Assembly: GCA_004431415.1 (NCBI GenBank)
Contig: QPMI01000418.1
Location: 1 to 64,000, forward strand
Direction: 5' to 3'
Length of the DNA stretch: 64,000 nucleotides
Source: Cyanophora paradoxa CCMP329
Lineage: Eukaryota > Plantae > Glaucophyta
A model generated the notes under the pieces. It was given only the letters and a program-made list of their open reading frames with translations, was not told where the DNA came from and ran no database searches. The position numbers and the translations under genes are program-made. Below are positions 1 to 64,000 of the stretch, in pieces. Positions within the stretch are counted from its first letter, which is position 1; each line of letters starts with the position of its first letter.

Positions 1-1286
1 AACTCGTGGCTCTGCCAGAAGTGCGTCACGCTGCTCGGCAACAAGGGCCTGCTCGTGATCTTGGGCCTGCAGAGGCGAAAGAGGGGCGACACGGCCACCG
101 TCTCCAAGCAGACGCGCGACCACATGGTCGAGAGCGTGCTCGGCGGGCCGAAGCCAAAGACCACGAAAAAGGCAAAGGATACGGCCGCTGACTTCGGATC
201 GTCCGTCATCGAGCCCAACTCCGCGCAGTCGAAAATCAGAAAGGCGAAAATCGTGGCGCCGAGCATGGAAGATTTAATGGCAACCTTCGCGGACGCGCAA
301 GAGGTGAAGCAGAACATAGAGAAGGCGAAAACGGGACTGCAGGCGGCGCAGGCAAACGGGCTGGAGGCGCTCGAGAAGGTGATCACGGAAATCAGCGAGA
401 CGGGGCGGTCGGTCTTCATCCTCAACAAAAAGAATCCCGACGGAAGCACGCGGTACGACATACGACAGGCGCGCCAGTCGCGCTACTGGGTGCTCTTCAA
501 CACACACAAGCGCCTGGGAGAGGCGCGAGAATTCGAGGCGGCGGCGCTGCGCGACAGCCTCGCAGAGGTGCTCTCGGACGCAGAATTCTACAAGTTCATC
601 CGCTTCAATTTGAAGGAAGAGAACGGCAAGTACAAGGACGACACGTACGCCAACGCAATCATCGGAATTCGCGTGCAAGGGGGCGTGGAGGTGGGGCCGA
701 CGGACGGGGCGCTGCACGCCCACGTGCTGGTGACGATCGATCACATATCGAACCTGCAGGTGCTGTGGGCGAATTACGACTGGGTGGTGCTGCTCAAGGA
801 GAAGGAGCCGGCACCACGACGGTGTACGAGCGGCTGCACCAAATTCTGTCCGCGAAATTCACGGCGGCCGGCAGCGCCTCGTAGACCAGAAGAGAGCAGA
901 GGCAGGGCCTCAGCCGAGCATCGATACGATGGTGGAAATCGCAGAGCTCGAGCGCATGCTGACGGAAGAGAAGATAGGCATGGGGAAAGATCCGCCCACC
1001 GTCCTTGCGTCGCTGATCCAGAGGAAAATTACGCGAGCAAGCTGCAGGAGTACCTCTCGAAGACGCTGCCCGACAAGCAGAGGCGCGATTTACTGAAAGA
1101 GTGGTCGCACGCGCGAAACACGAACAACACCGACAACAACACGGACGGTACCTCTTCACGATTTTCCAGGCGGACGCCGGCCAGGCGGACGACCCCCGCT
1201 TTGCGCCGCAGGCCGCGGAAATCGGCGATCTGAGGGCCAGGGGCCGAGGGCGCGGAAAGGCAAGGGGCGCGGAAGGGGCAGGGTAG
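1..1286 (+). CDS. HUH-superfamily rolling-circle replication initiator endonuclease (5' end outside window; apparent frameshifts at ~810-1020 and ~1145)
   Basis: Frame 1 is open from base 1 (WLCQKC). Motif I-like SRYWVLFNT, motif II EVGPTDGALHAHVLV and motif III LQEYLSK (YxxK) occur in canonical order. Alternative frames (VYERLHQILSAKF; MVEIAELERMLTEEK; GRYLFTIFQAD) read better in places, indicating single-base indels. Confidence 0.75.
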
Positions 1287-1313
1287 CGGTAATTGTTCTG
1301 ACGCGCCCGCAAG

Positions 1314-1577
1314 ATGTTCGAGGGGCATGCACCCACTCGGACGTCATCACCGTAATCTGCGGCGCGCTCTTCCTGGTTTCCGAGCTCCTGGGCGGCACGG
1401 AGCGCGTGCGTCCCAACACGTGCTGGGCGCCCTGAAGGCGGCGGCCCTGAGGGTCGTGCGCCGCGGCGAGCCCGAGCCCGAGCCCCCCCGAGCAGCAGAG
1501 GCGCGAGAGCGTGCAGGCGATCGGCCCGCACCACGTCGACATTCAGATGACGCAGACCGGTACGCGTTTTTTTCTAG
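1314..1577 (+). CDS. Small viral membrane protein (frameshifted in this sequence)
   Basis: Promoter motif plus ATG at 1314. Spliced across frames it reads MFEG..THSDVITVICGALFLVSELLGGTERVRPNT-LGALKAAAL, with one hydrophobic helix. Confidence 0.55.
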
Positions 1578-1589
1578 AGAACATGGGAA

Positions 1590-1955
1590 ATGGAGACTCC
1601 CGCGAACAGCCCCAGCGCAGAGGCTCCGTCGTCCTGCCGGCAGCAAGCAGCAACAGTACGAGCACCAGCAGCACAGCGTTCCCTTGGCTTCTTAGGACTT
1701 ACGCGCGAAAGAAGCAGCAGCAGCCGAAGGAGCCGGCCGAAATGGCGGCTGACCTGGATCGGTGCACCCGCCGCCGCCATCGCGAGCTACGCCAAGCGGG
1801 TCGAGCAAGTACACCCCCAGATGGCAGAGGACGCCAGGGCGTACGCGAAAAACCCCGCCGCGAGCCCGCCCGTGATGGCCGCCGTCATCGACCGGCTGCA
1901 GTGGGCGCTGCACGAGGAGGGGGAGCGGGTGAGGAATTTCTTCATGCCCAAGTAA
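1590..1955 (+). CDS. Viral hypothetical protein (121 aa)
   Basis: ORF preceded by the promoter motif (TTTTCTAG...GGAAATG); its stop abuts the next motif. Confidence 0.6.
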   Translation: METPANSPSAEAPSSCRQQAATVRAPAAQRSLGFLGLTRERSSSSRRSRPKWRLTWIGAPAAAIASYAKRVEQVHPQMAEDARAYAKNPAASPPVMAAVIDRLQWALHEEGERVRNFFMPK

Positions 1956-1976
1956 ATTTCTGAATGGGCCCTAACA

Positions 1977-2164
1977 ATGTCGTCCATGCTCCCGAGCCTC
2001 GATGATATCACCAGCGATTCCCGCTACCTGGGCAGCCTGCTGACCCTCGGCGCGGTCGCTACATGTCGCCCGCCCGCTACTACCTCGTGCGGATCCTCGC
2101 CGCGCAGTTCGCGGGCTACTACTTCGTGGGGCCCTACCTCCTCAACGGCCTGAGGAAGGCATAA
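1977..2164 (+). CDS. Small viral membrane protein, ~62 aa (frameshifted)
   Basis: Motif plus ATG at 1977. MSSMLPSLDDITSDSRYLGSLLTLGAV...RYYLVRILAAQFAGYYFVGPYLLNGLRKA*, with two hydrophobic segments. Absent from the ORF track. Confidence 0.6.
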
Positions 2165-2187
2165 TTTCTCAGGCCCCTTCCTAAATA

Positions 2188-2637
2188 ATGTCCTGCGTCA
2201 ACCTCTACGTCCAGTCGAACGGGGAGACGCAGGATTCCGAGGGCTTCTGGCGCCTCAGGCTGAACCAGATCCCCTCCGACATCGACACGCTGCAGATCAA
2301 GGGCGTCTACCTGGAGCTGAGCACGACCGCGATTCCGGACCCGGAGACCGCGAAAACCGTCAACGTTCTGCTGATGGACGTTCCCGACTTGAACGTCACG
2401 ACCATCTCGAACGTCAACACGTGCATCAACAAGGTCGTGATCCCGACGTGGGGCCACGACGGCCTGGAAAACACCATCCTCTACTGGTTCGAGGTGCCCA
2501 TGGCCGTGCGCCCGAACTACGTCGCGTACGACAAGTTCCAGGAGCTGCGCGTGCGCTTCACCGACATCACGGGCGCCACCAAGAAGAACAACGCCTTCAT
2601 CGTCAAGAACTTCGGCCTCTGGGCCTTTGCGAAATAG
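2188..2637 (+). CDS. Minor capsid (penton) protein, single jelly-roll, Polinton/PLV-type
   Basis: 149 aa, beta-rich. N-terminal LYVQS...FWRLRL and C-terminal FQELRVRFTDITG match the pattern I recognise for polinton/PLV pentons. Needs HHpred or structure confirmation. Confidence 0.6.
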   Translation: MSCVNLYVQSNGETQDSEGFWRLRLNQIPSDIDTLQIKGVYLELSTTAIPDPETAKTVNVLLMDVPDLNVTTISNVNTCINKVVIPTWGHDGLENTILYWFEVPMAVRPNYVAYDKFQELRVRFTDITGATKKNNAFIVKNFGLWAFAK

Positions 2638-2657
2638 ATTTTCGCAGGCCCCCTTAA

Positions 2658-3134
2658 ATGCGCCTGATCATATTCCCGCGGAAGGGCTCGGGCGTCAAGA
2701 CGCGCACCTTTGCGGGCGTGCCTGGCTACCCCTCGCCCCTTGCTTACAGAGTCGATCTTGTAACCGCCTCTGGTCCAATTAAATACGGGCTGCTGCACAG
2801 CCTCAGTCACATCCGTCTCGGTGAGAGCGCATGGCAGGACTTGGCCTTAATCGTAGAATTCGAGTACAGGGGGGTAGACACGCTAACGGGCGATCACTTT
2901 TACAGGGTACGGGTAGCAAGGGAGGGGTACTCGCTGCCGAACGGCACGGGCGGGGAATACTGGGAGCCGAAAATACGCGATGCCTCCGAGGCCTACCGCT
3001 GGCTGCGCGACGAGCAGATAGTTATCAGGCCCGATTACCCCTACGCCGACGTTTTCTGGCAGGTGCCCGTGGGCCGCTGGACAACGGGCGAGGTGAGCGG
3101 CAAGCTGAAGTGGACGTGGGACGCGGAGCATTAG
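2658..3134 (+). CDS. Viral hypothetical protein (158 aa)
   Basis: Clean ORF with the promoter motif (TTTTCG...TTAAATG). Confidence 0.75.
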   Translation: MRLIIFPRKGSGVKTRTFAGVPGYPSPLAYRVDLVTASGPIKYGLLHSLSHIRLGESAWQDLALIVEFEYRGVDTLTGDHFYRVRVAREGYSLPNGTGGEYWEPKIRDASEAYRWLRDEQIVIRPDYPYADVFWQVPVGRWTTGEVSGKLKWTWDAEH

Positions 3135-3159
3135 TTAATTTTTCTCTCTCGCGGATAAA

Positions 3160-6100
3160 ATGTCGATGCTCGACGACCCCTGGCGCATGGCCATCCCGAA
3201 TCCGGACGAGGTGCTGAACGGTGCCTTCGCGATAGACGGGAGCCTGAGCGTGAGGGGAATTTACGCGGACGAGATAAGGCTGCGGCAGGGATCCACGTAC
3301 AACGATTTCCTGACGACCATAGGCTCGCTGGCGGACTACGGGGACCTCACCGCAATTATCAAGGGGCTCTGGGGGGTCACGACCGAGACGGGCGTGGACT
3401 GGAACATTATTAAGAGGGCGGCCGACGTGAAAATCGCAAACTCCGTCACCGCAAAGGATGCCACCCTCAACCTCGTAAAACTGACTCTAAAGGGCGCAGA
3501 GGGGGACGTGAGGCCCGGGTACAACGCCCTCGAGCGCATCGCGGGCCCATTGCGCCACATCTACTGGAGCCGACAGGCGCTGCCGAGCATGGAGCCCGAG
3601 CAGTACAGGCGCGACAGGGAGGAGTTTTTCGCGTGGTTCGACCACTTCAAGGTCAACATCCGCGCCCTGAGCGCCGACAGGACGGGCGAGACGCCGGAGA
3701 CGACGGGCGGGGCCGCATCCCAACGGCGCCCGACGTGCTCCCCGATCGCTCGGACTGGGCGAAGACGCAGAACTGGGCGCTGAAGGACCACTTCCACGAC
3801 GAGAGGTACGCCCTCGTCAAGCACCCGCACGTGAAGGCCGACATCACGGACTGGGCGCACCGCCACCTGTACGACGACATCATCGGCGGGCCCAAGGTGC
3901 CGGGTGCGATTCCGGGTGGGGGTACGGGTGGTGGAAGCACGGGAGGTGGGGGTACAGGCACCGGGGGTGGGGGTACAGGCACCGGGGGTGGGGGTACAGG
4001 CACGGGGGGCGGAGGGGCTCCAGCGGCACGCCAGTGGGCGGGGCGGGGGCAGCAGCGGCTCGGGTGGCGGCGGCTCAGGCGGGGAGGGCATGGATAAGGT
4101 AGCAGGCCTCGCCACTTCAACGGCCATCTTCGGGGGCGCCCTCATCGTAGGCGGCATCAAATACTACAAGGATCGGAAGGGGTTCGTGAGGCAAATCGAC
4201 GAGCTGAACGCGAGACCCCCCATTAAATTCGATACCGAGGACGCGCAGCGCGAGTACTACAAACTCGAGAACGAAAAGAAGCAATGGAGCGAGCTGAAAG
4301 ACAAGGAAATGACAGAGGTCGCGGAGAAGAAGGCGGAAGCGAACAAGCTGATGACAGACGCGCAAAGGCAGGAAGAGAGCGCTCTCACCGCGCTAAGGTC
4401 GGCAGAGCGCCAGGTCGCGGAAGAGCGCACAAAAATGATACTCGATGCCGAGGAGGAGCTGAAGAGGATAAACGAGCAAAGGGAAGCCGCCAAGGCGAAA
4501 AAGCTGCAGGAAATTGAAGCGCTGACCGCAGGCACCGAGCTGCTTGAGGCGCAGAGGAAAGAGATCGAGGATAGGAAGAAGAAATTGGAAAAGGAGGCAG
4601 AAACGAGAAGGCAGCTGCTGGAAGAGGAAGAGGAAACGAGGAGAAAGGCAGGAGAGCTGCAAACGGGGGCGGTGCAGGAGGCGAACAGGCTCCGGGAGGA
4701 AATCAAAAATTTAAAGGAGGCCGCCGAGCGCGCGGACGAGCAGTCGAAAAAATTCAAGGCCAACGCGGACGGGCTGGCACAGAGGCTGCTCAAGTACGCG
4801 GCCACCGCAGAGGCACGCTCGCCCATGGGGACGGCCGAGACGCAGACGACGCCGAGGCCCGATCCGAGGCCGGCCGCCGAGAGGCTGCCCTTCGCGCGGC
4901 TGGGTAGGAGCGACCAGGTGGAAGAGCTCATTGGCCTCACGCTCGAGGATCAGAGGGCCCTCTTCGACGCGTTAGAGCAGCGGCGCAGGGCGGACGAGGA
5001 GGCAGCTGCCAAGACAGAAGAGGAACGACTGAAGGCAATGCAAACTGCATCAGACGAGGAATTTGCACGGCTGGAGGAGCCGAAGGTAGCGGAGCGTAAG
5101 CGACGACTGGAGACGTTCAGGGGGGCGCAGATGGATTTTTACCGCTCGGAGCTCAAAAAACTCGCAGATAAAAAAGCATCAGGGGACAGGGTCCGCGCCA
5201 TGGAAGAGAACATGCGCGACTTTAGCTACGTTATGGATCAGCTGACGGGAAGGGGTCAGAAAGACGCCGAAGAACTGAGGAGAAAGATGGCCGATGAGAA
5301 GTGGAAAAACTTTGAGCGTCAGGCTGTTCAGAGGCCCATCAGCGATGCCATCTGGATAGCATACGGCGACGTGGAGGAGATGCACCGCGAACTGCGGACG
5401 GAAGCGAGCCTATGGCGGGGAGCCCTCGAATGGTCATTTTACCGGATGCAAAAGGGAAAATTCGCGGCAGAGCTGCGAGCCAATCCGAAAACGGTGATCG
5501 GCGCACAGAGCGCGTACGTCGACATGGTCAATTACGTGGAGAAGCTGAGCAAGTTTTGGGAAAAGCGAAGAGCCGTCATTCCAGCGGAGGGGCTTGCACA
5601 GTACGACGCCATGGTGCGCGATCTGGAGGCCTTTAAACGTGAGCATCCACCCGCCAAATACAAGCTTTACATAGATACAACGGCGTTCATGGGCGAACTA
5701 AGGAAGAGAGGAGACGAGGCCAAGAGTCAGATCGAGGAGCGCTACAGAAAGGCCCAAGCGGACAAGGAGTACGCAAACAGGGTGATTGAAGAGCGGAAGC
5801 AGCAGGCGAAGGAGAGCGCGGCTAGACGCAACGCCGAGATAGAAGAGCAGAGGCGGAAGATCGCAGAGCGCAAGGCGGCAGAGGAAGAGGCAAGAAAGAC
5901 CAAGGTAGAGACAGAGTACCAAGCATTGAAACGGGAGGCCAATCAACTGTTAAAAAGGAGGGGAAGGGCCTACGCCGACGAGGGCGCGGGCGTGGGCTCG
6001 GCCAGCCCCGACGATATCACGCTCGCGGAGAGGGACGACGTTTCCGTGGAGGAAATGCGCCCGGGCACAGCTCGCCTGCCCTCCGAGGGCGTATTCCAGA

Positions 6101-8385
6101 CGCTCGACAGGCGCGTGATGGGCGACTCGGACGTTATTTTGCGCAACGCCCTGATGCCCTACGGCGACTGGAACCGCGCCACCGCCGACGCCCTTGCGGA
6201 TTTCGACCTCGAGCGATTCACCACCAAAGAGCAGCGCGACGCCTACCTGGGGCGCCCGAGGGCAAGGCGGCCCGGGGTGGCCAAGGAGGCCCTCAGCGCA
6301 GAGACCCTCTTCTCGGCGGCGGGTACGGCGAACAACGACGGCATGCCCTTCGGCGTGGCCGACCTCTTTCAGGGGGCGGGCATCGACCTGGTGGGCGCCG
6401 GGCTCGGGGGTACGGGCTCGAGGGTCGGCAGACGACTGGGGGCGGGGGCGGCCGGCCTCGGGCTGACGGCGCTGGGCGGGCTGCTCTCGTCGTACCAAGC
6501 CCTGGAGAGCGGACAGATCACGCAAGCGCAGTTCATGGACAACTTCCGCGACAGCATGATCATGACGGTGGGCTCGTTTGGCATTCAGCAGGGGCTTACC
6601 TCAGGTCTCCAATTCCTGAAGCCCGGAATGAAAATCGGGTTCGTGGGCGGCATGGGCCTGTCGATTCTTGCAGGAATGATCGCGGGCGTCTTCGTGGACA
6701 TCCTGAACAAGAGGGACGTGGGTACCATCATCAAAAACTTTTTCATGTACCCCATCAACTGGGCGGCCGATACAATTCAGTTCATCGGTAAGATCGCGCA
6801 GGACATGGTCGAGTGGGGCATCGAGACATTCGGCTCCGAGGCCGAGCAGCTGAGGATGCGGATTCGGCGAATCGAGGGTGAGCTAGGCGACAACCCCATG
6901 GGCGTTTTTACCGGAAGGGGCGGCGACAACGGGGCAATGAGACTCATCACGGAGATCGAAATGCTGAAGATGGATGCGGGAAACCAGAAGCAGCCCGAAA
7001 GCCTGCAGAAGTTCATCCACGCGCTTGACAACGCAATCAACGATTACCGTACCCCCAAGGACCAGAAGACTCTGCTCGAAATCGATCGCGCGACGGTGCT
7101 CTACCTATCGCAGCTCACGGAAACAATGCAGGATGGGCTGCTGGCCCTGAACATCGGCCTAAAGCAGGTGATGCTGGATCTAAAGGAGATGGTGACGGCG
7201 GAGGCCAAGAACAGGAAGCGCGTTTTAATTGCCGTCTACCAGGAGGGCCTCAACAGGATCAATCACATTGAGGCATTAAGGCGCGAATTCGGCTCGGCGA
7301 TCCGTCACTCGGGCGTCTCGTCGAACGGAGGGGCGCAGGTGGCCCGCCTGGCCGACGCCAACTCGCGCCTCGAGATTCCCGGTACCTTTCGCATGCAGGA
7401 TTGGTGGGAGGCCGAGGCCTTCAGGAACTACGGGGCCTTCATAGACAACGGGATCAATTCGCAGAGCCCCAAGGCCAACTGGCTGGTACCCAAGGCGTAC
7501 GTCGATAAATTGGTGGACAGGCCTGCAGCCCCTTACACCAAAAAGATCGCCAAAGGCATCGAGTACTGGGCACCCGAGCCAGGCCAGCCCGTGTTTGCAT
7601 CGCAGAACTACGAGTGGCACATGGCGCCGGGGGCGAGCCAGGCCGTCAGCACCGTGGGCGTCGCCGTACCGCAGCTGGCGGCCGTGGCGCATACAGGAGA
7701 GTACCAAGATCTAAAAGGGAGGCCGACGATACCGACAATTCCAGCAACGTGGGCGTGGGGTAGCATCACGGGGAAGCCGAGCACGTACCCCCACGCAGAT
7801 CACCAGCACACCATCTCTCAAATCAGCGACTGGACGGCCCCCGACTTGTCGAACATCACCGTGGACTGGGAAACCCAAGTTACGGGCAGGCCAGCCACCT
7901 TCCCCCCCTCGACTCACAGCCACAACGTGGACTGGGAAACTCAAGTTACGGGGAAGCCTCTCACCTTCCCCCCCTCTACGCACAGTCACGCAGAGTACTC
8001 GCTCACCGGCCACGGGCACAGAAACGTGAACATGGATGCGTACATAACGCACGGCACGTCCTTCCACTCGTACGCTGCGTACACGGAGTTTAACATCAAT
8101 TCAACATACACGGTGACGTTCAACATTACATTCGGACAGGCGTACGACACTGGAGGCGGACTGGGGACCCCAGCAAACCCAACGCCGGTTATTAACGTAA
8201 CCCCCTCGTTCGACATCAATCCCGGCGGCAGCACGGATGTCGATTTCTACGGGGCCAACGTCACGGCGGTGAGTCACACTGGCTTTACAGTTAAAGTGAG
8301 ATTCCAACCCAGAATGACGGTCACGCCCACCCAAATTGTCCAGCTTTTTATTCATTGGACCGCGATCGGCAAGCTGCTTATGTAA
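3160..8385 (+). CDS. Giant (~1740 aa) virion protein: coiled coil, tape-measure-like hydrophobic segment, fibre repeats and C-terminal H-type-lectin-like domain (frameshifts ~3710 and ~4010-4050)
   Basis: ORFs 3160-3783, 3633-4097 and 3904-8385 overlap at G-runs, and only 3160 has the promoter motif. Contains HxH fibre motifs (HPHVKADITDW, HQHTISQISDW), a 22-aa repeat VDWETQVTG(R/K)PxTFPPSTHSH, and ends ...TGFTVKV...IHWTAIG. Confidence 0.75.
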
Positions 8386-8409
8386 TCGATTTTCTGATGC
8401 AATCCAAAA

Positions 8410-9612
8410 ATGTCGGTGGCTGTCCCTCTATTCACCTATGCCGCCAGCGTGAACCACAAGGCAGATCACACGATCAAGGAGACGGTCCTCGGAAACCAGG
8501 CCACCGAGACCCCCTACAACGCCACGGCCGTCCCCTTCTCCGAGGCCGACCTCGTGCGCGTCGGCGAGCTGCGCTGCGACAAGATGCGCACGCGGGAGGG
8601 TGGGTCGGCCGTGCCGGGGCGCGTGAGGACGCAGAGGCTGACCGTCACGAACGGGGCCTGGGACGGGAGCGGGTACACCACAAACACCCTGACGTTCAAC
8701 AACGCAGATGGGGAGGCGAATGCGGCCTTGTACGTGCAGGGAGGGGGCGCTAACGTGGTCGGGGGATTGAGAGTCAACGGGGCTGCGACGGTTACCGGCG
8801 TCGTCAACGCAGTCTCGGAGCTCAACTCCCCTAACATAACCGGAACCGCTAATCTGTCCAATGCAACTATCGGTGCGCCGACATCCATCGCAACTTCCGT
8901 CTTGAACGTTAAAAGCAAAGACGTCGGAAGCGGACAATGGGCAAGCCTGTGGTGGGATTTCGACAACCGACACTACATGGGCGTGAAAAACTACAGAGCG
9001 GCCGATCAAGCCACCGTGACCACATGGAACGATTCAGCGGCCTGCCCTTTCCTTGTTGCTGCCCTCGGGTCTACGACAGGTCGCTCCATCGCAGCCGGGG
9101 GCACGGTCAACACCGCAGGAAGCGATTACGCAGAGTACATGCTAAAGAAATCCAACGACTTTGCCTTCAACAAGGGCGATATCTGTGGGGTGAACGGCTC
9201 AGGACTCCTAACCAATCAATTTACGGAGGCCGTCACTTTCGTGGTGAAGAGCACCAACCCATCCTTCGTAGGGGGCGATACCTGGGGCCAGTCCCTTGGA
9301 ATGGCCCCCCTGAAGCCGGAAACGGACGACCCCACCGCACTCGCAGCCTACGAAGCCGCCCGCGCCGCCTGGGAGTCAGCGGCAGAGGCGAATCGGCAGC
9401 TGGTCGATCGGATTGCATTCTGTGGACAGGTCCCCGTGAACGTCAGCGGTGGGGGCCCGGGAGATTACGTGGTACCCACCCCAGGACCCAACGGAGCAAT
9501 CGCCGCCCAGGCCGTGGCCGCCCCATCCTTCGACCAGTACAGGGTCGCCGTCGGTAGAATCATTCGAGTCGTTTCAGATACGCAGGCGCTAATTATCGTG
9601 AAGGTTGTCTGA
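8410..9612 (+). CDS. Fibre/spike protein with C-terminal intramolecular chaperone auto-cleavage domain (Peptidase_G2-like)
   Basis: Beta-rich N-terminal part, then GSDYAEY...KGDICG...STNPSFVGG...RIAFCGQVPV...GPGDYVVP, typical of phi29 gp12/GA-1 type chaperone domains. Confidence 0.8.
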   Translation: MSVAVPLFTYAASVNHKADHTIKETVLGNQATETPYNATAVPFSEADLVRVGELRCDKMRTREGGSAVPGRVRTQRLTVTNGAWDGSGYTTNTLTFNNADGEANAALYVQGGGANVVGGLRVNGAATVTGVVNAVSELNSPNITGTANLSNATIGAPTSIATSVLNVKSKDVGSGQWASLWWDFDNRHYMGVKNYRAADQATVTTWNDSAACPFLVAALGSTTGRSIAAGGTVNTAGSDYAEYMLKKSNDFAFNKGDICGVNGSGLLTNQFTEAVTFVVKSTNPSFVGGDTWGQSLGMAPLKPETDDPTALAAYEAARAAWESAAEANRQLVDRIAFCGQVPVNVSGGGPGDYVVPTPGPNGAIAAQAVAAPSFDQYRVAVGRIIRVVSDTQALIIVKVV

Positions 9613-9619
9613 TGAGCGA

Positions 9620-11506
9620 TTACCGCACAAATACAATAATACCCTGATTGTTGTTCTTCCACGTGAGATTGGCGGCACCTTGCGAGTACGCGGCCTCGCC
9701 CCAGAACACGCGCTCGGTATCATGGGAGCTGCTTGCCGTGACCCAGGGGTCCGTGATCGTGGCTGCACGGAAGAGTACGTTGGCTTTGGTGTTTCGATCC
9801 TCGGAGCCTAGGCCCCCAGACGAGGCCGTCAGAGTGACTGTTCGTCCTGGGAATTCCGACCCTCTGACCATCTCCGACAGCGGGAAAGAAATCCAGTACG
9901 TGCCGTTGCCGGTCTTGAATAACAGCTCCGAGCGCGACGGGCCTGCCTGCAAGGTGTAGTTGCGCCAGTAGCCCGACGTCGAGGGGACGGTGCCGTTCGC
10001 AAGGTACGTGCCGTAGGCGTACGACGGGGCGGTGGACGTCCACGAGGCGTCCCCCGTATCTCCTGCGTACATTGCCCCGGAGCTCGGTTGCGCTGCAAAA
10101 GACATCCAACCCCCGCCACGAATAGTCATGTCGCAGTAGATGTCCAAAAGAGTGCCGTCTGCCAGGCGGAACTTGTACGTCCCGTCGCCGAGGGCCGTGT
10201 TGACGGCCTTCAGCTGTTTGGCGTTCTGCGAGTAGCACGTGATCGCAGAGGACGACGAGGCGGGGCCCTCCTCTCCCACGATGTTGACGGCCTTGACCGT
10301 GTAGCTGTACTCGGTGATGAAGAGGGTCGCGCTGTCGGTGAAAGGGCTCGAAACGTTGTGTCCGACTTTCGTGCTCCCCCTGTAGACGTTGTAAGACGTG
10401 GCCGTGCCGGTGGCCGGGGCCGTCCAGGTGACGGTGACATTGGGCGAGGCCGCAGAGGGCTGCGCGGTTGATATGGTTGCAGGCGCGGCGGGGTCTGTGG
10501 TGACGTACGTCGCAATACTCTTCGGTCCCTCCCCTCCCGAGTTCGTCGCGGAGACCTGGTACTCGTACCCCGTACCCCAGACCGTGGTGGCATCGCTGTA
10601 GGAGTTGGTCGCGGAGTCTGCGAGGTAGGCCCCGTCCCTGTAGATCTTGTACCCCGTGGCCCCCGTGGGCGCCGTCCAGCTCAGGCTAACGGGCTGCTGC
10701 TCGTCGTTGGGAGCTGACGCCGTCACGTTCGTGGGGGCGTTCGGCATCGTCCAGACCAGGAGCGGATCGGACTTTTCGTATTCGACCCCGCCCACGATGC
10801 CGGCCACCTGGTAGGAGTACTCCGTACCCCACGCAAGGGCAGTGCTATCGTCGATGTACGAGGTAGATAGGGCGCTGCTTGCGAATCCGATGGGGGTACC
10901 GTCCCTGTAAATTCGAATCGAGTCCGCGCCCTCCATGGCCACCCAGTTGATTGTGACAACAAAGGTGGGCTTCGGGAAGCCCGCAGACGCAGGGCGGCCC
11001 CCTGCGATAAAATCGCCGTAGGTCTGGGCCGTGGCGGTCGTGAGCGCAGTGTACGCCTCGATCGTGGGCGTGGAGCCGCCTATGCCTTGGAATTGAATGT
11101 AATTGCTCCTCGCGCCCTCGTGGGTGTAGAGCAGCGACTGTGCGTACGTGGTGGGGGGCACTTTGCCGTCCGAGCCTGTGCTGCTGCTGCCCTGCTCGCG
11201 AACCGCAGCCACCCGGTAGAGTCGGAGCTCGCCGAAATTAAAGGGCGAGTTCGTGTATGTGAGCGTGGGTGCGTTCACCGTGGCCACCAGCGTCCAGGTG
11301 CCGTTGAGGCTCGGTGCCCTATACACATTGTACTTGACGGCGTCGGTGACGGCGACCCAATTCATTTGAAATCCAAAGGTACCGCCCCCATTGTTGAGCA
11401 CGGAGCCCGATCGCACCTGGGGCCTGCCCACCGTGAGCGAGATCGGCTCCACGCCGTACTGCGGGGCCTGCACCACCTGCTTCTTCACGAATACGAAGCG
11501 GGGCAT
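9620..11506 (-). CDS. Fibronectin type III repeat protein with C-terminal fibrinogen-like domain (628 aa; likely start ATG at 11506)
   Basis: About four FN3 units (LSWTAPTGATGYKIYRDG...YEYQVSATNSGGEG), then GDGTYKF...DIYCDMTIRGGGWM. The promoter motif lies 17 bp upstream of 11506. Confidence 0.85.
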   Translation of the reverse strand: MPRFVFVKKQVVQAPQYGVEPISLTVGRPQVRSGSVLNNGGGTFGFQMNWVAVTDAVKYNVYRAPSLNGTWTLVATVNAPTLTYTNSPFNFGELRLYRVAAVREQGSSSTGSDGKVPPTTYAQSLLYTHEGARSNYIQFQGIGGSTPTIEAYTALTTATAQTYGDFIAGGRPASAGFPKPTFVVTINWVAMEGADSIRIYRDGTPIGFASSALSTSYIDDSTALAWGTEYSYQVAGIVGGVEYEKSDPLLVWTMPNAPTNVTASAPNDEQQPVSLSWTAPTGATGYKIYRDGAYLADSATNSYSDATTVWGTGYEYQVSATNSGGEGPKSIATYVTTDPAAPATISTAQPSAASPNVTVTWTAPATGTATSYNVYRGSTKVGHNVSSPFTDSATLFITEYSYTVKAVNIVGEEGPASSSSAITCYSQNAKQLKAVNTALGDGTYKFRLADGTLLDIYCDMTIRGGGWMSFAAQPSSGAMYAGDTGDASWTSTAPSYAYGTYLANGTVPSTSGYWRNYTLQAGPSRSELLFKTGNGTYWISFPLSEMVRGSEFPGRTVTLTASSGGLGSEDRNTKANVLFRAATITDPWVTASSSHDTERVFWGEAAYSQGAANLTWKNNNQGIIVFVR

Positions 11507-11545
11507 TTTCCTATACGATCCGAAAAAATATCTGCGCCGGGGTAA

Positions 11546-12226
11546 ATGACTTCCAACTGGTACCAGACCCTCAAAGGCGACCTGGACGTTGGCGATAACT
11601 CCAAGGATTTCGCGCGCATTCCCTCCGGCAGCTACGTCGACGTCTTCCTGCAGAATCCCGTCGTGATTCAGGTCGTTCAGAACGCCTACGCCACGCCCAA
11701 GATCTACTCCTACCAACTCTTCTTCGACCCTTCCAACCTCAGCGCAGAGGTAATCGAGCTCCTGCACGAATCCGGCCTCGTGAAAAAGGTGGCGCCTGCC
11801 ACGGCCACGGCCAACGTCCTGCGCTGTCTCGAGGTAAAGTTCAGGGAGACGGGGTACGGCCCCACCGTGAACCGGTACCCCAGTTCTTCGAATCTTCCGG
11901 GTACGGGAATTTACCAGATGAGGGGTACGCTCAAGGGCGACGTGCTCTTCACGAAATTCAATCCAAGTCCCGCGACCCTGGGGGCCCTCTACACGGGCGG
12001 CAACCCACGCGGCTCGACTCTACCCCGCTTCCCCTTCACCTTTTTCAGGTTCCAGGTCTTCCCCCTCTCCTACGCCGCCGACCAGCCCCACTTCAGCACG
12101 GGCGCCAGCCTCTGCGCGGAGCTGCGTGAGTGCTCGATTTCCTACGCGTACGGCACCGACTTTGACTCTGTGCCTGGGGTCCGCGTCATGAACATCGGTG
12201 GCGACATCACCCTCTTTCACGGATAA
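11546..12226 (+). CDS. Viral hypothetical protein, paralogue A (226 aa)
   Basis: Clean ORF with TAAATG start; collinear motifs shared with the downstream gene. Confidence 0.8.
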   Translation: MTSNWYQTLKGDLDVGDNSKDFARIPSGSYVDVFLQNPVVIQVVQNAYATPKIYSYQLFFDPSNLSAEVIELLHESGLVKKVAPATATANVLRCLEVKFRETGYGPTVNRYPSSSNLPGTGIYQMRGTLKGDVLFTKFNPSPATLGALYTGGNPRGSTLPRFPFTFFRFQVFPLSYAADQPHFSTGASLCAELRECSISYAYGTDFDSVPGVRVMNIGGDITLFHG

Positions 12227-12249
12227 TCTTTCTCATTTGAGGTCGCAAA

Positions 12250-13062
12250 ATGCCGACCACCTCGGCCACCATCGTGAAGACCGTGTCTGCCGGCTCGATC
12301 GTACCCGATTTCTACGGCAACGCTGGGAACGTGGCCAACGCAGGGACGGACAAGGTGGATTGGGACGGAAACTACGCCACCCCGCTCACCGTGAGGGTCC
12401 AGAATCCCGTCATGTTGCGCGTCACCTCCAACGATTTCGAGAATCCCGCCTCCTGCTCCGTGTACGTGTACTTTGACATCGACTCGGGCGTGAGCGCGGA
12501 TGAGGCGGAGGCGCTCTGGCTCTCGGGCCTCCTGAAAAAGATAGAGCCCTCTGTGCCTGATCGGCCCGCCATTCGCGTGCTCGAACTCAAGTTCACCGCT
12601 AACACCGCCCTCACTCGCAAATTTGGGAATGGTGCGAATCCGAACATCAAAACGCATTTAGATGGCGCCCTCATCGATGCCGCACACAAGACCACGCAGG
12701 CCGTTCCCTTTGAGATGTACAACCTCTGGAAGATGACCGCAAAGGAGATGATGACGAATGCCACCACGGGCGGCGCCTCGGGTACCGATTATTCATACGG
12801 CGCCTCGAATCCCCGTACCCAGGTCTGGCCCCGGCTCCTCTTCACGAAATTCACTTTCAAATTGTACAACAACATCGCCGGAATGCCTACCTCTGGAATG
12901 GTCGTGGGCTCTACCCTCATGGCCGAACTAATTGAGGCAGAGGCGGACTACACGACTGCGACTACAAACTCGACAGCGCCAGGCGCCGGAGCCGAAGTTT
13001 ACGTGGCCTGGGAAACGGTTGGTCGCGAGTACGACACCAAGATTCACACCACTAGCGTCTAG
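12250..13062 (+). CDS. Viral hypothetical protein, paralogue B (270 aa)
   Basis: Clean ORF. Shares QNPV, SGL(V/L)KK, LE(V/L)KF, PRxxFTxFxF and GxxLxAELxE with 11546-12226. Confidence 0.8.
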   Translation: MPTTSATIVKTVSAGSIVPDFYGNAGNVANAGTDKVDWDGNYATPLTVRVQNPVMLRVTSNDFENPASCSVYVYFDIDSGVSADEAEALWLSGLLKKIEPSVPDRPAIRVLELKFTANTALTRKFGNGANPNIKTHLDGALIDAAHKTTQAVPFEMYNLWKMTAKEMMTNATTGGASGTDYSYGASNPRTQVWPRLLFTKFTFKLYNNIAGMPTSGMVVGSTLMAELIEAEADYTTATTNSTAPGAGAEVYVAWETVGREYDTKIHTTSV

Positions 13063-13416
13063 ACTGGCTAAGCTGCATTAGCGCCTGTGCCGCCTCCATC
13101 ATCTCCCGAATCTCCTCGCTCTTCTCCTGTAAATTGGCGTACCCCCTCCTCTTCTTGCGAATATCCGACATTGATGCCCAGCGCAGGTTCTCCCTCCTGT
13201 AGTCCAGCGGGTTGCCGTTGATGTGTTCCACGTAGCGTCCACGTGGCGACTTCCCGAGGATCAGTTGGGAGAGGTAGTGCTTGCGCCCTCCAAACGTCTT
13301 GCTCACCCTGTCCCTGTCCACTCTCCAGGGAAACTCCAAGGCACTCGGGGTACGTCCGAGTTGACCAGGACGTTGTAGGCGACGTCTTGCGAGTCGGTGC
13401 ACCGGAGCAGGGCCAT
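13052..13416 (-). CDS. HNH endonuclease (HNH_3 type), likely start 13416, frameshift ~13348
   Basis: YVEHINGNPLDYRRENLRWAS. The promoter motif TTTTTCTG...AAAATG gives N-terminus MALLRCTDSQDVAYNVLVNSD in a neighbouring frame. Confidence 0.75.
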
Positions 13417-13439
13417 TTTGCCCTAGGTTCAGAAAAACC

Positions 13440-13950
13440 TGGGACTTGGGACTTGGACTTGGGACTTGGGACTTGGGAAGAGTTGAAACCCAGGTCCCGG
13501 CCCAGACTTTCTCCAGGATCAGAAATTTGTCAGACAAGTCAGGTGAGTTTTTCTACCGACTTTTTTACTCCTACCACCCCTCGTACTCTTTTTTACTCGT
13601 AGTCTTTTTTACTCGTATCCCATCTCGTACCCTCCTTCTCTCGACATCTCGCACGAATACTCCTACCCCTCTTCACATCCTTTTTCGGTTGCATACTCTC
13701 GTGAGCTTTCATGTCCAGTATCATGCTACAAGTCGTACACCAGTTCAGACTCTACCTCGCTTGAAATCTCACCTGGAATGTCACCAGAAACGTCGTATCC
13801 AAATTTCCGTACCCCTTTCTAAGTCTGCCCGGTGGTTAGGGACTTGGCACGGCAAACTCTCAGATCCAGAGAAAGTCTGGGCCCAGACCCTGAGTCTAAC
13901 TCTTCCCAAGTCCCAAGTCCCAAGTCCCAAGTCCCAAGTCCCAAGTCCCA
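13440..13950. repeat. Non-coding cassette bounded by ~90-bp imperfect inverted repeats with outer (GGGACTT)n arrays
   Basis: 13440-13531 and the reverse complement of 13850-13950 both read (GGGACTT)n-GGGAAGAGTT-N16-CCCAGACTTTCTC..GGATC. The interior has TTTTTACTCGTA-type direct repeats. Confidence 0.9.
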
Positions 13951-14023
13951 GGATCGCGCCAAGTCATAACTGAATAGTCGGCCAATTTTTACAAGTATGT
14001 ACAATGGAATGACGCAATACTAT

Positions 14024-15073
14024 TTACAGCATCTCAAAGTCAGAATCATCGTCATCGGAAACCAAGTCAATCGGGGCCTCGGGCGCGGACTTAAGGGGAA
14101 TGCGGGGAAGGGCCTGCGCTGCCTGCACTAAGTCCTGCCGCTCCTGCTCGCGCTGCGCCGCCAAGGCCGCTGCCGCCTCTGCCTCGCGCCGCTGCTGAGC
14201 CTCGACGCGCGCCCTAAGTTCCGCTGCCTCCTTCTTCTTGCGCTCGGCAATCTTGGCCAGCGTCATCTCGCGACGAAGAAGGCGCTCGTGACGCAACTTG
14301 CGCCGGAGTTCGGCCATTTCGCGCTTGGCGATGATGCGCTTCTCAATGGTCTTGACGTGCTGAGTCAGGCGCTTGCTGAAGTGTGACGTGACGCGAGAAC
14401 GGGCAATGCCAGCGCCGATCTTCAAGTCTTTTTCGTGTTCCTTGGCGGGATTCTTGACTCGCTCGGAGTTGTCGGTGAATGACGTGGTCTCCATGAACTT
14501 CTTCTTGACGATTGACTTGGTCTTGATAATGCGGCGCTTGCGAGTCGGGTTTTCGTTGTCGCCTTCAGAGTCGGAAGAGGACTCAGAGTCGTATGGAATC
14601 GGCACGTCAAAGTCGATAAAGTCGTTGATGTCAGACTCGGCGTCAGAGGCCTCGGACTCGGCGTCATCGACTGGCTCGGGAGCGGGCTCGGCGACGGGCT
14701 GAGGGGCAGATGACGACGATGACGGAGGGGGAAATTCGTGAAGACTTGAGGGGATAGGCCCAGGCGAGCGTCTCGGCGGCAGACTCGGCGAAAAGCTTGG
14801 GGTCGCCCCAGCCAGTGGGAGTCTTGACCCAGCCGGGACGGGGGCACGTCGACGGGCTCGGGCTTGGGCTCGGCTTGGGTTGCTTGGACTTGGGCAGAAG
14901 GGTGGATACAAAGTTGAGGTTGATGGTATGGAAGCCTTCTCCGCTGTGAGCTTGGTAGAGGTACCCCAGCTTGCGGCACGCTTCTCCATTTCACGGGTAG
15001 GCCAATCGCGGGACTTAGCCCACATCTCACGGGCCTTGGCAAGGTCCTCGACAAGCTCAGAGGGAATCGACAT
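14024..15073 (-). CDS. Viral acidic/basic coiled-coil protein with C-terminal SIM-like motif (probable regulatory/early protein)
   Basis: MSIPSELVEDLAK..., D/E/S tract, basic RKRRIIKTK, coiled coil and C-terminal PIDLVSDDDDSD. No late-promoter motif; the ATG directly follows a polypyrimidine-CAG. Probable compensating frameshifts ~14720-14975. Confidence 0.7.
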   Translation of the reverse strand: MSIPSELVEDLAKAREMWAKSRDWPTREMEKRAASWGTSTKLTAEKASIPSTSTLYPPFCPSPSNPSRAQARARRRAPVPAGSRLPLAGATPSFSPSLPPRRSPGPIPSSLHEFPPPSSSSSAPQPVAEPAPEPVDDAESEASDAESDINDFIDFDVPIPYDSESSSDSEGDNENPTRKRRIIKTKSIVKKKFMETTSFTDNSERVKNPAKEHEKDLKIGAGIARSRVTSHFSKRLTQHVKTIEKRIIAKREMAELRRKLRHERLLRREMTLAKIAERKKKEAAELRARVEAQQRREAEAAAALAAQREQERQDLVQAAQALPRIPLKSAPEAPIDLVSDDDDSDFEML

Positions 15074-15409
15074 CTGCGCAAAGGGAAGAGAGATCAGCAA
15101 AGGCAAAACGTGAGGTGACTGAGAGAGCGGACTTGTGAAAATTCGGAGAGGCGGGATTCCTTGGGCTGAGAGAAGGCGGCGAACCCGTTTCAAGAGTGAG
15201 CCAAAATGGCGGCGGACCGCGGTTTTGTGGGCGATTTTTTTCGCGGTCTAGTTCGCAACGGAAAACGTTGCCAACTGGCCTGAAAAAAGCCAAATTTAGC
15301 GTTGGGCCGAAGGCAGAAAAAGGGAGCCGGCCTGACGGAAATCGCCCGAGTGCGTCCGCCGAAGGTCGAGTCTCGGGCCGGGGTACACCCTCAGGGCCCC
15401 CCTGGCCCC

Positions 15410-15879
15410 TCACCCTGGTAGTACCCTCTCAAAGGGATTTTCGAAGCCGTACAATTCTTGGTAAGTCTCGTAATCCGGGCTGTACCCCCTCACAATCTGC
15501 GGGAGCCCCATTGAAAGCCTCCGTCTATCCTCTCTCAATTCCCTGCGGAAAAGACTGCGGTCGCTTCGAGCTTCGCGCGTCACGCCAGCTGGGCGTGGTC
15601 TATGATTGTTAGGGTTGTCGTAGCCTGGCCCCACCAGCCTCACGAAATTTTCGCGTATGGCCTCGGGGAGACTCTGGAAACGGTTCGTTGCGTGGAACTC
15701 AATCCATTCATTGAATCGACGCGGATATTGACGGATGACTTCAAGCACGCCCTGTAAGTTGGGCTCTGGTGTTACGTCGGGATGTCATGTCCTGTGAGGT
15801 GCCAGCGCCAGAACTCGCGCAGCCTCTCGAATGCCATATGCAACTCAAAGGGGAAATCGTAATAGAGATTGCCTGACAT
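15410..15879 (-). CDS. Viral hypothetical protein, ~156 aa (frameshift ~15780)
   Basis: Motif TTTTCG...AAAAATG at 15879. MSGNLYYDFPFELH...GHDIP joins DVTPEPNLQGVLEVIRQYP if one C is restored in a C-run. Confidence 0.65.
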
Positions 15880-15929
15880 TTTTCTCCCGTCCGAAAATTT
15901 CCCCGCTTTTGAGTCTAGACTCTGATTCC

Positions 15930-15996
15930 AACTCTTCCCAAGTCCCAAGTCCCAAGTCCCAAGTCCCAAGTCCCAAGTCCCAAGTCCCAGGTCCCA
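15930..15996. repeat. Third (CCCAAGT)n heptamer array
   Basis: AACTCTT followed by about 8 CCCAAGT units; same GGGAAGAGTT anchor as the arrays at 13440 and 13905. Confidence 0.95.
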
Positions 15997-16136
15997 TTTT
16001 TCTCCCATTTTGACTCGAGATTTTGCCCAAGTCCAAATCCGGACCCGGGATTCGAACCCTCGTTTTCGATCGATTTCACGCGTGAAAAACGCACTTTTCG
16101 GCCTTTTCGCATTTATTTTCTCTACCCCGGCCCAAA

Positions 16137-16274
16137 ATGGACCCCCTCCCCGAAATCGCGATCGAAAATGGTCGCGATCGTCTCGTTTTCGCGATCGTCG
16201 TGATCGGAATCGTCATCGCGATCGTCGCGATCATGGTGATCACCAGCCTCGTCTACGGTACCCCCCAGCTGTGA
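16137..16274 (+). CDS. 45-aa single-pass membrane microprotein (last viral gene)
   Basis: MDPLPEIAIENGRDRLVFAIVVIGIVIAIVAIMVITSLVYGTPQL*, preceded by ATTTTCTCT...CAAAATG. Confidence 0.7.
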   Translation: MDPLPEIAIENGRDRLVFAIVVIGIVIAIVAIMVITSLVYGTPQL

Positions 16275-16276
16275 CC

Positions 16277-16297
16277 CGGAGGTTATAAGAACCTCCG
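16277..16297. other. Perfect 8-bp hairpin CGGAGGTT-ATAAG-AACCTCCG at the apparent virus/host border
   Basis: Seen directly, 2 bp after the stop of the last viral gene. Function not established. Confidence 0.6.
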
Positions 16298-16963
16298 CAA
16301 TCCAAGCGTCACTTCCGAGTCTCGAGCTCTCGGGGTTGACTTTTCGCGTTTGGCCCATTGTTGGCCCTCTTATATACGGCCGGCGCCGGCGCCGCGAGCG
16401 AAGTGGAGCCAGAGCTCGAGCGTGCATCCAGCTGCACCGATATCGATTCGCGAATATCGCGAATGCGACTCGTGAGTCGTGAATGTGACTCGCGGCGCGC
16501 GCGCGCGCGCGCGCGGCGCGCGCTAGCGCTAGCGCTAATTATATATAACGTTCACATGCACGCTAGCCGCTGAGCGCATGCGCCGCGCGCGGCCGGCCGC
16601 GCGGAGCCTCTTGATTTCTTCTAGATCTCGCCGCCGTAGACGTCGACGTACGCGTAGACGTAGCTAGGCGGCGCCGCAGCGCCGGCGCCGGCCCGCGGCG
16701 CCGCGGACGGCCAGACAGATGCAAGCGAGAAAGGCGCACGTCGCGCAGCTGCGCATGCGCATGCAGCGCTTCACGCGGGGAATCGCGCCGCTGCCATCCC
16801 TCGAGGGGTACGGCTCGCTGCGGTACCCTTGGTGTACCCTTGCATCACAGCAACTCGGCAGCGAGACTCGGCGGCGTTCCATCGCATTGACATCTGCGTC
16901 TCAGCGGGAACACTTGTCGTTGCCGGAGCCGCCCTCCATCCGCCCGCCCGCCAGCCGGAGAAG

Positions 16964-19561
16964 ATGGCCGACCGCGACGAGGCCGTCCAAATGCTGTCCT
17001 CGGTGCGCCTGTGATCACGCGGAGCATGCATCCGCGCCGCCGACGCGCCCCGCCTGTCAGGTGACGAACAACGAAGACCTGGACGCGTGCAGGAGACTCC
17101 TCGAGGCTCATGACTGGTGCTTCCCGTGCTGCGCCGCGAATTGCATCGATGACGCCGCCGCAGGAATCTAGAGGCCGCAGTGAACTTCGCCCTGTCCAAT
17201 GGCTTCGACGACCTGAGCCAGCAACCGCCCCCGCGCAACACACACTCGCCGTCCTCTGTGTCTTCTTTTGCCACTGCGGGCTCTACGTACTCTTCGATGG
17301 CCGCGCGCGGCGCTCCGACGCCGAGCGCGGACTACGGAGCGCCCGCGTACGCCGCGACCCCCAGCAGCGGCGGCGCCAGCCCCAGCGGCAGCAGCGGCGG
17401 ACCGGCAGCGCAGGGCTCCAGCGGCGGCGGCGGCGGCGGCGGCGGCGGCCTCTTCGGCCTGATCGGCTCCGTGGCCGCGCTCCCCCTGCGCGCGGTCTCC
17501 GGTGCCCTCTCCGTCGCGTCCGGCGCGCTCCGCTTCGCGGCCGGCTACCTTCCCGCGTCGGTCACGGGCGCGGGCCAGGAGGACGCGCCGCCTGGCAGCA
17601 CCGCGACTCCCGCTTCTCAGTTCATCACGCGCTTCGAACTGGAGTACGGACAGCTGCACCCGCCCATGCTCGAGTGCAGCTACACCGAGGCGCTGGAGCG
17701 ATCCAAGCGCGACTACAAGTTCCTGATCGTGTACCTGCACTCCGACATGCACGGGAACACGCCCGCGTTCTGCCGGTCCGTCCGTCTCCCACGCTTCCCC
17801 TCCGATCCTCTTTCGTCCTTCCTCTTCTTTCTTTCCTCACATCGCCCGCAGGCAAACGCTCGCGTCTCCCGCCGTCATCGAGTTCGTTTCGGAGAATTTC
17901 CTCTTCTGGGCCGCCTCGATCTCCACGCCCGACGCCTACGCGCTCTCCAACTCGCTCCGGGCCTCCACGTACCCCTTCATCGCGGTCATCGGCAACGTGG
18001 ACGGGCGGATGATGTGCGTGGCGAGGCTGGAGGGCCCGATGACCCCCGAGCAGCTCACGGAGAACCTCCTCCGCGTGATCGAGACGGCGGGGATGCACCT
18101 CGAGGCGGCGCGGTTCGACGCTCAGGAGCGCGAGACCGCGCGCCGCATCCGCGAGGAGCAGGACAGGGCCTACCAGGAGAGCCTCGCCGCCGACCGCGAC
18201 CGGGAGCGCAAGCGGGCCGAGGAGGAGCGGCTCAGGCGGGAGGAGGAGGAGCGCGCGGCGACCGCCGAGGCGCGCCCCTTTCCTTTTCTGCTTCTTCCTT
18301 CCTTCTTTTTATCCCTTCGTTCGCAGGCGGCGCGCGCCGAGGAAGAGCGGAGGGCCGCCGAGGAGGCGGCCGCGGCGGCCGAGGCCGCCAAGCAGGCGAG
18401 GCCGTACCCCCCTTCCCTCCTCCACTACCTCCTCTGAGTCCTGTACCCCCAGGCCCGGGAGAGGAAGCGGGAGTCTCTGAAGTCGGAGCCGGAGCGCGGG
18501 CCCGACACCGTTCAGGTGCTCAGCGTGTACCCCGCTCCCGCTCCTTCTAAAGGGCCTGCCCTTCTATCCCCTACCACCCTACCCCGCTCCGGGCCCCCCT
18601 TCCTTTGGCCCTTCGGACCGCGCTTCCCTTCCCCTCCCCTCCCCCCTCCCCCCCGGGACCGACCCTTCGCGCTAACCCTTCCCCCCCACCCCCCACCCCC
18701 GCTCTACCCCCATCCTCGCCTCTCTCTTCTCGCCGTTCCCTCCTCCCCAACGCGCCCCTGATCGTTTCGCCATCGATCGCCTTTCCCACTCCTTGGCTCG
18801 CCCGAACGCCGCGCATTTCTCACCGCCCTTCCTCTTCTTCTCCGACCGCGCAGCTGCTGATCCGGACGTCGGACGGGGGCCGCCTGGCGCGGCGCTTCCG
18901 CGCCGGCGACACCGTCGGCGACGTCTTCGACTACGTCGACTCCCAGGGGGTACGCGGAAGAGCGGGGGGGGGGGGGGGCAGAGCATTGAACGCCTGAGAG
19001 CACTGAAGTGAGCGAAAGAGAGGAGGGCCTAGAGCATGACCCCGCCTCGCCCCGCCCCGCCCCGCGCCCCGCCCCGTTCCGCCGCGCCCCCTCCTGCCCT
19101 GCTCCTCCCGCGCCCCGCTGCCCCGCCCCTTCCCGCCCCGCCCCGCTCTGCCCGCCCCGCCCGCCCGCCCCGCCCCTTCCCGCCTCGCCCCGCCCCGCCC
19201 CGCCCCGCTCTGCCCCTTGCCCCGCTCCGCCCGCCCCCTCGCCATGCTCCGCCCGCCCCGCCCCTCCCCGCCCCGCCCCGCCCAGGCCAGCCTGCCGCCC
19301 TCGCACTAGATTCTCGCGCCCGCCTCGCCTTCCGCCCCCGTCGACCCCTGACGCGCCCCCGCAGGCCTGCGCCTCGGGGCGCTTCACAATCGGCTCCAAC
19401 TTCCCCAAGGCGCCCTTCCTTCCCCCTACCCCACCCCCAGCGTACCCCCCCCTCACCGCGTATCCCCGCAGCGGACGTTCACGGAGGACGCGGACCGGGC
19501 GCTGACGCTGGCCGAGGCTGGTCTCACCGGCCAGTGCTCCCTCTTCGTCAACGAGCTGTGA
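16964..19561 (+). CDS. Host UBX-domain protein (UBA-like, UAS, coiled coil, UBX), FAF2/UBXD8/PUX10 family; 9 exons
   Basis: LLEAHDWNLEAAVN (UBA-like), YKFLIVYLHSD..FC..TL (UAS), IREEQDRAYQESLAADR, LLIRTSDGGRLARRF..DTVGDVFDYV, NFPK..LTLAEAGL (UBX). Eight short introns reconstruct the frame. Confidence 0.9.
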
Positions 19562-20027
19562 ACCCGAGGACCAGGGCCGCAGGGCGCCCCTCAGATCAGA
19601 TCGATCCGATCCGATCCGATCCGATCCGGGGCGCAACGGCCCGCCCGGATCGTTAAATGTGATTGGGAACGCCCCGGGCGCCCCCGGCTGCAGCCGGCCC
19701 AGGCTAGCCCTGTAGCTTTAGGGGCGCCGCCGCCGCCGCCGCCCTTTCCGCGCCGCCTCGCGTACGCCTCCCTTCGCTCACGGCGCCCTTGCATGTCCTT
19801 CCGCCCCCGCCCCCGCCCCCAAGCCCACCCTGTACAGCCTTCCCTGTCCGCAGTCCAAAGAATTTCCGCAGTGATAATGAATTCTTACGGCGCTGATTTA
19901 GAGAGGATCGGCGAGGGGCTCAGATTTAGAGAGGAGCCAAGATCGGCGAGGGGCCATAGCTCGACTAGAAGATATCCTCCAATAAAAGCAGGGGTACAGG
20001 CTGCCGGAGGCAAGGGGGTACAAGGAC

Positions 20028-22581
20028 CTAGAAGATCTCCATGGCGCGGGCCTCCTCGGGTTTCAGGACCCTGCTCCGGTGCCAGTAGGCGCCGGCGTGC
20101 ACCCAGGGCAGCTCGCCCCGCCCCGCCTCCCCCGCCTGCGCGGGCGATCGAATTAAACTAGAGAAGAGAGACCTCGAGGCGCGGCGGACTAGTAATCGGA
20201 AGACCTAGAGTTGCGCTGAAATTGACGAGTAGAACAACAAGAGATATATTCGCTAAGGTTCGCTAGGCTTAAGACATGGAGCTTTAAATTTGATTATCTG
20301 GTCCTGAACAAGCATAAATTTCGATCGCACCCGGAACCAGCGGGGGGCGAGCCGGCGGCCGCGACCCGCGGCCTCCCGGCGCCTCGCCCGCTGCTTTTCC
20401 TCCACCCTCACCTTCTCCGCTGCCGCCGCCTGCGCGGCGCGGCGCGGCGCGGCCATCGGTCAGAGAGCAGACCGGAAGCTTAGGTGCGGTCCATTGTATT
20501 AAAACCTAAAGAAAGATAGAGGCCAGAACCCTGAACGTTGACAGCGGCACGCACCCTGTGGTCCGACGCGAGCAGCGCGGCCAGGTCGCCTCGCCTCCGC
20601 GAGTCCGTGGGCGGCGCGTCCGCCGCCCTGCCGGGGTCTGCCCAGCCCAGAGTTATAAAGAAGGAAAGGAGGGGACGGGAGCGCTTCAGAGAGGATAGGG
20701 ATCAGAGGCGCGGACCGTTGAGGGCGAGGGCGAAGGGGGTCATGTTGCACGGGTTCCGCTTCCGCTCCTCGTCGATGGGGGTACAGCGCCACAGGTCCTG
20801 CGCCCCGGACCGCGGGCCCTGCTCCCAAGTCTGTATGGCCTCGTCGCAGAAGCCGTGAAGCGAGCGGCTGTGCGCAAAGGAGGCGCGCTCAGACGCTCAG
20901 ACGAAGGTCGTGTGGGAGGCACATGCATGATGCGCGTGCGCACCAAGGGGCCCCCCGGGAGTCGAACACGGTGCCGTTCACCTCGTACCGCTTGCGCTCG
21001 AAGTTGAGAGCGACCCTGATGGAAAGCATCGGGTACGGCATCTTTTGGGAGGGGGGTACGCTGCAAACTACAGCGGACGCACCGGTACCCCGTCTCGAGA
21101 CACTCCAGCGAGGCGGGACCCTCCCACAGAAACATGCGCTGGGGGGGACCGTTAGCGCTATCGGGGGGGGGGGGGGGGGAGGGGGGAGGGGGGGGCGAGA
21201 GGGGGTAGGGCACCTTGCCGAAGAAAAGGCTCTGGATGAGCATCCTGCAACGGGCCCGTTGGTGGACGCGGTACAGGGGTACAGGGACGCGTGGGGGGGA
21301 GCACCTCGGGGGGGAGTACGCGTACGTCTCCGCGGGCCGCTGCCCCTCCACCGCCGCCAGCCGCACGTAGGACTTTGTTTTTTTTTGGGGGGGGGAGCTC
21401 GTTAGGGGGAGACTCTTCCTTTTCTCCGGGGGTACGAGCTCACCTTCGTCGTGATCTGCATCTCGAGGGAGTTTCCGTGGAACTTGGCCTGGAAAGGGGG
21501 GTACACGGTGAGGCGAGCTCCAGGGGAGTACACGGAAACGGAGCTCATGGCGCCTTCGGCGCTGCCTTGCCTCTGACTTAATTTCGTTCGCACCTTCACG
21601 GCGGGGGCGGTGGCGACCGACCAGCCGCTGAGGCCCTCCGCGTGGATGCCGAAGGCCGGCGGGTGGCTCTCCGTCTGAGAAAAAGAAAAGAGGGGGGAGG
21701 GGGGGAAGTGAGCGCGGGGTACGGCGAAGCGAGGGGGGAGGGTCGCCGGCGGGGGTACAGCGCACCATCTCGGCGACAACGCGGGCGCCGCCGTCGGGCC
21801 GCGTCCACTCGAACGTCTCTCCAAGCATCGAGGTCAGCGGCTTCTCTGGGGGGGTACAGGGAGGAATGAGACGCTTCTAAAAATTGAACGAGGAGAGAGG
21901 GCCCCGCGCACTGCGATCGATGTACCCCCGGAACTCGGAGACGAAGAACGCGGCTACGAGGCTGGCCCGGAGGGACGGGTCCGGAGAAGCGGCAGCCTGC
22001 GCGCGCCATTCAAATTCGATCCCGACCTGGAAATTCAGATTCTGGGGGGGGGTACCTGGTCCAGGAGCTCGGTGAACTCGAAGAGCTCGCAGGCGCGCGT
22101 GAGATTCGTCGTGGGCTCGAAGAGCTTGATCGGGATCTGCGCGGGTTCGAGTCCGGCGGCGAGGGTTTCGAGGCGCCTCTGGTCCGAGAGGGAGCGGACG
22201 CACAGTGAAGCCTGCGGGCCGGGAGCGCGGACGGGTCAGCAACCGAGATGAAGAGCAGCGCAAAGGATCTCTGGATCCGAGGCTGCTCGTACCCAGGTTG
22301 TCGGTGATCTCTTTCCCGATGAGGCGCCTCACGTTCCGCCAGAAGCCGCGCTTCTCCTCGCGGTCCTCCTCGCGGTCCTCGACCTCGCCCGCCGGGACGG
22401 CGTCTGCGCCCACATTCGAAGAGCTCAGAGGCGTACTCTGCGTCATGCAGCTTGGTGCGAACGCGCCCGCGAGGCCGAGCGCACTGGGGTCGGTCTCCGG
22501 GTCCGGGTCCAAACCCACGACGATCTCCGCGGGGTCGGCGCGCGACTCGCGCTCGACGGCCTTGTTCTGGCTTGCACCCAT
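20028..22581 (-). CDS. Host oxysterol-binding protein-related protein (paralogue 1), multi-exon, N-myristoylation-like start
   Basis: MGASQNK; PIKLFEPTTNL; KPLTSMLGETFE; EMTESHPP; KFHGNSLE; PPTDSRRRGD; EKVRVEEKQRARRR; PRWF; ends EARAMEIF*. Confidence 0.88.
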
Positions 22582-23982
22582 CGCTCTTCGCGCGCGCTCG
22601 TTCTGGCCGGCCGAGCGGGCGTTCCGTGGATTCGAAGAGCCGAGTTGCCGTACGTGGGGGCCGAGAGAGCAGCGACAGTGCTAGTCGTACAGACGAATGT
22701 CTCGCATCGTCAGCTCATGATTGCTGAGTCGACTGAAGCCGCTACCTCTTCGGTGCGCACATGAACCGAATACGTGTCGTTGCGGCCGCTGCTGACTCCT
22801 CCTCAAAGAGCTGAGCGGCTGCAGCGGCTTTCTGGTACAAAGCGATGATCTGAAGCGCTCTCCGGCCCGGCGGGGCCTTGTTTTCGTGCTTAGTTTCTGG
22901 AGGCCGTACCCCCGCACGTATACAAGCAAGCGCATCGCGCCGGTACCGGTCCGATCTCTGCAGCTAGCCGTAGCGCGCGGCCGCGCATGCGCGGGCGCTA
23001 AATATCGATATCGATATCAATCAGGCAAGTTTATAATTAGTGCAGCAGCTGCAGCGGTCAATTGCACGCGCGCGCGCGCGGCTATTATGTTCTGCGTCAT
23101 GATCAAGCGCCCGTACCGCCGGTCCCAGCGCTAGCCGCGGATTGCAAACGCTTCAAGATACAGCACACGTGCGAAATACGCGTACGCGTCCGAAAAGCGC
23201 CGATCGAGGTATTTCTTCCGCTTCATGATCAGCCGGCCGCGGCCGCGCATGCGCAGCGCCGGCCGCGGCCGCGCAGCGCCCCACAGAGTGTGGCGATGCA
23301 GACGGCTGCGGAAGGCGCTGCCGAGCCGATCGAGCAGCGCGAGGAGCAGGATGAGGACGCGATCGCGAGTGAGATCTCGGATCCGGAGCTGCGCGCCGCT
23401 CTAGATCTCGAGCGCGCGCGGGCCGGGAGGCCCTGAGGAGCTGGCCGCCGAGCGGGCCTTGCCGGCGACGAAGTACACGTATCCATATCCCGTGTAGCTG
23501 GAGCACCAGATCCCCGCTGCTCTAGATCCTCGCGCGCGCCGGCGCGCGCGCCCTGCAGCTGGCGCCGAGAACCCTGCGCGTCTTCGAGCTGATCGTGGAG
23601 GTACGCGCTCGCCCGCCCCTCCGATCCGCGCCAGCGGCTGCTTCTAGATCTGCAGCTGGGATCGAATTCAAGGGCGCACAGGAGGGGGTCCTTCTTGAGG
23701 CCCGAGGCGCACCAGGTCTTGAGGGCGTCTCCCGCGTTTATTGATCTGCATGCGCATGCTCTAAATCCTCCCCGGGGCTTCTTCGCGCTCCAGGGAGTTG
23801 ATCATGACGTTCTCTAGATTTCTTTCGCGGTACTCGGCGTACGCGTACGCGCGTACCGGTGCTCTAGCATCTAGCTATGGCCCGTCTCAGCCTGCAAACA
23901 ACTTGGCGAGGTTGCAATTGTCGCCGGCATCTTATGCAAAAGACGTCTCTCTCATATGCATGCAAGGCCTAGGGTGTGATCA

Positions 23983-24520
23983 TGATATCATAGTATATAT
24001 CTAGAAAGGCCTGGCAGACTGGCAGAGTGAATTGGTGGCGCGCGGCGCCGGAGTTGACGTTCAAAAGAAGGTCACGATTACAAGTTATGATCATTCATGA
24101 TCAATTGCAAAGACTGCATCAGAGCCACGGTGCACACACAACACGGCGCAGGCACCCAGAGAGAATGCCAATCATCGATCGGCGCGAAGGCTCCCATGCA
24201 TGGCCACAATCTTGATCGCGGACGCGCGCCTCACAGCTCGCTCTCCACGTACGCCGCCTGCGACGGGTCGGCGCGGATCGGCCGGAGCTTCGCGGGGCGC
24301 GGGCCGGGCCGGCCCGGCGGGGCGGACCTCGGAGGCGGCCTGGAGGAGCTCGTCGGCGGCGGCCTCGAAGAAGGCCTCGTCAGCGGCGGCGGCCTCGCCC
24401 ACGAAGAGGCCCGCCGCGGCGGCCGCCCGCCCCTCGAACAGATCCGCGAGCTCCGCCGCGTCGTCCTGCGCCGTCGACGTCGCCTCCTCCGCCTGCGCGC
24501 GCGTTCGGCGGGCCGGGGGA
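23983..24520. repeat. Left arm of a ~550-bp inverted duplication (partner 30040-30655)
   Basis: Reverse complement matches 30040-30655, including an exon-like segment (DEAFFEAAADELLQAA). Confidence 0.9.
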
Positions 24521-25085
24521 AAGGTTAGAAGAGTCCGGTCGACGGAAGAGAAGGCTAATTATAACGGAAAGATTGCACTCGCACCTGGGCCTGGCTCTCC
24601 TGGTCAACCTCCTTCCTGTTCGCCGGCTTTCCGCCAGAAACCCTCGGCGGCATCGTTGGATGTCTTAGCTGTAGGGTTTAAGCGCTTGCTTCGATCGATC
24701 GCAAGCGACGCCTTGAAGCCGCTGAGCCGGGATCCGGAGCACTGGAGCAGAAACTGAAATCTGCTACGTCTACCGGTAGATCAAGACTCAAGAGTGCGGC
24801 GCTCAGTGCGCACGCCGCGGGGCGGGACGCCCCGGACGCGTCGGCGGCGGGATCATGATCACGCTGGGATGATGATGATCAAGAGCTCCAGAATTTGAAA
24901 TTTCCAGGATTTCTGGAATCATTGCAATCATTTGATTCAATAACGATTGTTGCGGCGACTTGCATCAAGTTGCATCATTTTGCATGGCGTCGGCCGCGGC
25001 CGGACGGCTCGGGCCTTGCAATTGTTGGCAATTTGTTGCCGGGCCCTTTTAGCTTAAACTTATTGCAAACATGTACATGATCAAA

Positions 25086-25404
25086 GATGCTGTGCTACGG
25101 AGGCTAACGTTAACGTTTTATAATTTAACGGATCCCGGAGCTGCTCACGTACAGACTGCGGTACAGTACGTAGGTAACGTAGCCTAGGGCCCTAGACTCG
25201 AAGAGGCTATCGCGAGTTCGCGTGACGGTCCGGACTCCGGATCCGAATATTAATCATCCGATCCGGAGTCCGGAACTTTTGACCGGAAGTTGGACCGGAA
25301 TTCGAAGGGTCCGGAACCCGGATATCGATCGGCCGCAGATCCGGAGTCCGGATCCGGACTCCGGACGTCGACTCCGGAGTCCGGACTCCGTAGCACAGCA
25401 CATC
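25086..25404. repeat. Small inverted-repeat element rich in TCCGGA palindromes
   Basis: GATGCTGTGCTACGGAG ... CTCCGTAGCACAGCACATC ends, with repeated CCGGAGTCCGGA/TCCGGACTCCGG inside. No TSD identified. Confidence 0.55.
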
Positions 25405-25582
25405 GCTGCACATGTACATACTCCGCCGCGAGCTCAAGTCCCGCATGCGCATTTCCGCATTTTCCGTTTCCGGAATTCCGCCGCAATTTCCGCGGCCGCT
25501 GTTAAATTGCTCGAGCTCCGGTCCGACGGCGACCGATCGACGCTGCGCGATCCGTCACGGCGTCACGGCGTGAGCCTCCCGC

Positions 25583-28495
25583 CAGTGATGGAATTAATAA
25601 TAACCCCAAAAATGGGACTTTATAAGAATCATTATTAATAGTTAATAATTAGTTATTAGTAGATTATTAATTACTTCCTCATAGAAGCGCGAAACCACGC
25701 GTTGAAGGAGCGCTGCCGCACGTTTCTGGTGCTAAACACTCTTATATAAGCTGCTTTAGCATTGCGAGTCCCCTATATATCTGTTGGGGGTCGAATGAAA
25801 GGGTTAAAGTGCGACCCAGGGGGTACTGGATGGTCTGGAGCTGCCGTCTGATCAGCTTATGAGCATTATATCAAGCTGCAGAAGTGCCCAGAAGGTCTCT
25901 AGACGTGTATAGAACAGCTTTATAGCGCTCTAGCATGCACAGATTCGTCATAGAGTGCAAGAAATGGTGTGTCTGTGGGTACCCCCCTAAACTAATAAAC
26001 GTTACTAATAAGAGTGGCTGTTCTGGGACCTTATTAATAACGTATTATCAGGCGAAGCCTCTTTCAGGCGAAGCCTCTTTCTCAAACCCAAAAACCGCCG
26101 ATATAAATTCCTTTTTTAACCTTTTTTTCCACTCAAGATCCCCCCTGCTAAATAATTTCCGCGTCGCACTCCCTCGAGGACGAATTATTAATTCTGCCTC
26201 GACACGGACGCGATTGCCGCTAATGACTCAGCTACCCTAACCCCCACAGACCTCTCTAGATCCATTTTTAGCGTCGTGGCTCCCCTAAGACGACCGCTCG
26301 CCCGTGGGCGTCGCGCGAAAATCGAATTTCCCTCTGGATCAATTCCGGTACTTAACCTCCGACAAATGCAGTCCGAGTCAGAAGGTGGGACCCGGTCCCG
26401 CCCGGTCCCGCGACGAAATCGCGCCAGGGACGCCCCAGAACGATACAGAATGCCGCGCGAGGGCGAGCGCATCGCCGCAAACTCGATTTCAAGCGCCGTC
26501 GACGCTCCAGTGCGAAGAGTCGGCCGAAAATTTGATCCAGCGCTAGCCGGTCCCGCCCGGTCCCGCGACGCGCGCAATCGATGCGTACTGGCGCGCATGG
26601 ACATAGCAGGGCCTGCGCACCCCGAAATCCGCTTTTCGGAGCCGGAACAGCGCAGGAAGGTACCCGACGGCCAAAATTCGATCCTGCACGCGCCCTGACA
26701 TCTTTCCGCGCGCCCACGCCGCGGCGCATGCGCGGAACGATAGCATAAGCATTTAAGATGTAGGCAAAGTCTTCCGCACGCTTTGCGTATGCGACGGGCC
26801 GCGAGGACCCAGCCGACCCCGAAAATTCGATCCTGCATGGACCTGCACATCTTTCCGCGCGCCCTCGCCTCGAGCTCCGCAGCCCCGCACATCGATGCTA
26901 TAGCTATATGCATTCAAGATTCTGTTTAAGCGATTCGCAAGCTCTGTGCATGCGCCTGGCCGCGAGAACCTTGCCCCTCCCGGGCCTCCCTCTCAACAAT
27001 ATTATATATAATTCATCTCCTCTAATCTCAACCTGCTCCGGCCTCCCTTTATTTCCTCAGTACATTAATATTCCTCTAGTTATATTCCTCTAGCCGGCCA
27101 GCGGTAGCTGGACTGGCCGTCAGCCGGCCAGCTTCCAACCAGAAAGCTGTTCGCGATCGGCCAGGCCGCTGGCCAGTGCCCTATAGGCCTACTGTGACAG
27201 CCGCGAGGGCGTCCGCGAGGCTTCGCCGTACTTAGTGCTCCGCAGGAGCACGGATCTTGTCTCAAACCCAAAAACCGCCGATATAAATTCCTTTTTAACC
27301 TTTTTTTCCACTCAAGATCCCCCCTGCTAAATAATTTCCGCGTCGCACTCCCTCGAGGACGAATTATTAATTCTGCCTCGACACGGACGCGATTGCCGCT
27401 AATGACTCAGCTACCCTAACCCCCACAGACCTCTCTAGATCCATTTTTAGCGTCGTGGCTCCCCTAAGACGACCGCTCGCCCGTGGGCGTCGCGCGAAAA
27501 TCGAATTTCCCTCTGGATCAATTCCGGTACTTAACCTCCGACAAATGCAGTCCGAGTCAGAAGGTGGGACCCGGTCCCGCCCGGTCCCGCGACGAAATCG
27601 CGCCAGGGACGCCCCAGAACGATACAGAATGCCGCGCGAGGGCGAGCGCATCGCCGCAAGCTCGATTTCAAGCGCCGTCGACGCTCCAGTGCGAAGAGTC
27701 GGCCGAAAATTTGATCCAGCGCTAGCCGGTCCCGCCCGGTCCCGCGACGCGCGCAATCGATGCGTACTGGCGCGCATGGACATAGCAGGGCCTGCGCACC
27801 CCCGAAATCCGCTTTTCGGAGCCGGAACAGCGCAGGAAGGTACCCGACGGCCAAAATTCGATCCTGCACGCGCCCTGACATCTTTCCGCGCGCCCACGCC
27901 GCGGCGCATGCGCGGAACGATAGCATAAGCATTTAAGATGTAGGCAAAGTCTTCCGCACGCTTTGCGTATGCGACGGGCCGCGAGGACCCAGCCGACCCC
28001 GAAAATTCGATCCTGCATGGACCTGCACATCTTTCCGCGCGCCCTCGCCTCGAGCTCCGCAGCCCCGCACATCGATGCTATAGCTATATGCATTCAAGAT
28101 TCTGTTTAAGCGATTCGCAAGCTCTGTGCATGCGCCTGGCCGCGAGAACCTTGCCCCTCCCGGGCCTCCCTCTCAACAATATTATATATAATTCATCTCC
28201 TCTAATCTCAACCTGCTCCGGCCTCCCTTTATTTCCTCAGTACATTAATATTCCTCTAGTTATATTCCTCTAGCCGGCCAGCGGTAGCTGGACTGGCCGT
28301 CAGCCGGCCAGCTTCCAACCAGAAAGCTGTTCGCGATCGGCCAGGCCGCTGGCCAGTGCCCTATAGGCCTACTGTGACAGCCGCGAGGGCGTCCGCGAGG
28401 CTTCGCCGTACTTAGTGCTCCGCAGGAGCACGGATCTTGTTAATTAGTTATTAATTAGCTAATAAAAAAGGTTATGAATAAAGTTCCCATCACTG
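25583..28495. mobile_element. Non-autonomous hAT DNA transposon carrying a nested tandem duplication
   Basis: TIR CAGTGATGG...CCATCACTG; 8-bp TSD CCTCCCGC at 25575-25582 and 28496-28503; AT-rich subterminal regions; no transposase. Confidence 0.85.
26048..28440 (+). repeat. Dispersed repeat family A, two near-identical 1180-bp tandem units (26081-27260, 27261-28440)
   Basis: Direct identity between the units; family terminus TA|TCAGGCGAAGCCTCTTTCAGGCGAAGCCTC. Confidence 0.95.
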
Positions 28496-29173
28496 CCTCC
28501 CGCTGCAGCTGCCTCCGGATCCGTCAACGTAGTAAGTGAACGATTTAGTACAGGAAAATAATTAGTGCTTCACCATTGAATCACCAAAAGTGCCGCTTTA
28601 GCAGCTGGTAAAGTTTTATAATTAGTATTTTTTTTTTTTTTGGTGAATTACCGGCCACAGCCTCTAGTCTACTCCAGCACTGTGGGGGCGTGTACAGGCA
28701 AGGTGGGGCATGATCGATCGGAATTATGTGGAACGGGCGGGTTTTGAAGGCGTGATTCTCATCGCAGGGCGATTCGAACACGGAAGGCATGCATCGGAAA
28801 GCGTGTATGATAACCACACCGCTATGAGCGGGGGCAATAATTAGTAGGTCAGCGGCGGGAAATATTTAATTTGGTACATCCCAAAAACTTGCAGCGTACC
28901 GTATAGTACTAAATATATTTCTAGTTCTATAGTATTTCGGCCCACGTACGGGGCCGCGGGCCGCGGCGGATGATCTAGATCTTGATCCGATGAGCACAGC
29001 CGGCGTGTCACTGTGAGACTCGAGACAGTGTAAGTCTGTGTCAGCTGCAGCTGCAGCCTGCAGCCGCCCGCGCGGCCCGCCGCGCCGGGCCGCTGCCTAA
29101 GCCTGCCTTCCCGGGCCGAACTTGCCAAAGTTGAAGAATCCGACTCGGCGAAGTTCCAAAGTTCTATCGCTAG

Positions 29174-29676
29174 TAGTGCTGGGTTCAGTCAGGCAGACTC
29201 AGGCTCCACCCCTGACCCAGTCGCTCAGCCCCCCTGACTGTGACTGAATCAGTCAAACTGAGGTTCAGTCAGGCTACCGTGCAAAAACTGAGGAAAATGA
29301 CCCGGAAATGACCCAGATGCGATCCATCTAAGCTGCCAAGCACAGTGCGCGGGCAGTAGGGAGTAATTAGGCGAGCAAAGCTTATAAGAACACTGGTGAA
29401 AGGAATTCGGCCCCCGTTAGCCTCGTTAGCGCCGCGGCGGCGGCGGCGCGGGCGGTTTCGTTCAGATTTCGTTGTTTTTCTGGAGGTAAGACGACATGCA
29501 GAAGATCCTTTTTAGGTCGATCCACGTCGAGCTTCAGATCGAAAAAGCCCACAGGGGGGCACGCTCCCAGCAGGGTTTTGTATGGGACTGAGAGAACCTC
29601 AGTCGGCCAATTTGGTGACTCAGTCGGGTCAGTCAGACCCTCTGACTTTGACTGACAGTGACTGAACCCAGCCCTA
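29174..29676. mobile_element. hAT-type MITE (503 bp)
   Basis: TIR TAG(T/G)GCTGGGTTCAGTCA; 8-bp TSD ATCGCTAG (29166-29173, 29677-29684); subterminal TGACTGA/TCAGTCA repeats. Confidence 0.92.
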
Positions 29677-30039
29677 ATCGCTAGCCTAAGTACTAGTAGA
29701 TCTGGACATCTACCAGTACTACGGTACTGCTAGGCTAGGGCTACGTATATATACTGGTAGACTGCAGTGGTAGTAGATCTCATCGTATCATCTCGATCCC
29801 CCTCTGCAGCTCCCAGACAGCTGCAGCTTCTCGAGCTCCCCAGGAACGTTAACACGCTCAAGAGCTCCAATGGCCGGATCCGTAGCTGGGAAGAAGATTC
29901 TGGGAAAGAACCGCAGCCGCCTGGAGCAGGACGTCCAGGGGCAGGTGCAGCCGATGCCATATGCATGCTCCTTCTTCAAGACTTCATCGATTCCTCTGGA
30001 GATCACCGGGTGTCAGTCTGCAGCTGACCTTTAAAATTT

Positions 30040-30655
30040 CCCCCGCCGAACGCGCAGGCGGAGGAGGCGACGTCGACGGCGCAGGACGACGCGGCGGAGC
30101 TCGCGGACCTGTTCGAGGGGCGGGCGGCCGCCGCGGCGGGCCTCTTCGTGGGCGAGGCCGCCGCCGCTGACGAGGCCTTCTTCGAGGCCGCCGCCGACGA
30201 GCTCCTCCAGGCCGCCTCCGAGGTCCGCCCCGCCGGGCCGGCCCGGCCCGCGCCCCGCGAAGCTCCGGCCGATCCGCGCCGACCCGGCCCGTCGCAGGCG
30301 GCGTACGTGGAGAGCGAGCTGTGAGGCGCGCGTCCGCGATCAAGATTGTGGCCATATGCATGCATGGGAGCCTTCTCGCCGGCCGGCGATCACTGATCGC
30401 CGATCGTAGCTATAGGCGCCGATCGATGATTGGCATTCTCTCTAGATCTGGTTGCCTGCGCCGTGTTGTGTGTGCACCGTGGCTATGCCATGATGTTGCA
30501 GTCTTTAATTTGCAATTGAATGATCATAACTTGTAATCGTGACCTCCAAGGCTCCTTTTGAACGTCAACTCCGGCGCCGCGCGCCACCAATTCACTCTAG
30601 ATCTGCCAGTCTACAGACCAGGCCGGGCCTTTCTCATAGTCCATACTATGATATC
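30040..30655. repeat. Right arm of the inverted duplication (partner 23983-24520)
   Basis: See left arm; differs by small indels. Confidence 0.9.
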
Positions 30656-31709
30656 TCGCGATGGGATCAAGTCCGGATCCCCCGCCCCGACCCCTCTAGA
30701 TCTCTAGATCTCCCGAAATTTAAACATGACAAGAAATGCATGCATGCGTCTCGATATTATATATTGCCAAAAAAAGTTGCTTCCTCCCGCGGCCGCGTTC
30801 CTCATTAATATTGAACGAGAGAGACGGGGACGTCGACTCACTCAGTTATGGTATCGAAGTCCCATATATAGCTACGATAGCGATCGTGCTTACAATTGCA
30901 AGCTTCCGGGTACAATATGCATATTTATTAATCATGGATGAACCGTGAACTGGAGCTCGCTAACTATATATCCTAATTAAATATAAGCCGACTCGGCGAT
31001 GTGCGAAAACGAGAAGTCCTGGCCGATCGCGAGGGATTGGCGCATGGACTGTTAACGTTCTGGAATACCAGAATGGGAAAAAGTAACGCAGTCGACCGTC
31101 GGACAGCTAGGAATCAAATTAAACGTGAATAACGTGAATAGCTAGGAAGCAAGTCGAAGACGTGCACGTGAATAAAATTGAATCGGGCTTCGCTGCAGCT
31201 GCGTCGAAGTACCCCCGCGCGCCGATCCCCCCTCCCCTGCCCCCCCCCCCCCCCCCTCCCCCCCGTGCCAGGGCTTGAGCCGGCTTGAGCCGGCCAATAG
31301 CCCTCGGCCTCGTCCTGGAGTCGTCCACCACCGGTACCACCGGCGCCGCAGGTGCCCACCGCGCCCCGTCCTGCCGGCGCCTGCCGAGCTCGAGCCGCGC
31401 CGCCGCCTGCCGCGCAGCCACTGAGCTGAGCTGCCACGCGCGCGTCGCGCCTCCGAGGCTCCGTCCCGCTTGGCGAGCCGCGCCGACCGCTGCGCATGCC
31501 CGACCGCCCCGCCCGTGCTGTGCACATGCTCAAATCCCCCTTGCTACCCGTCGGATCGTCTGTCACGCTGTCCAAGTCGGCCAGTTCGCAAGTCGGACTT
31601 TTTTAAATAAGCTTGATGGTCCGTGACTAGCACTAGTACTACTTGTTCCGCATGCGCATGCTCCATCGCTTCTACGACATCGATACCGACATCGAATCTA
31701 CGGCGTACC

Positions 31710-34700
31710 CTAAGCATCGGGGGGGTACGATTCGGGAAAGACGAAGAAATAGAGGTTGGCCTGCGCGGGGCGAGGGGCGGGGCGGGGTGGGGGCAGGGGT
31801 CAGGGGGTTCGAAGGTGGGGCCGGGGGGGGGGGGGGGGGTTGTGGAGGAGACGGGGGGTGGAGGAGAGAGGGGGGGGGGGGGGGTGGAGGGGAAGGGACT
31901 CGCCTGGCGGTAGAGGATGAGGAAGGCGACGGAGGACCCGGAGGAGAAGGTGAGCGCCAGCGTGGCCGCGTGCTCCCTGCCCCGCGCTCGGATCAGATCT
32001 GATCTGATCTGATCTGAGCCGGCGCCCCACGCGCACCGGAGGAAGCGCCAGGAGGCGGCGAGGGCGAAGCGGTCGCGCATGGAGGGGAAGAGGCGCGTGA
32101 GGGCGTGGATGGCGGCCACGGCGGCGCCGTTGAGGCCTGCGGAGAGGAGCGAGAAGGCGAGGGCGGTTGTGCAAGCCGCCCCGTCGAAGGTGGCGGGGGA
32201 GTATGGAAACGAGGCGGCGCCGGGGCCCCAGCGGGCCACGAGGACCGCCGCGACGAAGACCGAGGTGGCCGCCCACGAGATGACCGCGTGCCACAGCAGC
32301 ATCGACCTGCTCGGCTTCATTAGGGTAGGTGCGGGGCGGGGCGGGGCGGGGCGGGGCGGGGCGGGGCGGGGCGGGGCGGGGCGGGGCGGCGTCAACGCAA
32401 TCGGCGTTCTATGCCCCGTTCTATGCCCTAGCTGTAGGGTCTCTTTTGCTCTTTCGCGGGTCGGGGCGGGGCGGGCGCGCCGGATGCCGGTCTGGACGTT
32501 GTACACCCACAGATCCTCGTCCAGAGGGGGCCCCTCGAGCTCCCGCTCAAGCTGAGCCCTCTCGGCCCTCTCGGCCCGCCCCTCCTCCCCGGCCTCCTCT
32601 AGATCTGGGTCCGCCTCCGCCTCCGGCCCCGGGGAAGGGGGGGGAGGAGACCCGTCCAGCGACCGCACGGACACTACCCCCGGACCCGCGTTCACGCCTT
32701 CGGCGCCGTTCTCTTCCGCGCCTCCGGCGCACGCGGCGGCGGCAGCGGAGGACTCGTCCGGCCGCGGGACGGCCGTGTCGACGGAGGCGGCGGCGGCGGC
32801 GGGGGCCGGGGCCGGGGCCGGGGCCGGGACCACGGCTGGGGCGGCGGAGAGGCGGCGGAGCAGGGCGGCGGCGGCGCGGGCGAAGGGGCGGGCGACGCGG
32901 CGGGCGAGGAGGGAGGAGGGGAGCAGGAGGGTGACGAGGTCCGAGGCGAGGGAGGCGGCGTAGACGGCGAGGGACTGGACCCGAAAGAAGGCGAACTGGC
33001 GGAAGACCCGCACGCAGAGCCTGCGGAGGTAAGATCGATATCCGGGTTAGATATATAAGATAAGATGTAGATACGGGTTAGCTTAGATTAGGATCCAGGT
33101 TATATTAGATCAGCGGCGTGGAGAGCTCGCGCACTCTAGATTACTAGATTAATATTACAGCTGCATTACTAGATTACTAGATTACTAGATTACTAGATAG
33201 GCGGCACGAGCGCACGGGATCGTGAGGGCAAGATAAGATGTAGGTACGGGTTATCTTAGATTAGGATCCATATTTTATATAGCTTAGATTAGGATCCAGA
33301 TTAGATTGATTAATAGGGCGCACAGGATCGTGAGGGCGAAGATAACGGCGGCGTCTCCGCGGGGCAGGGCGGCGGCGAGGGATCGGCCGAAGGCCCGCAG
33401 CTGGAGTAGGACGAGGTCAGAGGTGAGAGCCGAGGCACTTCTGGGCGGGGCCGGGCGGGGCGGGGCGGGGAGGGGCGGGTGGGGCGGGCGGGGGCGTGCC
33501 TGGAGCAGGACGAGGAGGAAGCAGACCGTTGAGTTCGTCACGTTGATGGCGACCTGCGGGGGAGGGGGGCGGGGGGGGGGGGGGGGGGGGGTCGGAGGTC
33601 GGAGAGGGCGGGGCGGGGAGCGGGGGCGGGGCCGGAAGGGCTAAGGGGGTCGGATTCCGGGCGTTCAGGCGGGGCGGAGGGCGGGGCAGAGGCCTAGGGC
33701 GGGCGGAGGGGGGCAGGGCGGGGCAGGGCGGGCCTGGGCGGGGGGCGGGGCGGAGGGGGGGGGGGGGGGGGGGAAGCGGGCCTGGGCGATGGTGGATCGG
33801 GCGATGGAGAATAGGAAGAGGTACCTACATTAGTCGAAGATTAGATCAAGGTTAGATCGATAGATAGATAGATTAGGATCCAGATTATATAATTATATAA
33901 ATGAAATCAGTGGCGGGGACATGAGGAGAGGAACATGTGTACCCGAAGAGCACGAACATGATCGACATGTTCACGAGCTGCGCCGGCGATCGGGAGGGAA
34001 GAACGAAGGGGGGGGGGAGCCTCGGGGGGAGGGCGGGGAGGGGGTACCTGAAATTTGCCGAAGGTGGCGAGGCCGCGGGCGGGGCGCGGGGGCGACGCGG
34101 CCGGCGCCGCCCCGCCCCCCGCCTCCGGGTCCACAGGGGCGAAGACGGCGGCGGCCGAGCGGCGGGCCAAGACGCGTGCGTGCACGCGGGCGCAGATCTG
34201 GTTGGTCACCTGGATCCGGAGCGGGTTTCGGAGGGGTAGGCGTGCGGTAGGAAAGGGGTGCGCAAGAGGAACCGCGCACCAGGATGTTCAGGAGGTTGGT
34301 GACGTAGCCGAAGGGCACGGTGCTCACTGCGCGCGCCGCCGCGTTGGCGTCGACGTCGACGCCAGCGCGGGCGGGCCGGGGCGCGCGCGCGCGCGCACGC
34401 ACGGTCGACGAGTGCGTTGACGGTGGTGAAGAAGCAGGGTCCCAGGAGGGTGAACAGGGCGACGTAGGAGGGTACGACGCGCCGGAGCGGGGCGTGGAGG
34501 AGCAGGGCGAACCAGACGGAGGCGCTGGAGGCGGGGCCCAGCGAGCCGAGGACGCCGAAGACGTGTACCCGGGCGAGGCGGTGGGGGATGGAGTGGTAGG
34601 GGAGGCCGAACTGGACGGCGGCGGCGAGGGCGGGGCCCGCCACGACCAGCAGCAGGGCGCGCGCGTTGGCCCAGCGGGCGCTCCCGGAGCCAGCTGGCGG

Positions 34701-35000
34701 CGCCGGCGGCGGCGGCGGCGGCGCAGGGGTGTGCTCCAGGGCGCCCCGCACGAGCCGCCAGAAGGCACGCGAAGCCGACTCCTCCTCAACGGGGGCGAGC
34801 CCCAGAGCGTCGGCGGTCGACGTCGCGAGGCCCGCCGGCGAACGCGTACGCCTGTCGACGTCGCTGTGCCGCCGCGCCCGCCCGCGCGGCTGGAGGCCGT
34901 GCGCATGGGCCGAAATCGACGGCGCCGCGTCGTCCAGCGTCACGACAGAGGCAACCGGCTCCGCGAGCGCGAGCTCCTGCGCATGCGGTGCTATGCATAT
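31710..35000 (-). CDS. Host multipass membrane protein, multi-exon, family unrecognised (5' end approximate)
   Basis: Series of hydrophobic exons (ALLLVVAGPALAAAVQFG; VPFGYVTNLLNIL; TNSTVCFLLVLLQ; LLWHAVISWAATSVFVAAVLV; ANLYFFVFPESYPPDA*) separated by C-rich introns ending in CAG. Confidence 0.7.
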
Positions 35001-36054
35001 GCGTTTGGGCGTGGTGCAGATCGACAGGAGGTTTGCGCACCGGAACGATACGCGCTCGGTGATGTACATGTACGGCAGATTCACGTCCGGTCGCTCGCTC
35101 CATCGATATCGCACCGGCGCGGCACCGGCGCGCGGCCGCAGAGGATCCCGGATTGATTAGGACATGGTACGGTTCCACGGCGGCGGTCGACGTCTGCGTC
35201 GATCTAGACTTCCCACCGATTCAAGATCTCGAGCTCGGAGGCAGCGCATGTCGGGCCAGGGCCGGCCTGGGCCGCCGGCAGAGAAGTTGCAAGCTTTCAG
35301 CCGCAGCCGAGACGCAGCCGAGAGTTTGGCTGATGTCAATGCAAAGATGCTACGAGTTGAATGGGCGCATCGCGGCCGGCGCTGGCCGCGCCCGTGTTCT
35401 CCCCTCTGAACTGATGAACGCTGAGCTTAGAGTGTCGTACCCCCTTGCGGACTGAGCAGTTTGTGCTTGACGAGAGGGCTGCCCAGCGCGCCCGCGAGGC
35501 TCTTGTAGCGCTCGAACGCTCCTCTTGCACGCTTTGCGCCGCCCGCGAGTCTCCTCAGACTCGCTCGGTGGGTGAACCGACCCATCTTCAACTGACATCC
35601 TCAACTTCGCTCGAACTCGGAGTCCCCCGAAAAGGTGTGCCCTGTATTCGAGTCCCCCATTTCAAGAAAGCAATCGTGCGTGCTGAAGATCTCTCACGCT
35701 AAGATTCCGCCAGCCTGAGCCATCCAGTCCAGCCAAGCGCAGCAGCCTGCGGGCTTTGGAGCAAGCTGGTCCTCTCTTCCTTTCGTCGGCATGAGCATCA
35801 AGTGCTGTGCGCTGCCGCCTCCCAATCTGGTCCTGCAGCGCGGCTGACGCGCCCTGGCCGCGGCCGCAGCTCGCCGCCCCAGGAGCAAGGCTCGAAAGCG
35901 GCGGGATGTCGGCCGGGACATCAGCGAAGATAAGGAGGCTTTCGAATCCCCTCGCGGTGAGCCCCTGCGGCCGGACGATGCCGAAGCCAGAGCCTTCGCC
36001 TGGAAGCGCACGCTCACCTCGGTCGCGCGCCCGGCAGAGGCCCATCCTGAGGAC

Positions 36055-36883
36055 GTGATCGAGGTTTACGAGGCGTACATGCAAAGCAACGTTGGCATCC
36101 TGGTGCGCCGCGCGGCCGTGGCCCTCTCCCTCGACGGGACTGACGTCGAGCGCTCTCGCCGCCGCCCCCGCAGGTCCTTCGCGTCGCTCAAAGCGAGACC
36201 TCGAGCGCTTCTGAATCTCCTAGCGATGCGGAGGAGCAGTTCGGCTGCGAGCAAGCGCGCGGCGGCAATGTGGTGCGCCGCCCGTAGCTTTCACATGAAG
36301 CGTTCGGCGCTCACGCGGGGCGCGCGCGCTGCGCAGAGCGTGGCTTCGCACGCGTCGCTTTTCTGGGGTGACCTGAGCATCGCCGGCGATCAGCCGGCGC
36401 GGAAGACCGGTCGGGCGCCGCTGGAGCCGAACCCGAACCTCTCTTGCCCGTGCTGTGCGCGCGCGCGCCCGCCCGCTCTCCCTCGCTCCTTGCGGCGCCG
36501 CTGACGGCCGCGCGGCAGGCGAGGGCGATGGCGAGCGACTGGATCTGGGCGCGATCGAATCGCACGCGGCGGAGCTGCGCCGCCTGTGGGAGGAGGAGGG
36601 CGCGGCGGCCCTCCGCGCCCTCCTCGCGTTCGGCGGCCCGCGCCCGAAACCCGAGCTGCTGCCCCCGCCCTCGTCGCTTCCCGCCGGCAGCCTCGCGGGG
36701 CACGTCTCCCGCTTCCACTCCGTGACGCCCCCCCCGCCGCCGCCGGTCCCCGCCGCCGGCCGCTCGCTCTTCGCCGCGGGTCCGGAGGCCTTCCTGCGGG
36801 GCTTCGCGAGCCCGGGCGGCGAATCCTTCTTCACGGCGAGCCCCGTCTACTTCGTTCTCGTCCGCCTCGCTGCGCCTCTTTGA
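36055..36883 (+). CDS. Host hypothetical protein, 3' exons (5' end unresolved)
   Basis: Coding-like last exon GEGDGERLDLGAIESHAAELRRLWEEEG...PVYFVLVRLAAPL* after an intron-like segment ending GCAG at ~36518. Confidence 0.4.
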
Positions 36884-37510
36884 GACCCGGGCGTCCCCGC
36901 TCCCTCCCTCCCCATGCCAACAAAGCCCACGCTTCAATGCCAGGCCTCTCTCTCTCTCTCCATATCTTTTCGTTCGGCTTCGTTTTCGCCAGCCTGCGAG
37001 CTGTGCTTATTATTGCTTGCGACGAGGCAAGAGTTTTATGTCGGCAGTGTTCCCAGCAGCGCTCAACTAGGGGCCAGTTGAAGAAAGCTCGCTTTTCCAG
37101 TACTGCATTCGCAATCAGATTCGCCTTGCTAGTGCACCAGTGATTCGATACGTAGCCTGCTGCCGCAGCTGTACAGTGCAGTGATTTATACTTGTAGTTT
37201 TTGCTTTCTATCGGTCGGATATTAATATTATATTTGTGTTCTTTCCCCTCGGATTTCAAGACTTGAAAGCCCCGCGCGCGCGCGCGCGTGCGGCCCCCTT
37301 CACAGAGCTCCAAGCTAGGATTCGTGCACGTGTACGTTTTAAGCTGCGCCCAAGATCTATATCGATTTCCAAGATCGCCCAGAGAGGCAGAGTTGTAAAC
37401 AATTGTACTAGTACTTAGAGACGAGAAGACGAGAATCAAATCGATATCGTTCTGCTTGAAAGAATTGAAATCTGATCCTGGTTATCCTAGCGACCAGAGC
37501 CTGCCGGCAG

Positions 37511-38548
37511 CTATTGCCCCGCGGCGCGCTTGACGGCGTCCATCCCGAAGCGGCGGAGGGCCCCGCGGCCGAAGACGAACGAAGCCAAAATGACGAACGG
37601 GAGGACGGGTACGGCGCGCGCGATGCTCTCGCCGCTCGTACCCGGGAAGAGCGTGGCGCGGGAGGGGTCCTGGGGGTCGTAGTGTACCCGGACGGGGGTG
37701 CCGGGGGCGTACTTGTCCAGGAACTGGCGGAGGCGGCGGGGGCCCTGGGGGCGGCTGACGAAGTGGGAAAGGGCGCCGTCGCGGTACAGGACGGAGGAGG
37801 AAAAGGGCGCCGAGCCGGAGGCGGCGGCGGCGCGGGCGGCGGCGAGCTGCGGGGAGGGCTTGACGCCCGGGCGCGGCGCATCGAACTCCCAGTCGGGGCT
37901 GTACGCGTACTCGACCACCGGGTTCCGCAGGAACGGGTTGCCGCCGGCATCCCGCTCCGCAAAGAGGAGCGTGAAGGGGTCCGAAGCGCCCTCCTCGCTG
38001 CCCGAGCGCACGACGACGCCGCTGCAGGAGGGCCAGGCGCGCGTTGCGCTGGCCTCCTGCACGGGGCCGATAGCCTCGCTCGCGATGTACGCCGACAGGG
38101 CCGCGAACGCCACCGCAAGCGCGGCGGAGACGGGCCAAGGCAGGACCGCGTCGAAGACGGGGCGATCGTCGTCCTCGGGCGTCGGCTTCTTCGGCGGCCA
38201 CGGGAGCACCGGATCCCCGGCTTCGTCCAGCTGCTCGCTTGGCTGCGGCTTCGGCGGCGGCTGCGGCGGCTTCACCGGGTCGCCGGCCGTGGCCGCGGCG
38301 GTCGGCCCGGTCGGCGGCCCGCTGTGCGTAGCGCGCCGCCCGAGCGGCGCCCGGAGCGGAGCCTCCAGGACTGCAGCGCGCGTGCGGACCAGCCGGGCGC
38401 CCGCCGCTAGCGAGCTCTCGGCCGCAGCCGCGCTCGGGGCCGCCAACCGGTGCGATGTGCAGAGTGCTCTGCGGAAGAGGCTCCGAGTCGCCAGAAGCGC
38501 CTCCGTGCGCGTCGCCAGGGCCGGGAGCGAGAGGCCTAGGCCCGCCAT
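37511..38548 (-). CDS. DUF3592-domain membrane protein with probable organellar transit peptide (345 aa, intronless)
   Basis: TM helix, then ATRAWPSCSGVVVRS...PVVEYAY...YAPGTPVRVHYDPQDPSRATL, then a second TM helix. N-terminus is Arg/Ala/Leu/Ser-rich. Confidence 0.8.
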   Translation of the reverse strand: MAGLGLSLPALATRTEALLATRSLFRRALCTSHRLAAPSAAAAESSLAAGARLVRTRAAVLEAPLRAPLGRRATHSGPPTGPTAAATAGDPVKPPQPPPKPQPSEQLDEAGDPVLPWPPKKPTPEDDDRPVFDAVLPWPVSAALAVAFAALSAYIASEAIGPVQEASATRAWPSCSGVVVRSGSEEGASDPFTLLFAERDAGGNPFLRNPVVEYAYSPDWEFDAPRPGVKPSPQLAAARAAAASGSAPFSSSVLYRDGALSHFVSRPQGPRRLRQFLDKYAPGTPVRVHYDPQDPSRATLFPGTSGESIARAVPVLPFVILASFVFGRGALRRFGMDAVKRAAGQ

Positions 38549-38985
38549 TACGTCGCTGGTCGAACGCGTACCCCCCGAAGAAGCGGTGCTCTGGAGCGGC
38601 CGGGCTGGAGCTCTTGGCCAGCTTTCGGTCGACGCGATGGAGTTCACGTTCGCTAGTGAGACAGAGGCCTTTGCAATATCGGTCCAGCCTGGCACGCGGT
38701 TGCGATGGCGACTGACTTGAATCGGTTGCTCGCGCGCAGTTACGTCACCGCCCGCAGGACAGCTAACCGTTCGAGTGCGCGAGGCTCAGGGTCCGAAACC
38801 GAGCGGCTGGTTGTGCGTTGGGCTCGCCCCGGGCGCCGGCCCTCGCGGCGCGACCCTCGATTGCTTGCCGACCCTGGCCGCGCGTGCGCAGCCGCAAGAA
38901 GAAGAAGACATGGCACCTGGAGCTTAGCTACGGTAAGCGAAGCGGTCTTTCCATGCTGCGCCCCCTCGCGGCGCGGCGAGCTCTG

Positions 38986-41900
38986 ATGAGCCCTCCGATC
39001 AGGCGCTCCGGGCTCCCTCACTCACAAGCAGACCCAGCCGACATCGGAGCGCCGCGCGGGATTCCCAGAGGTCCGCGCCGCGGCCGCCCGGCTCCGGGGC
39101 CGCATTCGAACCGCTAAGCCCCGCCCCGCGCGCCGCGCAGGCGTATGTGTTTCCTGTGCAGCAGCCGGAGCAAGAGAAGCTCGTCGTTCTGATGCAGAAG
39201 CACCGAAAGAAGGGTGGATTCAAGACCGGTTCGGTCCCCTCCCCCCGCCCTCCCGAGCCCCGCGGCCCCCGCCCCGCCCTGACTTCGTTCGCCACAGTGG
39301 GCTGGATCCGCCTCGATTTGGGGTACCCCTCTGTGCCCGCGGCCGTCTAGCGATCGAACCGACCGCCGCGCAGGGCCGCGCCGCAGGAAATGAGCGCGGA
39401 GAGGGAGTACAGGTTACTCAAGGGGAGCCCTACCCCCGGCCCGGGCGCCTCCACCTCCAGCTCGCTGAAGGTGTAACCCCTCCCCGCCCCGAATTTCCCG
39501 TACCCCGCTCACTTCCTCTACCCCCCTCCCTCCCAGGTTACCCTCTCGCTTGCGTACCAGCACAAGCCGGGGGCTGCCCCCTGGCCCAAGGCACCCCCTC
39601 CCAAGAGCGAGCTTCAGGCCCGCATCCAGGCCGAGCGGTGCCCTTTTGCAGCCGAGGGTCCTGCAAACGACGTAACCCCTGACGCGCTTGCGCAGGGGTA
39701 TGCCGCCTCCGGGGCCGAGGGCGCACGTGATAAACGTCGTCAACGTCGACGACGACCTTTCCAGCGCCCTCGACCTCACGTGTGCCGATTTCTCAATACC
39801 CCCTTCCTCCCGGCGTAAGCGGTACCCCCTCAGGGAGAGGGAAGCCGTGGCGGGTATACGAATGACCGTCGGGCCACCCCCTCCCATGTCCAAGTCGGGC
39901 ACGTCTACCGCCCCCCTTGCCCGGATTCCGTACCCCCCTTTGAACTCGTTCCTCACAGTGACGAGCTTGGAGGGTATGATTCCGAAGCCAAACGCGCGCG
40001 TCTCGATGGATCTGTACGACGATTCGAGCTTCCACGGTACCCAGGCGCGCCTTCCCCCCCCCCCACCCCTTCCACCTCCCCCAGCTTCAACGCCCTTTCT
40101 GAGCGAGCGGCGGCGGGCAGGCCCACAATCAGGCGCCCGGATCGCCGGCGCAGCCTCCTCCGCAGTCCTCGCGAGACTTCGGGGGGCCTGGCCCGACGTG
40201 AGTCACTGTTCATTCTCCGTTGACTGAGAGATAGAGGGCGCATAGTAGATGCAGCTAGGAACTACAATCTAGCTAGAACCCTTAAAGGGCGCTTGGGATG
40301 GCTGATGCGCCCCCCGTAGGCCCGCCCCAATCCCGGCGTGCGCCTTCCCGGCCGAGTCCGGTCCCGACCCCGCCCCGGGCCCGGCCCCCGCGGAGGACGA
40401 AAAGGACGAGAAGACGAGGCGCGTGGCGTACCCTCCCCCTCCCCCATTCGTTCGCGCGTACCCCTGGAGCTGACGGCGTACCCCAAGCTTCTGGAAGAAG
40501 CTGAAGAGCTTCCTGGGTAAGGAGATCACGGACGGCGGCCTCGGTACCCCCCCTCTCCTTCTCCTTGCCCCTTCCCTATCTCTGACTCTGGCTCCCGGCA
40601 GGCTTCTCGGTGCCGCCGCTGCCCGCGCCCTTGAAACCCTCCCCGCCGGATTCGAACCCGCGCAGATCCCGATCAAGTTCTTCGAGCCTTCGACGAACCT
40701 CACGCGTGCCACCGAGCTTTTCGAACACTCGGAGCTTCTGGACAAGGTCCGCTTACCCCCCGCAAACGCGCGTTGTACCCCGCCTGAACATGTTACCCCC
40801 CGGCAGGCTGTCGCCTCCCCGAGCGCCACGCACCGGGCCTGCCTCGTGGCCGCCGTGTTCGTTGCGGAGTTCAGGAGCTGTCTCGGCCGCAGTGCGCCTC
40901 AGTACCCCCACCGGCATTCTCCTACCCCCCGTACAAACTGAACGATTCTCGGTACCCCTCCGCAGAGAAGCCCCTCATGTCGATGCTGGGCGAGACTTTC
41001 GAGTGGACGCGGCCCGACGGCGGCGCCCGCGTTGTCGCTGAGATGGTGCCCCGTACCCCCCGCTGGCGACCCCTCCCCCCGCGCTCCGCCGTACCCCGCG
41101 CTCACTTCCACCCTCCCTCCCTCCCCCCCCCCCCTCCTTGTCTTTTTCAGACGGAGAGCCACCCGCCGTCCTTCGGCGTCCACGCAGAGGGCCTCAGCGG
41201 CTGGCACACTGAGCTGTGCCCGAAAGGGAAGGCGCGCTGTACCCCCCCCACTCCAGCCCTATCCGATGCTGATCCTGCTTTCCTTCCTGTACCTCCACAG
41301 GCCAAGTTCCTCGGCAACTCGCTCGAGATCAACTTTATGACCAGGGTTCGAGCCCTGTCGGGTCCACTTTCCGCTCCCTTCGCTTTCTTGAATCGGTACC
41401 CCTCTCAGGCACGGGTTCGGCTCGCGCCGGCGAGCGAGTGCGGAAGGCAGGAGGTTTACCGGTGGACGTACCCCTCGTGCGCTGTTGTACCTCTTCCCCC
41501 CCCCCCTCTCCTAACCACGTATCCCTCTCCTACCCCTCAGCATCATCATCCACAATCTGCTCTTTGGCAAGGTGCCTCCCGTACCCCCGCCCTTCTTCGA
41601 GCCCGCTCGCGTACCCCGCTGAAGCCGGGTGGTGTACGCTGAGCAGCGCTGGTTCGAGTGGGTCGGGAACGCGTCGCTGGAGTGCGAGGAGACCGGATTG
41701 CGGTACCCCCGGCTTCATCGCCCCCGAAAATTCTTAAACGGGCCCCGGGCAGAGTCGAGCTGAAGTTCGAGAAGGCGGGCTGGACGGACTCGCGCAAGTG
41801 GGAGGTGAACGGTCGCCTCCTCGACCGCGCCGGAAACGTCTGGTCGGCTGCCCGTTCCCCTTCCCCCCCCCCGAGCCTGGTCTCCTTTTCTTACCTTCTT

Positions 41901-42837
41901 CTCCTTCCTCCCCCTCTCAGCCGGACGCTGGCGGGGCGCTACCACGAGTGGTTCGCGTGGAAGGCGGCCGGGCCCGCCCCCCCGGGCGAGGAGGTGCGCC
42001 TTTCTAACAAACAAAGCGAAAGCGATCTTAGGGGAGCTCAAGATAGCTCAAAAAAGGAGAGTTGAACTTTGGAAGATCGCTCACTGTTATTGCCTGCCAG
42101 GGAGGGGAGTTGTGGCGGACGGCCCCCATCGACGAGGAGCGGAAGCGGAACCCGTGCAACATGACGCCCTTCGCCCTCGCCCTCAACGGTCCGCTCTTAA
42201 GCGCTTCCGCCCCATCCTCTCTTTCTCTCTTTATGTCTGAGACGACCGCTGGGCTGTGCAGACCCCGGCAGGGTGGCGGACGCGCCGCCCACGGACTCGC
42301 GGAGGCGAGGCGACCTCACGCACCTCCTCCGGGGCGACGAGAAGGTGGGGCCCGAACGCGTACCCACGCGTACCCCTGCCGACCCGCTGTTCGCTGACCC
42401 GGGTGCATGAACAGGCGGCCTCCCCCGAGAAGGACAGGATCGAGGAGAAGCAGCGGGCGAGGCGGCGGGAGGCGGAGAAGCGGAGGACACCCCACCGGCC
42501 CCGCTGGTTCAAGGCAAGCGGGCCGGACCCCAAAATAAGCCGCTCATAATTATATATAAGATTCTGTATTATTACGCGTTCTGAGCTTGGCGTATTCCTC
42601 TCTTCTAAGCCGCTATCATCATTGAGCTTCTTCTCATTAAGCTTAAACCCCTTCTATTACTACTACGCGTTAGATTCTTCTCTTTCCGATTATTCTGCGC
42701 CCCTTCTCACGCCCCGCGGTACGGTGCAGCCCGGCGACGAGGCGAGCGGGGACCTGCCGTGGGTGTACAGCGGGGGGTACTGGCAGCGGAGCCGCGCCCT
42801 GTCCCCCGACGAGGCCCGCGCCATGGAGATCTTCTAG
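38986..42837 (+). CDS. Host oxysterol-binding protein-related protein (paralogue 2), multi-exon; exons before ~40320 uncertain
   Basis: FWKKLKSFLGKEITD; PIKFFEPSTNL; MSMLGETFEWTRPDGG; TESHPP; KFLGNSLE; PPTDSRRRGDL; EKDRIEEKQRARRR; PRWFK; YSGGYW..EARAMEIF*. Confidence 0.85.
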
Positions 42838-45151
42838 GCCCGTGTACCCCATCGCCTCGAGTCCAGTAGCTGCAGCCCGTACCCCTCCTTCCGGACGGTT
42901 GCCAGTCGACGTCCGATCGCGAGTCGTGATCGCGAAATTTTGTTCGAGCTCTGTACCCCAGCGCATGCGAACCATATGCATGCTCTGGCGAGGTACTTCG
43001 TAGGAGATTTTAATTTGTGGAATTTATCAGGATACGTACCGCTTAAATTAAAGCCAGAAATTCGCGCGCTGGTGCCTCTCTGCAGCTCGCTGCCTCGGGG
43101 CGTGTACAGGGCTACTACACGCAAGGTACTGTACATGTAGTGCATGCATATGATCGAATGAAATTCCGGAACGGGCCGGGCGGGATTCTAAGGCGTGATT
43201 CTCAACGCAGGTAAGTTGAGCTTTTTAAAAAATTCTTTGGGACACGTGCCGTGGTGTATACGTCCATTTTTGCAAAACAATTAGTTGAGCTTTTTCTATC
43301 GTGAATAAATATCGTGAATAAATACGCGTATATATTGACATATGTAACATTATATGCGTTTCCCTTCGACTCGCCGCGCGCGGCGCGCGCCGTGACGCCC
43401 GGGCCGGCGGCCGCCCGGCGGCCGACCCGGCCGCTTCAATTTCGCGATCGTGATTCGCGATCGGTCCGGCAGCCTCCGGAGTCCGGCCGCGCGAGTCCGC
43501 GGCCGGCAGACGTACATGTACAGGCTGAGACAGCTGCAGCCTGCAGGCAGACGCCGTGACGTACAGGTGTTCCGTGTGGAAATGATAACCGTGTGGAAAT
43601 CACTTTTCCACACCAGGCCTCGTGTTGTTTTGATCATCATGGCATCCATGTGTCCTGGTGTGCCGGCTGTGCCTCGGCCGGAGTCGGCCCATGAGTCACA
43701 CGAGATCGATATCTGGCCAATGGGCGCGCACATCGATTCGATGTGCCGGCGCAAGCTGCCATGGGCTAGGCACGGCTAGCTAGCGCTAGCTAGGGCGCTC
43801 CTAGCTATAGCTAGCCGCGCGGGCTAGCAGCCGCTAGCTAGCCTCGAGCTCGGCGCTGTACGCGAGCCAGGAGCGCTCGCAGCCCGGAAGCAGCTACGTA
43901 TGCAGGCAGCGCGGGCGCACTAGCTAGGACAGCGCAGCAGGCTCGCTAGCTGGCGCGAGCCTCGCAGCGGCGGGCGGCTCGATATCAGGGGTGCGCGCGC
44001 GCGCGCTCGACGGCGCACGCGCGCGGCCCGGCGGCGTGCGCGCCACGAGGATCCGCGCGCCCAGGCCTAGGCCTGGCCTGCGTATGCAGCCCGCAGCGCC
44101 GGCCCCGCCCACCCCCCGCCGCCCCGGCATGCCCTGCAGCTCGCCCTGGGCTAGCGCTCGGGCACGTCCCGCGGCCCCCCCGGCCCGGCCCCTGACCCCC
44201 CACCAGCTGCGCATATGCATACAGCCTGCAGCGCCGGCCGGGCCCCACCCACCCCCCACCGCCCCCCGGCACGCCCTGGCCATGGGCCCCGGCACGCCCC
44301 GCGCACCCCCCCCCCCCCCCCCCCCCCCCCCCTGGCCCTGCCCCTGCGCGCGTGCACGCGCCCAGGGCCCTAAGCCCAGGCCTAGGGCAGCAGCTGTGCC
44401 GTCCCAGCTGCAGCTCAGCGCCGCCCGGCTGTGGGTCTGGATCTCCGCGGACCCCGCCCCGAGCCCGAGCGCTATATATATATATAGCCCAGGCCCCCGG
44501 GCACGGGCCCCTGGGGGCGCCCCGCAGCGCCGGCCCCACCCCGCAGCGCCGGCATGCCGGTCAGGCGGCGGAACCGGTGCAGGCGCGGTAATTCACCAAA
44601 AAAAAAGACATTTAGACGGGGATATCGATTAAGTTAGATGAGCCAAAGTTCTCGTCTATCCGCGCCTAATTATAACTTAATACCCGTCTAACATGATACC
44701 ATGACAGTATACGTATACGTAGTAGTCGCGTTCGAGGCTCTAGCTAGATCTGCGAGCCCGCGGGATATCGATTTTTGAAACTGCGTTATAGAGCTTCGGC
44801 TCGCTCTATCCGCGGCCGTTTTCCGGCTCGAGCCGGCTCAAGCCTCGAGCTCGGAGGCTGGGAGCGGGTTCGAGACAGGGGGGGCGAGCTAGCACAAGCC
44901 GGCAAGCCGGGGCTCGAGCCGCGGGGGGAGAGGCTAGGCGGCCTCTGACGTCAACAGCTCATTTCCAGCGCGCTCAAAAAATCTCAAATGAATACTATAG
45001 CGATGGGCATGCACGAGGATGCGAGGGCGCGCGGAAAGCTGTGCAGGTCCGTCCAGGATCGAATTTTCGGGGTCGGCTGGGTTCTCGCGGCCCGGCGCAT
45101 CTGCAAGGCGTGGGGAATGCATGTTCTACCGTAGTACATCTCAGATGCTTA

Positions 45152-45550
45152 CGCTACGAGTTCTGGGCCTTAGGCGCAGTTTCCGCCATACAAACTTTTT
45201 CCGAGTCAAGTCGATTGACTAAAACTCGGCCGAGTTTTAGACTGGGAACACCTTTTGACTCAAATTAGTACTGCGCTGGGACCGTCGAGGTCCCCGTACT
45301 AATTCGACTTGAAAATGCCAGTGTTTTCCGATTGGGCACGTGCCGGTATATTTCACATGCTATATAAAGGCTGCTGTTGGCAGTTACTGCTAACTTACTA
45401 GCCGGCGGTTACTAGGACTGTACCAGGAGGCTACTAGAACCTACCCGGTAGCTAATTTACATAAGGGCAAGATCTGCCAGCCGCTTCAGGCCCCTGGAGT
45501 TTGGCCCCAGTTCGCCAGGAAACTCCGCCTAAGGCCCATAACTCGTAGCG
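45152..45550. mobile_element. PIF/Harbinger (Tourist-like) MITE, 399 bp, inserted in a family A fragment
   Basis: ~35-bp TIR CGCTACGAGTT(C/A)TGGGCCTTAGGCG(C/G)AGTTTCC; TTA TSD; the empty site GATGCTTATGCTATT is seen in the family A copy at ~45977. Confidence 0.9.
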
Positions 45551-45829
45551 TTATGCTATTGTTCCGCCGTCCGACTCGACGATGTCGGACGGTCGCAGTC
45601 AGTGAAAATGTATATACTGATATATATACACGCCGTGACGCGCATGTATATGTATACGCATGTATATCATAGTATGTATACGCATATATATACGTCCTAG
45701 CTAGTAGCTACTAATACGGCGTCGACTCGGCGAGTCGGCGACTAGTACTCGGCGTCGACTCGGCGCGAGCGGGAAGGGAGGTCAGACGGAAAATGGGACG
45801 AGTTGCAATTAATTATATTGTGTTGAAGA

Positions 45830-46741
45830 GCTGCTTGCTAGCGATGGGCATGCGTGAGGATGCGAGGGCGCGAAGAAAGATGTGCAGGTCCGTCGTGGAT
45901 CGAATTTTGGGGGTCGGCTGGGTTCTCGCGGCCCGGCGCATCTGCAAGGCGTGGGGAATGCATGTTCTACATCTCAGATGCTTATGCTATTCTTCCGCGC
46001 ATGCGCCGCGGCGCGGGCGCGCGGAAAGATGTCCGGGCCTGTCCAGGATCGAATTTTTGCCGTCGGGGACCTTCCTGCGCTGTTCCGGCTCCGAAAAGCG
46101 GATTTCGGGGGTGCGCAGGCCCTGCTATGTCTATGCGCGCCAGTACGCATCGATTGCGCGCGTCGCGGGACGGGGCGGAACCGGCCGGATCAAATTTTCG
46201 GCCGACTCTTCGCACTGGAGCGTCGACGGCGCTTGAAATCGAGCTTGCGGCGATGCGCTCGCGCTCGCGCGTCATTCTGTATCATTCTGGGGAGTCCCTA
46301 GCGCGATTTTGGGGCGGGACCGGGCGGGACCGGGTCCCACCTTCTGACTCGCACTGCGTTTGTCGGATCCCGGAGGTTAAGTACCGGAATTAATATTGAT
46401 CCTGCATGGAGGGAAATTCGATTTTCGCGGGACGCCCACGGGAGAGCGGTCGTCTTAGGGGAGCCAGGACGCTAAACTTGAAAAATGGATCTAGCTATAG
46501 AGAGGTCTGTGGGGGTTCGGGGAGCTGTGTGATTTGTGTGTGATGGGGGAAGCGTCACGTCCGTGTCGAGGAAAAAGTATTAATTTTTCATGAGGAGGCT
46601 GGATAGGGAAATTATTTACAGGGGGGATGAAAAAATTCGGGTTCGAATCCGATCGGAATTTAGATCGTCGGTGACCGGGTCTGAGAAATAGGCTTCGCCT
46701 GAAAGAGGCTTCGCCTGATTCGCCTGAGAGGCTTCGTCTGA
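45830..46741 (-). repeat. Repeat family A, diverged inverted copy (also a fragment at ~45000-45150)
   Basis: Reverse-complement similarity to 26048-26900; ends with repeated AGGCTTCGCCTGA then TA. Confidence 0.9.
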
Positions 46742-47353
46742 TATAATTTACTGATTATTTTATTCGTTTTCATCCCTTTTCTGCGCCCCCTCCTCCCCCT
46801 TCTGACCCCACCACGGACCTTGCATTTCCGTCTCCAAGCTTCAAAAGGCTGCAGATTGCCTCTCAGAATGCTTATTATAATGTTATCTTAGTGCTTCGCA
46901 GCTTTGAACGCGTGTCTGTAGTGCGCGACGCACGGTAATGAGCTCGAGAATTTTCCAGGATTTTGTATGGTGGAATATTCCGGGAACGTTCTGGGAATAT
47001 TCCTCAAAATTTTCTGGTCCATTTCGGGGGGGTAAAATTTTGACAGCCCTGGCCGCTGAAGGCCCCAAGCCTCGGACTCGGAAACTCGCGATCGGCGGAG
47101 TTCCGACTAGGCGAGACCGTCGCAGTCCGAAAACTGACGGCAACTTACCCGGTTACCAGTACCGGTACTACTGCGGGTATAATAAGCCGTCTACTGAACT
47201 AATCCATATATATACTATACCTAGCGACTGAATTGAACTGAATCAGTGAGCGCTCGCTAGACCGTCGGACGACGCTAGTAGAGTCGCTATACTAGTACCA
47301 CGGTAGGCTATAGCTACCAGCTGCACTGCGGGCCAGTCTGCGGCAGTTACAGT

Positions 47354-47745
47354 TAGGGTTGCCGTGTCCGATGTCAATTGACATTGACATGTCGATGTCA
47401 GTTGACATGTCATGTCAATGTCCACGGGTCCGGGTTGACATGTCCATTGACATTTGGGGGGATACCCCTCCAAACAGGCTAAAACGCCTGCAAATCATGT
47501 TTAAAACATGTAAGCAGCACTCTGCAAGCGTTAGCAGCACGCTTCTGATGTTAGGAAGGAGGCAGAGGGCAGCGGGGAGTCGCTGAGGACCTCGCCCAAG
47601 CTGCCCCGCCGCCTCACTTTTGGAATATAATATAATATAATATAATATAATAATCAATGTCAGTTGACATGTCGGTTGACATGTCAAATGTCCGATGTCA
47701 ATGTCCACAGGGTAGACTGACATGTCAATTGACACGGCAACCCTA
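47354..47745. mobile_element. hAT-type MITE (392 bp)
   Basis: TIR TAGGGTTGCCGTGTC; 8-bp TSD GTTACAGT (47346-47353, 47746-47753); subterminal TGACATGTCA palindromes. Confidence 0.93.
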
Positions 47746-48039
47746 GTTACAGTACACTGAGTGCAGTCACTGCAGTATAGCGCTACATGTACATATTCAA
47801 TGATTTCGCTCTAGAGGCTAGCCTAGTAGAGCTCTGACGAATATGAATGTAATGTCGCACAGTGTGAACACTGTACAGAACACACTGCAGTGACTGACTG
47901 CACACTACTTAGTACTAGTGGATGCATGGTGACACAAATCCAGGAGCCGATGATCCCGAGCGCACAACGTCAACCCCGCAAATCCAGATTGCAGATTAAA
48001 CGGGGAGCGCCGATCGCGCGCGATCATAACGCCATTGCC

Positions 48040-51000
48040 ATGGCCAGCGCTAGCACAGCTCGGCTAGCGCTAACGCCTCTCTTGTTGGTGCTTCTCTCTA
48101 GTGTCTTAATCCCTGCTCTCGGACAAATTTCGGCGGACAGCACGCCGTCGGGAGTGCTGGCAGCGACTTCGACCCCTGCTTGGCTGAACATCACGTCCGA
48201 GAACGCCGCCGAAAGCTATGCAGACAGCCGTGCATGGTACGATTGATTTGACCATCGAAAACGCCATATATATGGGCGCTGAAAGATGTCGACGCTTGCA
48301 GGATCATCAAGGCCGCAGATGGCGAGGTTGTGCAGATAGAATTCGTTGCTCAACAGTACAAGGATGGCGTAAAAGCAGGCATGGGGTACCAGTCATACAA
48401 CGGAACAGGTGTCAGAGTGAGCTGTCCCGGGTCCCGACCGCAATTGCAATCGCAATCGCGGTTAACCTTCTGCGGTATATATAACCTTCTCACAGATCGT
48501 CGATTTCGGCGTCTCTCCGCCAGCTCTAATGACAATTGGCAGCAGCGTGAGGACCGATGGCACTGTGATCACATCTTCATCGCCCCACGTATTTGTGCAC
48601 ACGTGGCACATCTGGGCTACTTATAGTTTCGCGGCCCGCTATTGGAGCGTCTCAGCGGCCGGAAGTAAGCAGAATTAGACTCGCGCTCGCGAGAATTCGT
48701 TCCTCTAACATAAAGCTCGCTACTTTGCCAGCGACACCGTCGGCCGCGCCGGCGCTGGACGTTAGGACTATCATTGATGTGAACGGCGAAACGAAACGCA
48801 TTACGGAAAACCTCGTGACAAACTTCGATACCGCCAAGTACAGCACGTCGACCTCGATCAACTACGGCAGCACGTACACTCACGGCAGCTTTGGCTTTTG
48901 GTTCGCCCCGTTAACATTCGCGGTGTTCCTTCGAATTCTTTGCATTGCTGACGGCTCAGCAGGGTTCTAGAAGTGCCTACCGGCTGCACCCCCGACAGTA
49001 ACGTGACCCTCGCTTTCGACAAGATCGTCACGGAAGATGGCTGCGCCCCTGGGGTTTGTGATCCTGTGTGGGTGCGTGTCATCATGATCATCATTGAAAG
49101 TTCGTCGCTGAAAACCATCTCGTCACTGATGGTGATCATACGCATGACCACAATCAGGTTTACTCGATGACAGAGACGACTCTCACCAACTTGACGGGGC
49201 TTCTGGGCCTAGGAGGCACCGTCGAAGGAAACACCCTCCCGTTGTATGCCGCGGCGGGGTCCTCCGCAAAGATCGTTGTGGTTTTCCAGGCAGACGTCGC
49301 ATATCTCCCGGGCACAGCAGACAGGGACGAAAATCCTGGAGTCGGAGGCTTCAATGCCTCGTCCGTCGGTGCGATGCTCGACTCGATGCTTTCATATGGC
49401 ATGTTTAAATTAATATGCATATCTAATTTACCGATTTTCGGGCTAGTGAATTGCGTTCCAACACCTCCAACTCCAAGCCCGAGCCCGTCCCCAAGCCCGT
49501 CGCCCAGCCCGAGCCCGTCCCCAAGCCCGTCGCCCAGCCCGATGGCGAGTCCGAGCCCGAGCCCCAGCATGATCGATATTGCGACTCCTTCGCCCAGTCC
49601 CAGTCCAAGGTATTACATATATATCACGTTATAATTAAGCTCTCGCTCTCAGACCGCTGACGTTGCATTCCCGCGCCGCGGCAGCGCTAGTGAGGCTCCC
49701 ATTGCAACCCCCCGCCCCACTCCCACCTCGGCGCCGGCGCCCCCTGTTTCTGCACCCACGCCATCTCCGACCCCTATCCCGGCCCTGGTGCAATCGGTTC
49801 CAGAGTTCATTATCGACTATTAATCGTTTGCGCAGCCAATCTTCAGCTCGTCCACTGCCTCCGTGCTCGTGAACGGAAAAGCGGTTCGAATTTCACTTAA
49901 GCTTAAGCTTTTTTTGCGATTCCGCTTGGGCGCCAAATGAATTCGAGCCGCTGACTACTTGTCTTATCTATACATGAGCGCAGTTCAACGTGTCTGCATT
50001 CGTAAAGGACAAGGTGGTTACAATCCTTTCACTCGATTTTCGACCCCTCGAGAGCTCGCTCTAGATATGTTTCATGCTTAAGCTTCTTCGAATGTTAACA
50101 TGTACACGCGTATGTCCGCAGGACGGAAAAGGCCGCGAGATCTACAAGCTTACTCTCACGGAAGTTATTGCTCAGGCCCCTCAGGTACTTCGAGAAATAT
50201 TCATAATTAGAGACTCTAAGGTGGAGGACATCCATAACTTTGCTAACCGTTCGGGCTCTTTCAAAATTCAGAGCGGCTCTGTTGGATTCATCTCAGTCTC
50301 CCTCGGCAATTTCCCGTTGGTGCGCCCTCCGCGTGCATTTCAATTCCCCCCGAGGGCCTTATAATTACACGAACACGTACCACATGTACACAGCGCTGAC
50401 TGTCAGACTCTGTCGCGATCGCAGAACGGCCGTAAGACGCTGCTGGTCTTCATCACCGACAACGCCGGTAACAGCCGCCCTGCCTCCGACGTGAGCGTTG
50501 CGGAAACTGGCTCCGATGTCGTCGTGCGATTCAGTGCGTCGATTGCAAGCACCGTTAACGTTGATCGCGATTAATATTCTTATGTCGCTTCCGATTATCC
50601 CTGGTTTTTGACACGCACGCACGTGCACGTGTTCACATACAGAGGCACCCACGTTGTCGCGGCGTCATCTTCTGTTCGCGCTCAATACCCCGGTATATAC
50701 GTTTGATATTCCTGCACTTTTTGCACGTCTGCGTAAACATATTTTCTCATTCTGAACTGACCGCGCGCGCTGATCGCAGTACAACATCCAAATCGAGGCC
50801 GGCCCCGGAGAGGTTCCGTTCATTCCGGTGGTTTTCGCAAATGTGCGGTTTAAACTTCGATTACAATTATTTCGTTGCAAAAGCGCGATAGCAATTTCAA
50901 AGCCGGATCTATAGCTAATCTGCCTTCTGTAACGTGGCAGGCATTCAAGTGGACGCCGACTGGCTCGGCGACGAACGTTCCCTACTGTGAGACAATATTC

Positions 51001-51114
51001 AAATTATTTTCAATAATCTCCAGGGCAACCCTATCGCTAACGGGCCGAACGATTTCCTTTGCAGGGCCGAGCGCTGCGGCTCCATCGAGCTCGCCCATGG
51101 TGAACCTGTCTTAA
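48040..51114 (+). CDS. Host secreted/surface protein with central Ser-Pro repeat (HRGP-like), many small exons
   Basis: Signal peptide MASASTARLALTPLLLVLLSSVLIPALG; PTPPTP(SP)n at 49456-49610; numerous ~50-65 bp introns. Exon structure only partly resolved. Confidence 0.7.
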
Positions 51115-51614
51115 CTTCAATGAAACGATAAAATTCTCAATCTTACGTGTCGCATCCAGGGACTTGCCGGTCTGCTTCTCAGTGCCGCCGTTGCTTTCGC
51201 ACTCGGCGCGAGCCTCTACTAAGGCAAGAATAATAAATACAATAAATCTAACGTACAGCAACTTCATTTCACTTTCGCTTTCGTGTTTCGTTCTAGCTAT
51301 TGATAGCTTTAGAATAAAAAATATTAATGCTTTTTCCGCTGAGGAATTCGAATAAAAGGCCAGCGATAGTCGAAGTCAGCGCTATTCCACTGCTTGCCGA
51401 ACGCGCGCGAGGACGAACGGCCCCCCGGGCCCCTAGCTACGGCGTTTCTCGCGTGGGGACGGGCCGGGGGGCGGAGCGGGGCGGAGGGGCAGGAAGGGTG
51501 GGGGGTGGGGGGGGGTGGGGGGGGGCGAGGAGGGGGCGGGGGGCGGGGCGGGGCGGGCGGGCGGGCGGACCTCGAGCTCGCGCCAGCGCTGCGGAGGCGC
51601 GCGGCGTTGGCGTC

Positions 51615-52125
51615 GGCTTCGGGATCGAAAGAAGGCTTCGGGATCGAAGGATGGCTTCGGGATCGAAGGAGAGCAAGGGGCTACTTTTTTTTGCAAAAGT
51701 GGACGTCGCATTGATACACCACGGCACATGTATCAATGTTCTACGTGACGTGCCCTTCCGACCGGTCATGTCTAGCCGAAGGTGCTAGCTAGGTGCCGGC
51801 CATGGGTCGCTTAATATGGGACCGGAGGTCCTCCTGAGTGGGGGAGCCATGGTTTTCGGTGATAGCCGTAACCAGACCCGCGCGCCCACCCCTTGGCCAA
51901 CTCCTCCACGCCTCATGAGCCCTGGGAATTCGAAGGAGAGCAAGGGGCTACCATCGGCGGCGAGCTTGAAGGCCTTCTCGACGTCGAAGTCCTCGGCTTT
52001 GGGATCGAAGGACGGCTTCGGGATCGAACGAAGTCTTCGGGATCGAAGGATGGCTTCGGGATCGAAGGAGAGCAAGGGGCTACCATCGGCGGCGAGCTTG
52101 AGGGCCTCCTCGACGTCGAAGGCCT
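51615..52125. repeat. Short direct repeats GGCTTCGGGATCGAAGGA and a duplicated GGAGAGCAAGGGGCTAC unit
   Basis: Several 19-20-bp copies at 51615-51680 and 51925-52080; possibly a decayed minus-strand exon duplication (FDVExALKLAADGSPLLSF). Confidence 0.7.
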
Positions 52126-52950
52126 CGTACGTACGTATACGTGAGGCACGTCGCCGGCGGCCGCACCCGCGTCACCCGGATCGGGCCCCGGGCGTGGGTG
52201 CGCGTTCCGATCGCGACTCGGCGAGGGCGTGTGGGAGGGAGGAGGCCGCCGGGCTGAAGGCGGGGGGCGCCTCGAGCTCGTTTGATACCCCGATATAATA
52301 TTCCTGCGCTTTTTCACAGTTAATTATAATTTTATAATTATATAAGTTGCATCTGCAGCTGCAGGTACCGGTGGAGCTGCAGGTCAGATCCGATGATCAT
52401 TCATTCTCTCGCCGAGTCGCGCTGTGCTTCCACACGTATCATAGTACATGTGCGAACTTCGGATCGTCTCTAACTATGCCGCGGAGACCATGGCCGAGTC
52501 GGATGCCGCGTAGTGCCGCATGCGCAGGGCCGCGGTGGGCGCCGAGGGGGCGACGGGGTTTCCACGCTGCGGGGGCCGGGGCGAAGGGACCGGGGGAAAA
52601 GCGGGCCCGGGGGAAGGGGTGGGCCCGGGGGGGAGGGGCGGAGGGGGGGGGGGGAGGGGCGGGGGGAGGGGAGGGAAGGGGAGAGGGGGGGAGGGAGGGG
52701 GGGGCGGGGGGGGGCGGGGAGGGCGCCGTAGTGCGGGCACTGCGGCCCCTGACGTCCTCCTGCCTCCTGTCAAAGTCTATTCTTTCTCATCCCCTCAGGG
52801 CCTCGCATATTTCGCACAATAAATTCCGCACATTAAATAAGCTATAAGCTATAAGCTATAAGCTAGTACTTGCTCTCTCTATATATATAGCTTGCACTTT
52901 AGATCTCAGTCATGAATCCTTTGCTCGAGACTCTAGCAAGAGGAGATCTA

Positions 52951-53830
52951 TCAGGCGAAGCCTCTTTCAGGCGAAGCCTCTTTCTCAAACCCAAAAACCG
53001 CCGCCTCGTATTCATTTTTTAACCTTTTTTTCCACTCCAGATCCCCCCTACTAAATAATTTCCGTGTCGCGCTCCCTCGAGGCAGAATTATTAATTCTAC
53101 CTCGACACAGACGCGATTGCTGCTAGTCACACACCCACCCGAACCCCCACAGACCTCTCTAGATCCATTTATAGCGTCCTGGCTCCCCTAAGACGCCCGC
53201 TCGCCCGTGGGCGTCGCGCGAATATTTTCCCTCTGGATCAATTCCGGTACTTAACCTCCGACAAATGCAGTCCGGGTTAGAAGGTGGGACCCGGTCCCGC
53301 CCGGTCCCGCGACGAAATCGCGCCAGAGAGGCCCCAGAACGATACAGAATGACGCGCGAGGGCGAGCGCATCGCCGCAAGCTCGATTTCAAGCGCCCTCG
53401 ACACTCCAGTGCGAAGAGTCGGCCGAAAATTTGATCCAGCCGGTCCGGTCCGGTCCCGCGACGCGCGCGATCGATGCGTACTGGCGCGCATAGACATAGC
53501 AGGGCCTGCGCACCCCCGAAATCCGCTTTTCGGAGCCGGAATAGCGCAGGAAGGTACCCGACGGCAAAAATTCGATCCTGAACAGGCCCGGACATCTTTC
53601 CGCGCGCCCACGCCGCGGCGCATGCGCGGAACAATAGCATAAGCATCTGAGATGTAGACAAAGCCTTCCGCACGCTTTGCCGATGCGCGGGGCCGCGGGG
53701 ACCCAGCCCACCCCGAAAATTCGATCCTCTACAGACCTGCACATCTTAGTCGACGTCGGCCGAAAATTTGATCCAGCCGGTCCGGTCCGGTCCCGCGACG
53801 CGCGCGATCGATGCGTACTGGCGCGCATAC
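52951..53830 (+). repeat. Repeat family A copy with an internal partial duplication
   Basis: Same TA|TCAGGCGAAGCC terminus; 53755-53828 repeats 53418-53491. Confidence 0.9.
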
Positions 53831-56800
53831 AGAAAAAAAAAACGATGTACCCAGGCCATCGCGAAGGCCTGCGCGTACGGGAAACTGGCGATGCTAGCGC
53901 ATCGTCCAGCAGCATAAACAGCCTTCCGGCACCAAACGGAGCTGGAGGACATCGCCCGAGCACACCGGAGCCGAAAACAAGGCTCGCGACGCAACGCCAA
54001 CAACAAGATGCAATCCAAGCGGCGTCGCAGCTCGGCGGTGCAGAGGGAGTCGAACGATGTGGCGCCGCGCTCACTCTCGAGCCGAGCGACCACCAAGAAG
54101 CCAACGCCGCCCGCGACGGAACTCGAGCCGGGCGGCGACCGACCGAACAAGCTCCTTCTGCTTGCAGAAGCCCCCGTGCGATGCGCCCTTGCGAAGGGAC
54201 ATCACCCCGCCTCGCGCGTCGTTCGCGCCACCCGCCCGGGCCTCACGCCCGCCCCGCAGTTCTCAAATCACCACTCTTTCACTGCGTGGCGGGCGCGGGC
54301 GGCCGGCGTTCGAACGACGTGCCATCCGCGTTCGCTGCCGACGCTAAAGGCATGCCTCGCTCTGGCCGAAGTCATGGGGCCTTACACCGCCGTCGAGCGG
54401 TTTGGCTATCCGTGAATAAGCCCCTCCCCAATTCACAAACGGACCGATGTAACGGGGCCTTACACCGTCGTCGCGCGGTTTGGCTATCCGTCCGGTCCCC
54501 TCCGTTGCGCCGATGCCACGGGGCCACACGCCGTCGTCGAACGGCCCGGCTCTCCGAGGATAGGCAACCCGCGCGTCGATCCCCCGGGGCCGCAAGGCTC
54601 ACCGGGGTAAGATGCCCCCCTGCTATTCGCTCTCCGCGGCGCGCGCGCTCTCGCTCGCCCGCTCGCCACTCACTCCCGCGCTCCGACCCCCCTCCTCCAC
54701 GTCACCCGCGCTATCCCTCTCCCTCTGTTTTCCCCGGCTTACTCTTCCTCCTTCTCCTCCTTTTCCTCCCTTCATCGACTCGCTCCGAGCCGCTACCCGC
54801 CACAACCGAGTCCCCTTTTTCCGCCTATTCTCTCGAGCCCAGAGCTCTCTCTCTCTACAGCCCCACAGGGGCCCTTATCCTCTTCCTTCTCCTCCCCCTC
54901 GCCCTCCTTCTCTATGAATCCCCTAACGAGCCTTCCAGGCAGGCCCCGCTTAGGGATCTTACATCCCACGGCTCACGTCGTCCCCACGCCTCCCATTCCT
55001 TCCCCTCGCGCCCCTCCCTCCTCCTACCCCGCCCTCGAGCTAAAGGCTCCCGCCGACGCACTTGGCGTCCCCTACCGAAAGCCGCCCGACGCCGCCTCCG
55101 CCGCACCCGCTCACGCCCGACTACCTCTACTCCCTCCTTCCCCACCCCCTCCGCCCCCTGGGCACCTAGATCCCCCTACTCCCCCTACACGTCCCGCCCA
55201 ACACCCCGGGCCCCCCGCCGACACCACCCCCGACGCTTTAGCCGCTTTTTGGCCCCCTCCCTCCCACCCCCTCTGCCATCCGCCCCCACACCAGTCGACA
55301 TAGACCCCACACCCCCCCCCAATCCCACGGTTCCCACGCCCGCCCTACACTTATCCTCCTCTGCCCGGCCACGCCCACGCAACGTCCGCGCGCTCCCTCC
55401 CCTCCCTCTGAGGCCCCCCTTCTCCACGGCCCGAGCACGACGTAACTTTGACGCCGCCGTCCTCCTCCGTAAGACGTGGCTACCCGCCTCGCCTCCTCTC
55501 CCCCCCGTGGCACGGCCTGACCCCGGCCCCTCTCCACCTCACGTACTCCCGCCCAGACCGTTTCGCCTCTCCACCCGCCTTGCCACTCGCCTGAAGAACA
55601 CCGCCCCAGCGCTACGCCGTTCCCTCACCCTCTCACCCAGAGTACCACGTACCGCGCCCCGCCAACGCCCACGCCACCCCCTCACCCCCCTACCCCGACT
55701 ACCGCACTCCCTGCCCCGCCCAAGCTCCCCCATATCCTCTACACCCCCGGCCCCTCGCGCCCCTCCTCCCCCCCCCAAACCTACCCCCATCGGTTTCACC
55801 TTCCCCCACCGAACGCCCGCCCACGTGAGCTTCTCCCGCCGCACTCTATCCGAGCGCCTTCCACACCTCTCTCTCCTCCTTCTTCTCGCCCTTAATCACT
55901 TCTTCTTCCCTGTCCCCATCCCGCCTTCATCTCCGCGACCCCTCTCTCTCGCCCCTCCTCCCTGCCCCCCGGCTGCCCCCTTTCCTCCCCCCCCTCCCCC
56001 TCCCCCTTTCCTACCCCCAGTCAGCACTTTCGCTCCCTCCTGGCCCCTCCGAGCACTGCCTCTAACGTCGACCCCGGTCCCCCTTTCCTCGTCCCACTCG
56101 CCCCTCCCCCCCGGGCTCCCTCTCCCCCTTCTCCAACTCCCCCCCCCCTTCCTACTTCCTCCCCTCCTCTTCCTCCTCCTCCTCTTGTACCGCCTCGCAG
56201 CCCCTCTCCTCGCTCCCGCTCCCGCCCCACACGCTCTCCGGGACTTTCTCGCACAAGGTCGCCGCCGACTCACCCCTCCGCGCACAACCCCTGTATCTCG
56301 TACCCCGATAGCCCTCCTCCTCCTCCACCTCTACCTTGCTTCTCCGGCCCTCTCCACCCTAGCACAGATGGGCGTCTCCGCCCGTTTCCTCCTCGGATCC
56401 CTCCCACTTCTCCCCCTCTCCTTCCTAGGAGACCCCCCGCCTTTCTCCCCTCCTGCTCTGCCTCCCCCTCCCCCAGACCCACCACACCATACCCCCCTCG
56501 CGGCCGGGTGCCTTCTCCTCCTCCTCATAACTAATCGCCGCCGCTCCCTCCTCTCACCCTCTACCACCGCCCTACTTCACCTTCTCACTCTCCCCCTTCA
56601 CCCCCCGCCCCCGCCCCTGTCCCTGCACCCCCCCCCTCTCCCACCTCTAGCGCTTCTTCTCGCTGCGCTAGCCTGGGCTCAGCTTTCCGACAGCATTCTC
56701 CACTTCCCCCCCCTAGCTTTCGAACTCCTCCTAGTTACTCCGGCCTACCTCGCAGCGGAATGGCATGTCTTGGTCTGCACAGCCTACCACATAGTAGTAG

Positions 56801-57294
56801 ACCTGCGGCAAGCCCTCTACGGGGCCGAGGATCCGGGGTACATCCCACTCATCCTCTCCCTTCCCGCCACCGCCCCCCTCCTCCTCCTCCACTTCGCCCA
56901 GCCCGACCCCATCAGTTTTATCAGTCTCATCACCGCGGCCTCCCTCGCGGGTTTCGCGCTTCAATCCCTCCTCGAAAGTATATCCCCCCGCGGCCCCCTC
57001 CGCCAGGCCCCGTACCCGAACTACACCCCAGCTACGGTGCTCCGCTTCCTGCTCCTCACCGCCCTCCTTATGCGAGCACACGCGGGGTCGGCACTGCCGA
57101 ACCTTGCTCTCTCCTGGCCCCCCGTCTCCGCGTCGCTCGCGCTCGCGCTAGCTTTAGCGCTAGCCGCGCTGCTGAGGGCTGCATTACTGAAAATTTATAC
57201 CCCTGTTGCTCCTTCCCCCCTCGCTGAAAGGGTACACAAGGGCAACGAACCCCAGCCCCCAGCACCAGCACGCACGTGCCCGTCTCTCGCCGCT

Positions 57295-59321
57295 ATGGGC
57301 CGTAAGAAAGGCCAATCCCCAGCTCTCGGCGACCCCAGTTCCCCGGACTCGGAAGCGGGCCCCAACGATCGCGACCCAACGGACGCCCTAGCAACCGCAC
57401 TCCCGGCAGCCACGGCCCTTCCCCACGGGTCCCAGGAACAGCCGGGGCCGGGCCGATCGTCCTCTTCGCCCCCCGCTCCCTTGCCAGCAGCAGAAGGCGT
57501 CCCCGAAGAGCTCACGCACCCGGCCATCTCGGCGGCCTTAAAACAATCCTCCCAGAGCTTTGGTCTGGGCCCTGCACCTAACCTAAATTCCACTGTCACC
57601 TCTCTCACACACTGGCTCGTAGATACCGTCCGTCAGACCAAGGGCAGCCTCTATGGAGCGATGGCGATCCGGCGCAAAACCTTCTCCTCCCCCACGGTCT
57701 CCCTGAAAGTCTCTCCGGACGACACGGCCTCAGGCTGCCGGCGCTCTCTCCCGGAACAAGCCCGCAGCTCTCTCGCCCTCGTGGTCCCTTACACATCTTT
57801 CATGCCGAACATGCCGCCCGGTTTTCTGGCCCTTTCGGAAGGCAAACTGACTCCCGCGAACCAAGATTACATCAAAGCCAACCGTGGCTACGGCAACAAC
57901 TTTCTTCGCGAACACCCAACTCACCCAGACCTTGGCCGGCTTAACATGAACGGGGCAGTCCCCACAATCTTCAGCGGAACTGAGCGGGACAGCCGCCGCT
58001 CTTACTTGACCCAGGCAGTGGGTTTCCTGGTTCGCGCCCTCCTCACTCTCACCCGCTCTCTCCCGACGTTGACCCAGCCCCACAGCTGGAGCCCATGGGC
58101 CACTGGGCTCCTGAATTCCAAGTTAAGTTGCTGGATTGGGCTGCCCAAGATCTCCCTCTCCCGGACCGCAAAAGCGCCCGCGGTGCGATCCTGGAGGACT
58201 ACCGCGTCTCGCTGGAAACCCAGGACGGCAAAGAGCTATACGAGTACGTGGTACGCACTTAAGCTTCTTCTCACCATTCATCACCCTCCCGCTCATCCTC
58301 CGCACGCCCAGATCCGACACGTTGCCCCCGGCGGGCCCTTGCGCGCAGAGGACGGCTCCCCGGTCACCACCACGCTCGCAGAAGTCTTGACGGACTTTCA
58401 ACGCTATCTCTTCGCTGTGTTCCAGGCCGGTGGTCAGACACCGGAGGCAGCCGCCCGCGCCGCTGTCAACGCTATGCACGCCCTCACGTACACCACTAAG
58501 GCCGACGGTCACGAGGCCTACGTCCTCGTGGATAAAAGTACACACCGCGCACTGTGCGCAGCTGATCCAGCGGAGCAGCTCCCTCCTGCTGAGGCGGTCG
58601 TAGCCAGCGCCTTCTTTCCTTCTCTTCTAGGCTGCGCCCTCTGCCTCCCGCGCGGCCTCCACTCGGACGACCACCTCCGGAGTGCCTCCTTCTCGCTTTT
58701 TATCCCTGGCTCCACTGCCCCCTCGTTTGCGGCCGTGTCGTTCATCATTCGCGCTTTACACCTCCAGGGGATTACGGTTCTCGGCACGCTCACGTCCTCC
58801 CTTCCCTCCGGGAACCCCACTCTCGTGCTAGTTTGCGCGATCGACTCCTACTCCTCGCTCCCCCCCCCGAAGCGCCGAGTCTCTTTCTCCGACGACGGCC
58901 TCGACCTTCAAGCTTTCCTTCGTACCTTTAATATTACGGTCCAAACCCTCCTTTCCGCCCATCCCTCCCTCGTACTCACTGGTACCCTCAGGGACCCGAG
59001 ACCGCGCCGGTACTGGTGGACACCTACGAGATTCTTCTTGCCCCGCCGACCTCCTCCCCCCCAACAACGCTCACTTACGGCGATTTCAACCTCGAACTCA
59101 CGGTCGCCCTCTCCAAATGCTGCTCTAAATGCCGCACCGGCGCGGACCCGGCCGACTGGTTCCACGGGCCCATCACATGCCGGGTACCCCCCGCTCGTCC
59201 GACCTCCCCCACCGTCCACCCTCCCTCACTCTCTCACAGGCCAAGCGTCAGCGCACATCCGACGTCATTATGGTGGCGGCCCCCCCGACCCTCGCCTCCC
59301 CGCCCGTATCATCCCCGGTGA
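57295..59321 (+). pseudogene. Retrotransposon ORF1/gag-like relic (non-LTR type) with zinc knuckle; no RT seen
   Basis: MGRKKGQSP... reading frame with frameshifts, ending CSKCRTGADPADWFHGPITC (CxxC..H.xxxC) in the 59016-59321 frame; strongly C/T-rich sense strand. Confidence 0.45.
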
Positions 59322-59509
59322 TCGCGCGCCGCAAGGGCCGCTTCTAGTCCCTCTGACTCCGATTGTACGCGAACGTGTGTCCCCTCCTTCACGAATCTGC
59401 TTGGTCCAATACACTATTCTGGCACAGCTGCCTACTTTCCGCATTCACACAGAGCCCCCCGGCCACTACTCCGGCCGGTACACCTTACCCGAGCTCCACA
59501 CCATATATC

Positions 59510-60420
59510 TACCTAGAGCGACGCCGTCGGGCCCCTGCGCGCCGCTCGCCTCTCCTCCGCCCGCCCCGGTGCCGCGCGCCCTGCTGGACGCTGTCGGCCT
59601 CCCCGCCACCCGGCGCTGCGCCCGTACTGCCGGACCTGGACCTGGAGCGACGCCGCCGCCGGGCCTCAGCGCGCCGCCCGTCTCGCCTCCGCCCGCGCCG
59701 ACCCCTTGCGACCTGCACTACACTGTCAGCCCCTCCGATGCCCGGCTCTGCGCCTATGCTGACGGACCTGGATTAGCCGCGAGACCGCCGACTGGCCCCA
59801 GCACGCCGCCCGTCCCGCCTCCGCTCCGGGCGCCGCGCGATCTACAAGACGCTGTCAGCCTCTCCGCTGCCCGACTACGCGCCCGCGCTGACGGACCTGG
59901 ATCTGCAGTGAAGCCGCCGCCGGGCCCCGGCGCGCCGCCCGTCTCGCCTCCGCTCGAGCCGGCGCCACCGGGCCCCCGCGCGCCTCCGGTCTCGCCCCCG
60001 CCCTCGCCGGCGCGGTGCGCCCTGCAGGACGCGGTCGGCTTCCCCGCTGCCCGGCGCCGCGCCCGCGCTGACGGACCTGGACCTGACGTGCAGCCACCGC
60101 CGAGCCCCATCGCGCCCCGCGCCTCGCCTCCGCCCGAGCCGCGCGACCTGCAGAACACTGTCGGCTGCCCCGCTGCCCGGCGCCGCGCCCGCACTGACGG
60201 ACCTGGACCTGAAGGGAAGCCGCCACCGAACCCCAGCGCGAGCCGCGCCTCGCCTCCGCCCGCGCCGTGCGACCTGCAGGATGCTGTCGGCCGCCCCGCT
60301 GCCCGGCGCCGCGCCCACACTGACGGACCTGGACCTGAAGAGAAGCCGGCGACGGGCTCCAGCGCGAGCCGAGCCTTGCCCCCGCCCGCGCCGCGCGACC
60401 TGCAGGATGCTGTCGGTTGT
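59510..60420 (+). repeat. Degenerate ~120-bp tandem repeat (about 7 copies)
   Basis: Recurrent GACCTGCAGGA(C/T)GCTGTCGGC...GCCCGGCGCCGCGCCC..CTGACGGACCTGGACCTG. Confidence 0.9.
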
Positions 60421-61809
60421 CCTCGCATTGTTTTTCAAATCGATTTTTTTCGCGCGGGACCGTCCCGCGCGGTAGTCCCGCGCGGGACGCCTGCCGCACC
60501 GCACGGGACAGTCCAGCGTCTAGAACTTTGAAAGCAGTCTAGAAGTCCTGCGTCCGAGCTAGCCGCATCCCGGCTAGGCGGGTGCCGGGCACTGCCGGCA
60601 GCTGCAGCCGGCTTCGACTCCGATCCTCGGAACTTCGGAAAGTGGAAGGCCGCCCGCCCGGCGGCCTTCGCGGGCGCGGGACTTCGCTATTAGCGTGTAG
60701 AAGCATCACCGGCGGCTAGTAACGCGGAAGGCCGCCCGGCCGACGGCCTTCGCGGGTGCTGCTGGACGTTGCTAGTAGCGTGTAGAAGCATCACCGGCGG
60801 CTTCGATCCGCGGCAGGCCGTGCAACGCGGGTCAGTAGCCTAGTAGCTTCTCACAGGCCTTGCTACTCGCTCAGGTGCGCAGGAAGTGCTCGCTTGACGC
60901 CCGCGGCTCAGACAGGCGGCTCGCGCAGCTCGCTGACCGCCGGAGACTCCTTCGCGAGGCACGAGCGCAGCGGCCAGCAGCCCCGCCGTTCGTCTGGCAT
61001 CGTGCTCACGCCCTGATTCCGTCCCCACGGAGCGCCGTGCTCGCTCGCTCGGCAGCTCTCCGCCGCGAAGATGCAGGGCCCCGTGGCCGCGCCGTGCGTC
61101 TTTCCGCGCTAGGAGGGCTTTTGATCCACCTCGTGGCTCACGTGGGTGCGCAGGGACGGTTCGGGAGGCCCCACGGCCGAGTTGACAGGATGCGCAGCTG
61201 CAGCGTTGACCGCCGTTCGCGTTCCCGCGCGCGAAGCTTCGACTCCCACAGTGCGTGGGTGTGATGTGAGCGAAGCGTGTGCAGCTCCAGTGCGTCTGTT
61301 GCCGCTTCCGGGCTGATCCGTTCTGAACCCTGCGGCTGACCAGCGGCTCGCCTCCCGCGCAGAGCTTTCGGACCTGTCGAGCGTCGACCTCGTCACGCTG
61401 ATGCGTTTGGGCCACGGCGTTTGGACCGCGCCTGCCTCCGGAGGGCGGCGGCCTCAGGTGCGCGCATGCGCCGCGCGAGCCGCGCTTCGGGGCCGGCGGT
61501 CCGCGTTCGCGGCGCCTCCGTGTGCTCATGCTGATGCACGCGACTCACGCGCAGCTTCCGCGCGTCCTCCGCCGCCACGGTGCCGGCTCTCGCCTCAGGT
61601 GCGCCTTTCGAGCAGCATCGCTGCTCGCGATGATTTGGGGGCCGCGCGTGGCAGATGATGCAGAGCTAGACCGAGCTGGCGCTGCGCGGCTCCTCCTGCG
61701 GCAGCTGGCGAGCTGCGGCAGGCGATGTGGGGCGTCGGCCGCTTGGGGCAGGCGGGCTCTGTGCTTGCGCCGCGGGCTCTGCTGGCGGCGCGCGCTCAGC
61801 CTGGCAGCG

Positions 61810-62965
61810 GCCGCCGGTGCGAAGGTGCGGCAAGTGGTTGGGGCGCCCTCCGAGCTCCGCCCCGCACTGCTCGCCCCGCCTTCCCCGCCCCCGCCCTCAT
61901 TCGCTCGTGGCGGCAGGGTGCCTCTCGCGGGGCAGGGCGGAGGCGCGGCAGGCGGCGGCGCGGCTCGCGGGCGGGGCAGAGGCGCGGCGGGCGACGGCGC
62001 CTCTCGCGGGGCGGGGCGGAGGCGTGGCGGGCAGCAGCGCGGCTCGCCGCGCGGAGCAGGGGCGCGGCGGGCGACGGCGCCTCTCGCGGAGCGGGGTGGA
62101 GGCGCTGCGGGCAGCGGCGCGGCTCGCCGCGCGGAGCGGGGGCGCGGCGGGCGGCGGCGCAGCTCGCGAGGCGGGGCGGAGGCGCGGTGGGCGGCGGCGC
62201 AGCTCGGCGAGCGGGGCGGGGGCGAGGCGGGCGGCGGGGCGGCTGGGCGGGCGGGCGGAGGAGCGGCGGGCAACGGCCACCGGTGCGAAGGTGCGGCAAC
62301 TGGCGGGGCGCCGCGCCGGCGCCCTCCGAGCTCCGCCCCGCACCGCTCGCCCCGCCTTCCCCGCCCCCGCCCTCATTCGCTCGTGGCGGCAGGGTGCCTC
62401 TCGCGGGGCGGGGCGGAGGCGCGGCAGGCGGCGGCGCGGCTCGCGGGCGGGGCAGAGGCGCGGCGGGCGGCGGCGCGGCTCGCCGCGCGGAGTGGGGGCG
62501 CGGCGGGCGGCGGGGCTGGTCGCGGCGCAGGGCGGAGGCGTGGCGGGCGGCGCGGCGGCTCGCGGCGCGGGGCGGAGGCGCGGTGGGCGACGGCGCAGCT
62601 CGCCGCGCGGAGCGGGGCGCGGCGGGCGGCGGCGCAGCTCGCGAGGCGGAGCGGAGGCGCGGTGGGCGGCGGCGCGGCTCGGCGAGCGGGGCGGGGCGAG
62701 GCGGGCGGCGGGGCGGCTGGGGGGCGGGCGGAGGAGCGGCGGGCAACGGCCGCCGGTGCGAAGGTGCGGCAACTGGGCGGGGCGCCGCGCCGGCGCCCTC
62801 CGAGCTCCGCCCCGCACCGCTCGCCCCGCCTTCCCCGCCCCCGCCCTCATTCGCTCGTGGCGGCAGGGTGCCTCTCGCGGGGCGGGGCGGAGGCGCGGCA
62901 GGCGGCGGCGCGGCTCGCGGGGCGGGGCAGAGGCGCGGCGGGCGGCGGCGCGGCGGGCGGCGGCG
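61810..62965 (+). repeat. Very GC-rich ~470-bp tandem repeat (about 2.5 copies)
   Basis: Anchor CCGGTGCGAAGGTGCGGCAA...CCCTCATTCGCTCGTGGCGGCAGGGTGCCTCTCGCGGGGC at ~61814, ~62280 and ~62753. Confidence 0.9.
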
Positions 62966-64000
62966 GCTCGCAGTGAGCATCTGATCATGAGCACCCATGC
63001 ATGCAGTGCTCATGATGATCATGAGATTTGATCATGATGCCTGGAAAAGATCCCGACCTTCTAACTGACTGGCGAGGTGTACCTGGGCTATATCAAGGGT
63101 GCTGGATTTGATTTTGATAGTGTTAACGCTGAAAAGGCGCTCTTGCCTCGCCAAGCAATAGTGGGCCCCAATTGCCAACACTTCATTTGTGCCAATTCGC
63201 AGGGCAGCACAGACTCGCAACCGTCTTAAACCGACTGCATAATCAAATCTAGCGCCCTCGAGAACCCCCAACAGCATGCTCAGGGGTGCATGCGATATGG
63301 GCCCTAGGTTTCAATATGGCTCGCAGTGAGCATCTGAGCACCCATGCATGCAGTGCTCATGATGATCATGAGATTTGATCATGATGCCTGGAAAAGATCC
63401 CGACCTTCTAACTGACTGGCGAGGTGTACCTGGGCTATATCAAGGGTGCTGGATTTGATTTTGATAGTGTTAACGCTGAAAAGGCGCTCTTGCCTCGCCA
63501 AGCAATAGTGGGCCCCAATTGCCAACACTTCATTTGTGCCAATTCGCAGGGCAGCACAGACTCGCAACCGTCTTAAACCGACTGCATAATCAAATCTAGC
63601 GCCCTCGAGAACCCCCAACAGCATGCTCAGGGGTGCATGCGATATGGGCCCTAGGTTTCAATATGGCTTGCAGTGAGCATCTGAGCACCCATGCATGCAG
63701 TGCTCATGATGATCATGAGATTTGATCATGATGCCTGGAAAAGATCCCGACCTTCTAACTGACTGGCGAGGTGTACCTGGGCTATATCAAGGGTGCTGGA
63801 TTTGATTTTGATAGTGTTAACGCTGAAAAGGCGCTCTTGCCTCGCCAAGCAATAGTGGGCCCCAATTGCCAACACTTCATTTGTGCCAATTCGCAGGGCA
63901 GCACAGGCTCGCAACCGTCTTAAACCGACTGCATAATCAAATCTAGCGCCCTCGAGAACCCCCAACAGCATGCTCAGGGGTGCATGCGATATGGGCCCTA
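62966..64000 (+). repeat. 347-bp satellite, 3 near-identical copies, runs off the window
   Basis: Exact 347-bp period (63032/63379/63726) with only a few differences between copies. Confidence 0.97.

Follow-up and report, generated by a model that had tools for sequence, protein, structure and literature searches.

The window analyzed here is a 64,000-nt stretch of the Cyanophora paradoxa CCMP329 genome (contig QPMI01000418.1). Positions 1 to ~16,000 form a gene-dense viral block, with a coding fraction of 98% up to 13,436. The boundary between virus and host falls somewhere within ~16,003–16,400, a CpG-rich junction zone (16003..16400, unstranded) from which the DNA is host-like; past 16.3 kb, the frequency of C/G runs rises from 0.7 to ~3 per kb. 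A nonviral FAF1/UBX-like flanking gene with intron-like interruptions follows on the forward strand (17297..18990, extent approximate; Pfam E 0.0011). This arrangement bears out the original prediction of an endogenous viral block joined to host DNA. One stretch near 16,045 resembles a tRNA, but its use as an att site was rejected for now (ARAGORN, 0 genes). Genes for a capsid protein, ATPase, helicase, polymerase and integrase were not seen within the visible ~16 kb and would be expected upstream. There was no pPolB, RVE integrase or cysteine protease, the genes that together with terminal inverted repeats mark Maverick-Polintons (Polintoviricetes), among the genes of the visible part, and the viral-end ORFs scanned had no Pfam match to VLTF2, VLTF3, RuvC, PDDEXK, Mriya_1/48/50/51 or SF3/SF2 helicase.

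The block opens with the 3′ part of a forward-strand gene (1..1286, gene start upstream of position 1) encoding a long HUH endonuclease of the mriyavirus family, for which catalytic activity is predicted from the sequence. Motif I (nt 478–504), motif II (688–729) and the motif III tyrosine (1042–1062) align with mriyavirus-type HUH proteins, with E-x-G, H-x-H and Y-x-x-K kept; the protein also has an N-terminal Cys-pair region, and motifs II and III are separated by an insertion. A gamadvirus-like profile built from IMG/VR loci matched the ORF at E 2.4e-20, and scans of contigs with the HUH alignment gave gamadvirus-like loci only. Neither Pfam nor PHROGs recognizes the protein. Its Atlas clusters are REP_ORF2-G2P and 117-like_vir (0.90–0.91), with a recognition score of 2131, under the Atlas mark of 2300. 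The structure model (pLDDT 85) had one BFVD match (E 6e-8, TMq 0.72), whereas a PDB fold search gave generic ferredoxin-like matches only (best Z 5.5), the HUH proteins TrwC and IS200/IS608 transposases scoring Z 4.5–4.6; PDB sequence searches returned no relevant matches. The reading frame is switched five times between 812 and ~1268, every time by −1, and these switches are read through in other copies. Most frame switches in this repeated region would be consensus errors. The Rep-like gene proposed earlier is thus a true member of the mriyavirus HUH family.

Five small ORFs follow on the same strand. A hydrophobic ORF (1314..1550, end approximate; frame switch near 1420) is also found in another copy (P0019). 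The next (1583..1955, one frame switch, second half without a Pfam match) starts with MG, which we take to be a possible myristoylation site, and is followed by a small hydrophobic membrane-protein-like ORF (1977..2164, switch near 2065) that recurs in P0012, P0021, P0025 and P0028. The intact ORF at 2188..2637 encodes a 149-aa candidate penton or single jelly-roll minor capsid protein. Its full-length EukProt variants are 94 to 98% identical, and environmental relatives are 51 to 83% identical. Pfam and PHROGs do not recognize it, BFVD gave no match at E ≤0.001, the Atlas gave unnamed matches below 0.9 only, and its profile had no match in the one genome searched for comparison with the PEV_22 minor capsid protein. 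The structure model is an eight-strand β sandwich of low confidence (pLDDT 51.6). Its jelly-roll matches reach at most Z 7.7, the value for the poxvirus scaffold, with nonviral β sandwiches scoring alike; a 139-residue chain from the capsid of Singapore grouper iridovirus scores Z 6.0. Penton identity is plausible but weak. A 158-aa protein of no known family, belonging to a cluster of 17 members, is encoded at 2658..3134.

The center of the block is taken up by the three fibre/adhesin genes that had been anticipated there. A giant fibre-like gene (3160..8385, forward; frame switches near 3690 and 4040) encodes a Gly-rich linker, a coiled coil and two 66-nt phage-tail repeats; it has phage minor-tail matches (PHROG E 1e-8) and, at the C terminus, a weak match to H-lectin (E 0.23). 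It is followed by a gene for a 400-aa fibre/tailspike-like protein (8410..9612, forward) that matches PHROG 34132 at E 7.5e-44 and whose phage-related C-terminal domain, 45% of the protein, is 40 to 44% identical to phage proteins. The third encodes a 628-aa fibronectin type III (FN3) adhesin-like protein (9620..11506, reverse) with no cluster mate at 90% identity. Farther right, two forward-strand paralogues (30% identity, E 4e-18) encode a 226-aa protein (11546..12226) and a multicopy 270-aa protein (12250..13062), and the reverse strand carries a gene for an HNH_3 endonuclease, with the viral promoter motif upstream and a single frame switch (13052..13416; E 2.1e-7). The HNH gene was absent from the earlier list of genes. 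Two reverse-strand ORFs remain: a 349-aa low-complexity basic/acidic ORF, viral or host, with a splice-acceptor-like tract before its ATG (14024..15073), and one that has the viral promoter motif and is interrupted by a single frame switch (15410..15879). The exact 349-aa ORF is absent from the protein collection searched, and the 3′ piece of the second ORF (15410–15769) has no homologue of 65 to 209 aa; thus, the 13,980 to 16,000 region is only a candidate part of all copies.

A common promoter could be confirmed: ATTTTCT, with at most one mismatch, precedes 9 of 12 gene starts, compared with no more than 7 of 12 for the best 7-mer in either 1000 random-ATG sets or 1000 shuffles, a test that is somewhat inflated because 4 of the 12 starts were picked after the motif had been noticed. 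Contrary to the original prediction that no terminal inverted repeat is visible, an inverted arrangement of three (TCCCAAG)n blocks had been overlooked between 13.4 and 16.0 kb. Two form inverted arms of ~90 nt around a pyrimidine-rich spacer of ~335 nt (13437..13950, unstranded; DNA fold z −9.9). The third (15917..16003, forward) is 95% identical to 13885–13950 over 66 nt and is the outermost virus-like feature. The block at 13437–13523 is inverted relative to those at 13860–13946 and 15926–16003, with flanks in common, and a further copy (P0057) has the right block and its flank beside the 270-aa gene. The blocks are candidates for the terminal repeat or an origin of replication. No viral contig matched the heptamer pattern, and the passages of the Cyanophora provirus catalogue at hand (PMC10120064, PMC12220804) contain no description of the blocks or the promoter.

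The element is one of many, with cluster mates in C. paradoxa. EukProt lists 29 variants of the 149-aa gene, under at least 35 accessions, and 28 named contigs carry them; the HUH model lies one to three gene numbers from it on five of the eight named HUH-bearing contigs. The gene order of this block is repeated on tig00020941, tig00021108 and tig00000144. P0063 and P0022 have the same longest contig size (8181 nt), and the HUH and 149-aa genes probably co-occur in an environmental contig. As Cyanophora HUH subtypes and environmental relatives all retain the three catalytic motifs, and given this probable co-occurrence, the pairing looks old and maintained. Related loci were found neither in viral contigs (P0001, the 149-aa alignment, P0067 or P0063) nor in metagenome or genome contigs (HUH and 149-aa alignments).

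To place the HUH protein, a tree was built from 119 alignment columns, omitting P0005, P0006, P0007 and P0062, which are without the anchor motif, and L001, which is on the same contig as L003; P0002, with 35% of columns filled, was dropped before the approximately unbiased (AU) test. The HUH of 1–1286 and three environmental proteins form their own clade (98/92), which the free tree separates from the two gamadvirus HUH clades. A joint clade with gamadvirus HUH_long was not rejected (p-AU 0.375). The new lineage suggested earlier thus holds insofar as the HUH falls outside the two gamadvirus clades, with grouping beside HUH_long still allowed. We infer that a second, short HUH gene would lie directly upstream of the long one, as in gamadviruses. 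The P0002 gene model overlaps position 1 and opens with a second HUH motif that shares 52% identity with P0067, a short environmental HUH; P0007 opens with motif I of the short-HUH type; and P0065 (long HUH) and P0067 have the same longest contig size (4240 nt). The short-then-long order is found in the gamadvirus-like loci L002, L003, L004, L006, L007 and L012, the L004 genome also carrying VLTF3 and A32.

Very likely, the element is one of the already catalogued C. paradoxa endogenous viruses (PMC10120064 Tables S1, S2 and S4; PMC12220804 Table S6). The parts of these sources at hand report, for 156 Cyanophora proviruses, RVE in 85, pPolB in 49, HNH_3 in 40, D5_N in 40, and zero in the tyrosine recombinase and protease columns, as well as 366 C. 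paradoxa capsid matches in two clusters of 272 and 94. The element's tie to either capsid cluster is limited to one contig, tig00020936, that it has in common with one of the six representatives listed. The term HUH is absent from the main text of PMC12220804 and from the columns of its Table S6.

Mriyaviricetes are delimited by HUH motifs I–III, capsid/A32 in the clade, VLTF2, VLTF3, RuvC and the further genes named with them above, the lack of DNA polymerase and integrase, and a genome of 35 to 45 kb; the visible part supplies the HUH endonuclease with motifs I–III. Among them, the Gamadviridae (Yutin et al. 2024, PMC11253617) share the HUH family, with an N-terminal extension and inserted loop, probably the short-then-long HUH order, and, in the visible part, the lack of a polymerase. 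They differ in the length of the long HUH (1640–1890 aa versus ~600–700 aa here) and, in the free tree, in its clade, and the dozens of chromosomal copies and three phage-like fibres set the present element apart; their hosts are haptophytes, whereas the host here is a freshwater glaucophyte. The mriyavirus-like Polinton-like viruses (PLVs) of the Zoravirus (VC102), VC218 and VC134 groups, as far as covered by the available parts of a 2026 preprint (10.64898/2026.06.19.733378), are likewise small, with giant-virus-like capsid modules; assignment to these groups goes by capsid HMM, Mriya48 and RVE or YR integrase. Roughly half of Zora/VC102 genomes carry HUH and 57% RVE integrase; for VC218 the figures are 28% and 62%. 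RVE or YR integrases are common in these groups. Those parts describe no HUH pair, and no member from a glaucophyte is named in the main text (0 occurrences of "Cyanoph" or "Glauco"). The same source describes chlorophyte NCLDV-like dwarf viruses, a precedent for endogenous mriyavirus-type genomes in a different host phylum.

Taken jointly, our preferred reading, which we hold at roughly even confidence, is that these 16 kb are the right end of a young multicopy endogenous small DNA virus, which is likely a member of the grade of giant-virus-related PLVs adjoining mriyaviruses. Its HUH would initiate rolling-circle copying, and chromosomal entry likely proceeds through a separate integrase beyond the visible part, given that 85 of the 156 Cyanophora proviruses carry RVE and that the Zora and VC218 groups each contain both HUH and RVE. 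The 149-aa protein would be the penton and the three long proteins vertex fibres for attachment, and CpG methylation may keep the copies silent. Of the original interpretation, the endogenous small DNA virus with a mriyavirus-family HUH stands; membership of Mriyaviricetes is conjectural, with the capsid, ATPase, VLTF2/3 and RuvC genes expected upstream. HUH plus capsid genes are no longer unique to mriyaviruses (2026 preprint). Most mriyaviruses are known from metagenomes only, and their rolling-circle replication has so far been predicted from sequence, according to the passages of PMC11253617 at hand. A mriyavirus-type nicking enzyme here would give a rare giant-virus-related example in a laboratory-growable host, and would extend the range between PLVs and small giant-virus relatives by a distinct HUH lineage and a host among the glaucophytes. 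Dozens of near-identical copies, in an alga that can be cultured and for which methylome data exist (PMC12344493), make HUH origin nicking, the reason for two HUH genes, the integration route and reactivation testable.

An unlikely but serious alternative is that the element is an integrase-free mriyavirus of a new family, with short and long HUH and a D5-like helicase, in which HUH joins viral to host DNA as in Helitron/IS91. The HUH gene order as in gamadvirus-like loci, the AU result, the HHpred matches of published Cyanophora capsids to giant-virus capsids and the lack of an RVE call in 71 of 156 proviruses all fit it. The counts of 40 of 156 for HNH_3 and for D5_N come near the number of copies counted (at least 35), and the HNH_3 share also resembles that of the smaller capsid cluster, 94 of 366. 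This would fit an integrase-free subgroup and counts against our preferred reading; equal table percentages, however, do not amount to linkage. The separate HUH clade argues the other way, as do long HUH relatives of 611 to 724 aa (the environmental clade members) versus 1637 to 1888 aa in gamadvirus-like loci, and the lack of a convincing match to any of 21 other gamadvirus-like family profiles from those loci (10 kb each side of HUH). Inverted terminal blocks suit integrase-type elements better than Helitron-type ends. Because RVE is found in 54% of Cyanophora proviruses and HUH-plus-integrase relatives were described in 2026, HUH-driven integration, the route first proposed, is a minority reading. 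The full claim that a new family of paired-HUH, integrase-free mriyaviruses has spread in a glaucophyte genome with its replication nickase serving as transposase is a long shot; if true, it would be the first giant-virus relative integrating Helitron-style, and in a culturable alga.

Also improbable is an ordinary PLV (pPolB/helicase plus RVE, with terminal inverted repeats) that acquired the HUH pair, either as a passenger or to nick and resolve its ends. Such viruses freely exchange replication modules, the pPolB and RVE counts are compatible with it, and inverted repeat blocks lie at the visible end. According to the available text of PMC12220804, a C. paradoxa PLV has a fibre with two tail repeats and an H-lectin domain, the build also suggested for 3160–8385. 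The conserved catalytic motifs and the probably old pairing with the 149-aa gene speak against this reading. Finally, a free or cocultured virus mis-joined to host DNA in assembly is very improbable: the frame switches do betray an error-prone consensus here, but copies 94 to 98% identical lie on 28 named contigs, and the genome holds two HUH subtypes (61% versus 71–86% identity to the query), a spread unexpected from a single free genome.

In the viral block, our gene list assigns 98% of window positions 1 to 13,436 to coding sequence, with short spacers. The motif ATTTTCT (at most one mismatch) lies 14 to 25 bases 5′ of the start in 9 of 12 genes, 4 of these 12 starts having been chosen with the motif already known. 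Neither 1000 sets of windows at random ATGs nor 1000 shuffles gave a top 7-mer above 7 of 12, and the common promoter of the original prediction is supported. Runs of C or G increase from 0.7 per kb in the block to ∼3 per kb beyond ∼16.3 kb (three host stretches counted), and the start of a FAF1-like gene lies at 17.3 kb. The viral genes adjoin host DNA, as had been proposed, and the junction lies within ∼16,003 to 16,400.

The gene at 1 to 1286 (+) is the 3′ part of a long HUH endonuclease gene. It carries HUH motif I (nt 478–504), motif II (688–729), and the motif III tyrosine (1042–1062), and E-x-G and H-x-H are nearly invariant in a 28-row alignment with environmental relatives. Among 1.84 billion proteins, 35 matched the HUH profile. 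Alignments of the relatives retrieved 11 IMG/VR loci of 16 to 44 kb, six of which encode a short HUH followed by an HUH_long of 1637 to 1888 aa, an order described as a gamadvirus hallmark in a section of PMC11253617; VLTF3 and A32 were found in the one gamadvirus-like genome searched. The HUH profile from these loci matches the window at E 2.4e-20, which, with motifs I to III, bears out the Rep-like assignment; 21 other family profiles from the same loci gave no convincing match in the window. In the proposed fold check, a 125-residue in-frame piece was predicted at pLDDT 85 and had one BFVD match (E 6e-8), to an unnamed 793-residue piece. Searching the PDB gave nothing specific (best Z 5.5). 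Atlas returned REP_ORF2-G2P and 117-like_vir clusters at 0.90 to 0.91, with its recognition score under its mark. The gene has five frame switches, all −1, at places where other copies read through. Since PacBio RSII reads in the published assembly of this species were corrected with Illumina data by majority rule, a procedure that according to part of PMC10120064 makes false frameshifts in multi-copy proviruses, consensus error seems likelier than decay.

A gene model overlapping window base 1 (P0002) opens with another HUH motif II, and this region is 52% identical over 29 residues to an environmental HUH (P0067, 225 aa). A short-HUH-type motif I stands at the start of P0007, from another contig. 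The same longest contig figure is shared by long HUH P0065 and short HUH P0067 (4240 nt), and by long HUH P0063 and P0022, a relative of the 149-aa protein (8181 nt). These gene models and shared figures make it quite likely that a short HUH is followed here by a long one, an arrangement conserved in free relatives. In a tree of 52 rows and 119 columns, the window HUH falls into one clade (98/92) with further Cyanophora copies and with three Logan proteins (611–724 aa). The predicted new mriyavirus-like lineage is partly supported, in that the free tree separates this clade from the gamadvirus-like clades of long HUH (99/99) and short HUH (96/97); a constraint joining it to the long clade was not rejected (p-AU 0.375).

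The 149-aa protein (2188–2637, +) was modeled, with low confidence, as an eight-strand sandwich, which a poxvirus scaffold matches best (Z 7.7, rmsd 4.5, 136 aligned). A 139-residue iridovirus capsid chain reached Z 6.0, level with non-viral folds, and BFVD returned, from the same iridovirus, a protein of 141 residues (E 0.02). We infer that both are that virus's penton, which has a single jelly roll and lacks a crown according to the portion consulted of PMC10090177. The penton originally predicted is plausible from the modeled sandwich and scaffold match, but low confidence and the non-viral folds temper it. The three predicted fibre genes were recovered as long genes with phage tail, tailspike-like, or FN3 matches. 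In the largest, a pair of 66-nt repeats is combined with a weak H-lectin match (E 0.23), like the tail-repeat and H-lectin architecture named for a C. paradoxa Polinton-like virus in a portion of PMC12220804. At 90% identity the FN3 gene (9620–11506) clusters with no other sequence, whereas its neighbours have 5 to 17 mates, which suggests a swappable host-attachment slot. An HNH_3 gene (13052–13416, −) ends the dense block.

The window's proteins cluster with EukProt C. paradoxa models. For the 149-aa gene there are 18 clusters, of which 15 come from EukProt and 3 are environmental (51–83% identity); the former hold 29 sequences, at least 35 accessions, and 28 named contigs, and the window's version is 94 to 98% identical to 13 other full-length variants compared. 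By gene numbers, the window's order recurs on tig00020941, tig00021108, and tig00000144, and the HUH model lies 1 to 3 numbers from the 149-aa gene on five of eight named HUH-bearing contigs. The element is a young multi-copy family rather than one lone insertion. The genome also holds another, more distantly related subtype of the long HUH (P0004, P0061, and P0062; P0004 shares 61% identity with the window's query), which indicates integration of at least two related strains of virus.

Three (TCCCAAG)n blocks, at 13437 to 13523 (reverse), 13860 to 13950, and 15917 to 16003, share their flanks and are candidates for terminal repeats or an origin. A long stem can form between the first two (z −9.9), and the second, with its flank, also follows the 270-aa gene (12250–13062, +, in the window) on tig00021441 (P0057). 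Beyond 16.3 kb the heptamer occurs only three times, each singly. The spacer between the inverted arms (13526–13860) is pyrimidine-rich, depleted of CpG and GpC, and contains short repeated units (CTCGTA four times), possibly origin iterons. Between the second and third blocks lie two ORFs, one with the viral motif and one behind a splice-acceptor-like tract; neither was found in other copies. Just outside the last block, 16044 to 16066 resembles the reverse complement of a tRNA T-arm; ARAGORN called no tRNA there.

C. paradoxa proviruses are already catalogued, and integrating HUH-bearing relatives described. The sections consulted report 366 capsid matches in two unnamed clusters, which HHpred matched to the capsids of ascovirus, iridovirus, and Pyramimonas virus (PMC10120064); adintovirus-like proteins (PMC8502044); and methylated, silent viral genes (PMC12344493). 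In the table portion of PMC12220804, with columns assigned to the header by our own count, 156 elements include A32 in 139, RVE in 85, pPolB in 49, D5_N in 40, HNH_3 in 40, and tyrosine recombinase in 0. Passages of a 2026 preprint (bioRxiv 10.64898/2026.06.19.733378) place HUH together with RVE in the mriyavirus-like groups Zora and VC218 and mriyavirus-type genomes in chlorophytes as endogenous; its main text names no glaucophyte. Among open-licence papers and bioRxiv, we found no literature on Cyanophora with an HUH endonuclease virus or a glaucophyte with an endogenous yaravirus. New here is a distinct HUH lineage, probably paired, that is present in many copies in a host that can be cultured.

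The likeliest reading, to which we give an even chance, is that HUH would nick an origin to initiate rolling-circle copying, in which a helicase and the host polymerase would take part; insertions would be the work of a separate integrase, and penton-borne fibres would bind the host. The paired HUH and the coinciding HNH_3 and D5_N counts in that tally (40 and 40 of 156) help the case for an integrase-free mriyavirus, its HUH serving both copying and integration, which we consider rather unlikely. That the element is an ordinary Polinton-like virus which repurposed an HUH is more doubtful still, and misassembly highly improbable.

On the host side, a repeat of 0.8 to 1.2 kb occurs four times (26046–28440, 45859–46719, and 52949–53747), two copies forming a tandem pair at 26.1 to 28.4 kb that is 99.7% identical. 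Inverted copies of ∼0.6 kb (23984–24512 and 30042–30655; 82% identical) flank a lower-GC stretch of 5.5 kb and possibly mark a DNA transposon. A host ORF at 37511 to 38548 matches DUF3592 (E 1.7e-8). The Pro-rich open frame of 2282 codons at 53683 to 60531, with repeats of 126 to 132 nt, had no Pfam match and is possibly a retroelement ORF. Tandem arrays with units of 476 and 347 nt occupy the window end (61842–64000).
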